Origin: a candidate division WWE3 bacterium
Lineage (GTDB): Bacteria; Patescibacteriota; WWE3; UBA101185; UBA10185
Direction: 5' to 3'
NCBI GenBank assembly: GCA_014729135.1
Contig: WJKK01000001.1
Span: 794,919-858,918 of the forward strand
DNA length: 64,000 nt
Part shown: piece by piece, positions 1-64,000 of the stretch
Layout of the letters: each line of letters opens with the position of its first letter
Numbering within the stretch: position 1 is the stretch's first letter
Made by a program: the position numbers and the translations under genes
The notes under the pieces: generated by a model
Databases searched by the model: none
Told to the model about the DNA's origin: nothing
Seen by the model: the letters and a program-made list of their open reading frames with translations, nothing else

Positions 1-1
1 A

Positions 2-163
2 GTGGGAACTGGTGACCGTAGTGAAAAGATTAGAACTTATAATTTCCCTCAAGATAGAATAACGGATCATAGGATTAATGAAAGCTGGCATAATATTGAG
101 GCTATTTTAGATGGTGATTTGGATGCTGTTTTGAGGGAGACGGTGGGAATTCGGGAAGGTTAA
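2..163 (+). CDS. peptide chain release factor (RF1/RF2 family), C-terminal fragment; 5' end lies outside the window
   Basis: Frame 2 translates as [53 protein letters not shown]. The [15 protein letters not shown] block followed by LEGDLD is the conserved C-terminus of class I release factors. The ORF is absent from the supplied track because it runs off the window edge. Confidence 0.8.
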
Positions 164-524
164 CGCCCCCAAAGTTACGTGCAAATGCGGATTCTTTTCA
201 TTAAAAAATCGGAAAATACCGCCTTTCTCGTTCAGGTTTCGCTTCGCTCAAAATTCACTCGAAAGGGATATTTTCCTCTTCTTTTAAACTTAAAGTAATA
301 AATATAGGATTCGTTGCATATTTTTCAAAATTTATCTCGAGAGGATTGTTAAAAAAAAACGACCCTCAGCTAGGATAACCGTGCACAATGCACAGCTTTA
401 CAAAATCCTAAACTGAGGGTCTGGTAACCAAGTTAACATGTTGGCAGGCATGCCAACTTGGTTGTAACATCAAGTTTCGCTATTGATTTAAGTCCCTGCG
501 AAAAGGGACTCTAGAGTGAATCAG

Positions 525-1823
525 CTAGTCAGTTCCCCACCACTCGGGGGAACTCTGGTACACCAAGGTACCATCCTCACCGACCCGATAAACGTCAGCA
601 ACGCCAGCGTCCCAGGTCAGAATAGCCGGGCCCATTCCGTCGCAGTTCGTCCAAACAGAGATCACATCGGGGTTAGCGTCCCTGTTATCTTCGTAGTAGT
701 GAGGAACCCCGTTCTCATCGAATGCGAGCAGCACACTACCTGCAGAGAAGCACTCATCCTCAGAGCATTCCCACCCACGACCCACGAGGGCAAGAGAACC
801 CGGTGCCGCATCAAAACCATAAGGGAGGCGAACAGTGCCTTCCGTGCGAACCCAGCGGTGAGTCCCGGTCAACCACTCGTGCGCCCAGGAGACATCACAC
901 TCATCAGAAGCTACGTGAACTTCCCAAGACACCGTATCCCCTGCGGGGCTGGTGACTGAGAAGGTGTGCTGATCATTGCCGTGCTCATGGCGGAGCCATG
1001 AGGGACGCTCGATCTCACTCAGGGTGTTCTGACACAGGTTGATCACAGTGTTGTAGCGGGTGTTCCATGTTTCGTACTCATGCTGGACATCACGAACATC
1101 CTCGTCCCACGTGTCGACATAGAACGTTTGGTCGGGAGAAGTCTCGAAACTCTCCAGAAGGCTGTCCGCCCAACAAGCCGAATCGACACTTATATCCCTG
1201 TTGGGACGAACCGAACCAAGATAAACCCCGCTGACATCATAGATGTCGTACACGTGGTCATCTAACAACGAACCAGACGAAAAACCCACCTCAAAGTGAG
1301 CATTCGCGGCTTCGATTGTAAGGTGACCATTGCGCGGGATGGAGGTCCCACCAAGCTCCTCAAGAGCAATGAGGCACTCCTCGTCCATACCATACCCGCC
1401 CCGACGTAATTTCCCAGAGGGGCCCCAGGAGGAGGCGTGCGTGTATCCACATACCTCAATGGCAGGATCGATGGCGGTAATCAGAACGTCCCAGGCCTCC
1501 CGCATTGTGAGGCTATTCTCTGTGGAGGGAATTAATTGACCCTGGATCACAAAGGCACCACGGCCAACGGTTGAGGCCGTGACGGTGATGACATGATCGA
1601 AACCGAGAGGTTCTGGAGTCGGGACAACTACATCGATCTCCACGGGTTCGGGCGACGGGGTAGCCGTGGCCACAACCGTCACGTATTCGATTACCGTTTC
1701 GGGCGCCACGAAGGGCGACCCGAAGATAAGGAGCGCCGTAGCGCTCAGGCCAAAAAGACCTGCTAGAATTCCAAATGCAACCTTTAACCAATCCGTATAG
1801 GTATTGCTTTTGCGATTATACAT
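525..1823 (-). CDS. hypothetical membrane-anchored/secreted protein on a GC-rich gene
   Basis: Continuous 432-aa ORF. N-terminal signal anchor (KVAFGILAGLFGLSATALLIFG) is followed by a Pro-rich linker. AAGGAG sits 5 nt upstream of the ATG. The gene is visibly richer in G+C (roughly 55-60%) than its neighbours (about 43%). Confidence 0.65.
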   Translation of the reverse strand: MYNRKSNTYTDWLKVAFGILAGLFGLSATALLIFGSPFVAPETVIEYVTVVATATPSPEPVEIDVVVPTPEPLGFDHVITVTASTVGRGAFVIQGQLIPSTENSLTMREAWDVLITAIDPAIEVCGYTHASSWGPSGKLRRGGYGMDEECLIALEELGGTSIPRNGHLTIEAANAHFEVGFSSGSLLDDHVYDIYDVSGVYLGSVRPNRDISVDSACWADSLLESFETSPDQTFYVDTWDEDVRDVQHEYETWNTRYNTVINLCQNTLSEIERPSWLRHEHGNDQHTFSVTSPAGDTVSWEVHVASDECDVSWAHEWLTGTHRWVRTEGTVRLPYGFDAAPGSLALVGRGWECSEDECFSAGSVLLAFDENGVPHYYEDNRDANPDVISVWTNCDGMGPAILTWDAGVADVYRVGEDGTLVYQSSPEWWGTD

Positions 1824-2262
1824 TATCTTCTCCTTTTAAAGGGTGAATTGTTTCTTAGGCGATCTTAGTAGCAGCCTCGACTCAAACAAACAAGAAGGTT
1901 CTGCCAAAAACCCTCCTGGAGGCATCTCTACTCCTAAATCCCCTACTCTAGAACAAATAATATAATAGTATTTAAGAACAAAGATGCCGCCAGAAAGAAA
2001 ACAGTTCCTTCTTTTTGCCAAATATTAAATTGTCAAAGTCCAGTCTCTTGTTTATATATAAATATAGAACTCCCTAAAACTACAAGCTGGGGAATAAAAA
2101 AGCGACTGGGTTTTGCTAAGAACATGGGCTAAAGTCCTTCTCAATACTCAATCGCTTTTATTTATTGTTTTTTGCTTACATGCATATTATAGGCTACTTA
2201 CTCTCTCCTGTCAAGTGCTATGGGATGTTGTTTAGGCATTAGCTCTTTTCACCAACGAAGCC

Positions 2263-3420
2263 CTAAAACTCCCTCGGCAGCTCTGCTAAAGTCACAAAAA
2301 ACTCGCGGGACTCCCCTCCCCTATCAACCACAACCTTCAAAGTCTCCCCCACCGAAAAACGCGAAATTACCCCCACCAAAGTATTCTTTGCATTAATCTC
2401 CTCACCCTCCACACTTAAAATAATGTCACCTCTTTCCAAGCCGGCCTTATCAGCAGGCGAATCCGGATAAACCGAGGCAATGTAAGCCCCCTCCGACAAG
2501 TCACGCAACTTAGCAATCTCCTCGGTAACAATCCTATAAGATACACCTAAATAAGGGCGCACAATCCTTCCCTTTTCCAAAAACGTCGTCAACAAAGGCG
2601 CTAAAGTATTTGAAGGGATGGCAAAGCTAATATTGTCAGCATAGGGAGTAGTGGCAACGTTAATTCCAATCACCTGCCCCGCTAAATTTAACAAAGGACC
2701 CCCGGAATTTCCCGGATTTAAAGCTGCATCCGTTTGAATAACCTCCTCATAAACCGTGCTCTCGGCTCCAAAACCTGAAGAAGCCACAATTTCGCGAGAA
2801 ATACCCGACACAATCCCCCTTGTTACAGTGTTTTGAAATTTACCTAAAGCGTTTCCTATGGCTATCGCCGTTTGACCTACTTGCAAAGTATCGGAATCGG
2901 CTAGTTCCAAAGCGGGAAGATCCCGGGCGGTGACCTCTATTATCGCTAAATCTGACATGCGATCTAAATGAATGTCTTCTACAACGTAAGTAGTTCCGTC
3001 GTTTAAAACTACTGAATATTCTCCCGAGGGATCTGACACTACATGACTATTTGTGACAATTACTCCGTTAGAATCAACTATAAAGCCGGTTCCTATCCCC
3101 TCTTCGTTTACGGAAGGGCCGCTGAAAAAGTCAAAGTTTACGGTTTCTACAACTATGGAAACAACGGAGGGAGAGGCTTTTTCGACTACTGAAATTAGGG
3201 AGGATTCTTCTTCTACAAGTTTTTGGATTTCTTTTGCGTTTTGGTTTTTGCCGCCGGAGGGGGTTTCAAAGCGCTCAAAAAAGTTTTCAATTTTGTATTT
3301 GTAGCGGTTTATGCCCACGCCGTTTCCAAATGTGTTGGAAAGCATAACTAAAAAGAAGATGAAAGTGAAGAGGCTGAAGATGCCTAGTGTGGTTTTTCTA
3401 TTTGGTTTTTTGATTTTCAT
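2263..3420 (-). CDS. htrA: HtrA/DegP-family periplasmic serine protease with C-terminal PDZ domain
   Basis: N-terminal signal anchor; trypsin-like catalytic motifs including GNSGGPLLN (Ser box); PDZ-like C-terminus. Confidence 0.85.
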   Translation of the reverse strand: MKIKKPNRKTTLGIFSLFTFIFFLVMLSNTFGNGVGINRYKYKIENFFERFETPSGGKNQNAKEIQKLVEEESSLISVVEKASPSVVSIVVETVNFDFFSGPSVNEEGIGTGFIVDSNGVIVTNSHVVSDPSGEYSVVLNDGTTYVVEDIHLDRMSDLAIIEVTARDLPALELADSDTLQVGQTAIAIGNALGKFQNTVTRGIVSGISREIVASSGFGAESTVYEEVIQTDAALNPGNSGGPLLNLAGQVIGINVATTPYADNISFAIPSNTLAPLLTTFLEKGRIVRPYLGVSYRIVTEEIAKLRDLSEGAYIASVYPDSPADKAGLERGDIILSVEGEEINAKNTLVGVISRFSVGETLKVVVDRGGESREFFVTLAELPREF

Positions 3421-3452
3421 GGAGATATTATATAACGTGAAAAATTGAATTT

Positions 3453-4688
3453 CTAAATCTCCTCTGCTAACTCCAACGCCCTATCAAGCTGCGGATCCCT
3501 CCCCGCCTCAAAATCCTCATAAGTACGCTCAACCTCCACATCCGGAGAAATACCCACCTCATGCACCCAATTCTTCTCAGGCGTCAACCACTTAGCAATC
3601 GTAATATGCAGCGCCGAACCATCCGTAAAATCCTTAGCATCCTGAATTGTGCCCTTACCAAAAGACGTCTCCCCCACTATAGTAGTCATGTCCGCCTTAT
3701 TTTCCTTTAATGCTGCCGCCAAAATCTCAGAAGCTGAAGCACTTCCTCCATCAAGCAGAACAAAAACTGCCGGGATGTCTTCAAACAAACCACTTCGCTT
3801 GTCTTTGTAAGGCATCAAATCGCCTAGCGCCGACTCCTGATACATCACAACATCGCCGCTGTCCAAAAAGTCGGAAGCTAAGTAAACGGCGGAGTCCATG
3901 TAGCCGCCCGGATTACCGCGAAGATCCAAAACAACTGCGTCAAGTTCTGACATTTCTACATTGATTTCATGAAGTGTGGAGGTCCAGTCGGCATTTGTGT
4001 CACCGCCAAAACGGCTCACTCTAATGTAGGCGGTTCCGTTGCCCTTATCCTCCCAGGAGACACTGGAAATTGTTATAACACCACGCTCTATGGGAACGTC
4101 GAAAGGTTCACGTTGCGCCCGCTGGAGGGTTAGTGTAATTGTTGTGCCAGCATCTCCTCTGATTTTAGCTACGGCCTCGGTTAAGGAAATTCCCACAGTG
4201 CTTTCGCCTGCAATTTTTACAATGCGATCTCCCGGCATAACGCCTGCTTCTTTTGCTGGAGAGCCATCCAGTGGGGCAACTATTATAAGCTGGCCATCAC
4301 GCATGCCGAGTTCTGCGCCTATACCTTGGTATTCCCCGTTTAAGGAGCTGGTTACTAAGTCGTTTTCATCAGCAGGCAAAAAGGAGGTATAAGGGTCACC
4401 AAGTGAGTTGACCATGCCTTTTATAGCGCCATCTACCATGTCTTCAGGGTTGTGGGGGCGGTCTAAGTGTCGCGCACGAACCATTTCCCAAACTTGCCAA
4501 AACTGATCAAAGTCAATTTCTTCAGGGTAATTATTGCGATTTTTGATTTCTATGGAGGGGACGTTTTCTTTTATTTCAATTTCGTATCCGCGCTTTCCGT
4601 AGTAGTGCCCCCCGTAAAAAGCTACTATTAAAAGGAGAAAGATTATTAGGTTGCGTTGAAAGATTTTTACTTTTTCCTTGGTTTCCAT
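3453..4688 (-). CDS. ctpA: carboxyl-terminal processing (tail-specific) protease, S41 family
   Basis: N-terminal TM segment, PDZ region, and the S41 catalytic region LDGGSASASEILAAAL. Confidence 0.85.
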   Translation of the reverse strand: METKEKVKIFQRNLIIFLLLIVAFYGGHYYGKRGYEIEIKENVPSIEIKNRNNYPEEIDFDQFWQVWEMVRARHLDRPHNPEDMVDGAIKGMVNSLGDPYTSFLPADENDLVTSSLNGEYQGIGAELGMRDGQLIIVAPLDGSPAKEAGVMPGDRIVKIAGESTVGISLTEAVAKIRGDAGTTITLTLQRAQREPFDVPIERGVITISSVSWEDKGNGTAYIRVSRFGGDTNADWTSTLHEINVEMSELDAVVLDLRGNPGGYMDSAVYLASDFLDSGDVVMYQESALGDLMPYKDKRSGLFEDIPAVFVLLDGGSASASEILAAALKENKADMTTIVGETSFGKGTIQDAKDFTDGSALHITIAKWLTPEKNWVHEVGISPDVEVERTYEDFEAGRDPQLDRALELAEEI

Positions 4689-4784
4689 GTCTTTAGATAA
4701 ATTTTTTTGAATTTGGAGTCAATGAAATTGACATCAGGCATTATATCAGATGGAAAGGAGTTGGGGGTTTCAGATGGAAAAACC

Positions 4785-5204
4785 TTAGAGTTTTTCCAGC
4801 AAAGAATTAGGCTTAACCCAGTCAACCTGCAACCTCCTGTAATCCTTATCATAAGAAAGAACAGTCGCCCCCAATCTCAAAGCCGCTGTAGCAATTAAAC
4901 AGTCAATAAAAGGAGCTCGATTTTGGTAATACCAATTTAAAGCATAAGCATAGTCATAAGTATCGGAAATGCTTAGGCCTTTAATCCAAACTACGGATTT
5001 TAAGGAGCGCACAATGTCTTCTCTAGGTACGGCATAATGAGAGCTAAGCAACCAAACTAGTTCCGATAAGACAACTCCGGGAACATAAGCTTGAACCTTG
5101 TTGCTCTTTAAAGCCTCGAAAAGACGAGAACACTCTTGGAACATTCTTTCATGATCGCGCATTAAAGCACGCGAAAAAATATTAGTATCTAACACATATT
5201 TCAT
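4785..5204 (-). CDS. vapC: PIN-domain toxin (VapC-like)
   Basis: MKYVLDTNIF start with acidic PIN residues; lies immediately downstream of a small AbrB/MazE-like gene on the same strand. Confidence 0.7.
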   Translation of the reverse strand: MKYVLDTNIFSRALMRDHERMFQECSRLFEALKSNKVQAYVPGVVLSELVWLLSSHYAVPREDIVRSLKSVVWIKGLSISDTYDYAYALNWYYQNRAPFIDCLIATAALRLGATVLSYDKDYRRLQVDWVKPNSLLEKL

Positions 5205-5278
5205 TTGAATTTTTTAGGATTTTAGAAGAAAGAGCAAAAACTGAATCTTAAATTTTGGTCAGCTTTTAGCCGGAGTAG

Positions 5279-5533
5279 TTAGAAACGCCGATAACTGGTT
5301 TCAAGTTTCCTACGAGCCTCAACAGGATCAGAACCCTTATTAGCGCGCGCCTCAATAGTTCCCAAAATATCCATAATATCCTCAACGGGCTCAACAGAGA
5401 GTTGCTTGTAGTCCTCTCCTTCGACTACTTTAAGCTGCACCCTATCTGTTGTACCTATGCCCAACAAATCGCGCATGGGTTTGGGAATTGTTATTTGTCC
5501 TGCTTTTGTTACTGTAGTTATAAACATTTCCAT
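5279..5533 (-). CDS. vapB: AbrB/MazE/SpoVT-type antitoxin (VapB-like)
   Basis: 84-aa protein with a swapped-hairpin N-terminus (ITIPKPMRDLLGIGTTDRV), sitting upstream of the PIN gene. Confidence 0.6.
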   Translation of the reverse strand: MEMFITTVTKAGQITIPKPMRDLLGIGTTDRVQLKVVEGEDYKQLSVEPVEDIMDILGTIEARANKGSDPVEARRKLETSYRRF

Positions 5534-5725
5534 ACTGTACTGATTATACAGTACTTCTCCTTCTTTCTTTGGGAGTTTTTGTTCGAAATTTAAAGGTTAG
5601 GATCCGGATTCACTAGATTTAGCAGTGAGACAAACGTGGATCCTGATTTTCATCAGGATGACGTCTTCATCAAACCGGAGCCTAATGGGATAACGGCTCC
5701 TCCAAGAGAGCTAAACGTGAAAGGA

Positions 5726-5983
5726 CTAAATCGTGTGCCTATCAGTATAGGGCAAAAGAGCCATGTAACGAGCCTTCTTTATAGCAGCCGAAAGCAATCT
5801 TTGGTTCTTAGCAGTCAACCCCGTTAAAGTCCCACGCAAAATCTTCCCGCGAGAAGTGATAAAACGGCGTAAAATCAGCACATCTTTATAATCCGGTTTC
5901 GTCTCATTCTCCTCAAAATAATCAACATTACTTACCTTTTTATGCGCATAACGACGGCTCTTTTTTCGAACAAACTTACCCAT
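5726..5983 (-). CDS. rpsR: 30S ribosomal protein S18
   Basis: [41 protein letters not shown] matches the S18 core; standard rpsF-ssb-rpsR arrangement. Confidence 0.85.
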
Positions 5984-5992
5984 GTTTAATCC

Positions 5993-6529
5993 TTACTCCT
6001 CAGAATCCTCATTGGAAGAATCATCTAAATCAAAATCTGTATCAGCCAAAATTTCATCTAAATCAACGTCATCATCCATTTTTACAGGATTAGACTTAGC
6101 AGAGGATTTCTTTGCGCCTCCACCGGAGTTTCCCCCACCGGATGAATCTCCACCGGAAGAACTGTTACTCCCACCGGAATCACCTGAAAAACCGCCCTTA
6201 CCACGACTTAAAAGCAACATCTCCTCCAGAACAACTTCCGTACGATAGTGCTTAACATCACTGTCATCAGTCCAACTTCTGGTAGTCAAACGACCTTCCA
6301 AGTAAACCTGAGAACCTTTCTGCAAAAGCTGATCGCAAATCTCAGCTAACTTTCTCCAAGCTACTATATTGTGATACTCAACCGCCTCCTGCTTTTCGCC
6401 ATCAGAAGTCCACTCTCTGTTTGTTGCAACTGCAAAATTTACTACTGCTGCTCCACTGGAAATATACTTCAACTCAGGATCTCTTGTTAAATTGCCTATT
6501 AACATTACTTTGTTTAAACTTCGTGCCAT
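5993..6529 (-). CDS. ssb: single-stranded DNA-binding protein
   Basis: MARSLNKVMLIGNLTRDPELKY OB-fold N-terminus, Gly/Ser-rich linker and acidic C-terminal tail. Confidence 0.9.
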   Translation of the reverse strand: MARSLNKVMLIGNLTRDPELKYISSGAAVVNFAVATNREWTSDGEKQEAVEYHNIVAWRKLAEICDQLLQKGSQVYLEGRLTTRSWTDDSDVKHYRTEVVLEEMLLLSRGKGGFSGDSGGSNSSSGGDSSGGGNSGGGAKKSSAKSNPVKMDDDVDLDEILADTDFDLDDSSNEDSEE

Positions 6530-6599
6530 TTTTAATAATTTCCTTTCGAGTTACTTTTTTAGAGGTTTCAAAAGCCTCAACGGAATAAATCCGCTAAAC

Positions 6600-6887
6600 C
6601 TACTCCTCCAAAGAAGTAACCAAATACCTTACTACATCTTTATGCAGTTCAAGTTCTCGCTGAAGACCCGCGATCTGGGAGGGATCGATATCGAATTCAT
6701 TAACGTCATAGTAGCCTTGCTCATTACCGGCCACTTTATAGGCAAACTTGCGCTTACCCCAGAAGTGCTCAGCCACAACCTCTCCCCCACGGGACGTGAT
6801 CATGCCTTTAACCTCCTCAGAGACGCCCTTTGCTCCGGACTCTCCTAACTCGATATTATAAATTGTCATCAGTTCGTATGAACGCAT
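6600..6887 (-). CDS. rpsF: 30S ribosomal protein S6
   Basis: MRSYELMTIYN...WGKRKFAYKV S6 signature. The start is taken at the third Met of the track ORF. Confidence 0.8.
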   Translation of the reverse strand: MRSYELMTIYNIELGESGAKGVSEEVKGMITSRGGEVVAEHFWGKRKFAYKVAGNEQGYYDVNEFDIDPSQIAGLQRELELHKDVVRYLVTSLEE

Positions 6888-7006
6888 ATTCATAAAGATT
6901 ATACTAAGGCCGTCAAGTGATTGTCTAGGGGGTATATTCCAGTTAAAATAGAATCTCTTCCCATGTTTGCTTTTTTAGCAGACTTAGCAACGGCTTGGGT
7001 ATGTTA

Positions 7007-8209
7007 CTACACACTAAACCTAAATTCAACAACATCTCCTTCTCTCATAGCATAATCCTTACCTTCGGATCGAATCTTGCCTTGGTTACGGGCTTCCTTC
7101 CAGCCTTCTAGTTTAACTAGAATATTGTATGAAATTACTTGAGCTGCTATAAATCCTCGTTGAAAGTCGGAGTGGATTTTGCCTGCTGCTTCGGGGGCGG
7201 TAGAGCCTTCTTTGATGGTCCATGCATGTACTTCTTTTGGGCCATAGGTGAAGAAGGTTTGTAGTCCAAGGAGTTTGTAGCTTTCGCGAATGATTTTGTT
7301 GAGGCCGGATTCTTGAATGCCTACTTGCTCCATGTAATCTTTTTGCTCCTGTGGAGTTAGTGCAGCTAGATCGGCCTCTAATTTAGCGCAAACAGGTATT
7401 CCCTTGATTTGATGGTCAGAATGAGGGGACAGTGCATCGAAATCCTCCCTCGTTGGATTCTGACTTTCGTCAGAATGACGGTGTGGGGAGTGTGTCATCC
7501 CGGACTCGATCCGGGATCCCCAATCACCATAAACATCTTCAGAAACATTAAACACATACATTACAGGCTTTAACGTCAGCAAATTCAAATCCTTAACCAA
7601 TTCTCGCTCCTTCTCCGACAAATCCAAAGTCAAAGCCAACTTTCCCGCATTCAAATGCCCCTGCAGCCTCTTATAAACCGCAAGACGAACAATTGACTCC
7701 TTTTGACCGGACTTGGCAGCTCTCTCCTCCGTTGTAATACGCTTTTCCAAAACCTCCAAATCCGCCAAAATCAGCTCAGTATTAATAACTTCCTTGTCCT
7801 CCTGAGGAGAAACCGAACCCGCCCGAGCAATATTTGCGTCCCTAAACAAGCGCAAAACGTGAATAATTGCATCTACCTCGCGAATATGGCTCAAAAATTT
7901 ATTACCCAATCCTTCACCTTTTGCTGCTCCTTTAACCAATCCGGCAATGTCTACAAACTTAACTACTGCCGGAATCACCTTATCGGGATCCTTATCATGC
8001 TCTTTTCTAACCAAATCCGTCAGACCCTGCACACGAGAATCCGGAACCTCCACAATACCTACATTGGGCTCTATAGTGGCAAAGGGATAGTTGGCAGCCA
8101 GCGCAGTTTGCTTTTTTAGAAGTGCATTAAAAAGGGTGGATTTGCCTACATTGGGAAGGCCTACTATTCCTATGGAGAGGTTTGTGCTTTTGCTTGACAT
8201 AAGAAACAC
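7007..8209 (-). CDS. ychF: ribosome-binding ATPase YchF (Obg-family GTPase) carrying an in-frame repeat-derived insertion
   Basis: P-loop IGIVGLPNVGKSTLFNAL, G-domain motifs and a C-terminal TGS-like region. About 35 aa (SGMTHSPHRHSDESQNPTREDFDALSPHSDHQIKG) are encoded by the dispersed palindromic element at 7456-7520. Confidence 0.85.
   Translation of the reverse strand: MFLMSSKSTNLSIGIVGLPNVGKSTLFNALLKKQTALAANYPFATIEPNVGIVEVPDSRVQGLTDLVRKEHDKDPDKVIPAVVKFVDIAGLVKGAAKGEGLGNKFLSHIREVDAIIHVLRLFRDANIARAGSVSPQEDKEVINTELILADLEVLEKRITTEERAAKSGQKESIVRLAVYKRLQGHLNAGKLALTLDLSEKERELVKDLNLLTLKPVMYVFNVSEDVYGDWGSRIESGMTHSPHRHSDESQNPTREDFDALSPHSDHQIKGIPVCAKLEADLAALTPQEQKDYMEQVGIQESGLNKIIRESYKLLGLQTFFTYGPKEVHAWTIKEGSTAPEAAGKIHSDFQRGFIAAQVISYNILVKLEGWKEARNQGKIRSEGKDYAMREGDVVEFRFSV
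7456..7520. repeat. dispersed palindromic element, family 2 (TCTGACTTTCGTCAGAATGAC ... CCCGGACTCGATCCGGG), inside ychF
   Basis: Related copies at 5638-5662, 13961-14017, 22671-22730 and 27181-27250. Confidence 0.7.
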
Positions 8210-8222
8210 TTTAACATAACAG

Positions 8223-9251
8223 CTACTTTAAAACGTAATGAGTTGCTCTCCCCTTCCCCTTCCTCCTTATCAAATCCAAATTTATTAGCTTATCAAAATC
8301 CAGAGCCCTAGTAGACTTAGCCCTATCCGTTAATTCCGCGTAATCCGAATCCGTTATAAAACCGTGCTTTTCAATATATTTGAGTATATCTTTATGGTGT
8401 TTCTTTAGTGTGGACCCGGGATCAACTCCCACTTTCTTAAGTTCCCCTGAAACCCTAAGCAACTCATCAATTATCCCATCGGTAAAGTATTCCAACCACT
8501 CGGTAAAGTCAATATCTTCGTTAATCTCATAATAATCACCAAGAACACCGACATTTTGAAAGTACTTAGTTACATTACTGTTGTAATAATTCTCAAAACT
8601 AAATAAATTAAAAGTATCTAAACCCATATTGGCAAGTAGCAGCTTAGTAAGGAGTCTTGCAGTACGGCCATTACCATCCGCAAAAGGGTGAATAATGACA
8701 AACTGCTTGTGAAATAAACCCGCAAGAAGCACGGGATCAACACCATCTCCGTTTTTATTTATGTAATCAAGTAAAGCATCCATTAATTTCCCTACATCTT
8801 GAACATTGGGAGGTAAATATACCGTTTCACCCGTTCTTGGATCGTTAACAACTACAGGAACATCTCTGTAACTACCGGATTTCTCTTTTGGCAACAGGTC
8901 CTTTACTACTTTTTTATGGATGTTTTGCACAAGTTCATCCCCAATTTTTACCTTTTGATCTAACAATTTACCCAAATAGACCAAAGCATCGTTATAATTG
9001 AGAACTTCCTTTTCGCTATCTCTAGCATGTTTCGGTTTACTTTTTAAGATTTTTTTAACTTCCGTTAAAGGGAGAGGGTTGCCTTCAATACTTGTCGAGG
9101 AGTGAACGGATAAACTAACAGCGCTTTTTTCTAAATGCATTTTAATTGTAGTTGGAAAACGTTTATTGTTTAGTTCCGTTTTTATCTTTGTGATTTGCTT
9201 GATGTTATCGAGCAATTTAGGAGTAACTGTGTATTTGGGAGTGTACTTCAT
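8223..9251 (-). CDS. Fic/DOC family protein (likely AMPylase) with an internal inhibitory-helix-like motif
   Basis: Fic active-site motif IIHPFADGNGRTARLL; N-terminal STSIEGN matches the (S/T)xxxE(G/N) inhibitory motif of class II/III Fic proteins. Confidence 0.85.
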   Translation of the reverse strand: MKYTPKYTVTPKLLDNIKQITKIKTELNNKRFPTTIKMHLEKSAVSLSVHSSTSIEGNPLPLTEVKKILKSKPKHARDSEKEVLNYNDALVYLGKLLDQKVKIGDELVQNIHKKVVKDLLPKEKSGSYRDVPVVVNDPRTGETVYLPPNVQDVGKLMDALLDYINKNGDGVDPVLLAGLFHKQFVIIHPFADGNGRTARLLTKLLLANMGLDTFNLFSFENYYNSNVTKYFQNVGVLGDYYEINEDIDFTEWLEYFTDGIIDELLRVSGELKKVGVDPGSTLKKHHKDILKYIEKHGFITDSDYAELTDRAKSTRALDFDKLINLDLIRRKGKGRATHYVLK

Positions 9252-9493
9252 GGACTAATATTAGACGATAATTAGACGATTGTCAACTACTAAGGAGGGT
9301 CTTTTTGGAAGCTGTTCCAGAGCCTTGCCAGAAACTATTCTACCTTTCGCATGCCTTATAAGAGCTAACTCTCCCGCAAACCCTCCGGTGAAACTACCTG
9401 CAAAACTCCAAAATAAGCCAAATCCAAAAGCTCCTCTAAAAAACACGAAAATTGCTATATAATAGAAACAATACCAATTTAGAAAGGCACTTT

Positions 9494-9874
9494 ATGTATA
9501 CAGAAACAGGAAAAAGACCGCAAGGGGAAACAGGACCAAATGAAGTTTTGATAAAAATGAAAGAAGGTTCCTTAAGAGGAATCCCCGTGAGATTATCTAA
9601 AAATGGAGGCGAACCGGATCCGGAACGATTGGGTTTAGGTAAGATATCTACCGGCGGTAATGAGATAGAGATAAAATTATGGGAAGAAGCAGAAAAATGG
9701 GGGCGAACTGTTGAAGGAAAAGATGCGGAAGAGGGAGACATGCCAAGAGTAGTAGACGCCATGGTGAAAACACTCCAAAAGGGGGAACACCCATCTAAAG
9801 TGGCTTGGGAGCTTGGGGCAGATCCCGAACAGTTAGAAACTGCTTACTATGCAGCTCTCGACAAAATAAACTAG
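9494..9874 (+). CDS. hypothetical protein
   Basis: ORF on the opposite strand to its neighbours. Start taken at MYTETGKRPQ, which has a GAAAGG-like purine stretch upstream. No recognisable motifs. Confidence 0.35.
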   Translation: MYTETGKRPQGETGPNEVLIKMKEGSLRGIPVRLSKNGGEPDPERLGLGKISTGGNEIEIKLWEEAEKWGRTVEGKDAEEGDMPRVVDAMVKTLQKGEHPSKVAWELGADPEQLETAYYAALDKIN

Positions 9875-9931
9875 ACTTGCTTAAAAAAAAGAAAAACCTG
9901 CCAGTTAGATACCTACTTTACTTTTGTGGAA

Positions 9932-10555
9932 TTACACCCTCCTGAATTGAAAAAGGACAATCTCTTTTCTACCGGTGTCATATCCTTTAGGAGTATTCAC
10001 GTGGTCTATCGGGATATCCTCTCTAACTTGCCCCACCATACCTAAGTCTTCAAATGCCTCCTCTAAGGCCTCTCCCCCGGAACGAGGATACACAATATAA
10101 GCATAAGTATCCCCCTCTAAATCCCACTTTAAAAGAGCATTTATATTTTGCGCCAAGCGAGCCGGAGTAACTCCTGAAAAAGGAGGATCTACAATAACGG
10201 TATCAAAGGAATATTCATACTCAGGAGTTAAGGAATCCGCATTTTCCTGATGAAGACTGTGAAGACCTCTATAAAGATCATAAGGAACAAAAACATCCTC
10301 CCCAAAAAGTTCTTTAAACCGCGGATCTATGTCAAACAGAGTCACCTCATTCCCCTTGCGCACTGCAGCTTCTGCTACAGTTGGCGTACACAAACAAGCC
10401 GTTCGACCCTCACATAAAGGAACAAGCCTTTCTATGGTATCTTCTGTAAAGAAATATTGCTCTTGACTGGCACGACGCTCCTCCAGCTGAAGTACTTCTG
10501 GTTTCCCGGAGAGGAGAGCAGCTTCTCCTGATACGTGAGATTCATTCTTTTTCAT
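9932..10555 (-). CDS. putative SAM-dependent methyltransferase (DPPF motif, RsmD/N6-MTase-like)
   Basis: VIVDPPFSG matches the (D/N)PP(F/Y) catalytic motif of N6-adenine/N2-guanine methyltransferases; the size (207 aa) fits small rRNA/protein methyltransferases. Its substrate is not known. Confidence 0.5.
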   Translation of the reverse strand: MKKNESHVSGEAALLSGKPEVLQLEERRASQEQYFFTEDTIERLVPLCEGRTACLCTPTVAEAAVRKGNEVTLFDIDPRFKELFGEDVFVPYDLYRGLHSLHQENADSLTPEYEYSFDTVIVDPPFSGVTPARLAQNINALLKWDLEGDTYAYIVYPRSGGEALEEAFEDLGMVGQVREDIPIDHVNTPKGYDTGRKEIVLFQFRRV

Positions 10556-10668
10556 GAGATAACTTTACTATATGGCAGCTAATGGAAAGACGCAAGAGAG
10601 AAACTTAAAACCAATCTCTCAACTTGTATTTATCCAGAAAAACTGCCCGGTATTGCTCAAAACAAATC

Positions 10669-10700
10669 CTTGACACACGAACGCAAATTGATATATAATT
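10669..10700 (+). promoter_or_regulatory. sigma70-like promoter (TTGACA-N16/17-TATATAAT)
   Basis: ttgaca cacgaacgcaaattga tatataat read directly from the sequence; lies upstream of the small plus-strand ORFs. Confidence 0.45.
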
Positions 10701-10867
10701 TCCGCAATGCCCAAGAACAAAATTAAAATTTCACTTAACCAACAGCAAATCCAAAGAATTGCCATCCCCTTTGCACTGCAAAAATCATTTAACATCCTTT
10801 TCATTTCTACCGTAGGAACCACCTTTCTACTATGGGGAGTTGCAGTTTTGCTGGAGGGAAATATCCA

Positions 10868-11056
10868 ATGAGGTATCCGGAACTTGCATTTATGGCTTTT
10901 TCGGCTTTCATTGCTTCTATTGCAACGTTTATAGCAGTGGCCGTTTTAATGGGAAACAAGGATGATGCAAAAGAGGAGTCTAATAAAGCCGAGGCTGAAG
11001 CCGGCAACAAGGGAAGGGATGCGATGCCTTCGGTAAAAAAAGAAAACAAAAAATGA
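10868..11056 (+). CDS. small membrane protein (hypothetical)
   Basis: MRYPELAFMAFSAFIASIATFIAVAVLMG TM helix followed by a K/E-rich tail; GGAGGG lies 11 nt upstream of the ATG. Confidence 0.35.
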   Translation: MRYPELAFMAFSAFIASIATFIAVAVLMGNKDDAKEESNKAEAEAGNKGRDAMPSVKKENKK

Positions 11057-11187
11057 CTGAAATAGCAGCCTCAATTAAAGACAACTTACCTATAATAGCT
11101 CTTTCGGGACTTTCCTGGATTTTTACGCTTTTAACCTTGTGGAATCTTTATGTGTTTTGGCAAGAGAAGCGCAAAAAAGGCGATTAA
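11053..11187 (+). CDS. small membrane protein (44 aa, hypothetical), translationally coupled to the preceding ORF
   Basis: ATGA stop/start overlap; MTEIAASIKDNLPIIALSGLSWIFTLLTLWNLYVFWQEKRKKGD has a single TM helix. Not in the track because it is shorter than 60 aa. Confidence 0.3.
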   Translation: MTEIAASIKDNLPIIALSGLSWIFTLLTLWNLYVFWQEKRKKGD

Positions 11188-12572
11188 AACCGCTTCTTCA
11201 GCTTGTAACCACCTGCCAAATCCTCAATAACAAAACCCCTCTCCTCTATTTGACGGCGAATCAAATCCGCCTTATCCCAAATCCCGTTTTTGCGGTATTC
11301 AGCACGGGTTTTGGCCAAATCCTCTACCTCCTGCGGAACCTCATAGCCAACATAATCCTGGAAATCTAAGCCCAAAACCTGATCAAAATGAATCAAAGTT
11401 TGAACCTTGTCGCCTTCGGGAAGATCGCTCTTTATAAGCTCCCAAACGACTGCAACAGCTTTAGGCATATTTAAATCGTCCAAAATTGCCGCCTCAAACT
11501 TATAAACATAATCCGCAGAAATATCGCCGTCGGTTTCGGTATAACCGCTTAAAATATTATAGAGGCGGTCTAAAGCGGAGTGAGATGCCCCTAAAGCTTC
11601 CCACGTGAAATTAAGCGTGGACCTGTAATGGGCACTTAAATAAAAGTAGCGAAGGTCAAGCGGTTTGAAGTCTTTGGCTTTGATGTCATCTAAGGTGTAA
11701 GCATTACCCAAACTTTTACTCATTTTGCCATTATCAACTTTAAGGAAGGCACCATGCAACCAGTAATTTACAAATTTCTTACCGGTTACTGCCTCACTTT
11801 GTGCTATTTCGTTTTGATGGTGAATCATTTTGAGGTCCTCTCCACCAATGTGGATGTCTACAGTTTCGCCAAGCTCTGCCATACACATAGCGGAACATTC
11901 AAGGTGCCATCCGGGAAAGCCCTTTCCCCAAGGCGAATTCCACTCCTGCCATCTCTTAGAATCTTTAGGGGAAAATTTCCATAATGCAAAGTCTGTTGCA
12001 TGCTTTTTTTCGGGATTTGGCTCTACGCGAGCGCCTTCTTTTACGGTTTCTTCAGTTAATCCTGAAAGCTCGCCATAATTTTCAAATTTGCCTGTATTAA
12101 AGTAAATTCCATCGGAAGTGCGGTAGGTATAGCCTCTTTTTTCAAGTTCTTTTACTAGTTTGACTTGTTCGGCGATATACTCTGTTGCTCTGGTGAATTT
12201 GGTTGGTTTGAGTAAATTTAGTTCTCGAAATCCTTTTTGAAAGTCTTTAATGTAAAAATCGGCTATTTCAGAAGCGCTCTTCCCTTCCCTTTCAGCGGCC
12301 ATTTCCAAACGATCCTCTCCTGTGTCGGCGTCGCCTTCGTTGTCGCCGGTTAAATGGCCAACGTCGGTCAAGTTCATGATGTAGCGAACGTCGTACTTTT
12401 TGTAGCGGAGGGTTCTGTAGAGTATATCGCCAAGTGTGTAGGTACGGTAATTGCCGATGGTGACGTAGTTGTAGACGGTAGGGCCACATGTGTACATGGT
12501 TATGAGATCGGGGTTTTGCGGAATAAATTCTTGAAGTTTTTTGGTGAGTGAGTTGTGAAGTTTTAGTTGCAT
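11184..12572 (-). CDS. cysS: cysteinyl-tRNA synthetase
   Basis: CGPTVYNY, WHLECSAM, DIHIGGEDLKMIHHQNEIAQS and KMSKSLGN motifs. The HIGH position reads TIGN, which is unusual. Confidence 0.9.
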   Translation of the reverse strand: MQLKLHNSLTKKLQEFIPQNPDLITMYTCGPTVYNYVTIGNYRTYTLGDILYRTLRYKKYDVRYIMNLTDVGHLTGDNEGDADTGEDRLEMAAEREGKSASEIADFYIKDFQKGFRELNLLKPTKFTRATEYIAEQVKLVKELEKRGYTYRTSDGIYFNTGKFENYGELSGLTEETVKEGARVEPNPEKKHATDFALWKFSPKDSKRWQEWNSPWGKGFPGWHLECSAMCMAELGETVDIHIGGEDLKMIHHQNEIAQSEAVTGKKFVNYWLHGAFLKVDNGKMSKSLGNAYTLDDIKAKDFKPLDLRYFYLSAHYRSTLNFTWEALGASHSALDRLYNILSGYTETDGDISADYVYKFEAAILDDLNMPKAVAVVWELIKSDLPEGDKVQTLIHFDQVLGLDFQDYVGYEVPQEVEDLAKTRAEYRKNGIWDKADLIRRQIEERGFVIEDLAGGYKLKKRF

Positions 12573-12707
12573 GTTGTGGTTATTTTAGCACAGGAGGATT
12601 GGGACACCTATATTCTATAAGTCTCGTGACATAAAATGTAATGTGAGATACAATATGCACATAGTCAAGGTTGGCTCTTAGATCCTTTGGGATAAGAGGC
12701 TAAACAA

Positions 12708-12739
12708 GAAAAAAGCTCCGTTTTTACGGGGCTTTTTTG
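12708..12739 (-). terminator. rho-independent terminator after recR (bidirectional hairpin)
   Basis: aaaaaagctccg-ttttt-acggggcttttttg. On the minus strand the stem is followed by a T-run; sits between the recR stop and the cysS start. Confidence 0.5.
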
Positions 12740-12762
12740 TTTGGTTTGCTAAAACCCTTGAA

Positions 12763-13392
12763 TTAACGACGAGAATCAAGCGCACGAGAAAGCGTATTAT
12801 CGTCGGCATACTCAATATCCCCTCCCACCGGCAAACCCCTCCCAATTCGCGTAATTCTCACAACACTTTCATCAAAACCCTTCTCACGGATCAAATCCCG
12901 GATGTAATGCGCTGTCGACTCCCCCTCCATTCCGGCGTTTGTTGCCAACACTACCTCCACAAAAGAATCAGGATCATTTTTGACCTCAAAGACAAGCTTT
13001 TCTAAACGCTCCACCAAACTTGCTAAATAAATGTCGTCAGGGCCAATGTAACTTAAGGGATCGATTAGGCCGTGGAGCACATGGTAGACGCCTTTGTAGT
13101 CGGTTCTTTCGAGGGCAACTACGTCTAGAGGGGAGGTGACGACAAGGATTTGGCGATGATTGCGGGAGGTATCGGAGCAGATTTTGCAGGTTTCTTCTTC
13201 GGAGATGTTTTTGCAGGTGCTGCAGAGTTGGGTGCGTTTTTTTAAAGCGCCTACTAGAGAGCCGAATTCTTCTAATTCACGATCAGGAAAGTTGAGCATA
13301 TAAAAAACCAGTCGCTGTGCAGTCTTAGAGCCTACTCCCGGCAAACGTTCGAAGTAGTTTATTAAGTCTGTGATGATGTTTGGAAACGCCAC
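12763..13392 (-). CDS. recR: recombination protein RecR
   Basis: HhH N-terminus, C4 zinc finger (CSTCKNISEEETCKIC) and Toprim domain. Confidence 0.9.
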   Translation of the reverse strand: MAFPNIITDLINYFERLPGVGSKTAQRLVFYMLNFPDRELEEFGSLVGALKKRTQLCSTCKNISEEETCKICSDTSRNHRQILVVTSPLDVVALERTDYKGVYHVLHGLIDPLSYIGPDDIYLASLVERLEKLVFEVKNDPDSFVEVVLATNAGMEGESTAHYIRDLIREKGFDESVVRITRIGRGLPVGGDIEYADDNTLSRALDSRR

Positions 13393-13436
13393 TTATGAAT
13401 TCTACCAAATACTCTTATAAGGAATTAGACTTGATT

Positions 13437-15224
13437 CTACACCCCGGGAAGGCCGCCATCAAAAACCTCCAGTAAAGAACCATCCAAACTCACCTCACTA
13501 CTCTGCATACTTGGGACAACAACATTCAAATCGGTTAACTCCCCCGTCTCACGACCCCTCTTTTTAGGAGAGGCTTTCACAACACACTCCAGGGACAACT
13601 CCATATCAAAAACTTCGGAAAAAACCGTCTCCACAATCCTGCGATTTTTTGTATATTCCAGGCGATCTTTGTGAAAGGCAAACTCCACCTCTAAGACCAC
13701 AGCATCCCCTTTGACTTCCACTGGCTCCGCTGCCTTTAGTAAAGCTCTTACCGAGTGATTATATTTGCGAGAGGATCTTAAAACGTCGTTCCATTTTTTG
13801 GCTATTTCGGAGGCGGTTATGTCAATTGGGGACTTTGTTTCAGCTTTTTTCGGGGAGGGGCCTTCACTCCCATCCGGCATCCTACTGCCATCTGCCATCC
13901 CACTTCCGTTTTCCAGCTCACTTACACCCGTCATCCTACTGGCCTCCGCCATTCCGCCTCCGTCTGTCATCCCGGACTTGCTCCGAGATTCGGGACCCTG
14001 ATTTTCATCAGGATGACAAGGTTTAGAGGCATCGGAAGGGTTTTCCTCCACAGGGGTGGGTTTACTGGAAGATCTCTCCTCCGTAGATGTGGAGATATTA
14101 GTCATACCTTTTCCTAGAAAAGGGACAGGCTTCTTAGAGGACTGTCCTCTTAAAGGACTGTCCCCTCCTCCACAAATCTCGGCAACGGCAAGCTCCAAAG
14201 GCAACGTCGCAATATTAGACTCCGCAATCTCATTGCGCGCCTGCAAAAACTTCCGCGTATAAAACACCAAATCCTCCACCGAAAAGCCGGCAGCCTGCTC
14301 CTCCATTAACGCTGCTACCTCCTCCGTAACGTCCGACAAAACACCCTTGGCCCCCGCCTGCACAAACAAAAGCGACTTCAAATACTCCAAAAGCTGATAA
14401 GACCAAACCTCCATGTCCACACCCGACGCAAACTTCTCCTCCAAAAACTCCAAAGCCGAAGCCGCCTCCCCCGCAACCAAAAACGCAACAAAATCATGAA
14501 ACTCAACATAAGACGAAAAACCAAACAAACTCTCAGGATCCAGACTCCCCTGAATCACCTGCTGCAACATCGTCTCCGCATCTCGATAACCACCAAAAGA
14601 CGCCTGCGCAATCTTCCGCAAAGTCGCTTCCGCCACCTCCTCGCCAACCCCCTCCTCCGAAGCAATCAAACCCAACTTGGCAACCAGCTGCTCCATGGAA
14701 GCGCGCCTAAAATTAAAAACCTGACAGCGCGACTTAATAGTATCCAAAACTTTGTGCGGCTCAGTTGTGCACAAAACAAACAGGGCATGCTCCGGCGGCT
14801 CCTCCAAAGTCTTAAGCAAGGCGTTAAAAGCCTCCTTGGTCAACATGTGAACCTCGTCAATTATATAAACTTTTTTCGTTCCTTGCGAGGGAGCCAGGCC
14901 AATTCGATCACGAAGATTGCGAATGTCATCAATTCCGCGATTACTGGCAGCATCAATTTCTATTAGGTCCAGAAAATTACCTTTTTTAATGGTCTTACAA
15001 TTTGGGCAGGTATCGCAAGGATCACCATTTGGCTGAATGTTTGTGCAGTTTGCAGCCTTAGCCAGTAAACGCGCGGTTGTAGTCTTACCGGTTCCACGAG
15101 GGCCAATGAAAAGGTAGGCGTGCGAAAGGTTCCCATTTTTTACCTGAGTAGCCAGTGCATCTGCAATGGGGTTTGGCTTAACAAGTTCGCTAAATTTTTG
15201 CGGTCGGTATTTTAGATAAAACAT
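13437..15224 (-). CDS. dnaX: DNA polymerase III subunit gamma/tau, with a repeat-laden C-terminal linker
   Basis: AAA+ Walker A FIGPRGTGKTTTARLLAKAANC and zinc module CDTCPNC. The C-terminal region (coding coordinates about 13850-14170) contains low-complexity peptide repeats encoded by three dispersed DNA repeat families. Confidence 0.9.
   Translation of the reverse strand: MFYLKYRPQKFSELVKPNPIADALATQVKNGNLSHAYLFIGPRGTGKTTTARLLAKAANCTNIQPNGDPCDTCPNCKTIKKGNFLDLIEIDAASNRGIDDIRNLRDRIGLAPSQGTKKVYIIDEVHMLTKEAFNALLKTLEEPPEHALFVLCTTEPHKVLDTIKSRCQVFNFRRASMEQLVAKLGLIASEEGVGEEVAEATLRKIAQASFGGYRDAETMLQQVIQGSLDPESLFGFSSYVEFHDFVAFLVAGEAASALEFLEEKFASGVDMEVWSYQLLEYLKSLLFVQAGAKGVLSDVTEEVAALMEEQAAGFSVEDLVFYTRKFLQARNEIAESNIATLPLELAVAEICGGGDSPLRGQSSKKPVPFLGKGMTNISTSTEERSSSKPTPVEENPSDASKPCHPDENQGPESRSKSGMTDGGGMAEASRMTGVSELENGSGMADGSRMPDGSEGPSPKKAETKSPIDITASEIAKKWNDVLRSSRKYNHSVRALLKAAEPVEVKGDAVVLEVEFAFHKDRLEYTKNRRIVETVFSEVFDMELSLECVVKASPKKRGRETGELTDLNVVVPSMQSSEVSLDGSLLEVFDGGLPGV
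14122..14166. repeat. REP palindrome cluster (GGGACAGGC..GGACTGTCC..GGACTGTCCCC) inside the dnaX coding sequence
   Basis: Same GGAC(A/T)GTCC units, 6-7 nt apart, as the RAYT-flanking REPs; translated in frame as GGGDSPLRGQSSKKPVPFLGKG. Confidence 0.8.
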
Positions 15225-15435
15225 AGACAGGTTTTTTTGTTTTTAAGGTGGCGGGTTTTCCCGCGGGATTTTCTTCAGCGCCTTGACGCCTTAGACCCCC
15301 AAAGCTCTGAAGCCCTAAGACTTTAGAGCCGGCAACAACTCCATTATTATTTGTTGCAGTAAAAGGAAAATATCCGAAAAAATTCTCTAATCGTCAATCG
15401 GACACGGCCCACTATAAAATTAGCATCAGGAAAAT

Positions 15436-15936
15436 TTAATATCCACCAATTGGCAGCTGAATATCCTTAATTTCGTCAAGCTCTTGTGGGGAAAAACCGG
15501 AAAGCACCCAATCTTCCGTATCAATTTGTTCATTTTTTGGGCGCCCAACTCCTACGCGAAAACGCCAAAAGTTCTTGGTTTTTAAAGAGACAATTACATC
15601 TTCAACGCCTTTATGACCGGCAGGGCCGACACCTTTCTGCAACTTAGTTTGGGCAAAGGCTAGGTCAACGTCGTCATGAACTAAAAGGATTTTTTCGGAA
15701 GGGATTTTGAAGTAGGCGGATAAGTAGCCTGCCGTAATTCCGGAACGATTCATCATGGTTTGAGGTTTTGCAAGAATTATGTCGTTATATTGTGTCACTT
15801 TTGCCTGAGCTTTTTTGTCGGTTTTCCAGGAAAGATTGTTTTGGGAGGCGTACTCATCTAGAAGAATAAATCCGACGTTATGCCGTGTGTTTTTGTAGGC
15901 TTTTCCTATGTTGCCTAGCCCTATTATTAGTTTCAT
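15436..15936 (-). CDS. pth: peptidyl-tRNA hydrolase
   Basis: MKLIIGLGNIGKAYKNTRHNVGF is the canonical Pth N-terminus; start trimmed to this Met. Confidence 0.85.
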   Translation of the reverse strand: MKLIIGLGNIGKAYKNTRHNVGFILLDEYASQNNLSWKTDKKAQAKVTQYNDIILAKPQTMMNRSGITAGYLSAYFKIPSEKILLVHDDVDLAFAQTKLQKGVGPAGHKGVEDVIVSLKTKNFWRFRVGVGRPKNEQIDTEDWVLSGFSPQELDEIKDIQLPIGGY

Positions 15937-15989
15937 TTTTGTTTTTGCTCCGGCGAACGTCATGGCGAACCCCAATCCGCCGTCAAAAT

Positions 15990-16379
15990 CTAAGCGTTGT
16001 CATCCCCTTCATGATGCACTCCCAATAAATGTAAAACTCCATGCTCCACCAGCTCCGCAATTTCATGCGCCAAATCATTGTTGTAATCTGGAGCTTGAGC
16101 TGCTGCCCTATCCGTTGATACCACAATGTCGCCCAAATGATAAGTTTCATCATCTATTTTTTGGTTAATATTAAAGGAGAGAACGTCGGTTGGAGTGTCA
16201 CGGTTTAAATACTTTTTGTTAAGTTTATGAATCGTTTCATTATCAACCAAAGAAACGGAAATAGTGACCTTTTGAAACTTTGCCAAATCCTTTAGTGGAG
16301 GCATTTCCGCAGCATTCCCCGGAGCACTTTTTGGCAGCTGAGTGGAAATAGAATCCGAAGCTTTACTGACTTTTGACAT
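15990..16379 (-). CDS. ybeY: endoribonuclease YbeY (rRNA maturation factor)
   Basis: TDVLSFN, HLGDIVVS and the H-x3-H-x5-H zinc motif HGVLHLLGVHH. Confidence 0.8.
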   Translation of the reverse strand: MSKVSKASDSISTQLPKSAPGNAAEMPPLKDLAKFQKVTISVSLVDNETIHKLNKKYLNRDTPTDVLSFNINQKIDDETYHLGDIVVSTDRAAAQAPDYNNDLAHEIAELVEHGVLHLLGVHHEGDDNA

Positions 16380-16659
16380 ACTTTAGCAGTTCCGAAAGAA
16401 TTTCAACTTCTCTTTGATCCTTTTCTGCTAAATCGTCTCGGCCGGCATCCTTGTACAACTGAGCCGTTTCCTTGCGCTGTTTAAGCTGCTTCTCAGTTAT
16501 GGCAACAACTTGTTCCTTGGAAATTTTTTCCCCATTAGCCCGCAGCTCAATTTCCTTGTTTTTCACTTGAGAAAGCAAATACCTCAACACGGAAACCTTT
16601 TCCTTGTCCCCTGCTTTTTGAAGCTCAAGAAGTTTCTTTTGAAGTTTTGTTGTGATCAT
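16363..16659 (-). CDS. GatB/YqeY-domain protein
   Basis: 98-aa all-helical K/E-rich protein whose length and pattern resemble the YqeY family. Confidence 0.45.
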   Translation of the reverse strand: MITTKLQKKLLELQKAGDKEKVSVLRYLLSQVKNKEIELRANGEKISKEQVVAITEKQLKQRKETAQLYKDAGRDDLAEKDQREVEILSELLKYVKSQ

Positions 16660-16856
16660 TATCTTCGTCTCCTTCTTTGTTCCAATCTAATTTTACGTTG
16701 TTTTGCTTCGAGTTTTTGTTGTTTTATTTTACTAGCCGATATGTGACGATCTCTTAGACGGGTTTCACTTAAAACCCCCGATTTATTCACTTTATGAATG
16801 AATCTTCGAAGAGTACGCTCAAATGGCTCGTTCTTTCTCGCTTTTACTTTAGGCAC
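16659..16856 (-). CDS. rpsU: 30S ribosomal protein S21
   Basis: MPKVKARKNEPFERTLRRF...KRKIRLEQRRRRR is an S21-like basic protein. Confidence 0.8.
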   Translation of the reverse strand: MPKVKARKNEPFERTLRRFIHKVNKSGVLSETRLRDRHISASKIKQQKLEAKQRKIRLEQRRRRR

Positions 16857-17037
16857 AGGTTAAAAAGCACCTCCAAATCTGATTAAATCATGTACTTTTA
16901 GTTGGCTGTTTTGTAGCTGTTCTGTCGAACTTCTCGCTAGATGTCTAAGTATGCTAATTTACAACAGATGTTCTTGTTGGCCAACTTTAGATAACATTAG
17001 CAGTATATATTTAATGTCGTTATCTTGCAAATTTTTA

Positions 17038-17177
17038 AAGGATAATCCTTGCAAAGGAATACCGAAATACTAACACCACAGGCAAAAGTCTGAAAAATAC
17101 AAGGATAATCCTTCATCAAAACAAGCAGTCTAGTTATAACAAGGGCAATACCCTGAAAACGTAGAAGGATTATCCTT
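17038..17177. promoter_or_regulatory. three copies of a 13-bp palindrome, AAGGAT(A/T)ATCCTT, phased at 63-64 bp upstream of rpsU
   Basis: Copies at 17038-17050, 17101-17113 and 17165-17177, read directly; a perfect dyad suggests operator sites for a dimeric regulator. Confidence 0.4.
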
Positions 17178-17190
17178 AAAACTTGGATGT

Positions 17191-18396
17191 TTAAAAGATG
17201 CGGATGACGTCGCGAACACTAACTAGCAAAAGAAGCGACATCAAAACCAAAATCCCCGCCTTGTGCACAGCAGCCTCCACCTTAGGACTCACCCGCTTAC
17301 CCCTCACAGACTCAATTGCAATAAACAACACCCTTCCTCCATCTAGCGCGGGCAGGGGCAAAACATTTAAAACTGCCAAACTTACAGAGATCAAAGCAGT
17401 CAAATCAATTAAATTCAAAGCAATCTGACCGACACTCCCTTTAGAATAGGAAACAATATTTTCCACCAGCGAATAGATCCCCACGGGACCCGAAACGCTT
17501 TCAGATAAAGGCTCGGCACTCCCCTGCTCCACTGACAACCCAATTAACTTTCCAAAAGCACTTGTTGAATAACCCAAGACATTATAGGCATGCAAGAAAC
17601 CCGACGCTAACTTTTGCGCAGGCTCCTGATAAAAAATCTGAGCAGAACTACCCAAATACACGCCTAAAAGCGGATCGCCTTCTTCATCCAAATAAGGCGT
17701 GATAGTTAAGCTACGCTCCTTTTCAGCTGCCAAATCCAAGACTCGCACAACAACCTCCTTTGTATTCCCCACCTCTTCCGCCTCCAAAGATTCCTCCTCC
17801 ACGGAAAGCTCCATGGAATAAGCCGTTGCAACAGCCTCCCGAATCTCCTCCACAGAATCCACCGGAGTCCCCCAATTAACATCAGAAGCTCCAATAAAAA
17901 CGATAGCCTCCCCCGGCTCCATCTTATCCTTCAAAGGCGACTTCTCATCCAGGCTAAAAACCACAGTATCAACAGTGCGGACCTCTCCAAACTCGAAAGC
18001 ATGATCAAAAATCAGCGGAATGTGAGAGGTTTTAGACCCATTAGCCACCATGAAAACGTAAAACAAAGCAACGCCAAATAAAGTATTCATGACAACCCCT
18101 GCCAACAAAATTGCAGCCCTTTGCAAAGGCGTTTTAGAAATAAAGTTCTGCGGATCTTTCAAGTCTTCCTTGGAATATTCATAGCTATCCTCCCCTTTTA
18201 GACGAACAAACCCACCAAAAGGAAGCAGGTTTAAAGAGTAAATTGTTTCCCCAATTTTTTTGCCGTAAATTCTGGGAGGGATGCCCAGGCCAAATTCTTC
18301 CACAGCTACTCCCATTTTTTTGGCCGTCAAAAAGTGACCCAGTTCGTGAATTAAAACTAAAACTGAAAGTATTAAAATGAAAATTATAAATGACAT
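17191..18396 (-). CDS. rseP: RIP metalloprotease RseP (site-2 protease, M50) with PDZ domain
   Basis: HELGHFLTAKKMGV HExxH motif, PDZ region and C-terminal LDGG-type motif. Confidence 0.85.
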   Translation of the reverse strand: MSFIIFILILSVLVLIHELGHFLTAKKMGVAVEEFGLGIPPRIYGKKIGETIYSLNLLPFGGFVRLKGEDSYEYSKEDLKDPQNFISKTPLQRAAILLAGVVMNTLFGVALFYVFMVANGSKTSHIPLIFDHAFEFGEVRTVDTVVFSLDEKSPLKDKMEPGEAIVFIGASDVNWGTPVDSVEEIREAVATAYSMELSVEEESLEAEEVGNTKEVVVRVLDLAAEKERSLTITPYLDEEGDPLLGVYLGSSAQIFYQEPAQKLASGFLHAYNVLGYSTSAFGKLIGLSVEQGSAEPLSESVSGPVGIYSLVENIVSYSKGSVGQIALNLIDLTALISVSLAVLNVLPLPALDGGRVLFIAIESVRGKRVSPKVEAAVHKAGILVLMSLLLLVSVRDVIRIF

Positions 18397-18465
18397 ATTT
18401 TTGCTTTTTTGCTTCTTGCTTTGGGGCTTGCGGACAGATAAATTCGAACTAAAACCTACAACAGC

Positions 18466-19014
18466 CTAAACCGTCATTATCTCCTTAGTCTTCTTCTCCC
18501 CCAAATCCTCAAGCTTATCGTTATACTCCTTAACAACCTCCTCCACATCTTCCCGCAGCTTAAACTTTTCATCCTCGCCAATCTCCTTATCGGCAAAAAG
18601 CTTGTCAATATCTTTCATAGCCTCCTGACGAATTCGACGGATTTGCTGACGGCTCTCCTCAACTTTTGCAGACACAATTTTTGCAAATTCTTTTCTGCGC
18701 TCTTCCGTTAGGCCGGGGAAAGACAAACGCACACGGTCCCCTTCAACTACAGGTTCCACTTGAACGTCGCTTTCACGAATAGCTTTAGCGATATTTTCAA
18801 TAAGACTTTTGTCCCAGGGAGTTATTACTATTGTAGTGGCATCGGGCATTGTAATGGATCCTACTTCTTGAAGTGACATTTGGGATTCGTAGGCGTTAAC
18901 TCTAACGGGATCTAGCATGGAAGTGTTGGCCCGCCCGGTTCGAATTTGAGTTAACTCTTGTTTTAAGGCATCAACAGCTTTTTGAAGTTGGGTTTTTAGT
19001 TCGTTTTTGTTCAT
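18466..19014 (-). CDS. frr: ribosome recycling factor
   Basis: Full-length Frr-like sequence (MNKNELKT...RIRQEAMKDIDKL). Confidence 0.9.
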   Translation of the reverse strand: MNKNELKTQLQKAVDALKQELTQIRTGRANTSMLDPVRVNAYESQMSLQEVGSITMPDATTIVITPWDKSLIENIAKAIRESDVQVEPVVEGDRVRLSFPGLTEERRKEFAKIVSAKVEESRQQIRRIRQEAMKDIDKLFADKEIGEDEKFKLREDVEEVVKEYNDKLEDLGEKKTKEIMTV

Positions 19015-19080
19015 GTGGTAATTCTAACACATGGAGTTGCTTGTAGACTTTCCTATTTTTATCTTTATTTCTATTTTGAA

Positions 19081-19539
19081 CTATATAGAAAAGCGGGCGG
19101 TCTTTGAAAGCACTATTTTCTCACCTGTTTTTGCAATAGCCTCAGTCACCAATTCACTCACTTTTTTACTTGGATCACGAATGTACTCATCTTCTAACAA
19201 TTCACCTACATCAAAGTAATCTTTAATAGCTGCTTGCATTGCAATTTCCTGTGCTAAATCCTTAAACTCATCAGTTTTTGCAACAAAATCTGTTTCACAC
19301 TCAAGCTGAATCATGCTACCAATATTGCCGCCTGTGTGAATGTAACTATGAATCAAGCCGGCACCTACTGTTCTTTCGGCAGTTTTCTTTGCTGCTATAG
19401 CTTTTCCACGTTCTATTAATGCTTCTTTAGCTTTCTCGAAATCTCCACCGGCTTCTTCTAAAGCTTTTTTAACATCTAATACGGAGGCGCTTGTTTCCTC
19501 ACGAAGTTTTTTAATATTTTTAATGTCTATTTTTGACAT
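19081..19539 (-). CDS. tsf: elongation factor Ts (short form)
   Basis: UBA-like N-terminus IKKLREETSASVLDVKKALEEAGGDFEKA and core TDFVAKTDEF; sits in the rpsB-tsf-frr arrangement. Confidence 0.8.
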   Translation of the reverse strand: MSKIDIKNIKKLREETSASVLDVKKALEEAGGDFEKAKEALIERGKAIAAKKTAERTVGAGLIHSYIHTGGNIGSMIQLECETDFVAKTDEFKDLAQEIAMQAAIKDYFDVGELLEDEYIRDPSKKVSELVTEAIAKTGEKIVLSKTARFSI

Positions 19540-19594
19540 AAATCTCCTTTAATAAAATTTAAATAATTTTTGATCTAACACTTTACCCAATTTT

Positions 19595-20410
19595 TTATTT
19601 CTCTTCTTTATTCTCGTTCTCCTCACTTTCCTCCTTTTCCTGCTCCCGCTTCTCCTGCTCCCGCTTCTCCTGCTCCTGCTCCTCCTCAGCATCCTGCTCC
19701 TCCTCAGCATCCTGCTTCTCATAATCCTCATAACCCTTCTCAATAGCACCACACAAAACCTTCAAAATCAGCGAAGTAGACTTAATAGCATCATCATTTC
19801 CGGGAATAGGATAGTCAATCCCCGTAGGATCAGTATCAGTGTCAAGCAAAGCTACAATAGGAACATCGGTTCGCTTAGCCTCTCGTACAGCTGTTTTTTC
19901 TCGATGAGCATCAATAACAACAACAGCACCGGGCAATCCACGAATCCCAACAAGCCCACCCACCGAATTTTCAAGCTTCGTTATCTCCCTATCCAAAAGC
20001 AACTGCTCCTTTTTTGTGTACATTTCATACTCACCTGCTTCACGCTTCTTCTTCATTTTAACTAACTTATCAATATTATTCTTAATCACACGATAGTTAG
20101 TTAAAGTTCCACCAAGCCAGCGCTGATTTACATACAAAGCTTTGCAGTGTTGAGATTCCAGTTTGATAAGCTCAGAAACCTGACGTTTAGTACCTACCAA
20201 AATAATCTGCTCTCCTTTTTTGGCCGTCTCATACAAAAACTCAGCGCCCTCCTTTAGCAACTCGTGAGTTTTTTCCAGATTTATTACGTGAATATTCTTG
20301 CGAGCCTCATAGATATAAGGCGCCGCATTAGGATGCCATCTTCGAATTTGATGTCCTAAGTGAACGCCTGCATCAAAGAGTTCTTTAACTGTTGGTATTT
20401 TTAGTTTCAT
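19595..20410 (-). CDS. rpsB: 30S ribosomal protein S2 with an acidic repetitive C-terminal extension
   Basis: [33 protein letters not shown]. Start taken at MKLKIPTV, which has AAGGAGG 9 nt upstream. The C-terminal tail ([23 protein letters not shown]) is encoded by tandem DNA repeats. Confidence 0.9.
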
Positions 20411-20793
20411 AAAAAAATCCTCCTTTTTTGTTTTGTACAAAGGAGGTTTAAAAAAATAAATATTTGGTTTACCTCCCTTTTATTTTGAACTTGATTTTGG
20501 CACTTTACACTGCAAGCTCTCATTGAGGCCCTGCTTTTTAAACTTTTCCTCTTGTGTTTTTTGGCTTTTCAGAGCTGTCTTCACAGGAGGTGTTTTGCAG
20601 AGAGGGTTCCTCACTGACTTTTGTAGACTAACATAAAGAGGGGGCGTGTGCAAAATTATTTAGAGATAGCGAGAAATGGGGAGGGCCTGCCAACAAACAA
20701 AATAAAGCTTATTGTGACATGTTTTATTTTTCTTATATAATTGGCTTATCTCGATTCCTACTTAAAACCCATCAAGGTTTAAGCAGAAACATT

Positions 20794-20826
20794 AAAGCCT
20801 TCGCAAAAAGCGAAGGCTTTTTTGCT
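20794..20826 (+). terminator. rho-independent terminator-like hairpin (aaagccttcgc-aaaaa-gcgaaggcttttttt)
   Basis: Perfect 10-bp stem followed by a T-run on the plus strand, with no annotated plus-strand gene upstream; it may terminate an unannotated sRNA or leader. Confidence 0.45.
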
Positions 20827-20983
20827 TTAAACCTCCTCCCACTCCTAGTCCTAATCCCACTCCTAGAAAAACCCACCCAAACCAAGTATCATACTTAAAA
20901 CAAGGGTAAGGGAAAAACCGGCAACACCTAAAAGAAAAACCCCGCAACAAAAGCACAAGCCCAGTATCATGCTCAAAACTTAA

Positions 20984-21946
20984 ATGATCATAAACCTACT
21001 AAACAAAAAAAGCAAAAAAGACGAATACCTCTTCAAAAAAGAATACCACCAGCGCCTAGAGCAAATCCTTAAAGAAAAATACAGCATAGAAACAAAATTC
21101 TCCGAAAACTTCTCGTGGGGATACACCTCCACATCCACCTACATTAAAGACACCAAAGATCAAGAATTTGTTGCCAGAATCAGCGCCAACACTCCCCTAA
21201 AAGAAGCTGCGACTTTTAAAGACCTGGCCATCACCCAACAAATTGCCGACAAAATCGCAACCAGAACCTACATTCCCAACAACAAAGGAAATCACCTGAC
21301 TTACATTGACCAAGAGCGCGACTCCCAAGGCAACACCCTCATAGAAAACGCCATCCTTACCTGCTATCCGTACATTCATGGCACTCCCCCATTTAAAATG
21401 ACAGAGGACATTATCACGCAAGCGGTTGACCGACTTAAAATGATTCATAAGCTGGACCCGACGCCTATTCAGAAGGCTTTGGAAACGTATTCTTTGGAGG
21501 AGGCTTTAACCGCCGACCTGGGCAAGATTGCAGCGGTTGTGGAGGGGGTTGAAGGTGCTGACAGTGCAGAAATCAACAAAGTAGCTTTCCTCCATGGAGA
21601 CATGACACCCTCCAACATTTTGGTGTCCTATGAAAAGATTGTGGCTGTGGTGGATTTTGAGTTGGCTGTGGTGGGTCCGGTGGAGTGGGATTTGGCAAGG
21701 CTTGCGGTTTTTTCGTGGTTTCGTTTACCGGAAAATTATGATTTTGGAACAGTTTTGGATTTGATAGAGAAAACTTATAAAGAGGATTTAAAGCGTGATT
21801 TTTTGGAGGCGTTTTCACTGGAGCATGCTAAAAGCCATGCCGAAAATATTGAATCTCATAAGGATTTGCATAAAAGCAAAAGGGACTATCGAGCACAGCT
21901 GAAATTTGCTAAAAAGAAGTTAAAGCAACTGAAAAAAAGTCTTTAA
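20984..21946 (+). CDS. APH/choline-ethanolamine-kinase-family phosphotransferase
   Basis: Catalytic loop HGDMTPSNILV (HGDxxxxN) and metal-binding VDFE (the DFG equivalent); convergent with the ThyA-like operon. Confidence 0.7.
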   Translation: MIINLLNKKSKKDEYLFKKEYHQRLEQILKEKYSIETKFSENFSWGYTSTSTYIKDTKDQEFVARISANTPLKEAATFKDLAITQQIADKIATRTYIPNNKGNHLTYIDQERDSQGNTLIENAILTCYPYIHGTPPFKMTEDIITQAVDRLKMIHKLDPTPIQKALETYSLEEALTADLGKIAAVVEGVEGADSAEINKVAFLHGDMTPSNILVSYEKIVAVVDFELAVVGPVEWDLARLAVFSWFRLPENYDFGTVLDLIEKTYKEDLKRDFLEAFSLEHAKSHAENIESHKDLHKSKRDYRAQLKFAKKKLKQLKKSL

Positions 21947-23595
21947 TTTGCAGGGCGCAAAGGTTGGTCCTGCTCAAACGTAAGCCCAAGCTTCACCGCA
22001 GCCTCCGCCTTAGCCAACTGCCTCCCCAAATCACAAGCAGCTCCCAAATCGCTAACAAGCAAATCCTTAAAAATCATAGCCGACAAATCTCGTGCCGCCT
22101 TCTCTGCATGACCATCAATAGAAAACTTAGCCAACTCCTTAGTACCCTCCGGTGAGAAAAACGTCACCAAAATTTGCGAACTGTCATCCCCTGACAAACA
22201 CACCGTATAATAACCGCGAGGATCATACTGGCAAGTGCGCCCTAAATGATCATTTTCTGCCACTACGGCCAAAGCAGCCTCCCAATTAATCTCGTAAATC
22301 TCGGCAATATGGGAAATTGTGGTTAAAACACCCATCTCACAAGAAATCTTATGGGATAACTTTTTTTGAAAAGCTCGCAAGGCAAAGACGTTCAACGGCC
22401 AAGCCCCATAGATGTCGTTATTTCTGAACACGGCTGTCATGTCAAACTTCCCATCTACAACCTGACCTAAAATCATAACCATGCAAGGCACTCGCCACTT
22501 TTTGGTCTGCCCCATTTCCTTACGCTCAATATCAGAGGGGGGAAAATTGTCGTTATGCGGCTCCCATAAAACCGCCAATGCTCCCCTATCAAAGTTAAAG
22601 CGCTTTAATTTTTCCACCATGATTTTTTCCTGATCTAAGGGAATGTTTAGTTTGAAGTCAGGGTTTTTGGATTCCGGATCGAGTCCGGAAGAACGGGAAT
22701 CCGTAGAACTAGAGGCGGAATGACGGGAAAGACCTCCGAAGGAGTCTCTCCCCCACTTAAAAATTCGCTCCCCGTAAGTGTAAACCTCCTGTTTTTCTCC
22801 CGATTTGTTAGGCTCATTAGGATCAAAGAACCCCTTTATATAAAGGTCTAGCTGCTTTTTATCAAAATTAAAAAAGTCGTAAATCTCAGGACTTGCGGGA
22901 TCCTCTTCCTCAACAACAATGGAAAGGTTTTGAACCTGGCCAACCTCACCGTACATTCCGGGAATTCGACGACCAAAGCGAGTTACTGTTTTTAGAGCAT
23001 CCAACCAAGCTTCTCCAATGTATTTTCTACGGATTTTAAAAACTGACCTGTCGGTGGGAAATGTTTTAGGAGCAGCTTTTTCCGCCTCAGGAAATGTTAT
23101 AGGTTGTGTAAAGGGTTCCGTGTTTTTTGAGGCCTCATGCACCTTGGCTACTTTTCTTGCCAAATCCTCCAGAGATTCTAAACGAAAGTCATAAAAAGCC
23201 ACCTTTTGTCTTAGTAGCTCCAAAATCTCCAAAGGGATCTCCTTGTCAATAAAAGCTTTTTTTGTGTTTTTAATTGCCCAATGCGTAATATTCTCATTCT
23301 CATCCTGAACCGGCTCCACTCCTTTTTCAAAAAAATTCTTTAAAGCTATACCACTTTCCTGCCGATCTATTCCACACAAAAACAGATGCCGAATTTTTGG
23401 ATTAGCAAGAATGTTTCGCAAAAGATAGTTGATGCCTCCTTTTGTGTAGAGCTGCCCACATGCTGCAAAAGTTTGAGGAGTGAGCTTTTCGGCAACCATT
23501 TCTTTTGGCATCCAAAGTGTTGCTATTGCAGTGGAGGAGTTTAGGTTTTCCATTAGGATGCGGTCTTTGAAGTATTTCGGCCAGTTTTCAATCAC
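21943..23595 (-). CDS. thymidylate-synthase-like (ThyA-fold) multidomain protein, 550 aa, carrying an in-frame repeat-derived insertion
   Basis: The core WEPHNDN...VPCMVMILGQVVDGKFDMTAVFRNNDIYGAWPLNVFALRAF aligns with the ThyA PCH...DGKLSCQLYQRSxDVFLGVPFNIASYALL region; catalytic Cys, Arg and Asp are retained. There is an N-terminal extension of about 190 aa and a C-terminal extension of about 80 aa. Residues SRHSASSSTDSRSSGLDPESKNPD are encoded by the palindromic element at 22671-22730. Confidence 0.6.
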   Translation of the reverse strand: MIENWPKYFKDRILMENLNSSTAIATLWMPKEMVAEKLTPQTFAACGQLYTKGGINYLLRNILANPKIRHLFLCGIDRQESGIALKNFFEKGVEPVQDENENITHWAIKNTKKAFIDKEIPLEILELLRQKVAFYDFRLESLEDLARKVAKVHEASKNTEPFTQPITFPEAEKAAPKTFPTDRSVFKIRRKYIGEAWLDALKTVTRFGRRIPGMYGEVGQVQNLSIVVEEEDPASPEIYDFFNFDKKQLDLYIKGFFDPNEPNKSGEKQEVYTYGERIFKWGRDSFGGLSRHSASSSTDSRSSGLDPESKNPDFKLNIPLDQEKIMVEKLKRFNFDRGALAVLWEPHNDNFPPSDIERKEMGQTKKWRVPCMVMILGQVVDGKFDMTAVFRNNDIYGAWPLNVFALRAFQKKLSHKISCEMGVLTTISHIAEIYEINWEAALAVVAENDHLGRTCQYDPRGYYTVCLSGDDSSQILVTFFSPEGTKELAKFSIDGHAEKAARDLSAMIFKDLLVSDLGAACDLGRQLAKAEAAVKLGLTFEQDQPLRPAN

Positions 23596-23620
23596 AGGAG
23601 TATTTTAGCATGGGAGTTTT

Positions 23621-24097
23621 TTAAGCCCTACCCCAAACAACATCTTCCGGGATTTGTGTTACAGAAACTCCTGCTTCTTTAAAAACAGGCATTGCCTCAT
23701 TTCCCGAGGTAAAGTGATCTGACATATAAAAAATTTGCACTACCCCCTCCCCTACTAGTTTCTTTGCACAATCCATACAGGGAAAACGGGTTACATAGAC
23801 CGTAGCTCCTTTTATACTGACTCCCTTTTGTTTGGCTTGATTTAGAGCGGCTATTTCAGCGTGAATAATCGGAGGCATGCCACTTTCCTGCTCCACGACG
23901 TCGCTTTGCTCCGAAATGTCGCGGGAAAGGGCATGCCCTCCTTTTGCAATTTTATTATGACCTTCGCCAATAACGACACCTTCCGACGAAACAAAAACAC
24001 ATCCCGTGCGTACATCCAGTGAAGAATTGTCACACAACAAACACGCTCTTTGCATTAAATTAATATCCTGTGAATTAAAACTCATAAAACAAACCAA
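23621..24097 (-). CDS. dCMP (deoxycytidylate) deaminase with an in-frame hairpin-element insertion
   Basis: Zinc motifs HAEIAAL and PCMDCAKKL. About 20 aa (ALSRDISEQSDVVEQESGMP) are encoded by the palindromic element at 23876-23936. Confidence 0.75.
   Translation of the reverse strand: MVCFMSFNSQDINLMQRACLLCDNSSLDVRTGCVFVSSEGVVIGEGHNKIAKGGHALSRDISEQSDVVEQESGMPPIIHAEIAALNQAKQKGVSIKGATVYVTRFPCMDCAKKLVGEGVVQIFYMSDHFTSGNEAMPVFKEAGVSVTQIPEDVVWGRA
23876..23936. repeat. dispersed hairpin element, family 3 (stem GGCATGCCACTTTCC/GGGAAAGGGCATGCC, loop ...CTCCACGACGTC...CGAAATGTCGC...), inside the dCMP deaminase gene
   Basis: The loop core recurs at 29507-29545, 29576-29636 and 50822-50868 with different flanking stems. 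Confidence 0.6.
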
Positions 24098-24137
24098 CCC
24101 TTACGGAGCAGTTGCCTAACAAAAAATTTTAGCAGCG

Positions 24138-24677
24138 TCAGCGACAAGCTTTTTTCGCGAAGGGAATTTCCGCAGCCACGCTCCGCAACCTCTTAGCCAT
24201 CTCCACCGGAGCAACCTCAATATCGCAAAAATTGTAACTAAACCTAAAATTCTCATAGACCATAAACTCCGGTGTAATAGGCAACAAATGAATGTGCAAA
24301 TGCTTCAAACTACTCCCCGATTTTTTAGTCCCCTCCCGATACAAAACATTCACATCCTTGACATCACAACCTTGGCGAATAACCTCCATTCCAAGTGAAA
24401 TCATTTTATGAGCATCCCGCCAATCCTGAGGTGAAAAATCCTCCAAACGCTCAATATGCTTTTTTGGAATCACCATTAAATGGCCATCAATATAGGGAAA
24501 AAGATTCATAGTTAAAACAACATCGCCGGATTCCGCAATAATATACTTTTCCTTCAAATCACAAAAAGGGCACTTGGTTACAGAACTTGCAATATCACTA
24601 TACCAATGGGATTTGCGTGCATTCTTCTGCGCCTCCTCCGAATAAGCATGCTTTTTATTTGTGTCATCCTTTTTCAT
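24138..24677 (-). CDS. HIT-family protein (GalT/Ap4A-phosphorylase-like branch) with an N-terminal CxxC
   Basis: Histidine triad HLHIHLLP; CPFCDLKEK zinc-binding-like motif. Confidence 0.7.
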   Translation of the reverse strand: MKKDDTNKKHAYSEEAQKNARKSHWYSDIASSVTKCPFCDLKEKYIIAESGDVVLTMNLFPYIDGHLMVIPKKHIERLEDFSPQDWRDAHKMISLGMEVIRQGCDVKDVNVLYREGTKKSGSSLKHLHIHLLPITPEFMVYENFRFSYNFCDIEVAPVEMAKRLRSVAAEIPFAKKACR

Positions 24678-24734
24678 AGTTTAAAACCCAGGCAGTAGGA
24701 GCAGCGCAAAAAACAGAACGTAATAAAAGCCACC

Positions 24735-26015
24735 TCAAACATCCCCATTCAGCCGAGACCGCTCCATCAAAAACGCCTCATAACGGCTGCGATCCATACA
24801 CTCCTCAAAAATCTCCCTCACCTTCTCATGCGCCACCTTATCTATTATAGCCGACGCCGAAATATTTGTAGACTGCTTTGCTCCACGGATGACCTCACCG
24901 CCATAACTTTTCATAGCCTTATACTCCGGAGAGTCCTTGTAACCTTCATTCCAGCTTTCCTTAACCGTATAAAAAACGTCAGGCTTTAACCCATGAATCG
25001 TCTGCAAAACATCTGTCTGAGGGAAAATTGCCACATGATCAACCATATCCAAGCTTGCCAAAACATAAGCTCGCGATCTTTCCGACATTACCGGACGACC
25101 GGATCCTTTTAAACTGCGAACAGCCTCATCGGATGGGATTGCTGCCACTAAAACGTCTCCTTGCAAAGATGCCTGCTCAATAAAGCGGGCATGCCCCACG
25201 TGAAGCAAATCGTAACTTCCTGAAACTAAAACCACTTTTTTACCTTGCTTTTTGTACTTTTCGGAAAGGGTCGGCAGCTCTTTTGGCGTGTGAATGAATT
25301 TGTTGGCGTTGTAGGCAAAAAGATTTAGAGGCTTTTGCTGTCCAAAATCCACCGGTTTTAAGTTGGGCTCGGCATTAAAATTTAGGGAGGGCATGTTGTC
25401 GTTGAGGTAAGTTTGAAGGATTTGGAGAAAGCGGATGTGGGCAATGGAGCTTACCAGGCTGTTAACGCTGTAGTAGGGCTGCATTTTAGCTTCTCGGTAA
25501 GTAGCGCCACCATACATTTCTAAAACCGCTTTGTCCTGGTTGTTGCGAAGGCCATTTTCCCAGTCGTGTTCGCAGGTGTAAAAGGTTTCCGGTTGCAGCA
25601 TGATAAGAGAGGCATGCGGTCGGTCGTTGTCTACAATTGTCACATAGTCAACGTTTTTTATGTAGGTGACAAGTTCGGCTCTGATGTCTTCGGGGATTAA
25701 CGGGTAAGGCTTGCCTTTAACTCTCTTGTCGGAGGCATCTGAGGAGACGCCGGCTACTAGGATATGTCCTGCTGCTTTTGCGTCTGCTAAGTAGCGGCAG
25801 TGTCCGGGGTTGATTAAATCCCAGGAGCCTATTGTGAAGACGATTTTCTTGCCTTGCTTTTTGAGTTTTTTGCTTGTTTTTTGAAGGTCTTTGAATTCTA
25901 GGAGTTTTTTGTGGCGCTTTTTGTGATTTTTTTGTTTGGTTTTTTGGGTTTTGGGAGGTAGTTTGGAGGCTTTGTTGTGGGCTTGGTTCTGAGTTTCTTG
26001 TGCTTTGTTTGCCAT
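24735..26015 (-). CDS. tandem cytidylyltransferase-domain protein (two TagD/ECT-like CTP-transferase domains) with a Lys-rich N-terminus
   Basis: Domain 1 GSWDLINPGH...SDASDKRVKG; domain 2 GSYDLLHVGH...SDEAVRSLKG (the HxGH and RxxKG motifs of the cytidylyltransferase superfamily). The N-terminal 55 aa are K/Q-rich. Confidence 0.6.
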   Translation of the reverse strand: MANKAQETQNQAHNKASKLPPKTQKTKQKNHKKRHKKLLEFKDLQKTSKKLKKQGKKIVFTIGSWDLINPGHCRYLADAKAAGHILVAGVSSDASDKRVKGKPYPLIPEDIRAELVTYIKNVDYVTIVDNDRPHASLIMLQPETFYTCEHDWENGLRNNQDKAVLEMYGGATYREAKMQPYYSVNSLVSSIAHIRFLQILQTYLNDNMPSLNFNAEPNLKPVDFGQQKPLNLFAYNANKFIHTPKELPTLSEKYKKQGKKVVLVSGSYDLLHVGHARFIEQASLQGDVLVAAIPSDEAVRSLKGSGRPVMSERSRAYVLASLDMVDHVAIFPQTDVLQTIHGLKPDVFYTVKESWNEGYKDSPEYKAMKSYGGEVIRGAKQSTNISASAIIDKVAHEKVREIFEECMDRSRYEAFLMERSRLNGDV

Positions 26016-26151
26016 TGTAATGTGATGATATCACACAGGAAAAGTGGGAAACGCGACCAAAACAACCCTATAAGTTGAGAAAATGAGAGAAAAGAAGTAG
26101 AATTTCCCCAGTTAATCGGGTGTTGTTAGAGAAGTCAAACAGGAGGAATGA

Positions 26152-26404
26152 GATGGAAATAGGCGGAGAAACGATAGCGCTACTCGTAGGATTGGGGTTG
26201 GTCTTCGTCGGAGTAGGTATTACCCTATTGAGAAATCCCCCGGCATGGACATGGCCCCATATGACGGAAGGAGAGTTCGAAACGGAGGGGTGCCCGGAAT
26301 GCGGCTACAAGACGTCACCAAAGGACGTTTTGGGAACATACGCTTGTCCGAAATGCGGGAAAAAGGTCATTCTCATCTCCCAATGGGAAAAGGAGAATAT
26401 GTAA
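26152..26404 (+). CDS. small membrane-anchored zinc-ribbon protein (paralog 1)
   Basis: AGGAGG lies 6 nt upstream of ATG; TM helix IALLVGLGLVFVGVGITLL; C-terminal CPECG...CPKCGKK zinc ribbon. Confidence 0.45.
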
Positions 26405-26613
26405 TGCCACCGCAGTTTTGGCAGGGTCTACTAATAGCCATACCGATTGGAACCATCGTTTTCTTCCTGCGGAGAGACAGTATCGTTCATATCTCCCAAG
26501 AAGAGTGGGATGAGTTCGGATGCCCTCGGTGCGAGGCAAAAGGGCACTACAAAAAAAACGATGTCCTACACTGCGCCGAGTGTGGGAAACGTTACATAAT
26601 CGACGCAGAATAG
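26404..26613 (+). CDS. small membrane-anchored zinc-ribbon protein (paralog 2)
   Basis: TAATG overlap with paralog 1; MPPQFWQGLLIAIPIGTIVFFL TM helix; CPRCE...CAECGKR zinc ribbon. Read from the sequence because the track merges it with an upstream frame. Confidence 0.45.
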   Translation: MPPQFWQGLLIAIPIGTIVFFLRRDSIVHISQEEWDEFGCPRCEAKGHYKKNDVLHCAECGKRYIIDAE

Positions 26614-27051
26614 AAACAAGATGGGGGTCGCCCAAAGACGCTTGGGCGATCCCTGCTACCACTCCCCTTTTTAACTACTCCACATAAAACGTTTTCAAAA
26701 AGCACACTCTTTTCCCTTTTTTAAAACCATTCCATAGATTTGCACGATATCCTATAAAGTAATAAAATTGTCCCTGTCGCCAAAATTTCATTGCGAAAGG
26801 AGAAACTCGTGAGCGGAAAGACAAAAATCGTGGTGAGGTGCACTTGCTCGAAAAACCCCATATACAAGGGAAAATCGATACGAAGGGCTCAAGAAGTCTA
26901 TCAAGAGCACGCAAAGCAAGGACACCAACCTGGATTTGGTTCCTCAAAGTAGAGTATCTCGCGGGTGAGACTGCCAAAGACGTAATCGGCAAGCTCATTC
27001 GCGAGACCATCCCCCTTCCACAAACAACTTCAAACTCAAATTCCATTTTTT

Positions 27052-27129
27052 ATAAAGCGCAGAAATATCCCTTTTGAACGAATTTTGGCGTACTCGCCAA
27101 CCTGAGCAAAAAAGGGATATTTCAAGCTG
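27052..27129. repeat. 78-bp structured palindromic repeat, copy A
   Basis: ATAAAGCGCAGAAATATCCCTTTTG..CGAATTTTGGCGTACTCGCCAACCTGAGCAAAAAAGGGATATTTCAAGCTG is nearly identical (2 mismatches) to 49781-49858. It has 16-bp outer inverted arms and an inner TTGGCG/CGCCAA hairpin. Confidence 0.8.
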
Positions 27130-27291
27130 CTAAATCAAAAGGGGTGAAGCGAGAAAGGGTATGCCTGTTTTATCAGAGATCCTGACTTTCGTCAGGATGA
27201 CGGTATGAAGCTCAGGATGACGCACTACTAAAAAGGATGACGGAATACAAAATTTAGAATAGGTAAACAAGCTCTGGAGGTATGACCGGAT

Positions 27292-29448
27292 CTAAGAATC
27301 TTTAGCCTCGTCACCATCCTCACTCCCCTCAGCACCCTCCTCCAAAGGATTCTTCCAAGATGACCACTCACAATCCGGATAATTACTGCAACCAAAAAAC
27401 TCCCGACCCTTCGCCTTCTTCCTCACAACCTCCCCATCCTCACAATCAGGACACTTCATGCCAATCTTATCCAAATAAGGCTTCGTATTCTTACAATCAG
27501 GATAATTGCTGCACGCCAAAAACTTCCCATAACGCCCACGCTTCAAAATAAAATGACCATCATCACACTTATCACACTCCCCAAAATCCGTAATCTCCTT
27601 ACCGTCCTCATCAAAAACCTTATCCTCCTCCAAAGGCTCCGCATAATCACACTCCGGATAACCCGAACAACTCAAAAACTTCCCATACTTCCCCAACTTC
27701 ACAACAAGCTTATTCTTCTTACACTTGGGGCAAGTCTTATCCGTCTCCTCCAGCGTTGTAACATCCCTTTTATTAAGCTCTTTCTCCTTTTTCTCCAGAG
27801 TCTTCTCAAACGGAGTGTAAAACTCCTTAATAATTTTGTGCCAATCCTTGCCTTCATGAGCAATGGCATCCAAATCATCTTCCATTTCAGCCGTAAAGTC
27901 ATAACCAACTATTGACGGAAAGTGCTCTACTAAAAGGTCGGTTACTACATAAGCTACATCTTCAGGGATAAAATAACGACCTTCTTTGCGAATATATTTT
28001 CTTCTTTGGATTGTGGAAATTGTTGGAGCATACGTTGAGGGACGACCAATTCCTAATTCTTCCAACTTTTTTATCAGGGTTGCGTCAGAATATCTTGCAG
28101 GAGGTTGAGTAAAATGTTGATCCGTTCTTACTTCTTTTGCCTCTAGAGAAGTGCCTTCTTTTATCTCCGGGAGTTCAGTTAGCTCACCTGTAGAAGAACC
28201 AATTCCCAATTTTTCTCCAACAGCCAACCACCCTTTAAATGTAATGATAGAGCCGTTTGCTCGCAACATGTAACCTTTTTTAGACTCTATATCCACACGA
28301 GTTTGATCATAAACTGCGGGAACAGATTGGCATTCCAAAGCCCTTTGCCAAATCAATGAGTAAAGTTTGTGCTCATCCTTAGTTAGTTTCAACTTTTCAG
28401 GAGTGTTTTTAATGTCGGTGGGTCGAACAGCTTCATGCGCTTCCTGGGCTCCTTTGGATTTGGTCTTAAACTGCTTAGCTTTTTTAGGGATGTACTCCTC
28501 TCCTAGTTCTTTTTTCAAATGAGATCTGGTGCTTTTTACAAAAGCCGGCGCCAAGTTCAAGGAGTCAGTTCTGTGATACGTAATATGACCTTTCTCAAAG
28601 AGCTTTTGCGCTATGCCCATGGTCCTTCGAGCTGTAAACCCAAAAACATTAGAGGCTGCTCGCTGAAGTGTAGATGTCTTAAAGGGCTTAGGAGTCTTTC
28701 GCTTACGCTGACTCTTTTTAACTAAGGCAACCTCAAATTCGTCCTTTTCTAACTCCTTTTTAATCTTTTCAGCATCTTTTTCGTTGGAAATCTCAACCTT
28801 TTTGCCATCCTTTTTCTTTAAATCCGCCGTCAACTGCTCCTTTTTAGTGGTCAAAAAGTCAACGTCCAGTGTCCAATACTCCTCAACATCAAAGGCATCT
28901 CTTTCGCGCTCTTTTTCGACAATTAACCTTACGGCGACGCTTTGCACCCTTCCTGCGGAAAGCCCATAGCGAACTTTTTTCCAAAGGAGTGGTGACAGCT
29001 TATAACCTACAAGCCGATCTAAAACTCGACGAGCTTGCTGGGCATTTACAAGATCTTCGTTTAGCTCTGCGGGATGATCAAAGGCGTCCATAACGGCATC
29101 TTTTGTGAGCTCGTGGAAAAAGACGCGGGAGAATTTGAGATCTTTGTTTTTTTCTTTTAATAAGTGCTTTAAATGCCAGGCTATTGCCTCCCCTTCTCGG
29201 TCAGGGTCGGTTGCTAAAACCACTTCTTTTGTTTCTTTGGTAAGTTTTTGCAGCTCTTTTATAGTTTTTTTAGCTTTTTTAGGAACTACGTACTGCGGTT
29301 CAAAGTTGTTTTCTACATCTACACCGAGGTCTTTACGAGGAAGATCCCGTACGTGGCCTTTTGAGGATGTGACGGAGAATTTGTCCTTAGGTAAGTATTT
29401 AGATAGTGTTTTTGCTTTGGTTGGTGACTCTACAATTACTAGACTCAT
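27292..29448 (-). CDS. topA: DNA topoisomerase I
   Basis: Toprim N-terminus MSLVIVESPTKAKTLSKYL...GHVRDLP and multiple C-terminal C4 zinc-ribbon repeats. Confidence 0.9.
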   Translation of the reverse strand: MSLVIVESPTKAKTLSKYLPKDKFSVTSSKGHVRDLPRKDLGVDVENNFEPQYVVPKKAKKTIKELQKLTKETKEVVLATDPDREGEAIAWHLKHLLKEKNKDLKFSRVFFHELTKDAVMDAFDHPAELNEDLVNAQQARRVLDRLVGYKLSPLLWKKVRYGLSAGRVQSVAVRLIVEKERERDAFDVEEYWTLDVDFLTTKKEQLTADLKKKDGKKVEISNEKDAEKIKKELEKDEFEVALVKKSQRKRKTPKPFKTSTLQRAASNVFGFTARRTMGIAQKLFEKGHITYHRTDSLNLAPAFVKSTRSHLKKELGEEYIPKKAKQFKTKSKGAQEAHEAVRPTDIKNTPEKLKLTKDEHKLYSLIWQRALECQSVPAVYDQTRVDIESKKGYMLRANGSIITFKGWLAVGEKLGIGSSTGELTELPEIKEGTSLEAKEVRTDQHFTQPPARYSDATLIKKLEELGIGRPSTYAPTISTIQRRKYIRKEGRYFIPEDVAYVVTDLLVEHFPSIVGYDFTAEMEDDLDAIAHEGKDWHKIIKEFYTPFEKTLEKKEKELNKRDVTTLEETDKTCPKCKKNKLVVKLGKYGKFLSCSGYPECDYAEPLEEDKVFDEDGKEITDFGECDKCDDGHFILKRGRYGKFLACSNYPDCKNTKPYLDKIGMKCPDCEDGEVVRKKAKGREFFGCSNYPDCEWSSWKNPLEEGAEGSEDGDEAKDS

Positions 29449-29679
29449 ACTCTTTGAAGGATACTGGGTTGGGGGGTTTTATGCAAATGTAAGCTCAACC
29501 CTGCTTTCCGGCTCCACGACGTCATGTGCTCGGCTGTCTTTTTGCTCTTTTTCTGAAACGCTTGGCCAATGCAAGCATACCCGCCCTCTGTCTCCACGAC
29601 TCCATTTCATTTCGTAATGTCGCCAGAGGGAGGGCGTGCTTTTCGGGAACTGGAGTATGATACTCAAGAAAATGGGGGT

Positions 29680-31773
29680 TTATTCACGGTTCTCGGAAAA
29701 CCAGTAATCCAAGAGCGTGCGAGCAATAGGAGCAGCATCATCAGAACCCCCTCCCCCACCTTCCAAGAAAACCGTCAAAACAATTTCAGCATCCTCCAAG
29801 GGCCCCCAAACTGTAAACCAAGCATGCGTCCTTTCATTGCCTTGCGGATCAATATACTCAGAAGTTCCTGTCTTGCCGGCCAGCACCACTCCGTACTTTT
29901 CCGGAAAATCAAACACAGGGTAACCCGTTCCTCCCGGAGTAACCGCCCGTCGAAGCCCTTCACGAACCAAATCCAGAGTCTGCGGAGAAATTAAATCGCG
30001 CGCTAAAACCTCCTTTGAAGTTGCCTCCCCCGCCACCTCGGAAACCACACGAGGGCGCAGCAGCTCGCGCCCATTAGCAAAGTAAGAAGTCACCATATTC
30101 ACCTGCAAGGGAGTCGCCAAAAAGTCGCCCTGCCCAATGGAAGTGATGTAAGTGTCGCCCAAATACCAGTCTTTGTAGTCGCCATCAGGGACAAAGCCTG
30201 CCACTTCTCCCGGAATATCGATACCTGTTTTAGCGCCAAAGCCAAATTTTTTTGACCAATTGGAGATGCGGTCAATGCCTAGGCCTTCAATGTTGCCGTA
30301 GCCTCCTCCTATGGTGTAAAAGTAGGTGTCGTTGCTGACCTGGAGGGCTCTTAAGAGGTCCACTTGGCCATGCCCGTCGAGTTTCCAGTTTCTAAATGTG
30401 TAGCCTGCAACGGAAAGGTAACCGGGGTCGTTGATAGTGCTATAGGGTGTTATGGCGGATTCTTCGAGCGCTGCTGAGGCCATAACCATTTTATAGGTCG
30501 ATCCGGGAGGGTAGTTGGCGCCAATTGCTCTGTTGAAAAAGGGGTGGTTGTAGGTTTCTTCTAAGGTGGCAAGTTCGGCGGAGGTTACTCCTGAGACCAT
30601 TTTTTGGGCGTCAAAGGAGGGGTAGCTGGCTAGAGCAAGGACACCTCCGGTTTGTGGGTCTTGGGCTACAACGACTCCGGCGTCTGCTGTGGCTCCGGGG
30701 ATTTTTTCGTTTTCCGGAGTGGCGGGGCTGTTAGGGTCTGCGGAGGTGTTGGAGTTTTTGGAGGCGTCAACAGCTTTTTTCAGTTCTTCATAGGCTAGTT
30801 TTTGAAGGCCTATGTCGGCAAAAAGTTTAATGTTTTCGCCGGGAACGGGATCTTTGGTGTCAAACTCCCGGAGGCTTTCGTTGGAGGAGTTTACTTGAAT
30901 TAATCTTTGTCCGGAAATTCCTGTTAGTGGCTTGTTGTAGGAGGCTTCTAAGCCGGTTTTTCCTTCTATTAGTGGGGTTAGGCTTTCGTTGGAGAGGCCG
31001 GTGTAACCAAGGAGGTGTGCAAAGGCTTCGGGATAGTGGTAGTCGCGGGTGGGATAGGTTAGGACATCGATGGCGGGGACTTTTTGTGTTCCAAGGGAGT
31101 CCAGTAGTGAGGCGGATTCAAGCGAGAGGAGTTGATCTTTGTTAAGGTTCTGCGCAATTACAAGGGATTGAATTCCCGGTGTATCGAGTTGGGTGAGTTG
31201 AGGGACAGTCCTTTGAGGGGACAGTCCTTTCCAGGGACTGTCCTCTCCGAGGACAGTCCTCTTAAAGGACTGTCCCCTCCTCAGGTGATCGAGCGTGTCT
31301 GAGACTAGGCGTTTACAAAGAGTACGATCTTTACCCAAACTGCATCGGGACACATTAAGTACAAGGTTGAAAGTTGGGCGGTTTTGCGCAATTACTTCTC
31401 CTTTTTGATCAAAAATGACTCCTCGTGGGGCGGGAATTTCATAAGTACGTGTCCGATTTCTTTGAGCCAGTGCCTGATATTCCTTCGACTCCAAAACCTG
31501 TAATTTAAATGCTCGCGCAAAAAAAACTAAGAAACTTGCCAGCAATAAAAAAGTAAAAAACAAGAGGTGCCCATGAAAAGTTTTGCGACCGGAGTTAAAA
31601 TAGTCCTTACCTATTAGGGGATTAACCTCGTTTAAATGCGCACCCTCCCCTCCCCTTTTTAAACGGCTCCTTTTTGAACCGGACTTTCCCGGGTATTTAA
31701 AACGCAATAACCTCTTTAAAAAAGACTCCCCACCCTTTAACTCCTCAAAAAAGTTCGGATTTATTGCGTTCAT
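29680..31773 (-). CDS. mrdA: class B penicillin-binding protein 2 (elongasome transpeptidase), with an in-frame REP insertion
   Basis: SxxK (GSTYKM), SxN (VSNDTYF) and KTGT (AGKTGTSE) motifs; sits in the mreBCD-pbp2 arrangement. RRGQSFKRTVLGEDSPWKGLSPQRTVPQL is encoded by five copies of the GGAC(A/T)GTCC palindrome at 31202-31277. Confidence 0.85.
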   Translation of the reverse strand: MNAINPNFFEELKGGESFLKRLLRFKYPGKSGSKRSRLKRGGEGAHLNEVNPLIGKDYFNSGRKTFHGHLLFFTFLLLASFLVFFARAFKLQVLESKEYQALAQRNRTRTYEIPAPRGVIFDQKGEVIAQNRPTFNLVLNVSRCSLGKDRTLCKRLVSDTLDHLRRGQSFKRTVLGEDSPWKGLSPQRTVPQLTQLDTPGIQSLVIAQNLNKDQLLSLESASLLDSLGTQKVPAIDVLTYPTRDYHYPEAFAHLLGYTGLSNESLTPLIEGKTGLEASYNKPLTGISGQRLIQVNSSNESLREFDTKDPVPGENIKLFADIGLQKLAYEELKKAVDASKNSNTSADPNSPATPENEKIPGATADAGVVVAQDPQTGGVLALASYPSFDAQKMVSGVTSAELATLEETYNHPFFNRAIGANYPPGSTYKMVMASAALEESAITPYSTINDPGYLSVAGYTFRNWKLDGHGQVDLLRALQVSNDTYFYTIGGGYGNIEGLGIDRISNWSKKFGFGAKTGIDIPGEVAGFVPDGDYKDWYLGDTYITSIGQGDFLATPLQVNMVTSYFANGRELLRPRVVSEVAGEATSKEVLARDLISPQTLDLVREGLRRAVTPGGTGYPVFDFPEKYGVVLAGKTGTSEYIDPQGNERTHAWFTVWGPLEDAEIVLTVFLEGGGGGSDDAAPIARTLLDYWFSENRE
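31202..31277. repeat. REP palindrome array (5 copies of GGAC(A/T)GTCC) inside the mrdA coding sequence
   Basis: gggacagtcc tttgag gggacagtcc tttcca gggactgtcc tctccga ggacagtcc tcttaaa ggactgtcccc, read directly. Confidence 0.85.
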
Positions 31774-31778
31774 AAAAG

Positions 31779-32261
31779 CTAATTATAGCGACGCTTCCCC
31801 AAAAGATAAAAGAAAGCAAAACTTAATAGATTTAAAAGTAAAAAGGGCAAACTAAAAACTTCCGGTCCCTCTAACCGAAAACTCCACCAAATAAAGGAAA
31901 AAATAGTTAGAGTCAGCAAATAAAGAATGAGATTGCCGAAAAACTTGTTGACATAGTAGGTCACAAGCAGACATGCAAGCATGATTACAGAACTCACTCC
32001 CCAAAAACCGGGAGTTAGCAAGTCAAATAGCAGCCCTCCAATGAAGGCGCTAAAGCAGGCCTTATTGGTTTTTTCTAAGGCCAAAAGCGCCAAAGGCAAC
32101 GTAAAGATTAAAATAGGAGTTGCCTCCTGCAAAAAAACAGGCAAAAAGCTTCCTTGAATTAGAGCTGTCACTAAAGTCAACAAAGCGAGTCCAAAGTAGG
32201 AGCGCCAAGTGCTTTTAGATCTTTGTGAAAGGTCCTTGGAATGGATGTGTTTAGTCATCAT
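31779..32261 (-). CDS. mreD: rod shape-determining protein MreD (polytopic membrane protein)
   Basis: 160-aa multi-TM protein positioned between mreC and pbp2. Confidence 0.5.
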   Translation of the reverse strand: MMTKHIHSKDLSQRSKSTWRSYFGLALLTLVTALIQGSFLPVFLQEATPILIFTLPLALLALEKTNKACFSAFIGGLLFDLLTPGFWGVSSVIMLACLLVTYYVNKFFGNLILYLLTLTIFSFIWWSFRLEGPEVFSLPFLLLNLLSFAFFYLLGKRRYN

Positions 32262-32335
32262 AAGATATATTGAAAGCGGTCTTTACTTCTAGATTTTTCA
32301 AAGAGAGTCAACCCCAATGACTTAGAAATCAAAAG

Positions 32336-33322
32336 CTAAAGACCCTCCTCCCGCAAACTTAATAAAACAAAAACCTTACTTAAGCGTTCAAGCTCCAATA
32401 AAGGAATCACCTGGGCACTCTTTAAAGGCTGCGTGGGCTCCGCCTCAATTTTACCAACTCGGCCAACAATGTAGTTGGGCTTGAAAAAACCTTCCCTTCC
32501 GGAGGTCAAGAGCAGGTCGCCTTCCGTCAGTGGTTCCTTTTGCAGCACCCTTGTTAGCTTTAGAGAAGTTCCAAAGTCGCCAGTGACGATTCCTTCGGTC
32601 TGGTAAGGGCTTGTTGATTGAAGGGAGGTTGCTGGAGTTTCTTGGGAGGCGTCCGATTCAGGGGATTCCGATGAGTTCGGAGAAACGTCTGCTTCCTCAT
32701 TACCTGCTTTACCTGGAACCAAGGCCTCAAACGAAAACCGCTTAACAGGAACCTTCAACTCCGGCGAATACAAAAGCTCAACCAAACTGCTAAACTTTCC
32801 TGCCTCCTTTACGCGAGCCACCAAAAAATTCTTGTAAACAAGCAAATCGCCCTGCTTAATCTGCTTGTTAGAGCCTGCATTTATGTACGCAGTAGAATTC
32901 GTTGTATCTGTAGGGTTTCCTGTCAACGAAACAAGCAGAAGTTTTTCTTGAGAGTTGTGCAAAGTAGGCGTCGGTGGCTGTGGCACTTCTAACCAGGAAG
33001 TGCTATCCTCTATTGTTGTACCTACCAAATCGGGATTTTTCAGAAAAAACTGATCCTGCAAAACTCCATATTCTTCCACAAAATCCTGATAAGAAGCCTT
33101 TTCGGACTGAAGATTCAAAACCCGCGCCTTCAAATCCTGATTTTCCCGGTAAATAGAGCGTATGTTGACCAAAAAGGTTGCGTAATCCTGCGTTTGAAGA
33201 GCAGCTTCCCTAAAAGGAATAGATAAAAAGTTTAAACTTGCCCCGCCCGCCTCCTCGATTGGATGGGAAACTCCTAAAAAGGAGAGTATAAGTATGAAAA
33301 TTGCTGCCAAAAGATATTTCAT
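32336..33322 (-). CDS. mreC: rod shape-determining protein MreC
   Basis: N-terminal TM helix, a coiled-coil segment and a beta-rich C-terminal domain; immediately downstream of mreB. Confidence 0.6.
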   Translation of the reverse strand: MKYLLAAIFILILSFLGVSHPIEEAGGASLNFLSIPFREAALQTQDYATFLVNIRSIYRENQDLKARVLNLQSEKASYQDFVEEYGVLQDQFFLKNPDLVGTTIEDSTSWLEVPQPPTPTLHNSQEKLLLVSLTGNPTDTTNSTAYINAGSNKQIKQGDLLVYKNFLVARVKEAGKFSSLVELLYSPELKVPVKRFSFEALVPGKAGNEEADVSPNSSESPESDASQETPATSLQSTSPYQTEGIVTGDFGTSLKLTRVLQKEPLTEGDLLLTSGREGFFKPNYIVGRVGKIEAEPTQPLKSAQVIPLLELERLSKVFVLLSLREEGL

Positions 33323-33403
33323 TCGATTTTTATTTTACAGGTTTTTGAGGTGGGAGTTTCCTGCAAGCTGCTTTACCGTCAAACACCCAGCCGACACAGC
33401 CAA

Positions 33404-34477
33404 CTAATCCACACGCACCAAATCCAAAAGCATCTCATCCTCCAGCAACTTCCCACAGCCGCGAACAACACAAGAAATAGGATCCTCCGCCAAATGAACA
33501 GGTGCTTTAAGCTCTTTGGACAATAAAAGATCCAGATTCTTAAGCTGAGAAGTGCCTCCGGCCAAAACAGCACCGGAAGACAAGATGTCAGGCATCAACT
33601 CTGCAGGAGTGGCCTCTATCACATCCTTGACTGCATTGATAATAAGGGTCAGGGAACCTTTCATGGCCTCCTCCAGCTCCTCAGGGGATGCCTTAATTGA
33701 ACGCGGTAATCCGGTTTTTAAATCCCGACCCTGAAAAACCAAAGCGTCCTGCACACCTTCACGCGAGGCCTCCAAACGACTCCCTCCGGAAACCCCCTCC
33801 ACTAAAGCGCTGCCAAAAGCACACTTCAAAGCCTCCGCTGTCCCCTCCCCCAACAAAAGATTGTATTTTTTGCGGGCATAATTAACGATGTCCATGTCCA
33901 ACTGATCCCCCGCCACACGAAGCGAATTACTTATAACCATGCCTCCCAAAGAGATGACTGCAATTTCCGTGGTGCCGCCGCCAATGTCCACAATCAAATT
34001 TCCGGCTGCTTTCTTAACGGGAAGACCTGCTCCAATTGCTGCAGCCATGGGTTCTTCCACTAAAATGGCTTTGCGCGCACCGGCGGTTAGCGCGGAGTCA
34101 ATTACGGCCTTCCTTTCCACTGAGGTCAATCCTGAGGGAACACCTATGACGATTTTGGGCTTGGGATATTTGGGGAATTTTGTGGGAATGGCGTTAACGG
34201 ATTTTATGAAGTGCTCTAGCATTTTTTCGGTGGCGTAAAAGTCTGAGATGACGCCGTTGCGAAGGGGTCTGATGGCTTCTAATGTTTGAGGGGTTTTGCC
34301 TAGCATCTTTTTGGCCTCAGCTCCAACGGCCAAAATCTGTTTCGTTTTTTTGTGGATGGTTACTACGCTGGGCTCGTTTATGAGGATGCCTTTACCTTTG
34401 ACATAAACCAGTATGTTGGCGGTTCCAAGGTCTATCCCAATATCGTAGGAAATCTTGCTCAAAATTTTATCAATCAT
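33404..34477 (-). CDS. mreB: rod shape-determining protein MreB (actin homolog)
   Basis: DIGIDLGTANILVYVKGKGILINEPSVV and the other actin-fold motifs. Confidence 0.9.
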   Translation of the reverse strand: MIDKILSKISYDIGIDLGTANILVYVKGKGILINEPSVVTIHKKTKQILAVGAEAKKMLGKTPQTLEAIRPLRNGVISDFYATEKMLEHFIKSVNAIPTKFPKYPKPKIVIGVPSGLTSVERKAVIDSALTAGARKAILVEEPMAAAIGAGLPVKKAAGNLIVDIGGGTTEIAVISLGGMVISNSLRVAGDQLDMDIVNYARKKYNLLLGEGTAEALKCAFGSALVEGVSGGSRLEASREGVQDALVFQGRDLKTGLPRSIKASPEELEEAMKGSLTLIINAVKDVIEATPAELMPDILSSGAVLAGGTSQLKNLDLLLSKELKAPVHLAEDPISCVVRGCGKLLEDEMLLDLVRVD

Positions 34478-34494
34478 ATGGTGAGTTTAGCAGA

Positions 34495-35276
34495 GGGGAC
34501 AGTCCTCTTAAAGGACTGTCCCCTTTTGAAATTCTAGTTTAGCTAGAATATTGGTTTGAAAAAGGATTATAGGATGAAAAAAAGCGGAGATTAATCTTCG
34601 AGATTTACAAATCTTTTATACCCGGGACCGGACTTTTTGAAGTGCTGAAGCACTTCCGAAGTATCCAAAAACTTAAAACTTTTCCCGGGCGAAACAGCAG
34701 AATCCTGATAAAAAGAAAAGCTGGAATAGGGATAAGAAAAGATCTCTTTGTCTAATTCCAAGGGATTGCGGTGAATGTAGCGACTAACATGCAAAAGATC
34801 GGCGGAATCCTTAATAAGACGAGCCTTATACCGACCCTCCAACAAACGACCTCTAAGAGCGTATCTGCCTTTACAATAAAAAACATAACTGAGCTGTAAG
34901 CTTTTCATGAAGCGCGACATGTCATATTCTTCCTTTTGTTTTAAAAGAAGGTGAAAATGCGTGGGCATCAGACAAAAAGCATAAAGAGATATTTTTTCGT
35001 GGAAAGTTTTTCTATTACTTATAGGATTATTTCTTTCTAAAAGCTTATCCCTCAAAAAACTAAGGAAAACTTTGTAATCTTGTTCATCGCGAAACAACAA
35101 ACCTCGATCATTGGCTCTATTATAGGCGTGATAGATACCCTCTTCTTGATAATCTTTTAGAGCATTCTTGGCGGGCATATTTAAATCCTACTCAATATTT
35201 AGTCCAATTCAAGTGCCTATATTCTAGTTAAATTGGAATCTCTAAAAAAGGGACAGTCCTCTTAAAGGACTGTCCC
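34495..35276 (-). mobile_element. RAYT (REP-associated tyrosine transposase) gene flanked on both sides by REP hairpins
   Basis: REP GGGACAGTCCTCTTAAAGGACTGTCCC at 34495-34524 and 35250-35276 brackets the tnpA-like ORF. Confidence 0.65.
34591..35178 (-). CDS. REP-associated tyrosine transposase (IS200/IS605-like Y1 HUH transposase)
   Basis: HUH motif PTHFHLLLK; catalytic Tyr region SRYIHRNPLE (the YxxxNP pattern of RAYTs); N-terminal YHAYNRANDRGLLF. Confidence 0.7.
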   Translation of the reverse strand: MPAKNALKDYQEEGIYHAYNRANDRGLLFRDEQDYKVFLSFLRDKLLERNNPISNRKTFHEKISLYAFCLMPTHFHLLLKQKEEYDMSRFMKSLQLSYVFYCKGRYALRGRLLEGRYKARLIKDSADLLHVSRYIHRNPLELDKEIFSYPYSSFSFYQDSAVSPGKSFKFLDTSEVLQHFKKSGPGYKRFVNLED

Positions 35277-35302
35277 TTCCAAAAATATGGTAAAATGGCG
35301 GT

Positions 35303-35827
35303 ATGGCAATAGTAACCATAGTAAAGGCGCCAAACCCCCTCCTGGATAAACCAACCGAAACAGTGGAACAGTTTGGCAAAAACACAGAAACCGCCGAAAC
35401 AATCAAGGACCTCAAAGACACACTAGACGCTGCAAGTGAACCCGAAGGAGCAGGTCTATCCGCAAATCAAATAGGCATCAACAAAAACGTCTGTGTAGTT
35501 CGCAAATTCTTCCAAGACCCAATGGACCCAAACACGCAACTCTTTGAAGAAAAAGTCCTCATTAACCCCAAAATCACAAACTCCTCAAAAGAGACAGAAA
35601 CCGACTGGGAAGGCTGCCTTAGCGTCCCCGACACCTACGGCAAAGTCACCCGCCCAACAAAAATCCAAATAACCTATCAAGACGAATCAAGCACCTCTCA
35701 AAAACTTATAGCAGAAGGATTTTACGCCAGAGTCATCCAACATGAAATCGACCACCTCAATGGAATCCTCTTTACCTCCAAAGTCGAAGGAAACACCGTC
35801 ACCGGAGACTATTTCAAGGACAACTAA
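35303..35827 (+). CDS. def: peptide deformylase
   Basis: Motifs GAGLSANQIG, EGCLSVPD and HEIDHLNG. Confidence 0.9.
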   Translation: MAIVTIVKAPNPLLDKPTETVEQFGKNTETAETIKDLKDTLDAASEPEGAGLSANQIGINKNVCVVRKFFQDPMDPNTQLFEEKVLINPKITNSSKETETDWEGCLSVPDTYGKVTRPTKIQITYQDESSTSQKLIAEGFYARVIQHEIDHLNGILFTSKVEGNTVTGDYFKDN

Positions 35828-35833
35828 CTAAAA

Positions 35834-36808
35834 ATGAACTTAAACATTGCTTTTTTTGGAACTTCGGATAGAGCCACTCCCCTACTGGAGGCTCTAAACG
35901 GCGATCCACAACTAAACTTAAAACTTGTTGTAACAAAAACGGATCGCAAAATGGGAAGGCATCAAAAACTTAAACCCACGCAAGTTAAGGAGTGGGCTGA
36001 AAAGCATAACATAGCAAAATTTGAGCTTAAAAATCAGAGGGATTTTCAAAAGAAAGAAAAGGCTTTACTAAGGGAACTTAGCAAACAAAGAATAGATCTG
36101 ATAATTGTGGCAGATTTTGGCTTCATGGTACCGGAGACTCTAATTCAAACATATAAAGGCAAAATTATAAACGTACATTTTTCACTTCTCCCTAAATATC
36201 GCGGGGCAAACCCGGTGCAAGCTGCAATTATAAACGGCGACAAAGAAACCGGAATCACTTTTATCCTTATGGAAGAAGGCTTAGACTCAGGACCAATTCT
36301 CCACCAAATTAAACATCCCCTAACAAAAAAGGAAACAACGGGAATGCTTTATAAAGAGCTTTTTGACCTGGCAGCCAAGCGCCTCCCCGAAACAGTGAAA
36401 AAGTATGCCAATCAAGAATTAACACCTCAACAACAAGACGATAGTAAAGCGGAAATTTACTACTCCCCCTCCCACCCCAAAAGCACGTACATTTACAAGG
36501 AGGATGCCAAAATTAACTGGAATGAAACACCGCAGCAAATAGAGCAAAAGATTCGGGCGTTTAATCCCTGGCCTATTGCCTGGACCACTTTGGAGGCGTT
36601 AGAGCATAATGAAAAGTTAGAGGATTTGGCTTTACGGGAGGGTGTGGATGCCTCCCTAAGGGTTAAGATTTTTTCAGCAGAGGTGGTGGAAAAGGAAATG
36701 GCAGAGGCCGGTTCTAAAAAAAGCAAGCTAATCCCTAAAACAATTCAAGTGGCGGGAAAAAAGAAAACCTCTTGGGAAAACTTTAAAAACGGCTACGCAA
36801 AGAAATAA
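35834..36808 (+). CDS. fmt: methionyl-tRNA formyltransferase
   Basis: N-terminal formyltransferase domain with NVHFSLLPKYRGANPVQAAI; a C-terminal domain; adjacent to def. Confidence 0.85.
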   Translation: MNLNIAFFGTSDRATPLLEALNGDPQLNLKLVVTKTDRKMGRHQKLKPTQVKEWAEKHNIAKFELKNQRDFQKKEKALLRELSKQRIDLIIVADFGFMVPETLIQTYKGKIINVHFSLLPKYRGANPVQAAIINGDKETGITFILMEEGLDSGPILHQIKHPLTKKETTGMLYKELFDLAAKRLPETVKKYANQELTPQQQDDSKAEIYYSPSHPKSTYIYKEDAKINWNETPQQIEQKIRAFNPWPIAWTTLEALEHNEKLEDLALREGVDASLRVKIFSAEVVEKEMAEAGSKKSKLIPKTIQVAGKKKTSWENFKNGYAKK

Positions 36809-36957
36809 ACAGGCCATAAAACAAGCCGGAAATATCCCTTACTAAGAGTGAAAACCCTGGGAAATTGCAAAGGCTGTTCAGGTGACCAAATTTGAACGGT
36901 ACTGCCGTACAAGCCCCGCAAACCACGAAAACAACTCAGGCCGAACAAAACAAAAGC

Positions 36958-37182
36958 CTACTCAAAAGCCTTGCGAACATACTCCGGATCCTTCTTAGTT
37001 CGCTTCAAGCAAGAAGCACACAAAGTCAGCTTCACGCGCTTCCCATCAACCTCAAAACGCTTATTTCGCAAATTAGGCTGCTGTCTGCGAATCGTCCTGC
37101 GAGTAACACGCTTACCAATTCCTCGCGGAACGGAGTTTCCTTTTTTTGCTGTTTTCTGACATATTTGACAAATTCGTGCCAT
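36958..37182 (-). CDS. rpmB: 50S ribosomal protein L28
   Basis: MARICQICQKTAKKGNSVPRGIGKRVTRRTIRRQQPNLRNKRF; start trimmed to MARICQ. Confidence 0.8.
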   Translation of the reverse strand: MARICQICQKTAKKGNSVPRGIGKRVTRRTIRRQQPNLRNKRFEVDGKRVKLTLCASCLKRTKKDPEYVRKAFE

Positions 37183-37451
37183 AACATTGGGATTAAAGCA
37201 TAAAGGCACTCCCCTGTCAACGAGCATGCTTTTTGGTGGGTGTTTTTATGGGAGTGTTGTGTTTTTTATTGGTTTTCGTTTAGAGGGGGGGGTTTTTAAG
37301 TAGTACAAAGGATTATCTTAAACACGGCAGGAGTTTTAATGGAGTGGCTATAGGTTGCGTTAAGGCGGGATTTGCTTTATACTTCCAGGCATAGATAAGT
37401 CCGGTGGAGGCGAATTCCCGCCCCACCTCATGGAACCAAGAGGAGAAAAAG

Positions 37452-37583
37452 ATGGATGAGAAATGTGAAGGATGCCCGTTTTGCACCGCAACGAGGGAAG
37501 AGGCTATAGCAGAGCTCAATGGCTATGGCTGTCAAAAGGGCAAGGAAGGAACCTGCCCTACAGTGGAGGATAGAAGAAAATAG
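37452..37583 (+). CDS. small Cys-rich protein (43 aa, hypothetical)
   Basis: AGAGGAG upstream; MDEKCEGCPFCTATREEAIAELNGYGCQKGKEGTCPTVEDRRK; followed by a 12-bp-stem hairpin (gcacacgggagc...gctcccgtgtgc). Not in the track because it is shorter than 60 aa. Confidence 0.25.
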   Translation: MDEKCEGCPFCTATREEAIAELNGYGCQKGKEGTCPTVEDRRK

Positions 37584-37738
37584 GATGGCTCCTCCCCATC
37601 CCGGCACACGGGAGCTCCCGCGAGATTTGAAGTAAATTTCGCCGGCTCCCGTGTGCTAAACCCCCTCCCAATTAAAACCCAGCAAACACCTACACACATC
37701 CCTCCAAAAACAACCCAAAATCCGCTAAAATAAAAACC

Positions 37739-38089
37739 ATGAAAAAAACAAACCCCTCCACCAAATCCCCTAAAAAAACTAAAAACAACCACACATTCCA
37801 CAACTGGTCCGATACCGTCAGCAAAATCGTAGGCTCCCCCTATTGGTTCCTCTTCTCCTTTGCCATCATCATCGTCTGGGTACCCTCCGGATTCTTCTTT
37901 GGCTTCAACGACATCTGGCACCTGCTGATTAACACTACAACCACAATCTTAACCTTTTTAATGATGTCTCTTTTGCATGCGTCGCAGGATCAGTGGGAAA
38001 AGAAGATGGATAGGACGCAGGATCGTGAGCGTGAGGAGATGCGGGAGATTCGTAAGCACCTGGAGGAGCTTGAGAAGAGGATTAAGTAG
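37739..38089 (+). CDS. small membrane protein, DUF1003/low-affinity iron-permease-like
   Basis: Two TM helices, then ILTFLMMSLLHASQDQWEKKMDRTQDREREEMREIRKHLEELE, resembling the LQNxQNRD...LDEL pattern of the family. Confidence 0.45.
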   Translation: MKKTNPSTKSPKKTKNNHTFHNWSDTVSKIVGSPYWFLFSFAIIIVWVPSGFFFGFNDIWHLLINTTTTILTFLMMSLLHASQDQWEKKMDRTQDREREEMREIRKHLEELEKRIK

Positions 38090-38191
38090 CCCACCAAAGC
38101 AGAAGGCATAACAACACAGGATAGCGTAAGTTAGCAAATTCACCCTGATAATTATGTTAAAATCCTAAGGCGTAAGCATAAGAGAGGCTGC

Positions 38192-38266
38192 GCCTGGATA
38201 GCTCAGTGGTAGAGCAATCCCCTTGTAAGGGATAGGTCGTGAGTTCAAATCTCACTCCAGGCTCCA
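38192..38266 (+). tRNA. tRNA-Thr (anticodon TGT)
   Basis: Manual cloverleaf: acceptor GCCTGGA/TCCAGGC, D GCTC-AGTGGTA-GAGC, anticodon stem ATCCC/GGGAT with loop CTTGTAA, T-loop TTCAAAT, CCA encoded. Confidence 0.85.
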
Positions 38267-38579
38267 GAGGCCCCGCTGAAAGCGGGGGCGATGGCTTAAC
38301 AAAACACGAGCTTTCCTTTTGGACAGCAATGTTCAAGCAAAGTGTTTTGTTATGCTCGAAATCCGCCGAAGGCGGATTGAGAAACTTGTGATAAATTGAA
38401 AACATAAGCACCCACCCCAAGCCGGGGTACCGAACTGTAAAGTTTTTGCAAAAAACTTTATCAGCTTAAGCAAACGCGTAGCGTTTGTTTATGGCTAAAA
38501 AGTAGCAAAGCTACTTTTTATAGTCTTGAGTACCTTGTCAAGGTTTGTGATAAATTGAAAATATGAATACCTACCTCTA

Positions 38580-38665
38580 GCCGGGGTACCGAAGCGGTCA
38601 AACGGAACTGTCTGTAAAACAGTCGGCATTAGCCTACATAGGTTCGAATCCTATCCCCGGCACCA
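38580..38665 (+). tRNA. tRNA-Tyr (anticodon GTA) with a long variable arm
   Basis: Acceptor GCCGGGG/CCCCGGC, anticodon stem ACTGT/ACAGT with loop CTGTAAA, variable arm CGGCATTAGCCTAC, T-loop TTCGAAT, CCA encoded. Confidence 0.85.
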
Positions 38666-38804
38666 GCAAAAATCGCGAGTGAAGCGAGTATTTTTGCTGG
38701 CTCAAGCAAATGTGAGCGAATGCGAACATTTGTTTGTTGCCTCACAAGTTGTACTCAACTTGTGAAAGTGTGAAAGAAACGGTTTTATTAGATACAAGTT
38801 TTTA

Positions 38805-38880
38805 GCCCACTTAGCTCAGTTGGTAGAGCAACTCCATGGTAAGGAGTAGGTCGGCAGTTCAATTCTGCCAGTGGGCTCCA
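38805..38880 (+). tRNA. tRNA-Thr (anticodon GGT)
   Basis: Acceptor GCCCACT/AGTGGGC, anticodon stem ACTCC/GGAGT with loop ATGGTAA, T-loop TTCAATT, CCA encoded. Confidence 0.8.
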
Positions 38881-38934
38881 GAAAATCCACAACCACATTC
38901 CGCAAACAACCACCCAAGAATTTGCACCAAAAAC

Positions 38935-38966
38935 AGGTTGCTCGAGAACTCAAATGCATCTATAAT
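38935..38966 (+). promoter_or_regulatory. sigma70-like promoter upstream of tRNA-Trp (TTGCTC-N17-TATAAT)
   Basis: ttgctc gagaactcaaatgcatc tataat, read directly, about 25 nt upstream of the tRNA-Trp 5' end. Confidence 0.45.
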
Positions 38967-38990
38967 GCTTACGCTAAAAAGGTTTTACAA

Positions 38991-39064
38991 GGGGACGTCG
39001 GTTAGTGGTAAACCATGGGACTCCAAATCCCAAACCGGGGGTTCGATTCCCTCCGTCCCTGCCA
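38991..39064 (+). tRNA. tRNA-Trp (anticodon CCA)
   Basis: Acceptor GGGGACG/CGTCCCT (G1-U72 wobble), D GGTT-AGTGGTA-AACC, anticodon stem TGGGA/TCCCA with loop CTCCAAA, T-loop TTCGATT, CCA encoded. Confidence 0.8.
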
Positions 39065-39074
39065 AAAATCAACT

Positions 39075-39482
39075 TCACTCCCCACGCGAAAAAACCCTCA
39101 ACAAATCCCGGTCAAAAGAAGCAACCTCCACACACCCCTCCCCCAAAGCAGAAACCACCACAAAACAGTCCTCCAAATCCAGTTTCGGCACAGAGGCATA
39201 AAGATCTAAAGCCTCCAAAAACAAGTCGCGTTGATTAAAATCTATAGTCAAAAAATCCAGAGATGACAAACCTCCCAAGGCCTTAACAATAGAATCCTTC
39301 TCAAAACCATAATAACTGCTTAACACCCAACTGACCTCAAAAAACACTATCACAGAAGTCACTAAAGCCACTTCACCGACCATGCCTTTCTTAAAAAGGG
39401 CAGAAACCTGGCGGGATTGAGCGGGAACGTCCTTAATTAGATAGCGAAGGAAATAATTGGTGTCTACAAATACTTTTTTCAT
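39075..39482 (-). CDS. vapC: PIN-domain toxin (VapC-like)
   Basis: MKKVFVDTNYFLRYL PIN start; downstream of an AbrB/MazE-type gene. Confidence 0.7.
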   Translation of the reverse strand: MKKVFVDTNYFLRYLIKDVPAQSRQVSALFKKGMVGEVALVTSVIVFFEVSWVLSSYYGFEKDSIVKALGGLSSLDFLTIDFNQRDLFLEALDLYASVPKLDLEDCFVVVSALGEGCVEVASFDRDLLRVFSRGE

Positions 39483-39557
39483 ATGAACCATATAAGCTAC
39501 TCCTAAAAAGTTGTTTCAAAAGGCCGGAATTATCCGGGAACTATACCTATACACTGG

Positions 39558-39806
39558 CTATCTACGAGAAAAACGCTTCTTTTTGGCCTTTGCAATAACT
39601 TCGTCAATATCCTCCCCTTGTAAATCGGAGGGAATTTCAAACATGTCTTCCAGCTCTTCCAACAAGTGCACCTGAGATTTCAACAAATAAGCTCCATTAA
39701 CGCGCTCGAAAACAACTTTGGAGCCCTTCTCAAGACCCATTTCTTTTCTTATCTCAATGGGAACGGTGACCTGCCCTTTTGTTGTTACGGTGGATGTGTA
39801 AACCAT
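39558..39806 (-). CDS. vapB: AbrB/MazE/SpoVT-type antitoxin (VapB-like)
   Basis: TVTTKGQVTVPIEIRKEMGL swapped-hairpin motif. Confidence 0.6.
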   Translation of the reverse strand: MVYTSTVTTKGQVTVPIEIRKEMGLEKGSKVVFERVNGAYLLKSQVHLLEELEDMFEIPSDLQGEDIDEVIAKAKKKRFSRR

Positions 39807-39915
39807 AATTACATTTTAGCGCTAGGTAAGGAAGGTGTCAAGCAGGTAAGGAATTAGCAGGGCTGACTAAGCCTCTCTAGGCTAGGCTAGGCCAAGTTAA
39901 ATCAAGTTAAGTCAA

Positions 39916-40053
39916 GTATGATACTCCATGAAAAGAGCGTTTCTCTTTGCTTTGGGAGCCAGAAACCACCACACCCTTCGGTATGATACTCCATGGAAAA
40001 GGTGCTTCTACTTGCTGTGAAAGCTTTAAAACCCTGTGGAATCGAGTATCATA
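39916..40053. repeat. two 35-bp direct repeats (GTATGATACTCCATGRAAAAG...) plus an inverted partial copy and short tandem repeats upstream of the RNA-binding protein gene
   Basis: 39916-39950 and 39980-40014 are similar direct repeats; GAGTATCATAC at 40043 is the inverse; ctaggctaggctagg and caagtta x3 tandems occur just upstream. Confidence 0.6.
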
Positions 40054-40308
40054 CTCAAACTCCCCCACTCAAAACCAAAAAATGACAAAAGCACAAAAAA
40101 ATGCTACAATCCATTTCGATGTACGAAGTTACCCGGGCAAAAGCCCCTGTTACAGTTTAAGTTTAGAATCTAGTTCGAAAAGAATATCCGACAAGAATCG
40201 GTTAAAGTCAAAGGCAACGGCAACTAAAAAGCCAACGCCAAGTACTTCCCTCTTTCGCAAGAATTCCCCTTAATCAAAAGCAAAAAAGTAAAGGCGGTGA
40301 AATATTAA

Positions 40309-40554
40309 GTGAAATTATACATAGGAAATTTACCCTACTCCACAGATGATGCGGCCCTTAAGGCCTTATTTGAGCAATTCGGAACTGTTGTTTCTGCTAG
40401 CGTTATTACAGATAGAGCTACAGGACGCAGCAAAGGTTTCGGTTTTGTTGAATTTGAGAACGCTGAAGATGCTAAGAAGGCTATGGCTGAAATGAATGAG
40501 TCTGAGGTTGAAGGTAGAACAATTAAAGTGGATGAGGCTCGTCCTCGCCAGTAA
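40309..40554 (+). CDS. RRM-type RNA-binding protein (GTG start)
   Basis: RNP2 LYIGNL and RNP1 KGFGFVEF; 81 aa. Confidence 0.85.
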   Translation: MKLYIGNLPYSTDDAALKALFEQFGTVVSASVITDRATGRSKGFGFVEFENAEDAKKAMAEMNESEVEGRTIKVDEARPRQ

Positions 40555-40594
40555 TAATTAAGGATGGGTTTTTTGCCCATTTCTTTTTCAAGAG

Positions 40595-40620
40595 ACCCCG
40601 TTTTTTAGCGGGGTTTTTTG
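40595..40620 (+). terminator. rho-independent terminator (accccg-ttttttag-cggggttttttg)
   Basis: Stem plus T-run directly after the RNA-binding protein stop, between convergent genes. Confidence 0.55.
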
Positions 40621-40658
40621 TTTGTGTTTTTGTGGAGGGACTCCTTAAAGGAGGAGAA

Positions 40659-43600
40659 TCAACGGACAACAGCAGAGCCACCCATACCATTCCCGCGAAC
40701 ATCCGGTGAATGTGACTCAAAAGCCTGAGCCGGGCGCAAACGATACTCCCCCGGAACAGAAGCCTTTACCAAGTACACATATTCATAAACTCCCGCCGGT
40801 AAATAATCCAACAACAAACGCATAGAGTCCGGATACATCTCAAATCCCGAAGCATAAAAAGGAAAACCCTTGGAAGCCCCTTCCGAAACTGAATCCCTAA
40901 ACTCAGAAGGCCCAAGCCGAGACTCATTTTCTAAAGTATCATTAACCCCCTCCAAACCGGCTGGGAAATAATCCTCAACCACAACATGCCTGCGCAAATT
41001 GGGGACAGCCAAAGTTAACCGAACTGCATACGACTCCCCCACTTCAAAATTTAGGGGCGAAACCTTGTTACCCTGCAAATCAAAATATTCGCGAACAATT
41101 CCAATGCCCTCAGAATCTGCAACAATTTGATCAAAAGGCAAAATCTTATTTACAACCAAACTATAATAAGCACTTCCACCGTCAACAAGTTTAATTTGTG
41201 CACGCTTTTCACCGGCCGAAAGGTCTGACAAAGGAATCTCACCAAAAACAGAACTCCGGCCTTCCTTAAAGTTCAACGTGCCGGACAAAATTTCCGCTTC
41301 AACAGCTTCAACAGCTTCAGCAGAATCAGCAGAATCAGCGTCCTCCCCTACCACCACCCGAACATCAGAGGGTCTAAACTTAACCCCACGAGCAAGTCCA
41401 TTTTCCAACAAAGCAGCAACTCTTAAGGCATCCGAATAATTAGCAAAATAAGAGGCTTCACCCTGCAGGAGGTGATTCACCGCCAAATCCGCTACCAACG
41501 AATCGGGATCCGTCTTGTTAAACGCCCTCAAAATCACAGCAGTTGTGCTCATGTCATTTCCGTAAAACCAAACGGCCTCCGGATAATTCCAAAAGATTCT
41601 TTGAGATGCCAAGTCCGCACTTTGCAACAGGTCTGACTTCAATTGATCAACATATTTACCCCATTTACCTCCCTGCGCCTTCATAGCAAGAATCATGTAA
41701 CCCTTGGAAACATCCTTTAACGTAGAACGCCGATTGTACAAATAAGACAAGGTGCCGCTGGTATCACGCCCTACAGAGGACAAAGCAAAGGCAATCATAG
41801 CAGCCTGATCAGGTAGGAAATGCTGAACCTCAATAAGCTTAGTATTCAGGTAGTTAGCAGCCCTTTCAACCCCAACGGAATCCACGCTAAAACCGACTTC
41901 TTGAGCCCCGGATAAAGCTACAAGCACCTGCGAAGTTACATAAGTAGAACTTTCACGACTTCTTGACGTATATCCCCATCCCCCGTCCGAAAGGCGATAA
42001 TCCTCCAATGAGTAAATTGTTTTCTCAATTTTATCAGCATAAGACTGTACAACCCCCTCATCCGAACTCTCCACCTCCTTTTTATATTTATAAATGTGCA
42101 AATTAACCAACAACTCCCCCGCTAAACTCAAACTGGTTTCACAAGGATCCTCCTCCAAAAACTCGTCCGCGATGTCCTCGGCCATAGTCAAAGGCGCTCC
42201 AAAAACAGAGGCCTTCACACTTCCAAAACGGGTGTCTGCAACATCCTCAATAGTAAAAACTTCATAAGCAACATTCTTTACATTATTTGAAAACGACTCT
42301 ACGACCTCTAATCCATAAAGATACACCTCTAAAGCCTCTCCCAAGCGATCGACAAGAACATCCCCTTCGTAAACCTCAAAAGTTATATTTACCGCCTCTA
42401 AATCATTTCTAGCGGGAACTTCCACAGGAAAGGATATCTTCTGCTCAGAACCCCCTGCTACATCAACTACGGAGGAGCTGGCGCCCGAAAAAACTAAATC
42501 AGGAGCAAGTGCCTTAACAGAATATCGTCGAGAGACTTCGGTATTATTGTGAACTACCAAACCAAGGTCAAATTTATCCGTACTGCGAACAAATCTTGGT
42601 AAAGCAGATAAAGCAAAGCTGTCCAGGCTTGCCGTAAAAGTGAAGACAGCTTGACCAAATCCGTCAGAAGTACGCGCCAGTCCAAGAAGATTCCAGCGAG
42701 TAATGCTGTCAGGCAACTCAAAATCTATCACAGCTTTACCGGAGGCATCTGTTGTCACATCCACCTCCCAATGCGCTACATCCGAAAAGTTTTCACGGGT
42801 CAAATCAATATAGTCACCCCCCGCGCCACCCTTAGCTCCGGAGCCTCCCTTGGCGCCAAGCTCCGTATTAGCATTAACACGATCCCAAGAAGCCGTTAAA
42901 GTTTGTGTAGTATTAACACCCCAAAATCTCTTTGAATAAAAGTGATTAAACGCATTCCTACGCTTAACGGGACTCATCGTAAGAAGCGCATCATCCACCA
43001 GCGCCAATGTTAGATTTGCAGCAGCAACAGGATTCCCCTCTTTATCCGTTACTGTAATTGTGGCAGTACCCGAATCCCCCGGAGCATAGCCCTCCTCCCC
43101 TGGCTCTATATCGACATTCAAAAGATGATCAGTAACATCCACGTTTAAAACCTTCACACCCATTCTAAACTCCGGCGGATTGTAAACATCAGTTCCCGGT
43201 GCAACCAACAGAGCATTAACGTAGGCATTGGGAGCATAAACATCTTTAACCAAAAGCTTCATCAGATCTGCACTGGAGTCAGGACGCGCAATCTTGTAAT
43301 CTAAAACTCCTTCAGCCTCTACCGTTAGTAAAACCAAAGGCTCTTCCAAAGTAGAAGTCGTAATTATTTCGGCAGTATCTCCTATGGAATATTCTTCTTT
43401 ATCTAAAATCAACTTTACTCTGTCATGGTTTTCGCGCTTCCAATAGCCGGAATCCCGGGAAGCCACATAAAACGTGGTATCTGCAGCAGAAACATTTCCA
43501 ACGGAATCGGTGCTTACAACTTCTATAATGTGCAAGCCTCCTCCGGAGGGCATGAAAGCATAAGAAGCATCGCCCTGATCATCCGTTGTAACCCGATCCG

Positions 43601-46600
43601 AAGTAACTAAAGTATCCTCATAACTGGTTTTGTAATAGGAGCTGCCCTCGTTATCCTTAGTCTTAACCCTGAAATACTTGCGATTGTAAACGTTAACCGT
43701 AGCCGGAATACCGGCTTTATCCTCGGCAAAGACATCCACAGTCTTAATAGCAAACTCGGACTCCTCCCCCTCCACACCAACATAGGAAAGGGGCTTAACT
43801 CCGGTGTAGTGCTCAGCCATGTGGGCTACAAATTCGGTAGTTCCCGTAAAACGCTTACCACTTTCACCGGTAACATCAGCTTCAAAAGTGTAGATTTTGC
43901 TCATGCCGGAGTCCCCCGAAGTGTTAACGCCATAACTGAAAACGCCTAAGTTGTCGGTAGTTCCGGATCCCGAGGAAACTTTCTCCTCCTCAAAACCGCG
44001 CCAAACAAGGTCATCCCCAAAATAACGCTTTGAAGAATAAAACGAGTATCCGGAAAGTCCCGAAGGATTAAACACATATTTACGCTTATATAAACGGTAA
44101 TCTAAAGGACGCCCACTTAGAGGAGCACCATAAAAGTAATTAGCCTTTGCTTGCAATGAAACGTTTTGCCCATGAATAACTTCCTTGGCAGGGCCTTGTA
44201 CAGTCACCTCAAACTCGGGAACCTTATATTCCTCCACGCGAACATCTGCTGTGTATAAAACATCCTTGGAAGAGGCTACGTTTTTAGTGAACTGAAGCTT
44301 TAAGATGTAAGCACCGGGAGTTAAATCCTCGGGAAGCTGAACCGTCCCTTTAATGGAATCAGTAACATTTTCAAAAAGATGCGTGTAAATGGGGGCATCA
44401 CTGGAGTAGCGCTTTTCCAGTTGCATGTACAAGTTTAGACCGGGAGTAGCGCTTTCAGGGGTGCCGTCCTCACCGGAGTTTACTGAGGCGTCTGAATCTG
44501 CAATGTAATCAAAAGAAGTGGGAGTGTTTCGTCGAACAAAAGCATTAAAATTAAGCTCATTTCCGGGACGATACAAAGTCTTATCCGTAACAATAAACCC
44601 TTTGTAATCCAAAGCTCCATAGGAGGCAGCCGTATAACCATATTCAGCCTCATCAAACTGGTGCGGAGCTATCCCTTCATGCCAGCTACCAAGGCTCACG
44701 CCAAATTGGTCACCCTTTTCAACCAGAACAAAGCTGTAATCCCCTATTAGAGGTTCTTTTTGCCACCAAACTCCATCGGAGTTAGTTACTCCGGTTTTCA
44801 CTGGCTCTAAAAGATTCTTATCATGCGTAATTCCTAAAGAACGGCACATTTCGGGATCTTTAAACACTTTAACCGTATTGCCTTCCCTAACATCTCTGTT
44901 GTCAAGACTTGCAGCCCATACAAAAAAGCCGTCCTGATAGTCTTTCACGGTAACTGCTGTGTTTGTAACTGCAAAAACAAATCCGGTGTAATCTTTTCCG
45001 TCGTTAGCTAAAACGTCCAAATAGTAAAAACCGGGATCCAAATCCTTTTTAGCATCGCGCTCAAAACTAAACAACACATCTGTAGGAACATTAAGATTCA
45101 AGTCAAGAGGAGTGTCCCAAGAACCTTCCAAAGTGATGTTTTCTTTTTCCAGCCAGGCTCGATTTATGCTGCCCAAGGAATACTGACAGGTTGTGGCCAA
45201 ACTTTGAAACTCACTTGTTGTAAGCGAATAAAGATTGTATGTAAGCTTGTCTGCATTTGTCACACGAGTAATAACACGTGTATCTAAGTTGTCCGAAAAG
45301 TTCTTAATGCGGGAGTAGCCGGTGTTCATGGTTACAGCTATCTCATAGGGCTTGGTTGTAAATTCAAATGTGTGAGTTGCTCCAATGGCGCGGCCATAGC
45401 GATCCGGCGTGCCGGCAGGAATGGTTAAACGATACGTTGTGGAAGGTTTTAAATAACGGTTTAAAACAAAGGTCTTCCCACGAGAACGCGTGTAGCCCAA
45501 CGCCTCGACAGAACCGGGAGAGTCTCCGGTGAGGGCCGTTAGAGATAGGTGCTTTTCCAAAGTCTCACCATCCATGGGAGAATTGAAGTTTAAGTTTAAG
45601 TTGTCCTGATAACTAATTTCCTGACCGTCTTTAAACTTTCCTTGCCCTTTTGGCAGTGAGATGCTGTTAAACCCGGGAGCATCTGCCGTCTCAAAAGTGT
45701 AAGCGTATTCCGTGGGAGCAGGCGCATTTCCGCCATAACCTAAAAACCCTGAATTAACACGCGCGGAATATTCCGTTAAAGGCTTCAAGGTGCCAACCGG
45801 ATAGAAGTCGACTTTTTGCTGCCACTGCTCTTCCCAATCGTTGTAGTAGTAAGACTTGTTGTCTGCAGAGGTACGGTTAGAAAAGACAGCACGATAAGGA
45901 ACAGCCTCTTTTGTAGCCTTCTCCGTAAAAGTAAAGTTATCTAAAAGACTTTGCCGATCTATAGCCTGATTAAAATAAAAAGTAATAGGGCCTTGCGGGT
46001 TTATGTCACTAGGTTTTGAAGCACCTCCGGAGACGCCTCCTAAATCACCTTCTGCATACAAAACGGCCGGGACAAAGTTGGTGAATTCAAATGAGTAGCC
46101 CTTCTTAAGAACTCCTCCGTCTAAAGATTTCAGGTCTTGGTTTAACGAAACTGTGTATTTCATGCCCTTTTCAAGATTTTCGGGCTCTATTAGATAGGCA
46201 GCACTACCTACCCATTTTCCGGTACCTTCTATTTCGGGGGATATCGTTATGAAGGAGGCTATTTCATCGTTGTAGTAGTTTGCGGAGGTGGTGAGGTCTA
46301 TCTTGGGAGTGGCTCCGGAGGCATCAGGCCGTTGCATAGACTTTGAAAACATTAGCACAATTTTTTCTGCAGGCTCCTGTGTATTTCCGGTAGGAGATGC
46401 AAAAGCTACTTGCGGGTGAGCTATGGTTGTAAAAGCGGAGGTGTAGTCCTTTGCAAGTCCTCTTGAGTTTTTTGCACGCGCTTCTTTGGTTAGACGCACA
46501 GTTACTAAAGTGCTTCTACTTAAAGACTCGTTTGGCGTAAATGTAAGTGTAGAGGGGCTATCCCAGGAGATTGTTCCGGCAACTTCTTTAGAGTGAGTCT

Positions 46601-47111
46601 TTTGTGGGGGCATGTTTTGAGGAGAATCGGTAGGCGCAAGGTCCTTAAGATCATTAAGCGCAGCGTCTAAACCGTTTAAAGTGGGATTAGTGCTTTGAAT
46701 AGAATTTTCAACAGGAGCCGGTTGCTGAAGCACAGTTAAAGCTTGTTCAACACTTGCCTTCGCCATTTCCTCCGAGAAGGAAAGGGTTATTGAAGGTTTA
46801 AGTGAAACCTCCTCATCGCCTGCTGCTGGAGAAATTGAAACCACCTGAGGGCACTGCAAATAATTATCAAAGACGTAAATACCCGCTCTGAGAACCAAAA
46901 ATGGAAGAAGTATCAATCCAAAGATCAGACTACTTTTTTTAGGGTTTTGGCGAATGTACTTGAAAAAGGACAGTATCTTTGGAAATAGTTTCTCCGTGAG
47001 AATTAATGAAATTTGCTTCCAAAGTGAAAGTACCCTCTTGCGGATCCCATAAAAAGTGGGTTGAATCGTTTTTTGAATCTTCTTTGTAAAGCTTTCCCAG
47101 GTACTGTTCAT
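40659..47111 (-). CDS. bacterial alpha-2-macroglobulin-family protein (YfhM-like), about 2150 aa, N-terminally membrane-anchored
   Basis: The size, the N-terminal signal anchor, the many Ig-like/MG-like repeats and the position immediately downstream of a PBP1c gene all match the conserved A2M-PbpC pair. No canonical CxEQ thioester motif was seen. The annotated start overlaps the pbpC 3' end by 173 nt, so the true start may lie downstream. Confidence 0.75.
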   Translation of the reverse strand: MNSTWESFTKKIQKTIQPTFYGIRKRVLSLWKQISLILTEKLFPKILSFFKYIRQNPKKSSLIFGLILLPFLVLRAGIYVFDNYLQCPQVVSISPAAGDEEVSLKPSITLSFSEEMAKASVEQALTVLQQPAPVENSIQSTNPTLNGLDAALNDLKDLAPTDSPQNMPPQKTHSKEVAGTISWDSPSTLTFTPNESLSRSTLVTVRLTKEARAKNSRGLAKDYTSAFTTIAHPQVAFASPTGNTQEPAEKIVLMFSKSMQRPDASGATPKIDLTTSANYYNDEIASFITISPEIEGTGKWVGSAAYLIEPENLEKGMKYTVSLNQDLKSLDGGVLKKGYSFEFTNFVPAVLYAEGDLGGVSGGASKPSDINPQGPITFYFNQAIDRQSLLDNFTFTEKATKEAVPYRAVFSNRTSADNKSYYYNDWEEQWQQKVDFYPVGTLKPLTEYSARVNSGFLGYGGNAPAPTEYAYTFETADAPGFNSISLPKGQGKFKDGQEISYQDNLNLNFNSPMDGETLEKHLSLTALTGDSPGSVEALGYTRSRGKTFVLNRYLKPSTTYRLTIPAGTPDRYGRAIGATHTFEFTTKPYEIAVTMNTGYSRIKNFSDNLDTRVITRVTNADKLTYNLYSLTTSEFQSLATTCQYSLGSINRAWLEKENITLEGSWDTPLDLNLNVPTDVLFSFERDAKKDLDPGFYYLDVLANDGKDYTGFVFAVTNTAVTVKDYQDGFFVWAASLDNRDVREGNTVKVFKDPEMCRSLGITHDKNLLEPVKTGVTNSDGVWWQKEPLIGDYSFVLVEKGDQFGVSLGSWHEGIAPHQFDEAEYGYTAASYGALDYKGFIVTDKTLYRPGNELNFNAFVRRNTPTSFDYIADSDASVNSGEDGTPESATPGLNLYMQLEKRYSSDAPIYTHLFENVTDSIKGTVQLPEDLTPGAYILKLQFTKNVASSKDVLYTADVRVEEYKVPEFEVTVQGPAKEVIHGQNVSLQAKANYFYGAPLSGRPLDYRLYKRKYVFNPSGLSGYSFYSSKRYFGDDLVWRGFEEEKVSSGSGTTDNLGVFSYGVNTSGDSGMSKIYTFEADVTGESGKRFTGTTEFVAHMAEHYTGVKPLSYVGVEGEESEFAIKTVDVFAEDKAGIPATVNVYNRKYFRVKTKDNEGSSYYKTSYEDTLVTSDRVTTDDQGDASYAFMPSGGGLHIIEVVSTDSVGNVSAADTTFYVASRDSGYWKRENHDRVKLILDKEEYSIGDTAEIITTSTLEEPLVLLTVEAEGVLDYKIARPDSSADLMKLLVKDVYAPNAYVNALLVAPGTDVYNPPEFRMGVKVLNVDVTDHLLNVDIEPGEEGYAPGDSGTATITVTDKEGNPVAAANLTLALVDDALLTMSPVKRRNAFNHFYSKRFWGVNTTQTLTASWDRVNANTELGAKGGSGAKGGAGGDYIDLTRENFSDVAHWEVDVTTDASGKAVIDFELPDSITRWNLLGLARTSDGFGQAVFTFTASLDSFALSALPRFVRSTDKFDLGLVVHNNTEVSRRYSVKALAPDLVFSGASSSVVDVAGGSEQKISFPVEVPARNDLEAVNITFEVYEGDVLVDRLGEALEVYLYGLEVVESFSNNVKNVAYEVFTIEDVADTRFGSVKASVFGAPLTMAEDIADEFLEEDPCETSLSLAGELLVNLHIYKYKKEVESSDEGVVQSYADKIEKTIYSLEDYRLSDGGWGYTSRSRESSTYVTSQVLVALSGAQEVGFSVDSVGVERAANYLNTKLIEVQHFLPDQAAMIAFALSSVGRDTSGTLSYLYNRRSTLKDVSKGYMILAMKAQGGKWGKYVDQLKSDLLQSADLASQRIFWNYPEAVWFYGNDMSTTAVILRAFNKTDPDSLVADLAVNHLLQGEASYFANYSDALRVAALLENGLARGVKFRPSDVRVVVGEDADSADSAEAVEAVEAEILSGTLNFKEGRSSVFGEIPLSDLSAGEKRAQIKLVDGGSAYYSLVVNKILPFDQIVADSEGIGIVREYFDLQGNKVSPLNFEVGESYAVRLTLAVPNLRRHVVVEDYFPAGLEGVNDTLENESRLGPSEFRDSVSEGASKGFPFYASGFEMYPDSMRLLLDYLPAGVYEYVYLVKASVPGEYRLRPAQAFESHSPDVRGNGMGGSAVVR

Positions 47112-49377
47112 TAAGTATGAATTCTACAGCAACAATGGAGTGGTTTCCAGAGAAATCCGGTTTTAGAGGGGGTTTTTCTTCCGGAAATCCCGACGTTTCG
47201 GTAGCGCCCCATTGAACTTCAAACTCCAGTTTTTCATAGGTCTCCTCCCCCGGAATTAAATAGTAGGTGCTGTTTTGAGGAGGGTTTGTTATGGCGGGCT
47301 TGTTTTGCTCCCCCTCACTGAGAGAAATGTCTTCCGGTTCTTGCTTTTGTGCTAATCTTTCCGAAGGAGGCTCCTCCCGATCCGAGTTAGAGGCGTATTC
47401 AGAATTAGAAAAGAGGGGCTTGTTTAAATGATCATAAGTAGTCAACATGACCTCCCTCCAAATTGGACCGGCACCTGTAACACCATCTATACGGGACATT
47501 GGCGCATTGTCCGTATTTCCAACCCACACACCCACCGCAAAGTCTTCAGGATAATCCTTTGTATAGCCTAAAGTCCAATTGTCATGCCAATCTGTTGTAG
47601 TGCCTGTTTTAGAAGCTGCGTTAAATGGAAGAACCAGAACGTTATTACGCCCAAAACCAAGCACTTTAGCAGAGGGGTTACTTAGGATGCTAAAGAGGGT
47701 GTTACTGACTTCAGTGGAGCGGTTACCCCAAACGGGAGTACCTTTGTCATACTTGGCCATAGACTCCGAGGAGGTACCGGGGCGCTCATAAAGAATGCTA
47801 CTTCCATCTGCAGCTAAAACCTTGCGTACAAAATAAGGCTTCTTATAATAACCGTCTCTACCTAAAGAAGCATACGCATTAGTTAGATTTAGCAGGGTTA
47901 CCTCTCCCCCACCTAAAGTTACACTTAAGCCATAACGCTCCGGGTGGTTTAAGTTGTGAAGGCCAAGTCGCTGAGCAGCTCCTACCATGTCGGCAACACC
48001 TACCATGTCCAATACTTTAACTGCGGGGAGATTTAGAGAGCTTGCTAAAGCTGTGTGCACGGGAACCTCTCCATTGAAAACACCATTATAATTGTGCGGT
48101 ACAAAGCTCTTGCCTTCCTTGTCCACAAAAACGGTTTTCTCATCTAAAATGGTGCCTTCGGGATCCAAAACACCTTCATAAAAGGCCTGACCATAGGTAA
48201 TGGGCTTTAAGGCTGAACCGGGCTGTCGCAAGGAGGTTGCAACGTTTACGGAACCATCAATCTCTTCGTCAAAATAATCAATGCTACCCACCATTGTAAG
48301 AATGGCGCTATCTTTGTTGCGTAAAATTACAACGGAAGAGTTAGAAAGCTTATGTTTGTCCCCTACGGATTTTACTTTGTAATAAGCCTGTTCCCAGGCG
48401 TTGTGAGCTAAAAAAGGATCAAGCGTTGTGTAAATTCGCAGACCCTCCTGTTGAGTGTCAGCCAGAAGGGAATCAGTTTCTGCAAGAGCATATTCTATAA
48501 AGTGCATCTTATTTCTTAAATCCTCTGAAGTTTTAACAAAGACTCCCAAAGGTAACTGCTGAAGTGTCTCAAGGTCTTCTGCAGAAAGATCCTGCTCTTT
48601 AGCCAACAAACTCAACACATGGTTACGACGTTCCTTTGCAGCCTCCGGTGAGGAAATGGGATCATAAACTTCCGGAGAGCTAATCATTCCGGCGAGCAAA
48701 GAAGCCTCCAGTGTAGAAAGATCGGAAGCGCTTTTATTAAAGTAATACTGCGAAGCTGCCTCTACTCCATAGCGCATGTTGCCCAAATAAACAGAGTTCA
48801 AATAGTACTCCAAGATTGCCTCTTTTGTATGGAAAAGCTCTAGGAACAGGGCGGAGTTTGCTTCGCGGATTTTGCGGAGGTACTTGTTGGCGGAGGGGTG
48901 GAAGAGGGAATCTTTGGCAACCTGCTGCGTAATAGTGCTACCTCCCGAAACGATATGGCCGACGGATATATTGGATTGAAGGGCACGAATTATTGCAATG
49001 GGATCAATGCCAAAGTGGGAATAAAAGCGTTTGTCTTCTAGTGTGATAACGGCATTTTTGAGCTTTTCCGAAATTTCAGTGGATTTTATGGGCGATTGGT
49101 AGCCTTCTGAATTTAGGATGGATTCGTAAATTAGGTTATCGTTGATGTCGTAGACCTTTACGGAGGGGTTGTATTTGCCAAAGTTTCTTAGTGTGAGAAG
49201 GCCGTCTAGAAGGAGTGTTAGTGTGAGGATTATTAGTAGTGTTGTGATTATTGGGAGTGTTGAAAATGGTCGGAAGGGTGTTTGCGGTATTGAGGTGATT
49301 TTTTTAAGGAGTGTTTGGAGGCTGTTTTTGAGGGTTTTTATGTAGGAGCCCGGCAGCTTCAGGTTCTTTAAGTGCAT
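46939..49377 (-). CDS. pbpC: penicillin-binding protein 1C (bifunctional GT51 transglycosylase/transpeptidase)
   Basis: GT51 motifs EDKRFYSHFGID and GGSTITQQVAK; transpeptidase motifs SALK (SxxK), SLN and KTGT. Confidence 0.85.
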   Translation of the reverse strand: MHLKNLKLPGSYIKTLKNSLQTLLKKITSIPQTPFRPFSTLPIITTLLIILTLTLLLDGLLTLRNFGKYNPSVKVYDINDNLIYESILNSEGYQSPIKSTEISEKLKNAVITLEDKRFYSHFGIDPIAIIRALQSNISVGHIVSGGSTITQQVAKDSLFHPSANKYLRKIREANSALFLELFHTKEAILEYYLNSVYLGNMRYGVEAASQYYFNKSASDLSTLEASLLAGMISSPEVYDPISSPEAAKERRNHVLSLLAKEQDLSAEDLETLQQLPLGVFVKTSEDLRNKMHFIEYALAETDSLLADTQQEGLRIYTTLDPFLAHNAWEQAYYKVKSVGDKHKLSNSSVVILRNKDSAILTMVGSIDYFDEEIDGSVNVATSLRQPGSALKPITYGQAFYEGVLDPEGTILDEKTVFVDKEGKSFVPHNYNGVFNGEVPVHTALASSLNLPAVKVLDMVGVADMVGAAQRLGLHNLNHPERYGLSVTLGGGEVTLLNLTNAYASLGRDGYYKKPYFVRKVLAADGSSILYERPGTSSESMAKYDKGTPVWGNRSTEVSNTLFSILSNPSAKVLGFGRNNVLVLPFNAASKTGTTTDWHDNWTLGYTKDYPEDFAVGVWVGNTDNAPMSRIDGVTGAGPIWREVMLTTYDHLNKPLFSNSEYASNSDREEPPSERLAQKQEPEDISLSEGEQNKPAITNPPQNSTYYLIPGEETYEKLEFEVQWGATETSGFPEEKPPLKPDFSGNHSIVAVEFILNEQYLGKLYKEDSKNDSTHFLWDPQEGTFTLEANFINSHGETISKDTVLFQVHSPKP

Positions 49378-49512
49378 GGTTTTAGTTTAGCATTTGTGTT
49401 TTTGTGGAGGGGTTTGGGGGATTTAAAATGAACCGAGGGTACCGAAAGTACTACAAGCCATCGCCAATCAAAATACGCCCGACTGGCGATGGCTGCTGGA
49501 ATTAAGACGAGG

Positions 49513-49653
49513 CTACTTCTTCGCCTCCTCCTCACGTTCCCGACGTTTCTTCTCGCCGAGGCCGCATATGAGGGAACAGGTTTCGCAGGTACCCCCGCTT
49601 TCCAAATGTTCACGACAACGACGCCTCGCCTTAGCATCCTGCTTTCCAGCCAT
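49513..49653 (-). CDS. small Cys-rich basic protein (46 aa, hypothetical)
   Basis: AAGGAAGGAG lies 7 nt upstream of ATG; MAGKQDAKARRRCREHLESGGTCETCSLICGLGEKKRREREEEAKK (C-x9-C-x2-C-x3-C). The longer track ORF 49513..49902 runs through the 78-bp repeat and is probably not all real. Confidence 0.3.
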   Translation of the reverse strand: MAGKQDAKARRRCREHLESGGTCETCSLICGLGEKKRREREEEAKK

Positions 49654-49780
49654 TTGAAACTCCTTCCTTTCGTCTCTCTCAACAGGAGAGACATACATAA
49701 TATAAACGACACTAACGGTCAACGTACCAAGCACAATAACAAAAAAACTTTTATTCCGCAACTTTTTTCCCGCTCTTTTC

Positions 49781-49858
49781 ATAAAGCGCAGAAATATCCC
49801 TTTTGCGCGAATTTTGGCGTACTCGCCAACCTGAGCAAAAAAGGGATATTTCAAGCTG
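49781..49858. repeat. 78-bp structured palindromic repeat, copy B
   Basis: Near-identical to 27052-27129, read directly. Confidence 0.8.
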
Positions 49859-50143
49859 TGAAACCAGGAAGAAATGAGGGGAAAAAGAAAAAGGCCCGCC
49901 AAAGCGAGCCTCCTTCATGTCTAAAAAAAATCAAAATAAAACCGCCCGACGTGCCGTTCCACCGGAGTAGAATCCCTCGATTCTAAAGTGGGTTTCCTAT
50001 CTTGAGTCTTTACTCCCAAGAACCCGGAATCCCTATAAGCGAGTGTTGAGACTTACTTCAGTTCCGGCTTTTTCGAACACGTCAGAGTAGAGCTTTTTTC
50101 ATCTCTTATGCTAATTATATCAAAATTTCAGGCGCGTCAAATC

Positions 50144-50764
50144 CTACAATCCAAAAATGCCAAAAAACATTTCAACTGCAGGAAAAAGTATCCTATCCAG
50201 TGCATCCGTCAACACCAGAAATATTAAAATAAATGTTCCATAAGGAGCCAATTGGAGCCACTGTTGCGCCAGATTCTCCGGTAGGACACCTCTTACGAAT
50301 TTAAATCCATCTAATGGGGATATTGGCAAGGCGTTGAAGACAGCTAGAATTACGTTGTAGTAGCCAAAAAAGTAAAGGAAGGCGTGGAGAAATCCTCCTA
50401 TGGGGACGCTTAAGGAGAGCAACAAGCGAAGGAGGCCAGCGGAGGCGAAGGCAAGGGCTAGGTTGATGCCGGGGCCTGCAATGGAGACGAGTGCTGATCC
50501 TTTTTTGGGGTCTTTCATGTTGTAGGGGTTGATGGGCACGGGTTTTGCCCAGCCGAATCCCGCGAAAAGGAGGAGTAGTGTGCCGATGGGATCGAGGTGT
50601 GCTAGTGGGTTAAGTGTGAGGCGCCCTTGTTGCTTGGCGGTTGGGTCTCCTTGGAGGTAGGCCATGTAGGCGTGGGCAAATTCGTGGAGGGCTAGCGCAA
50701 ATATTAGCGCTGCGGTGAGTACTATGAAGAGGAGTGGGTTTTGGAAGAGTTGGTTTATTAGCAT
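50144..50764 (-). CDS. M50-family (site-2 protease-like) membrane metalloprotease
   Basis: HEFAHA HExxH in a TM helix and [13 protein letters not shown] motif; polytopic. Confidence 0.75.
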
Positions 50765-50972
50765 GTTGGGATTATATCATTCCCTTCGTTAGTCTCTGCT
50801 AAATAAGGAGGCCTGCCCATCTTTTTGTCTCCACGACTCCATTTCATTCCGTAATGTCGCCAAAAAGAGAGCCGACCTCCTTAAACTCCCATCCCCTATC
50901 TTATCGTGACACTCCTCCAAAAATGCAAACTAAAAATAACAACCTGCCCCCAAAATATGATAGAATTCCACA

Positions 50973-51158
50973 GTGAAAGCACTTATCAAGTTTTTAAAGG
51001 ACTCCAAAAGAGAGTTTACAAAGGTCGATTGGCCGTCAAAAAAAGAGACTTTGCGCTTGACGGGATACGTAATTGGTGTTAGCTTTAGCATCGCACTATT
51101 TGTTATGGGAATCGACTATGTGTTCAAATCGGGTCTGGAGGTTTTGCTAGGGTTTTGA
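50973..51158 (+). CDS. secE: preprotein translocase subunit SecE
   Basis: 61-aa single-TM protein directly upstream of nusG in the conserved order. Confidence 0.8.
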   Translation: MKALIKFLKDSKREFTKVDWPSKKETLRLTGYVIGVSFSIALFVMGIDYVFKSGLEVLLGF

Positions 51159-51272
51159 TAAGATTTTCAGATGGAGGGATGTTCTTTGGGAGGTGTGTGG
51201 AGCCCACTGAAATGCTTTTGCTAAAACAAAGTTAGTGCTACAAAGTTTAAAAAAGTTTAAGTCAGACAAACA

Positions 51273-51941
51273 ATGACAGAAGATACACAAAAAGACAATA
51301 CAGAGGCAGAGAACGTTGAGGTAGTTGAGGAAACTGCTACAACTGAAGAAACTCCGGAGTCAAGCAAGACCGCTCAAAGCGATAACATAGTCTTGTTGAG
51401 CACCCAAGAACCCACTAAAGAAGCCAATTGGTACGTTGTTCATACTTTTTCAGGCAACGAACACAAAGTTGCTAAACTCTTAAAAGAACGCGTTCAAATA
51501 GGCGGATTTACAGATCGCATTTTTAAAGTAATGGTCCCACAGCAAAAAAAGATTGTAGTAGAGGATGGTGAAAAAAAGACTGTAGAGGAGCGCTTGTTCC
51601 CCGGATACGTTTTGGTCTTAATGGAAGTGTCCGATGAAACCTGGCACGTTGTCCGTGGATTAAAGGGAGTAACAGGCTTTGTAGGTACAGGAACAACCCC
51701 CACTCCCCTCCCCGAGTCTGAAGTAGCAGCTTTAATGAGCTACATGTCTTCAGAGGAGCCTTCTTTTGAAGCAAGCTTTAATGTTGGGGATGCGGTGAAG
51801 ATAACTGGAGGTCCTTTTGCTGACTTTTTAGGAAAAGTCGAGGAAGTTAATGAAGAGCAAGGAAAAGTCAAAGTTCTGGTAAGTGTTTTCGGGCGAGAAA
51901 CTCCTGTGGAATTGGACTTTACACAAGCGGTTAACTTGTAA
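51273..51941 (+). CDS. nusG: transcription termination/antitermination factor NusG with an acidic N-terminal extension
   Basis: NGN domain NWYVVHTFSGNEHKVAKLL and KOW GDAVKITGGPFADFLGKVEEVN. Confidence 0.9.
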   Translation: MTEDTQKDNTEAENVEVVEETATTEETPESSKTAQSDNIVLLSTQEPTKEANWYVVHTFSGNEHKVAKLLKERVQIGGFTDRIFKVMVPQQKKIVVEDGEKKTVEERLFPGYVLVLMEVSDETWHVVRGLKGVTGFVGTGTTPTPLPESEVAALMSYMSSEEPSFEASFNVGDAVKITGGPFADFLGKVEEVNEEQGKVKVLVSVFGRETPVELDFTQAVNL

Positions 51942-52031
51942 TAAACTGTTAACCTGTTACAATCGTTAGGCTCTCAATTTGGGGTTTTAAGAACATCCCC
52001 GGGAATAAATCGAAAAAAGAAAGATTTTAAA

Positions 52032-52472
52032 ATGGCAAAAAAGAAAAGTAAGAAAAAAATAAAAGCAAAAGTTAGATTGAACATACCTGCGGGTAAAGCC
52101 ACACCGGCACCTCCTGTAGGGCCTGCTTTAGGACAACATGGAGTTCCTTTGATGGACTTCTGCAAGCAATTTAACGCTAAAACCGCAAAGATGGGGAATG
52201 ACTTGATTCCTGTGATTTTAACTGTTTATCAAGACCGATCCTTTGATTTTATAACCAAAACACCGGTTACTTCTTCGCTGATCTTGAAAAAACTTGGAGT
52301 GAAAAAGGGTTCCGGAGTGCCAAACAAAGAAAAAATAGGCAAACTTTCCCGTAAGGATTTGGAAGAAATTGCCGAGATTAAGATGCCTGACTTAAATACG
52401 GAGGATATGGATAAGGCTGTTAAGATCATTGCCGGAACAGCGGAATCTATGGGAGTTGAGTGCGAGGCGTAA
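52032..52472 (+). CDS. rplK: 50S ribosomal protein L11
   Basis: [20 protein letters not shown] canonical L11 motif. Confidence 0.95.
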
Positions 52473-52568
52473 ACCTAGAACTAAAGGATTAGCTAAGTTA
52501 TCGGGAAAACGACTATTTTAAAGTTTAGTAACAGAAACGAATCAGAAAGTTAAACAAGATTTAAAGAC

Positions 52569-53186
52569 ATGACATATACAGTCAAAGAAGCAGTTAAAAA
52601 AGTAAAGGAAAACGCTACTGAAAAATTTGATGCCTCTGTAGAAGCCCACATCAACTTAAAAGTACCTGAAAATCAAACGGTGCGTTTTACTACTACTCTT
52701 CCCGAAGGCACAGGTAAGGAAAGAAAAGTGGCCGTAATGTCTTCTGAGGATGTTCCCGAAGCTGATTTACAACTTAAAGAGGCGGATATTGCCAAAATTA
52801 AAAAGGGAGAATTGTCACCCGGAGAGGATTTTGACGTTTTTATAGCAGAGCCTCGATTTATGTCAAAGATTGCACAAGTTGCTCCTATTTTAGGACCCGC
52901 AGGAGTTATGCCTAACCCAAAAAGTGGGACAGTTACTGAAAATGTACAAAATACTGTGAAAGACTTTAAATCAGGACAGATAGAAGTGCGAACGGAACCT
53001 TCTGCTACAATAATTCATACTGTTATCGGAAAAGTCAGCTGGGATGATGAAAGGCTTGCTAGCAATTTAAACCACCTTTTGACAGCACTGCGCTCTAACC
53101 GACCGGTGGGTGCAAAACAAAACTGGATTAAGTCAGTTTATGTCACTTCTTCCATGGGACCTTCTTTTGAAGTCTCCTTGGAGTAA
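52569..53186 (+). CDS. rplA: 50S ribosomal protein L1
   Basis: L1 fold sequence; follows rplK. Confidence 0.95.
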   Translation: MTYTVKEAVKKVKENATEKFDASVEAHINLKVPENQTVRFTTTLPEGTGKERKVAVMSSEDVPEADLQLKEADIAKIKKGELSPGEDFDVFIAEPRFMSKIAQVAPILGPAGVMPNPKSGTVTENVQNTVKDFKSGQIEVRTEPSATIIHTVIGKVSWDDERLASNLNHLLTALRSNRPVGAKQNWIKSVYVTSSMGPSFEVSLE

Positions 53187-53349
53187 GTAATTAATCGCCA
53201 ACTAACTTCTACAAAACTACACTCGCTTAAGCATCTCTATAAGAGCAAAGAACGCCCTTTGACGAACTTTTGCAGCGAGAATTACATTATTTGTTATATA
53301 AGAAAATTCGAAGCGAAACGTGAGGAAAAGGGCGCTCTTTGCGTTTACT

Positions 53350-56060
<2,711 letters not shown>

Positions 56061-56064
<4 letters not shown>

Positions 56065-57629
56065 ATATTTATACCCAATAACTCCTTAATAGTTTCTTGC
56101 TCCTTCATAACAGCTGCTAACAAAGCATTAAAATCCTCACTTGTATTTACCAAATTATCTAAATAGCGTCTGAAATCTGCATCTTCTTTATACAAGGTTT
56201 TCATTTTCTTACCCAGGAATTTTAGACTTTGAATTTGTTTTGGCGTTATTAAACCTCCCCAAATCATTGTAAACAAGAGGTATTGAACATGGAGAGGGTA
56301 AATCTGGCGAGGAGGTTGCCTGAAAAAGGCTGTCACTTTTTCTCCGGTTTCTAAGCTGGTTCTAATTCCCTCACTTAGCTCCGCACCAAAGTGAACAAAT
56401 CTCTTGTGCTTTCTAAGAAGATTTAAAAATCCGGAAAGTTCTCTGTTAAGACTCTGGTGTAACTTTGACTGCACTTGGCGCCCCACACGTGTAACAGATA
56501 AGAAAGCATCTACTGCAGGACGGTTACCTTCATCAAAAAGAGCAGAGTCAAAGAAGACATGGCCGTCAGTCATTGACATTAAGTTGGTCTGGATATAACC
56601 GGAAATATCGCCTTCGACAGTTTCTGCCACAGGAAGACATGTTATGGAACTGGTACCGTTTTCATTCTTAAAGTTACCTGCTCGCTCAAATAACTGTGAA
56701 TGAATGAAGAATATATCCCCGGGATAAGACTCTCTACCAGGAAAACTACCTCCAACCAGCGACAATTCGCGATAATACTTGGCATGTGAGGACATATCAT
56801 CTAATATAAGTACAACGTCACGCCCCTGATTTCTAAAATACTCTGCAAAAGCCATGGCCGTATAGGGTGTCAAATATACTTCTCCCGCAGAATCTGAGGA
56901 GGAAGTTCCTACTAGCATGAACTTATCGCCTAAATTATGCTGTCTACTAAAATCCAAAACATCTAAAAGAGCCCCCTTGTTCTTACCTATGCCGGCGTAT
57001 ATGCAAATAGAGCCTTCACTAACCTGAGAAAGAATCACCTGCATTAAAAACTCGGTTTTTCCGGACTTTTTATCCCCTAATATAAGCTCCCGCTGTCCTT
57101 TACCCAAAGGAACCATAAGATCAACAATGGAAACGCCCGTTACTAACGGATCAGAAACTTTGGCGCGAGAGGGAAAGTCAGGAGCGTCGTTAAAAACTTC
57201 CATTAAGGTGGTTTCATTGGAATCACCGGAGATAGCGGACAAACCAACGGATCCGGGAGAAGACTGAAAAACACCAGCCACAGAGGCAGAATTAGCAGCG
57301 GAGCCTTCTGAAGAATCCATCAAGCTTTTTCCTAAGCAGTCATAGGCACCCCCTAGTAATTTTTCATGGGCTGCTATCTTTAAAGATTGCTTTGTTCTAG
57401 CAAGCTTATCGCCTACTTTAAAACCCACCTCATCCAGCAGCAAAACATGAGCAATATCCTCATCCAATGTCATGACTATTCCCAGATTTTCATCCTCAAA
57501 CACGACAACTTCACCTAGAAACACATTAGGCAAACCGGAGACTCCTACTAAAGGGAAATTCAGTGTCTCAACAAATCCTACTTCTTTGTTTTCTTCTAAA
57601 TAGTGCTTAAAACTTTTCCCAAGATACAT
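56061..57629 (-). CDS. atpA: F-type ATP synthase alpha subunit
   Basis: GDKKSGKTEFLMQVI Walker A, ILDDMSSHAKYYRELSL and PGREAYPGD-like PGRESYPGDIFFIHSQLFERA. Confidence 0.9.
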
Positions 57630-57637
57630 ATGTCGTA

Positions 57638-58132
57638 CTAATTCTCTCCTGCTAATGAAGTAACTCCGGCCGTCAAAGCCGTCTTTCCATTCTTAAAATA
57701 ATCATTTAATTTGGTACGCAAGGATAGGTCAAAGTAAGAACCTTTAAGATACAAAATGACACCGCCTAAAAGAGATTTGTCATACTCCCGGACAAGCACA
57801 AAAGGCTCTTTAACAACTTTTTCTTTTAAAAAAGCAAAGACCTGCACCCAAAAATCGGTGCTCATACCATTTAAAGCAACTTTTACACGAACCTCCTCTA
57901 ACTCTGAAAGACTTTTTCTAATTTCTTTTAAAGCTTTCTCAATAGCGGAAGCACTAGAAATGTCCACTCCATTAGCTTCTAAAAACTTGCGTAATTTTTG
58001 CAAATTGGTCTTACCTGTAGGCCAAACGAACTTGTTATCAGAATAAAGGGTTGACTGCAAGGAGCGGATTGTCTTTATTAGCTCAGACATGTCAGTGTTA
58101 AATTTTATTAGTTCGTTTACATCCATTGTCAT
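57638..58132 (-). CDS. atpH: F-type ATP synthase delta subunit (OSCP-like)
   Basis: 164 aa; C-terminal SLLGGVILYLKGSYFDLSL matches the delta SLIGGVVIRVGD...D.S pattern; position in the operon. Confidence 0.6.
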   Translation of the reverse strand: MTMDVNELIKFNTDMSELIKTIRSLQSTLYSDNKFVWPTGKTNLQKLRKFLEANGVDISSASAIEKALKEIRKSLSELEEVRVKVALNGMSTDFWVQVFAFLKEKVVKEPFVLVREYDKSLLGGVILYLKGSYFDLSLRTKLNDYFKNGKTALTAGVTSLAGEN

Positions 58133-58175
58133 ATTAAACTCTTAGCGGAAGAGGCGTGGGATTTGCTTCCCCTGA

Positions 58176-58904
58176 CTAGCTCTCAAAAACCTCATTCCTT
58201 TTAGCCTCCTCCAAAACCTTCAAAACATAGTCCTCATGATCCTTCAAACTCAAACTCTTCCCAATAATCGCCTTAGCAGCACTCTGCACCACACGCTCCA
58301 CCGAATCCCCTATTCTCTCCTTTTGCGCTGCCTTATACCGCGTCAACTCAGTCTGCATGTCCTCACGGGATTCTCTCAACGCCACCTCCAAGCTCTTCCT
58401 AAAAGCCTGCAGCTCATTAGCCATCTCATCCTTAAACTCTTGGGACACACCCTTCATAGCCTCCAAGTTTTCCTTAGACGCCTCCAATAAAGCCTTGCGA
58501 TTAACCTTTAGCAGATTCTCCGAGGATTCGCTAAGAAACTCCTGACTCTCCTCTGAAAACTCCTCAACCTGCTCATCCAAAGCTTCTGTCATATCTTGTC
58601 CTAACACATTTGCATCCGACAAAATCTTGCCGGCGCGCTTATTTGCCTCCTCTACAATCTCAAAGGCCTGTCGCTTAGCCTCATCCAGCGTCTCAGAAGC
58701 CTCCTCAAACTCCTCCTCCTTACACTCCTCCAGAGAAGACGCCTTAGATAAAAGGTTGATGAAAAAGGAACTTAAAGCGAAAAACAAAACAAAAAGTAAA
58801 ACAAATGACAAAATTGCCAAAGGAATAAGATATTCAGCTGATGGATAAGGCGGAAAGTTAATTCGGAAAGCTTGACCTATTGTTTCTAAAATGGGCAGAT
58901 TCAT
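58176..58904 (-). CDS. atpF: F-type ATP synthase b subunit (single N-terminal TM helix plus a long coiled coil)
   Basis: Architecture and position in the operon; the sequence is low-complexity and E/K-rich. Confidence 0.5.
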   Translation of the reverse strand: MNLPILETIGQAFRINFPPYPSAEYLIPLAILSFVLLFVLFFALSSFFINLLSKASSLEECKEEEFEEASETLDEAKRQAFEIVEEANKRAGKILSDANVLGQDMTEALDEQVEEFSEESQEFLSESSENLLKVNRKALLEASKENLEAMKGVSQEFKDEMANELQAFRKSLEVALRESREDMQTELTRYKAAQKERIGDSVERVVQSAAKAIIGKSLSLKDHEDYVLKVLEEAKRNEVFES

Positions 58905-58958
58905 TTTTATAAAGACCTTTCTTTAGTTATTTTTTATCTCCGGTTAGTTATAAATTAG

Positions 58959-59879
<921 letters not shown>

Positions 59880-61067
59880 TCAAAGGATTTGTTGTTTTTG
59901 GAGGTGTTTTTAAGTGCTTAATTTAATGCATACCTTTAGGAAAGATTCGGAAAACTTTTTGGGATAATGTTTTACTCAGGTTACTCGTGAGAATTTTTAA
60001 AGGAGTTTTGGAGTACGCTTTTAGGATAACTACAAAAGCCAGAAGGAGCGTTAGCAGGCGAAACCACGGAATGACAAATGGAGCGATCAAAATAAGCACA
60101 AGAGATGAAAAAGGGTGTAAATTTTTGATAAATCGCTAATTTGCAAATTATAACAACCTAAATAGCAAAGATCAAGGAAAAGCACGTGTTTCCTCTGGCT
60201 TTAAAGCCGTCCAAACAGAGGGTGCAAACTTTGTTATACACCCCTGTGGAGGGGAATAAAAAGGTTTATCAGACACAACACAAAGAGTGCCAGGTAAGAA
60301 GGCAATTTTTACTCATTTTACTCAAAACCATTCCATAGAGGTTGAAAAGTAGCGGGAATAGGGGTACATGTGTTGAGTCATTAGGAGAACTCAAAACAGC
60401 TCTCCTCCGATAAGTTTTTGAGGAAAATCGACAACATCTAGATCAATATCATCTAGCAACTTTTTAAGAAAAAAGATGAGAGCTGATTTAGGTTTGAGAA
60501 AATTACTTTGATTTTCCTAAAACACACCGCGCACAAAACAACGCAATTGCACACAAAGCTCTCTTTGGAAATTTTTGAGCAATTTCGTAACTTTTAGACC
60601 AGTCCAGTAGAGGCTTACCCTTTTCTAAAATCAACGGCATATTACTTAAAAAGACAAATTCCAGAAGAGCCTCCACTTTATATAGGATGAAATTGAACAA
60701 GTAAGGAGCTTTTTTCGATATAGAAATAAAAATTTCTCCGCAAGGGTGCCTAATTAAACAAATGCGCATTATTTTTTATTTCAAAAAATCAAATTTTTGA
60801 AACGGCGCCAAAGTAAAGAAAAATTTAGTTTTCAGAAAAAAGAAATTTTTAGGACTCCCCTACTCTGCAAAAGAAATCATCTTAAATTGAGTAGACAGTT
60901 GACTCAAAAAACCTCTCGACTGACTCTAGAAATTCTAAACGAAAAAAATCAGCTTAGTATTGGAGGCTGAGGTTTAGAAACTCCCAAAGTATCAATTTAA
61001 AAGTATTGTATGTCAAAATGGAGTGAAAAAACCGCTTAAAACGAATTCTAGAGCCTCGCTTGAAAAA

Positions 61068-61127
61068 GGGACAGGCTTCTAAGGGGACAGTCCTTTGAAA
61101 GGACTGTCCTCTCCGAGGACAGTCCCC
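61068..61127. repeat. REP palindrome array (4 copies), intergenic
   Basis: gggacaggc ttctaag gggacagtcc tttgaaa ggactgtcc tctccga ggacagtcccc. Confidence 0.85.
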
Positions 61128-61292
61128 TATAGTAAGCGAGCCCCTCTAGTAACTGTGGAAAAGTTGTTGACTTAAGCACTTGCATGGGATACTATTTATA
61201 TAACCTTGTTATTTGGCTCTATAAAGGTTTGTGACAAGGCTTTGAAAAACAATGACGACCAACAAAATGCCGGTTTAAAGAAAGAAAGAAAC

Positions 61293-64000
61293 ATGCCCGA
61301 TTCTGCCCAAGATAAAAACTACAAACAAAAAAACAGCTCAAAAACACCCCATAAGAAATATAATCTTAACGTTTCAAAAGCAGCAAAGCTTTTGGGAGTT
61401 TCCGCCTCCACGCTCCGCCGCTATGCAAAGGAAGGCAAAATCACCTCTCAGCGAGCAGAAAATGGCTACCGAAAGTTCTCAAAAACCGATGTTTTAGAGC
61501 TGAAGGATCGCTTGGCAGAGGAAGAGCGCCAAAAGGAGTTGGCCAAACAACAAAAGATGGAAAGAAATCCCAAAGCGATATCCGCACCGAAAAGCTCCTC
61601 GTTGTCGACGAGAAATGCAAGTCCTTCGGGCATTACACATCAACGTTACAACTCCGAATCCCGAATCAAGTCCAGAATGACAGGTACAAAAACAAAGGCA
61701 AAAACGAAAATTATCAAGCCCCGCAAAAAACAAAAGGAAGCAAACAAACTCCCACCGGCAGCTAAAAAAAGAATTCGACAAACAACAAATGCAACTGCCC
61801 TTGCAGGCATAACAAAGGGCATGTCGGCAGGAATCACCGCTTCAGCTATGGCCTTAACCGCAACCCTGGGCCTAACGCTGGCAACTTCCATTGCACCTAA
61901 AACCGCCAGACTCCAAGCAATGACAAAGGCTGAAGATATTACGGAAGTGGGCTTGGAGCATTTGGCTAGCGTTTATATTGAGAAAGTGAACCCACAGATA
62001 GAAAAGGTGGAAAAGGGATTGGCTGCCCTGACTCCAAACTATAACGAAGAGGATTCCGCTTCCGGATCGGTGTCCAGAACGACGGGAGCAGGCGAAGTGA
62101 CAAAAAGCACACTACTCTCCCGCTTAACAGGCAACAAAGAAAACCAACAAGGAATACTAGCCTCCAAACTCTCACCTGAACTTGCAGCTAAAATCCCCGC
62201 AGAATTTTCCTCCAAACTTGCACAAGCCCCCAAAATTCTAGGGCGAAGAACAACCCGACCCGACTTTGCCCTAGAACTCAACGTTCCCACCACAGTTCGA
62301 AACGACCTCACCGTAGAAGGAGCCATCACCGCTCAAACCTTATCCGTGCTTGCTGGCGGTCTATCAACTGAGAACCAGGGTATTGACACTGGAACAGGTG
62401 CTCTGACAGCGGGCTCCTTAACCTTTACAGCAGGAAGCACGGGCAGCCTCAACAACCTACTAACAATTGACGATCAAACTCAAACCACTCTAGAAGAAAC
62501 ATTAGAACTTGACGGCGATTTAGAAGGGACACTTGACGAGACAACAATAGCAACTCTTGGTGGAGCAGATGTAGGCGACATAGACTCCGGAGAACTTTTA
62601 ATATTAGACGGTGATGAAATCACATCCGGTGAAATAACTGACTTAGACACAACAGCAATTACAGAACTAGGCACAATCTCAACCGGAACCTGGACAGCAA
62701 CAGAAATAGGACCAACTTACGGAGGCACAGGACTCACAACATACACAACAGGCGACCTCCTCTACTCCTCCGCCTCAAACACGCTCGCAGCTCTCAACAT
62801 AGGCACAGAAGGCTACGTTCTCACTTCGACATCCGGAGTGCCAGCATGGACCGACATAGCCTCCGCCACAAACGCAGTTATTGGCAACCGCATTTACACC
62901 GAAAACAACTACGTCACGGACAGCCAAACAGTGACAGCCTCCATAGAAGCCTTGGACACCTCCATTTACGCCACATTTGGAAACCGCACCTACACCGAAG
63001 ACAACTTTGTAACCGATGCAGAAAGCATAACCTCCTCCATCGACGCACTTGACCAAGCAGTCTACTCCAACGCCTCCGGAGAAACAGGCCTCTGGAGAGT
63101 TTCAGACTCCGGAACATACATTTACCCAAACAACTTCTCCACCCTAGCAGTAACCGACTCCGGAAGACTTGGCATTGGCACCACCTCCCCCGACGCAGAG
63201 TTGCACGTTGAAGGCAGCGTTGTTCTGGGAGGCGATTCCAACGACACTATCACCTTTACAGGAGGAGTGACAACAGGCGGGTCACTTACTCCCGCCATAA
63301 ACCTAGGAGCAGACCTGGGGTCAGAAGACAAACGCTTCAACAACATCTACGTAGAAAACATCAACAACAACTCCCAATTAGAACAAGGCGGACAGGCAAT
63401 TTTCTCCTACGTTCCCGGAACCGCAGAAGGAAGCGACGAAACCAGCTGGACAGAGTCCACTGTTAGAATCAACCCAACAACTGCCCCAACCGACTCCTGG
63501 CTCTTTGGACTTGGTGTAGCCGGAAGCGAAGTAGCCGGAATCTACCATGACGGTGACTCATATTTTGAAGGCAGCATGGGAATCGGCCGTACTTCCCCAT
63601 CCGCAAAACTACATATAGAAGGAACCACCGAGCAACTACGTTTAGGCTATGACAGCAGCAACTACACCAGTTTTACTATAGGCAGCGACGGCGAACTGAC
63701 AATCGCAGACAGCGGAACAGACGTAGCCGTACTAGGCGCAACCCAAGCCAAATTCAGCGTACCAACCACATTCGACTCCGCGGGGGACGTGTCAATTGCA
63801 AACGACCTCGTCTTTACAAACCAAACCAGCGCCAACATTCAGTCCTATGGTCCTTTATATATAGAAGCGGGCGAAAATTTTGAAAACAACGATCTGACGC
63901 TAAAAACCTACGGCACAGGCAACGTCGCCATGGACCTTTCCGGCACGGGCTACCTGCACTTAATGGCTACGGACCCCGCAATTGTTTTTGACACGGCAAC
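61293..64000 (+). CDS. giant membrane/surface protein, 5' partial (over 900 aa in the window): N-terminal MerR/Xis-like HTH, Lys-rich linker, one TM helix, then Thr/Gly-rich repeats with phage-tail-fibre-like IGTTSP...LHVEG motifs
   Basis: Translated by hand in the frame of the ATG at 61293, with no stop codon through 64000. HTH: NVSKAAKLLGVSASTLRRYAKEGKITSQRAENGYRKFSKTDVLEL. TM: GMSAGITASAMALTATLGLTLATSIA. Repeats: LGIGTTSPDAELHVEGS and MGIGRTSPSAKLHIEGT. A TTGACT-N17-TACTAT promoter-like sequence lies about 120 nt upstream. Not in the supplied track because the ORF runs off the window edge. Confidence 0.6.
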   Translation, partial: MPDSAQDKNYKQKNSSKTPHKKYNLNVSKAAKLLGVSASTLRRYAKEGKITSQRAENGYRKFSKTDVLELKDRLAEEERQKELAKQQKMERNPKAISAPKSSSLSTRNASPSGITHQRYNSESRIKSRMTGTKTKAKTKIIKPRKKQKEANKLPPAAKKRIRQTTNATALAGITKGMSAGITASAMALTATLGLTLATSIAPKTARLQAMTKAEDITEVGLEHLASVYIEKVNPQIEKVEKGLAALTPNYNEEDSASGSVSRTTGAGEVTKSTLLSRLTGNKENQQGILASKLSPELAAKIPAEFSSKLAQAPKILGRRTTRPDFALELNVPTTVRNDLTVEGAITAQTLSVLAGGLSTENQGIDTGTGALTAGSLTFTAGSTGSLNNLLTIDDQTQTTLEETLELDGDLEGTLDETTIATLGGADVGDIDSGELLILDGDEITSGEITDLDTTAITELGTISTGTWTATEIGPTYGGTGLTTYTTGDLLYSSASNTLAALNIGTEGYVLTSTSGVPAWTDIASATNAVIGNRIYTENNYVTDSQTVTASIEALDTSIYATFGNRTYTEDNFVTDAESITSSIDALDQAVYSNASGETGLWRVSDSGTYIYPNNFSTLAVTDSGRLGIGTTSPDAELHVEGSVVLGGDSNDTITFTGGVTTGGSLTPAINLGADLGSEDKRFNNIYVENINNNSQLEQGGQAIFSYVPGTAEGSDETSWTESTVRINPTTAPTDSWLFGLGVAGSEVAGIYHDGDSYFEGSMGIGRTSPSAKLHIEGTTEQLRLGYDSSNYTSFTIGSDGELTIADSGTDVAVLGATQAKFSVPTTFDSAGDVSIANDLVFTNQTSANIQSYGPLYIEAGENFENNDLTLKTYGTGNVAMDLSGTGYLHLMATDPAIVFDTA

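Follow-up and report, generated by a model that had tools for sequence, protein, structure and literature searches.

A probable TIRtron-type unit in a WWE3 bacterium: a TIRYT-branch Y1 HUH gene bracketed by its cognate palindromic repeat

What kind of element occupies the short spacer between mreB and def in a candidate division WWE3 bacterium, and how is the small transposase-like protein encoded there related to the hairpins on either side of it? We analysed this locus within a 64-kb stretch, called the window, of an 864-kb contig (Table 1). A first-pass annotation had read the 195-amino-acid (aa) ORF as a REP-associated tyrosine transposase (RAYT) with HUH and YxxxNP tyrosine motifs, lying between mreB (33404-34477, minus strand) and def (35303-35827, plus strand). 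The placement is correct, the gene has the locus tag GF360_04220, and both motifs are present in the translation as PTHFHLLLK (H74 and H76) and SRYIHRNPLE (Y134). An alignment of 33 homologues shows no variation in the HUH, Y-IH-NP and SS motifs, and thus none at H74, H76, Y134, N138 or P139. Pfam Y1_Tnp (PF01797) is the sole domain detected in the protein and scores 35 bits, above the cut-off of 23. An AF2 model (pLDDT 88.9) finds its best PDB match in Foldseek with 4er8, the complex of E. coli TnpA-REP with a REP hairpin (E 3.6e-7, TM 0.67); the IS608 and ISDra2 structures rank behind it at about 1e-3, and the fold also matches 2a6o and 2xqc. A PDB search with the single sequence of the protein gave no match, whereas the profile and fold searches did; an exact look-up of the protein sequence matched no record. 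In WWE3-type proteins a T rather than N/D precedes the HUH motif, and the window protein has LE where a W/F-Q motif is expected; because of these replacements the window protein may be inactive.

Assignment to a branch of the RAYT superfamily follows from comparison with published families. Canonical RAYTs share a conserved N-terminal Thr and the motif NP(L/V)(R/K)xG after the catalytic Tyr (Nunvar 2010); both are absent here, the family having YHxYNRG at the Thr position and NPLELD after the Tyr. The protein scores 39.8 bits against NCBIfam REP_Tyr_transpos (NF047646), below the equivalog cut-off of 80. By contrast, the hmmsearch profile of the family gives 100-113 bits on published TIRYTs (dau_2153 113, gbm_2474 111, rba_2408 108 and sml_4509 104) and 15-46 bits on canonical RAYTs (eco b228 15, sml_2816 22 and pfs_3939 46). 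Identity between the window protein and TIRYTs is 30-37% over the core, and the alignment with the dau, gbm and rba TIRYTs stops at the WSS motif. The tyrosine region, Y134-I-H-R-N-P, has the Y---NP form that defines class 2 TnpA-Y1 (TnpA-REP-like) proteins, not the Y---Q form of IS200 (Quentin 2018, PMC6006769), and the gene has a single copy in the window with no tnpB-like ORF adjoining, which sets it apart from IS200/IS605 elements with their multiple near-identical copies and frequent tnpB. Class 2 includes subclass 2.1, with an extra conserved C-terminal HTH-like domain and a median length of 238 aa (Quentin 2018, PMC6006769); that domain was not found in the 195-aa protein. TIRYT/TIRtron probably corresponds to this subclass. 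These comparisons of sequence place the protein in the TIRYT branch (Quentin 2018 subclass 2.1-like) and not among canonical GTAG-REP RAYTs. The original RAYT label holds in its broad sense, that of a Y1 HUH protein with TnpA-REP as its best structural match and a gene framed by copies of a hairpin repeat whose dispersal takes in five sites of the window; it does not hold in its canonical sense, as the protein fails the canonical tests, its hairpins have no GT[AG]G and it sides with the TIRYTs.

Table 1 Features of the locus and of the remote repeat arrays, in window positions.
Feature	Position	Strand	Remarks
dnaX (DNA polymerase III gamma/tau), array host	13437..15224	-	
Three-unit array, first unit degenerate	14122..14165		in frame in dnaX, residues 353-368 (GGGDSPLRGQSSKKPV), directly after domain III
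Penicillin-binding protein 2 (PBP2) gene, array host	29680..31773	-	
Five-unit array	31202..31277		in frame in PBP2 (mrdA-like) gene, residues about 165-191
Gene-3' flanking hairpin GGGGACAGTCC-TCTTAAA-GGACTGTCCCC	34495..34523		18 bp upstream of mreB start
Inner 19-bp dyad ATTCTAGTTTAGCTAGAAT	34531..34549		between Y1 gene stop and hairpin; pattern search
Y1 HUH endonuclease/transposase-like gene (TIRYT-type)	34591..35178	-	ORF, 195 aa; H74-F-H76, Y134, YSS tail
Inner 19-bp dyad ATTCTAGTTAAATTGGAAT	35221..35239		between hairpin and Y1 gene start; pattern search
Gene-5' flanking hairpin GGGACAGTCC-TCTTAAA-GGACTGTCCC	35250..35276		26 bp upstream of def start
Four-unit intergenic array, first unit degenerate	61068..61127		about 40 bp upstream of a promoter-like site

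The identical hairpins annotated 70-100 bp to either side of the gene are indeed there, 68 bp beyond its stop codon and 71 bp ahead of its start codon. As single-stranded DNA (ssDNA) the 3' hairpin folds at -15.6 kcal/mol (z = -7.1) and the 5' hairpin at -14.7 kcal/mol (z = -8.7). Both carry the loop TCTTAAA on the plus strand and are thus in direct orientation, an orientation that is weakly defined because the hairpins are near-perfect palindromes. TIRYT genes are flanked by terminal repeats (TIRs) with the consensus GGGGWSAS (Di Nocera 2013, PMC3733652); this motif occurs as GGGGACAG at 34495, with its complement at 34523, and as GGGACAG (7/8 matching) at 35250. The left boundaries run from CAGAG into GGGGACAG and from AAAAA into GGGACAG, and neither hairpin has a GT[AG]G head on either strand. 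Each hairpin is followed, in the direction of the gene, by a short T run: TTTT on the plus strand beyond 34523 and TTTTTT on the minus strand beyond 35250. We rejected the hairpins as terminators, as a terminator scan called neither of them and two of the arrays lie within genes.

Beside each hairpin, on its inner side, lies a 19-bp dyad. The one near mreB holds a TAGAAT -10-like box directed at mreB, in the promoter-like site TTCAAA-18-TAGAAT, and is conserved in WWE3-type cassettes; it is a promoter-type motif outside the dispersed repeat. The other is kept upstream of homologues in relatives L120, L122, L215 and L216. That the dyad belongs to the mobile unit was considered and rejected, as its further occurrences at 6936 and 7105 have no hairpins beside them.

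The palindrome GGACWGTCC has 14 exact matches in the window against 0.35 expected, a number that none of 100 shuffles reached, and its recurrence in arrays at 14122, 31202 and 61068, as first annotated, is borne out. A relaxed search found 12 doublets, each spaced at 16 bp and none lying outside the five repeat sites (14122-14165, 31202-31277, 34495-34523, 35250-35276 and 61068-61127), compared with 0-1 in shuffles. One orientation is common to the five sites, and GC skew is uniform across the window. Rfam reported four tRNAs in the window and no match at the arrays.

What had gone unnoticed is that two of the three remote arrays are intragenic: the one at 14122 is in frame in dnaX and the one at 31202 in the PBP2 gene, both read in the sense direction of these essential coding sequences. 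Because the units are phased by 16 nt, each successive unit is translated in a different one of the three frames. The PBP2 array encodes a 17-aa block missing from 13/13 closest homologues (49-69% identity) and forms a nested fold of -31.9 kcal/mol (z -7.1). The dnaX array falls precisely on the boundary between domains III and IV, and stop codons close each of the two other frames inside it. No slippery heptamer, the signal of programmed frameshifting, occurs at this array, the nearest AAAAAAG motifs being at codons 80, 117 and 459. The third array lies about 40 bp upstream of a promoter-like TTGACT-17-TACTAT and of a plus-strand ORF that leaves the window. Arrays share sub-blocks and keep strict 16-nt phasing, and blocks of 25-33 nt, identical or near-identical, are common to arrays 17-47 kb apart. 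We discarded the reading of the intragenic arrays as ancient coding sequence because the PBP2 block is absent in the 13 homologues and the array DNA is near-identical to the intergenic hairpins.

The pairing of gene and repeat extends well beyond this genome. The family is widespread in Patescibacteria, and 55 of 70 homologue loci have a 10-mer or longer common to the upstream and downstream flanks, compared with 13 of 181 shifted controls; the link between repeat and gene is thus seen throughout the protein family. GC-rich hairpins are 8-fold enriched in the flanks, and the stems are lineage specific and show compensated changes, as in GGACAGTCC, in GGCCAGGCC and in L215, where the centre pair is flipped. 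Among the 55 bracketed loci, 29 have copies of the repeat inside the Y1 gene itself, translated in frame, and 16 have distant copies; of about 21 long loci, 14 have such copies. A scan of GTDB genome DNA for GGACWGTCC-N7-GGACWGTCC, a loose pattern, returned at least 119 loci, with the WWE3 genome not among the matches listed. In this blind scan at least three loci have the doublet directly flanking a TIRYT homologue, in Planctomycetota (L034), Aminicenantes (L087) and Microgenomates (L089). The GGGGWSAS motif also flanks the TIRYT homologues at these three loci, and those of Planctomycetota and Aminicenantes carry GGGGACWGTCCCC doublets with 15-17 nt spacing.

Comparison with relatives reveals the history of the spacer. 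The cassette occupies the def-mreB spacer in the window, in L120, in L122/L123 and in L215, and hence in two WWE3 clades, between which its orientation differs. It is cleanly absent from the same spacer in L213 and L214, and these gene-free relatives have no copy of the hairpin in 16.6 and 20 kb. L216 has a 53%-identical copy with the same hairpins at another site. A conserved mreB leader, GCTAAACTC, and a def box, TGGTAAAAT, sit just outside the hairpins. The gene has one copy in the window and, in relatives, one position per lineage, seen in up to 24 contigs. Its identity is 47-55%, compared with 72-88% for MreB, in agreement with the fast evolution described for RAYTs (Nunvar 2010). The cassette has resided at the def-mreB spacer across two WWE3 clades while its gene evolved rapidly.

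We conclude that the locus is probably a TIRtron/REPtron-type unit, a TIRYT-branch Y1 HUH gene bracketed by its cognate palindromic repeat. This conclusion is carried by the fold and its catalytic motifs, by the brackets seen here and at 55/70 relatives, and by the dispersal of the repeat and its in-frame intragenic copies. The repeat consists of GGGGAC-W-GTCCCC units set 16 nt apart, a spacing that lets neighbours pair into a hairpin. We infer that the protein binds this hairpin while the DNA is single-stranded, for example at a replication fork, and that it may still do so today. Cleavage and rejoining next to the hairpin would proceed via Tyr134, with a metal ion held by His74/His76, and hairpin units would thereby be copied to new places. 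Surviving copies are found in spacers and, where the frame stays open, in what would be tolerant loops or linkers of proteins: those of DnaX, of PBP2 and, in relatives, of the enzyme itself.

Several features could also be accommodated if the whole 0.78-kb cassette were an autonomous IS200/IS605-like insertion sequence, with the hairpins as its left and right ends and the arrays as by-products or decayed ends. Hairpins in the same orientation on one strand, as in IS200/IS605, clean presence or absence at the def-mreB spacer without a residual hairpin where L213 and L214 are empty, the copy at a different site in L216 and the opposite orientations in the two WWE3 clades are all in keeping with such an element. 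Several observations nevertheless make it improbable: the gene is present once in the 64 kb and at a single place per lineage in relatives, its tyrosine motif is that of class 2 and not that of IS200 (Quentin 2018), the structure is nearer to TnpA-REP than to IS608 or ISDra2, tnpB is absent, and solo arrays are more numerous than gene copies and have multi-unit structures unlike IS ends. Copies at the same site, moreover, differ by about 50% in protein sequence, which argues for long residence and not for recent hopping. Less credible still, and in our view very improbable, is a reading in which the hairpins serve the host in regulation, as terminators, mRNA 5' stabilisers or operator sites; they would flank the gene by chance, and the protein would not act on them. 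Such a role would suit the T run after each flanking hairpin, the prospect that TTCAAA-18-TAGAAT would start mreB transcripts at the hairpin, and the array just upstream of a promoter-like site at 61068. It conflicts, however, with the negative terminator scan and with the two of five sites that lie inside essential coding sequences in the sense direction; in addition, brackets of this pattern, their sequences differing by lineage, accompany the gene throughout Patescibacteria and into other phyla, and RAYT-free relatives are without hairpins at the same promoters.

Alternatively, the association of gene and repeat may be real and the repeats no longer moved, the protein having become a domesticated ssDNA-processing enzyme with a host function and the arrays growing by slippage or recombination between 16-nt phased palindromes. 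Host co-option of RAYTs has been argued (Bertels 2017), the family is conserved across Patescibacteria with their very small genomes, its position is fixed in each lineage, and the phasing and shared sub-blocks of the arrays fit local duplication. The 25-33-nt blocks common to arrays 17-47 kb apart are nonetheless identical or near-identical, and some copying in trans is therefore needed, and copies have reached the coding sequences of unrelated genes. We consider domestication unlikely, though less so than the two preceding alternatives; it overlaps with a TIRtron/REPtron-type unit and does not exclude one.

The TIRtron/REPtron-type unit can be extended into a bolder picture, which we find doubtful as a whole, in which a short, Patescibacteria-wide TIRYT-type enzyme routinely writes hairpins in frame into proteins and so has long been a source of protein insertions in minimal genomes, the cassette is still excisable and invertible, and the dnaX array has been co-opted for a truncated gamma-like product. 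Routine writing is suggested by the copies in the enzyme's own gene, present at about half of the loci examined, and by those in DnaX and PBP2 here. Excision and inversion are suggested by the clean presence or absence and the two orientations of the cassette at the def-mreB spacer, and co-option by the position of the array at the domain III/IV boundary and the stops in its alternative frames; a programmed frameshift there is speculation.

Nearly all descriptions of REP/RAYT and TIR/TIRYT systems come from Proteobacteria, Cyanobacteria, Bacteroidetes, Acidobacteria and Planctomycetes, and we found no paper linking either to Patescibacteria; the locus is a known element type in a bacterial group for which we found no description of it. 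The conservation of a bracketed Y1 gene in genomes under 1 Mb argues that the system is of use to its host or else very difficult to lose. It offers a compact test case for the spread of such repeats and for their tolerance by proteins: the hairpin has 27 nt and the enzyme 195 aa, the same locus is naturally empty in some relatives, and two essential proteins carry inserts. For annotation, peptides derived from the hairpins account for the variable inserts of these 'transposases' and of housekeeping proteins in the same lineages.

Among known systems, TIRYT/TIRtron (Di Nocera 2013, PMC3733652) provides the best sequence match. The two have in common the motifs YH..NRG, LMP(N)HFH, Y.H.NP and a (Y/W)SS tail, a gene flanked by GGGGWSAS repeats (GGGGACAG in the window), and flanking repeats that are self-complementary, clustered and moderately abundant, as at S. 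maltophilia ORF 1152. By contrast, the window protein has 195 rather than 216-238 aa and is without the C-terminal GRP..G...F....GRPRK tail, its flanks are perfect hairpins in direct orientation rather than simple inverted TIRs, its host is a candidate-phyla-radiation bacterium, and 29/55 relatives have repeat copies inside the gene, as reported for subclass 2.4 and not 2.1. Canonical RAYT/REP (REPtron, REPIN) systems, known from E. coli YafM/TnpA-REP, Pseudomonas and Stenotrophomonas (Nunvar 2010; Bertels and Rainey 2011; Messing 2012, PDB 4er8), share the Y1 HUH fold, with 4er8 as best PDB match, a gene that is bracketed by a genome-dispersed hairpin repeat and co-varies with it, clusters of alternating units resembling BIMEs, and a gene that evolves faster than its neighbours and, judged from the 64-kb window and the relatives, may be low in copy number and stable in position. 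They differ in the GT[AG]G head and inverted flanking repeats that the window hairpins lack, and in the RAYT-specific residues absent from the window protein, whose NCBIfam score is under the cut-off and whose family profile gives canonical RAYTs 15-46 bits. Like IS200/IS605 elements (IS608 and ISDra2), the window system has an HUH/Tyr catalytic core and hairpins placed subterminally on a single strand; it is set apart from them by Y---NP instead of Y---Q, a single gene copy in the window without tnpB, and weaker structural and profile matches. Finally, many intragenic palindromic inserts fall in replication and repair genes (Di Nocera 2013, PMC3733652), and like Rickettsia RPEs and such intragenic REPs the window repeat forms in-frame inserts in functional genes, here dnaX and PBP2; unlike them, it has an identifiable cognate Y1 gene and 16-nt phased units.

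An exact hairpin, GGGACAGTCC-TCTTAAA-GGACTGTCCC, lies on each side of the Y1 gene, at 34496-34522 (68 bp beyond the stop codon) and 35250-35276 (71 bp ahead of the start codon), with the left copy extended to GGGG...CCCC. The first-pass annotation had described a REP-associated tyrosine transposase (RAYT) bracketed by its own REP hairpins, and the identical hairpins, the position between mreB and def, and the HUH (THFHLLLK) and YxxxNP (SRYIHRNPLE) motifs of the 195-aa ORF are borne out by coordinates and translation. The product is a 100% match to hypothetical protein GF360_04220, encoded on an 864-kb contig of candidate division WWE3 (Patescibacteria). Downstream of mreB lie MreC, a 160-aa ORF and the PBP2 gene, and def is followed by fmt. 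Elsewhere in the window are four clustered tRNA genes (Thr-TGT, Tyr-GTA, Thr-GGT and Trp-CCA; 38192-39064) and two overlapping, very long minus-strand ORFs of 2150 and 812 aa (40659-49377).

The 9-mer GGACWGTCC occurs 14 times in the window against 0.35 expected, and a relaxed search recovered 12 doublets, 12/12 with 16-bp spacing and confined to five sites (see table), compared with 0-1 in shuffles. Because the central-A and central-T 9-mers are reverse complements, an A unit and a T unit in either order can pair perfectly into a hairpin. Folded as single strands of DNA, the two flanking hairpins reach -15.6 and -14.7 kcal/mol (z about -7 and -9), and the longer arrays, in which hairpins nest, reach -18 to -32 kcal/mol. 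Repeat number, phasing and fold strength therefore establish the repeat as real and far beyond chance. Every array starts (G)GGGACAG and ends GTCCC(C), and all five sites point the same way; GC skew is uniformly negative across the window. The arrays previously noted at 14122, 31202 and 61068 were recovered with three, five and four units; as 'extragenic' elements, only the last qualifies, the others lying in dnaX and the PBP2 gene. The 61068 array is intergenic, directly upstream of a promoter-like site and a plus-strand ORF running out of the window; the ~1.2 kb upstream of it (59850-61050) holds no ORF >88 aa and no Rfam match.

Coordinates of the Y1 cassette, its repeats and neighbouring or array-bearing genes in the window
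Feature	Position	Strand	Basis or remark
Dyad upstream of rpsF	6936-6954		pattern match
Dyad in 3' end of ychF	7105-7123		pattern match
dnaX	13437-15224	-	Pfam DNA_pol3_delta2, gamma3, DnaX_C; host of 14122 array
Three-unit array	14122-14165		relaxed doublet search
PBP2 gene	29680-31773	-	31202 array = residues about 165-191
Five-unit array	31202-31277		relaxed doublet search
mreB	33404-34477	-	neighbour of Y1 gene; product 357 aa
Flanking hairpins of Y1 gene	34495-34523 and 35250-35276		relaxed doublet search
Dyad inside each hairpin, at inner cassette ends	34531-34549 and 35221-35239		pattern match
Y1 ORF	34591-35178	-	195 aa, with PTHFHLLLK and SRYIHRNPLE (translation)
def	35303-35827	+	neighbour of Y1 gene, opposite side from mreB
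Four-unit array	61068-61127		relaxed doublet search

The RAYT reading holds for superfamily and architecture and is imprecise for subfamily. The protein passes Pfam Y1_Tnp (35 bits; cut-off 23) and fails NCBIfam REP_Tyr_transpos (39.8 bits; cut-off 80). A PDB profile search returned ISDra2 TnpA (E 2.4e-4) and E. coli TnpA-REP (E 0.18); the best structural match of the AF2 model (pLDDT 88.9) is 4er8, E. coli TnpA-REP with its hairpin (E 3.6e-7, TM 0.67), followed by IS608/ISDra2/IS200 transposases at ~1e-3. Patescibacteria, Woesebacteria and Beckwithbacteria among them, have many homologues (36-53% identity, most of them 205-250 aa long), and residues invariant across 33 sequences include Y16, H17, N20, R21, H74, H76, Q81, Y134-I-H, N138-P139 and S152-S153. 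Judged against the diagnostic motifs given for each TnpA-Y1 subclass (Quentin 2018, PMC6006769), the family motifs NHFH, FQ, YIH[RL]NP and SS fit class 2, subclass 2.1 best, which that study equates with the TIRYTs of Di Nocera 2013 (PMC3733652). When the reference sequences of Additional file 5 of Di Nocera 2013 were scored with the Y1 family profile, TIRYTs reached 100-113 bits (dau_2153 113, gbm_2474 111, rba_2408 108, sml_4509 104, tkm_1558 100), whereas canonical RAYTs reached 15-46 (pfs_3939 46, sml_2816 22, E. coli b228 15). Across 126-141 residues the window protein shares 30-37% identity with rba_2408, dau_2153 and gbm_2474, the alignment ending at the WSS motif with the TIRYT C-terminal tail missing. 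The hairpin outer edge, GGGGACAG, fits the TIR consensus GGGGWSAS (Di Nocera 2013, PMC3733652), and a GT[AG]G head is missing from the window hairpins.

Three independent lines link the repeat to the gene: a family-wide bracket, WWE3 relatives and a blind DNA scan. The bracket survey drew on 80 metagenome loci from the family alignment and on others retrieved through exact protein look-up. Within the 200-bp flanks of Y1 homologues, GC-rich perfect hairpins of >=8 bp reach 1.10 per kb versus 0.135, an 8-fold enrichment. Of 70 loci for which both flanks are available, 55 have a >=10-mer in common between the upstream and downstream flank (shifted controls, 13/181), upholding the spatial association on which the earlier reading had been staked. 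Bracket sequences are lineage specific (for example CCTGCAGGGC-cag-GCCCTGCAGG, TGACAGGG..., AGGTCCGTCCT... and GGCCAGGCC...). Distant copies occur in 16 of the 55 bracketed loci, mostly those >10 kb, and copies within the Y1 gene in 29, in frame at two hot spots, ahead of the HUH strand and past the Y motif; such copies account for variable inserts in the family alignment and were previously reported for subclass 2.4 (Quentin 2018, PMC6006769). At one locus (L150), CCTGCAGGGCCAGGCCCTGCAGG encodes both SLQGQALQA and LPAGPGPAG. The blind scan sought the doublet pattern across GTDB genomes, and its matches were afterwards searched for Y1 homologues. Among the matches listed, 4 of 119 loci carry one, and in three of those four (Planctomycetota L034, Aminicenantes L087, Microgenomates L089) GGGGACWGTCCCC doublets with 15-17-nt spacing lie directly beside a TIRYT homologue; further copies occur on other contigs of the same MAGs (L021, L037, L041). 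Separately, in other phyla, GGACWGTCC-N7-GGACWGTCC recurs on many contigs of Oxalobacteraceae UBA6704 (at least eight loci: L004, L024, L028, L039, L070, L080, L085, L098), in a Myxococcaceae MAG (at least six: L001, L008, L074, L079, L093, L108) and in a Gammaproteobacteria MAG (at least five: L015, L057, L075, L101, L113), which suggests high-copy repeat families of the window type.

Among WWE3 relatives, both sides of the gene carry GGCCTGTCC-N7-GGACTGTCC in L120 and GGACAGTCC-N7-GGACTGTCC in L216; L122 and L123 have GGCCWGGCC hairpins, a double change that preserves the palindrome, and L215 has the window 9-mer with a flipped centre pair. Where the gene is missing, in L213 and L214, no such hairpin was found across 16.6 and 20 kb, respectively. 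MreB, Def and Fmt identities define two clades, {window, L120, L213} and {L122, L214, L215}. In members of both, the def-mreB spacer holds the cassette, oriented with mreB in the former and with def in the latter, and each clade has one empty spacer (44 and 104 bp). The conserved mreB leader (GCTAAACTC) and def TGGTAAAAT box lie directly beyond the hairpins, which are thus the cassette ends. Y1 identities among relatives are 47-55% versus 72-88% for MreB, and rapid RAYT evolution was likewise noted by Nunvar 2010.

The simplest reading of this distribution, with one spacer occupied in both clades, is long residence at def-mreB with one inversion and two losses; alternatively, the cassette may have inserted repeatedly at that site or may still be mobile. 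L216 carries a cassette of 53% identity at a different site. L213 and L216 both derive from run SRR24635347, one with the empty spacer and the other with a cassette that is framed by hairpins of the same 9-mer and lies elsewhere, upstream of a gene resembling PBP1; if they represent one organism, the cassette moved. Recombination between the flanks could drive inversion, since each is a near-perfect palindrome and so reads as a direct as well as an inverted repeat of the other. In L122 (3043-3065) and L123 (285-307) the upstream hairpin falls within the called mreB 5' end, and mreB is called at 385 aa there, against ~350 aa for the remaining relatives in the comparison; the call probably starts too early, the alternative being that the hairpin is translated.

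Two arrays lie in frame within essential genes of the window. The 14122-14165 array encodes DnaX residues 353-368, immediately past the conserved end of domain III and coinciding exactly with the domain III/IV (gamma/tau) boundary, preceded by GGAGGAGGGG; DnaX homologues have unrelated linker sequence there. Both alternative frames contain stop codons within the array, but because no slippery heptamer was found there, involvement in producing a truncated form of the protein is purely speculative. In PBP2, the block GEDSPWKGLSPQRTVPQ is found only in the window protein in an alignment with its 13 closest homologues (49-69% identity), and the partial PBP2 of L122 has the same gap. The 16-nt period places consecutive units in all three frames (GQS, RTV, DSP, GLS). 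REPs lying in frame in genes have been described before, 'many within replication and repair genes' (Di Nocera 2013, PMC3733652; Quentin 2018, PMC6006769). Most close homologues also lack two other, lineage-specific inserts of this PBP2, LLDSLGTQK (~225-233) and ASKNSNTSADPNSPATPENEKIPG (~338-360).

A 19-bp dyad of back-to-back TAGAAT boxes, ATTCTAGTTnAnnTRGAAT, occurs at four sites (11 matches counting both strands versus 1.6 expected) and is kept in WWE3-type cassettes. We considered it as part of the mobile repeat and rejected this, as it also lies upstream of rpsF and in ychF; for the same reason it is probably a promoter or operator/regulator site of this genome.

By homology with TnpA-REP and IS608 TnpA, the Y1 protein would recognise the hairpin in single-stranded DNA and would cut and rejoin beside it through Tyr134 and an HUH-bound metal ion, copying hairpin units into new sites. 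The phased arrays, which resemble BIMEs, may grow through insertion beside existing units or slippage. Literature searches found no description of RAYT/TIRYT systems in Patescibacteria. On sequence and TIR motif the system belongs with TIRtrons, and it would work in the manner of a REPtron, a RAYT gene bracketed by its repeats. It differs from known TIRtrons and REPtrons in its short protein, in flanks that are perfect hairpins in direct orientation, in strictly 16-nt arrays, and in frequent in-frame copies within its own gene and essential genes.

Follow-up and report, generated by a model that had tools for sequence, protein, structure and literature searches.

A chromosomal gene at the end of the 64,000-nucleotide stretch of DNA that we analysed (hereafter the window) encodes a protein in which a MerR-type helix-turn-helix (HTH), a transmembrane (TM) anchor, and a giant fibre with a Peptidase_S74 domain follow one another in a single chain. 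This HTH-TM-fibre architecture is well supported and is a new combination of known parts, without the canonical effector domain of MerR proteins. Our preferred reading, which we consider rather probable, is that of a single-pass WWE3 protein with its N terminus inside and its C terminus outside, which displays an adhesive, probably trimeric fibre on the outside and keeps DNA-holding HTH tails on the inside, where it would serve as a regulator or as a tether.

One reading frame and its family

The part of the gene that lies in the window (61293..64000, forward strand) is an open reading frame of 902 codons with zero stops, which continues past the window end and represents 41% of the 2,187 codons counted from the ATG at 61293. 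The nearest in-frame stop upstream is at 61173, and this ATG, from which residues are numbered below unless NCBI numbering is stated, is the first ATG. The NCBI record MBD3366536.1, derived from an 864,248-bp contig of candidate division WWE3, a group of tiny symbionts among the Patescibacteria/CPR, starts 17 codons earlier at a TTG (61242..61244, forward strand), which adds the 17 residues MKNNDDQQNAGLKKERN. The 902 residues are contained exactly in this record, at an offset of 17, within a full product of 2204 aa that carries the NCBI/PGAP name "MerR family DNA-binding transcriptional regulator." Beyond 64000, the gene is known from the NCBI protein sequence alone; the domain order in NCBI numbering is HTH (44-79), TM (~186-218), and S74 (1881-1929). 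A sequence-only reading of the window had described an HTH, a TM helix, and repeats uninterrupted by a stop and had proposed retrieving the rest of the gene as a check. The single 902-codon frame agrees with this description, and the database protein turned out to be the same fused product.

A consensus scan upstream of the gene gave a sole promoter-like site, TTGACT-17 nt-TACTAT (61167..61195, forward strand), which matches at 9 of 12 positions and is not evidence of function. Rfam returned nothing credible over 59000-62000, and no other copies of the HTH or of the fibre were found within the window in a paralogue search.

Since the N-terminal 215 aa, used as the sole query of a word-indexed homology search, gave no matches, homologues were collected by an exhaustive profile search. 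The layout of HTH, TM helix, and giant ectodomain recurred in 105 of the 151 top representatives of clusters formed at 50% identity, and one orthologue with the same layout is 41% identical over aa 27-901, which marks the fusion as genuine and ancient. Members carry one or two HTHs and then a TM helix; the tandem form, present in 61 of the 105, fits a DNA half-site logic. Lengths reach 7,185 aa, and the ectodomains are varied and heterogeneous (S74 fibre, Kelch, ConA-like lectin, GDSL lipase), which argues for a generic anchor module over a dedicated sensor. Two paralogues lie on one contig in at least three cases, the WWE3 source genome included. Of 13 long members looked up, two carry a taxon label, and both of these are CPR. 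Full-text literature searches found no description of this architecture, and a family whose (HTH)1-2 and TM module bears such different giant ectodomains is apparently undescribed.

The HTH, the linker, and the membrane anchor

Pfam, AF2, and Foldseek identify a MerR-superfamily winged HTH at aa 24-63, predicted to be cytoplasmic, with a C-terminal helix at aa 64-90 (together 61362..61562, forward strand). For Pfam MerR (PF00376), aa 27-62 score 45.9 bits, with the cut-off at 28.2 (E 4.8e-12), MerR_1 (PF13411) reaches 36.1 bits against a cut-off of 21.6, and HTH_17 is likewise above its cut-off. Sequence matches of the HTH in the PDB were CueR, BldC, and RacA. When aa 1-110 were modelled with AF2, pLDDT exceeded 90 over ~aa 25-85, where the topology is beta-alpha-alpha-beta-beta-alpha, and dropped to 67-68 past ~aa 90. 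Foldseek neighbours of the model were RacA (5i44; rmsd 1.6 A, 38% identity), NmlR (5d90), BldC (6amk; TM score 0.82), and Xis (4j2n), and the nearest structural neighbours are all DNA-bound proteins. The Pfam and PDB matches and the modelled fold thus uphold the earlier suggestion that the first 60 aa form a MerR/excisionase HTH.

Three residues (S37, R43, and R60) do not vary among 29 family members, and five more (A30, T40, L41, R42, and R54) reach at least 90% conservation, with conservation lost immediately C-terminal to the HTH. No C-terminal domain for binding an effector (metal, drug, or redox) was found in Pfam or NCBIfam scans; the MerR_1 match ends at profile position 47 of 69, and the first wing is followed, where canonical MerR regulators have a second wing (alpha3-alpha4) and a long antiparallel coiled-coil helix for dimerisation, by the one helix at aa 64-90, which is rich in E, K, R, and Q and in which AF2 confidence falls past ~aa 85. 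NCBIfam equivalog scores of the HTH are far under their cut-offs (19.8 bits against 170 for the RacA equivalog). Like RacA of Bacillus and BldC of Streptomyces, the protein has a winged HTH of minimal, MerR-like build that lacks an effector domain. RacA, which recognises GC-rich ram sites, ties DNA to the envelope indirectly, via a coiled coil and DivIVA, whereas the protein described here is predicted to be an integral membrane protein. BldC is small and soluble, and neither it nor RacA is integral to the membrane or displayed on the surface. That the HTH binds DNA, and what such binding would bring about, we infer.

The helix leads into a basic, low-complexity linker of ~75 aa (aa 91-165; 61563..61787, forward strand) that is predicted to be flexible. 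Lysine makes up 19% of aa 76-165, and aa 73-165 contain 27 K+R against 7 D+E, as expected from the Lys-rich linker noted earlier. Across the family, the linker is 17-317 aa long and not conserved in sequence. Because it is long and probably disordered, conformational signalling from the ectodomain to the HTH is implausible, so a signal, if any, would need clustering or proteolysis.

A single hydrophobic anchor follows (aa 169-201; 61797..61895, forward strand), with a predicted type II (N-in/C-out) orientation. Its Kyte-Doolittle (KD) maximum of 1.47 over 19 residues is marginal against the usual threshold of 1.6, and the Hessa scale, summed by hand, gives ~+2 kcal/mol. The segment aligns with unambiguous TM helices of homologues (KD 1.7-3.0), and in most of the family the helix is long and strongly hydrophobic (KD 2.3-3.0); the one TM helix proposed from the sequence therefore holds as a single stretch, weak in this protein and strong in its aligned homologues. 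There is no N-terminal signal peptide in the protein, and net charge is +20 at aa 73-165 against -65 at aa 331-902. In the family, K+R average 3.68 before the TM helix and 2.30 after it, with more before in 72 members and fewer in 11. The missing signal peptide, the charge asymmetry, and the positive-inside bias of the family place the HTH, by prediction, on the cytoplasmic side.

The S74-type ectodomain and its relatives

After the TM helix, the ectodomain runs for ~700 aa in the window and ~2,000 in the full protein. The sequence-only reading had called it Thr/Gly/Ser-rich, which its composition supports (T 15%, G 12%, and S 9% at aa 341-902), and had put it at 800 aa or more, which is too long for the part in the window. 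Residues 331-902 are acidic (13 K+R against 78 D+E). All modules given here are on the forward strand. A poorly conserved juxtamembrane spacer of mixed charge (aa 204-330; 61902..62282) leads to a conserved stalk base, LELNVP...VTF...ITA..L...GG..TE....GTG.LT (62271..62642), common to family members; in the profile search, a single matched stretch extends from the HTH to this stalk base in dozens of proteins. Next come a ~66-aa module, LGTIxTGxW..YGGTG..GDLLY..G.VL...G.P.W (62658..62855), and two 30-aa repeats, GNRxYTExNxVTDxxxxTxSIxALDxxxY (62880..63065), predicted to be helical in a low-confidence model. The YGGTG module occurs very frequently among other fibre-like proteins, in many cases in tandem or at the C terminus, with ~140 segments at peak coverage. 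W148, G158, G159, and T160 are invariant in its alignment (A3), and the A3 profile found no relative in the PDB (best match E 0.45). Alignments of the ectodomain were made per module (A3, A5), and a global MAFFT alignment (A2) was discarded for its misplaced fragments.

Two motifs correspond to the capping loop of MAT and S74 fibres, V-G-G/N-pi-x-x-P-x-x-x-L (PMC10769870): LGIGTTSPDAELHV (aa 626-639; 63168..63209), at which PDB 8ojn aligns, and MGIGRTSPSAKLHI (aa 762-775; 63576..63617), which opens a TTEQLRLGYD...FENNDLTL module reaching the window end. With two copies in the window and 12 in the full protein, the GIGTTSP-type motif is repeated, as had been noticed from the sequence; in S74-type fibres, such repeated motifs sit on a beta-helical stalk. 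The profile of the GIGTT module (A5) matches two MAT fibres of Bdellovibrio, Bd2133 8ond (E 2.3e-4) and 8ojn (E 5.1e-4), and the full protein matches PHROG tail-fibre families (E ~3e-22). Beyond the window, Peptidase_S74 (PF13884) matches aa 1881-1929 in NCBI numbering (29.2 bits against a cut-off of 22). This match begins at profile position 1 on Ser1881, where SSLRYK stands in place of SDxxxK, so that the dyad retains its Ser and Lys while a Ser takes the place of Asp; ~270 residues lie C-terminal to the Pfam match, or 324 counted from the catalytic Ser. The S74, PHROG, and 8ond/8ojn matches bear out the kinship with tail fibres and chaperones of the endosialidase type that had been recognised in the window. 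A monomer AF2 model of aa 320-600 was poor (pLDDT 60, pTM 0.23); such failure would be expected of an intertwined oligomer and lends weak support to one.

The closest parallels to the fibre are MAT proteins of Bdellovibrio bacteriovorus and phage S74 fibres (T5 pb1, K1F endosialidase), which are also long, Thr/Gly-rich modular mosaics with repeated capping loops (phi-G-I-G-T-T-x-P-x-x-x-L) and a self-cleaving S74 domain near the C terminus. MAT fibres are surface-displayed, trimeric, and prey-binding (PMC10769870), and, as here, the organism that makes them lives on other cells. The proximal end of MAT proteins consists of a signal peptide and an N-terminal beta-rich domain that is conserved and ~130 aa long (PMC10769870), in contrast to the HTH, linker, and TM helix of the present protein, in which, unlike in MAT and phage S74 fibres, ~270 further residues follow the Pfam S74 match. 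Similarity to phage fibres was not detectable by tblastn (aa 440-902 against 50,697 GenBank phage records, no match).

To our knowledge, the animal protein MyRF is the one well-known protein that, as here, combines a membrane-tethered DNA-binding domain and a phage-derived S74 chaperone in one chain; it trimerises through S74. MyRF is also named as a capping-loop match in PMC10769870. It has an Ndt80-type DNA-binding domain in the order DNA-binding domain-S74-TM, so cleavage frees the DNA-binding domain, whereas the MerR-type protein has the order DNA-binding domain-TM-fibre-S74, so an S74 cut would be made on the outer side of the cell and would leave the HTH tethered.

ToxR, CadC, TcpP, and the class of transmembrane transcription regulators surveyed by Demey et al. 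2023 (PMC10269533) likewise join an N-terminal DNA-binding domain in the cytoplasm, by one TM helix, to a C-terminal domain beyond the membrane. The combination that defines this class, a DNA-binding domain and a TM segment in one polypeptide, is present here, with a TM segment that is weak in this protein and strong in its homologues. As far as the main text and supplementary text of PMC10269533 go, MerR, MerR_1, and HTH_17 are minor DNA-binding domains of such regulators, MerR-type domains accounting for ~1.8% of 50,302 of them (supplement), and Patescibacteria are absent. ToxR and CadC have OmpR-type winged helices and small periplasmic sensors, in contrast to the ~2,000-aa fibre of this protein or the other giant adhesins and enzymes of the family.

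Neighbourhood, mechanism, and meaning

In one lineage, the gene lies beside the F-type ATP synthase (atp) operon, both in the window and at L003, L004, L005, L007, and L009, and AtpD is only 43-55% identical among these loci, a deep divergence. In some lineages the gene is divergent from atp, in others it lies downstream and co-directional, so the synteny is no proof of a shared promoter region. The window gene is flanked by housekeeping genes (L11, L1, and the atp operon), and its surroundings are free of phage structural genes; at L001 and L009, the same conserved block includes MreB and a PEGA-domain gene, and a sortase gene adjoins the homologue at L009.

The promoter-like site is preceded, ~40 bp upstream, by three to four 9-bp palindromes, GGACWGTCC, arrayed at an exact spacing of 16 bp (61069..61125). 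The window contains 14 exact copies, all in the 16-bp register. Because such hairpins occur at four further places in the window and flank a Y1_Tnp gene (34591-35178; IS200-like, RAYT-type), the array is probably a REP-like dispersed element. As an operator of the HTH it is disfavoured by this dispersal, by the neighbouring Y1 transposase, and by its absence from all nine related loci. No shared operator or repeat was found upstream of five homologous genes, only unrelated local palindromes. An example, at L003, reads GCAAGTTTTGG-T-CCAAAACTTGC.

Under our preferred reading, the sequence itself points to the hydrophobic segment as a signal anchor, with the C-terminal part exported, and the S74 domain has its catalytic Ser and Lys in SSLRYK at residue 1881 (NCBI numbering). 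The steps that follow are inferred. In the way known from S74 fibres of phages and Bdellovibrio, the S74 domain would drive trimerisation and would then cleave itself off, taking the last 324 residues along and leaving a membrane-anchored trimeric fibre that may bind the surface of a partner or host cell. Trimerisation would also set three HTH tails side by side beneath the membrane. By binding chromosomal DNA there, they would make the protein a transmembrane DNA-binding protein, either a ToxR-style membrane regulator or a RacA-like tether of the chromosome to the envelope.

A bolder version, which we regard as unlikely, holds that in CPR bacteria a single protein leads from host contact to the chromosome: binding or clustering of the trimeric fibre on a host cell bundles its MerR-type tails, which then seize specific DNA beside the ATP synthase operon. 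If true, this seizure would switch energy metabolism and fibre production, or else these membrane-protein genes would be pulled to the membrane, where their transcription, translation, and insertion would be coupled; (HTH)1-2-TM would then be a general signalling and anchoring device of giant episymbiont surface proteins.

Other explanations take the N-terminal part differently. It might be a very long leader, HTH, linker, and TM segment together, from which signal peptidase frees the fibre by cutting between LATSIA and PK; intramembrane proteolysis of the stub would release a soluble HTH that reports the amount of exported fibre to the chromosome, as feedback on an expensive gene. Membrane-tethered regulators are usually activated through regulated proteolysis, the hydrophobic segment is less hydrophobic than a true TM helix and has A-x-A-like residues at its end, P0004, P0046, and P0065 show comparable small-residue motifs after the TM (by eye), and there is the sortase gene at L009. 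Small residues after a TM are, however, common by chance, the helices of most members are by their KD values typical anchors and not cleavable signals, and the C terminus of the product has no LPXTG-type sorting signal; we find this release rather improbable. The HTH could also be a protein-interaction or positioning module that docks the fibre to MreB or to the ATP synthase stalk, in the manner of RodZ, which shares the order of HTH, single TM helix, and extracytoplasmic domain as well as type II topology. The MreB and PEGA-domain gene of the conserved block and the persistent atp adjacency are in line with such docking. RodZ, with which the protein showed no sequence relation, combines a small periplasmic domain with an MreB-binding HTH of XRE type, whereas the HTH here is MerR-type, its invariant residues are the Arg, Thr, and Ser of the recognition helix and wing, its closest folds are all DNA complexes, the tandem duplication seen in the family is typical of DNA half-site recognition, and the linker is strongly basic. 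Docking thus appears quite improbable to us.

We give almost no credence to an ordinary cytoplasmic MerR-family transcription factor, which the public annotation implies. The NCBI name and the Pfam MerR matches speak for it, but MerR accounts for only ~50 of the 2,204 residues, the MerR_1 match stops short in its profile, an effector-binding domain is lacking, a second wing is not apparent, and ~90% of the protein is predicted to be an exported fibre with an S74 domain. MerR-activated promoters typically have a spacer of 19-20 nt, not the 17 nt of the promoter-like site. Just as hard to credit is an artefact, in which a small HTH gene was joined to a fibre gene by a frameshift, as the sequence-only reading had considered, or by misassembly, or in which a prophage tail fibre sits next to an excisionase. 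The HTH_17/excisionase-like scores and the tail-fibre-like ectodomain would fit, but the frameshift is unsupported because the same fused layout recurs in 105 of the 151 representatives (more than 100 independent clusters from many assemblies), in the 41% identical orthologue, and in the identical public product. The housekeeping flanks free of phage structural genes and the empty tblastn search of phage records also oppose a prophage origin.

A large part of bacterial diversity belongs to the Patescibacteria/CPR, whose way of life is attachment to other cells. The annotation "MerR family transcriptional regulators" hides a major class of their surface proteins and inflates counts of CPR regulators, and one lineage of this class kept its ATP synthase neighbourhood across very deep divergence. 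In one polypeptide, a probable host-binding fibre is combined with a DNA-binding domain under strong constraint. The family thereby unites two questions about CPR: how they recognise their hosts, and how they regulate themselves with so few regulators.

A single open frame and a recurrent layout

The fibre gene (61293-64000, plus strand) is a single open frame of 902 codons that continues past the end of the window, and the closest in-frame stop on its 5' side lies at 61173. Two starts have been proposed, TTG 61242 by NCBI and ATG 61293 by the sequence-only reading, and a promoter-like TTGACT-17-TACTAT (61167-61195) is found upstream of both. Using an exhaustive profile search, we recovered a 2,204-residue protein, P0117, that includes all 902 window residues exactly, from its residue 18. 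P0117 is NCBI MBD3366536.1, annotated as a "MerR family DNA-binding transcriptional regulator" on an 864,248-bp WWE3 (Patescibacteria/CPR) contig. The window therefore derives from a WWE3 genome, and the remainder of the gene is known as protein sequence.

As the sequence-only reading had observed, no stop separates the helix-turn-helix (HTH) from the transmembrane (TM) and repeat region. Its alternative, a small gene fused by a frameshift, is contradicted by the recurrence of the layout: a Patescibacteria genome (L001) carries a 41%-identical orthologue with the same order of HTH, linker, TM helix and fibre, and in 105 of the 151 best representatives of 50%-identity clusters a hydrophobic helix (Kyte-Doolittle at least 1.45) comes after a single or double HTH. 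The HTH-TM-fibre fusion is real. A metagenome contig near-identical to L001 (L002) extends the orthologue to about 1,673 aa.

A search with a profile spanning the HTH to the stalk base gave 21,607 matches at E up to 1e-3, 1,715 at 1e-10 and 39 at 1e-30, counts whose lower ranks include MerR-type HTH proteins without the TM/fibre layout, which is also lacking in 46 of the top 151. Many top matches covered the HTH through to the stalk base in a single stretch, and lengths reach 7,185 aa. Family members carry one HTH (44) or two in tandem (61), and their ectodomains range from S74 fibres (P0117, P0130 and P0137) to Kelch repeats (P0162), a ConA-like lectin (P0148) and a GDSL lipase (P0121). Paralogue pairs occur on one contig in at least three cases, among them the WWE3 genome of the window (P0117 and P0137), and taxon names are carried only by WWE3 and "Patescibacteria group" members. 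The contigs measure 0.74-1.6 Mb, a size consistent with genomes of the CPR. In the tandem-HTH member P0142, an intein splicing domain (PF14890, E 3e-15) interrupts the ectodomain at aa 838-1096. L001 also encodes, 3.5 kb away from its fibre orthologue, a separate 332-aa protein (5478-6476, minus strand) that begins with an HTH_17/MerR_1 domain, continues in an acidic linker and has no TM segment that is apparent.

From the predicted cytoplasmic HTH to the fibre-like ectodomain

The reading of the N-terminus as a MerR/excisionase-type HTH was borne out. At aa 25-72 (counted from ATG 61293), MerR, MerR_1 and HTH_17 each score above the curated Pfam cut-offs, and the nearest solved structures by sequence are CueR, BldC and RacA. 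Modelled by AF2 with 28 family sequences, the segment aa 1-110 reaches pLDDT >90 across about aa 25-85 and shows a beta-alpha-alpha-beta-beta topology followed by a single long helix (aa 64-90); Foldseek ranked RacA-DNA (rmsd 1.6 Å, 38% identity), NmlR-DNA, BldC-DNA (TM 0.82) and a mycobacteriophage Xis at the top. The MerR_1 alignment covers the profile only as far as position 47 of its 69, and the HTH is not followed by an effector domain; the N-terminal domain is therefore the minimal DNA-binding module of the MerR superfamily rather than a canonical MerR regulator. S37, R43 and R60 are the same in all 29 family members compared, A30, T40, L41, R42 and R54 reach at least 90% conservation, and conservation drops away directly C-terminal to the domain. 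The stretch that follows (aa 73-165) contains 27 Lys and Arg against 7 Asp and Glu.

The sole hydrophobic stretch in the window protein, aa 169-201, has a Kyte-Doolittle maximum of 1.47, below the usual threshold, and is therefore marginal as an anchor when taken alone. Its aligned counterparts are nevertheless clear TM helices in four family members (P0004, P0008, P0046 and P0065) and in the L001 orthologue. In the family, the 20-residue flanks of the helix average 3.68 Lys and Arg before and 2.30 after it, the preceding flank being richer in 72 members and poorer in 11. The ectodomain of the window protein is strongly acidic at aa 331-902 (13 Lys and Arg against 78 Asp and Glu). On the basis of this alignment and these charge asymmetries, we predict an N-in/C-out, type II topology.

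The ectodomain is a mosaic whose modules recur in many other proteins, and Pfam gave no match on the portion within the window. A conserved stalk base (aa 327-450) is followed by a YGGTG module of about 66 aa (aa 456-521), found in tandem or terminally in many other proteins. There are also two copies of a GNRxYTExN repeat within the window, and GIGTTxPxxxLHV motifs, of which the window holds 2 and the full protein 12. The second GIGTT module, searched as a profile, matches the Bdellovibrio MAT fibres Bd2133 (8ond, E 2.3e-4) and 8ojn (E 5.1e-4), where such motifs build the capping loops of a trimeric, intertwined beta-helix (PMC10769870). In the full protein (NCBI numbering), PHROG tail-fibre families match aa 957-1583 with E about 3e-22, and Pfam Peptidase_S74 matches aa 1881-1929, with position 1 of the profile falling on the motif SSLRYK; the Ser-Lys dyad is visible directly in the sequence, and 324 residues run from the Ser to the protein end. 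The kinship with chaperone-of-endosialidase proteins, which the sequence-only reading had recognised in the repeat motifs, was thus correct. It extends to phage fibres at the profile level only, as tblastn of aa 440-902 against GenBank phages found no match. The AF2 monomer model of aa 320-600 was poor.

The atp neighbourhood and other window features

In the window, the L11 and L1 genes (plus strand) are followed by an F-type ATP synthase operon (53350-59837, minus strand) that encodes epsilon, beta, gamma, alpha, delta and b, together with a membrane protein of 292 aa; no recognisable genes for subunits a and c were found within this operon. The AT-rich gap of 1.45 kb between the operon and the fibre gene (59838-61292) contains no ORF longer than 90 aa and gave no credible match in Rfam, and its equivalent measures about 1 kb in L005 and just 118 bp in L003. 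Gene order in L005 (WWE3 GW2011_GWF2_41_45) is identical to that of the window. The HTH-fibre gene is divergent from the atp operon in L003 and L007, as in the window, and lies immediately 3' of atpC on the same strand in L004 and L009. MreB and a PEGA gene precede the operon in L009, and L001, with the order MreB-PEGA-HTH, looks like the same block minus the atp operon. As AtpD is only 43-55% identical across the atp-adjacent loci, the neighbourhood has outlasted very deep divergence. The synteny suggests a functional link, short of proof because the orientation of the gene to atp varies among lineages. A second paralogue (L008) is in a different location.

The 292-aa protein encoded first in the operon (58959-59837, minus strand) has an N-terminal TM helix, an extracytoplasmic domain and a C-terminal two-helix hairpin. 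The hairpin resembles ATP synthase subunit c, but inspection by eye showed no acidic residue at the expected ion-binding carboxylate position. Homologues with 37-45% identity occupy the corresponding place in the operons of L003, L004, L005 and L007. The ecto-domain of the window's 292-aa protein (aa 77-190) shares 31% identity (E 1e-10) with a domain close to the C-terminal end of the fibre orthologue in L001/L002, in the place held by S74 in the window's protein; the two gene families therefore share a domain.

In L003, the 118-bp region between the divergent atp-head and HTH-fibre genes holds a candidate operator for that lineage, the perfect inverted repeat GCAAGTTTTGG-T-CCAAAACTTGC (5919-5941) with arms of 11 bp, and a -35-like box, CTTGACA, lies about 10 bp downstream of it. 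Small four-helix-bundle 23S_rRNA_IVP genes (PF05635) lie directly 3' of the HTH-fibre gene in L007 (15693-16055) and L008 (14511-14753), and about 0.9 kb upstream of it, inside the atp-side cluster, in L003 (4735-5073). In L006 (3-740) and L007 (6789-7742), the HTH-giant gene has a divergently oriented Fic-domain gene immediately upstream, which in L007 stands between it and the atp operon.

Elsewhere in the window, the 9-bp palindrome GGACWGTCC forms arrays of 2-5 copies at an exact 16-bp spacing (14139-14163, 31203-31275, 34497-34521, 35251-35275 and 61069-61125). Exact copies number 14, and allowing one mismatch raises the count to 23, where 7.5 would be expected. A 195-aa Y1_Tnp ORF (IS200-like, E 1.8e-8; 34591-35178, minus strand) is bracketed by the pairs at 34497 and 35251, each of which is a perfect hairpin, and the ensemble looks like a REP element with a RAYT-type transposase in a CPR genome. 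Two arrays are read through in frame inside long minus-strand ORFs, one DnaX-like (13437-15224, array at aa 354-362) and one encoding a 697-aa membrane protein (29680-31773, array at aa 167-191), reflecting either palindromic insertion into coding sequence or mis-set gene starts. A further giant ORF of 2,150 aa (40659-47111, minus strand) starts with a plain TM anchor and lacks an HTH; ahead of it comes an ORF of 812 aa (46939-49377, minus strand) whose N-terminus resembles a class A penicillin-binding protein.

A possible mechanism, its rivals and its relatives

Domain order, charge asymmetry, HTH conservation and the S74 dyad are read directly from the sequence, and the steps proposed here are drawn from the named families. 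The protein would be inserted by its signal anchor and then exported, and S74 would drive trimerisation and then cleave itself, on the model of K1F endosialidase, T5 pb1 and Bd3182. The product may be an adhesive, membrane-anchored fibre for contact with a partner cell, beneath which three HTH tails (six in tandem forms) on flexible basic linkers would bind DNA. We consider DNA binding by the HTH reasonably probable and are much less sure of its outcome, which may be ToxR-like regulation from the membrane or RacA-like physical tethering. The heterogeneous ectodomains and long disordered linkers argue against allosteric sensing and favour a generic anchor module, with an activity that could be governed by clustering or proteolysis.

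Among the rivals to a tethered DNA-binding fibre, cleavage behind the weak hydrophobic segment would free the HTH. A RodZ-like function would use the HTH for protein docking; against this, the closest structural neighbours of the HTH include complexes with DNA. A plain MerR regulator, as the Pfam matches alone might suggest, is very unlikely for a protein with this truncated match and this fibre, and so is an artefact, given an architecture that recurs across the family.

Known systems each match the tethered fibre in part. MAT and S74 fibres resemble its outer part, but their N-terminal anchor domain is absent here, and RacA and BldC have the closest HTH fold. MyRF is, to our knowledge, alone among well-known proteins in combining a tethered DNA-binding domain with an S74 domain, but its domain order and logic are unlike those of the window protein. 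Transmembrane transcription regulators have the same topology, and a survey catalogues MerR-type domains as a minor class among 50,302 of them (MerR 386, MerR_1 350, HTH_17 151; PMC10269533). Patescibacteria go unmentioned in the main text of that survey and in the supplementary text covered, and its main text discusses neither MerR-type members nor giant fibres. A full-text literature search found no paper describing the HTH-TM-giant-fibre architecture, which, given these partial matches, we rate as a variation on known kinds. It matters for annotation, as PGAP names giant surface proteins by their first 50 residues, and for the biology of the CPR.
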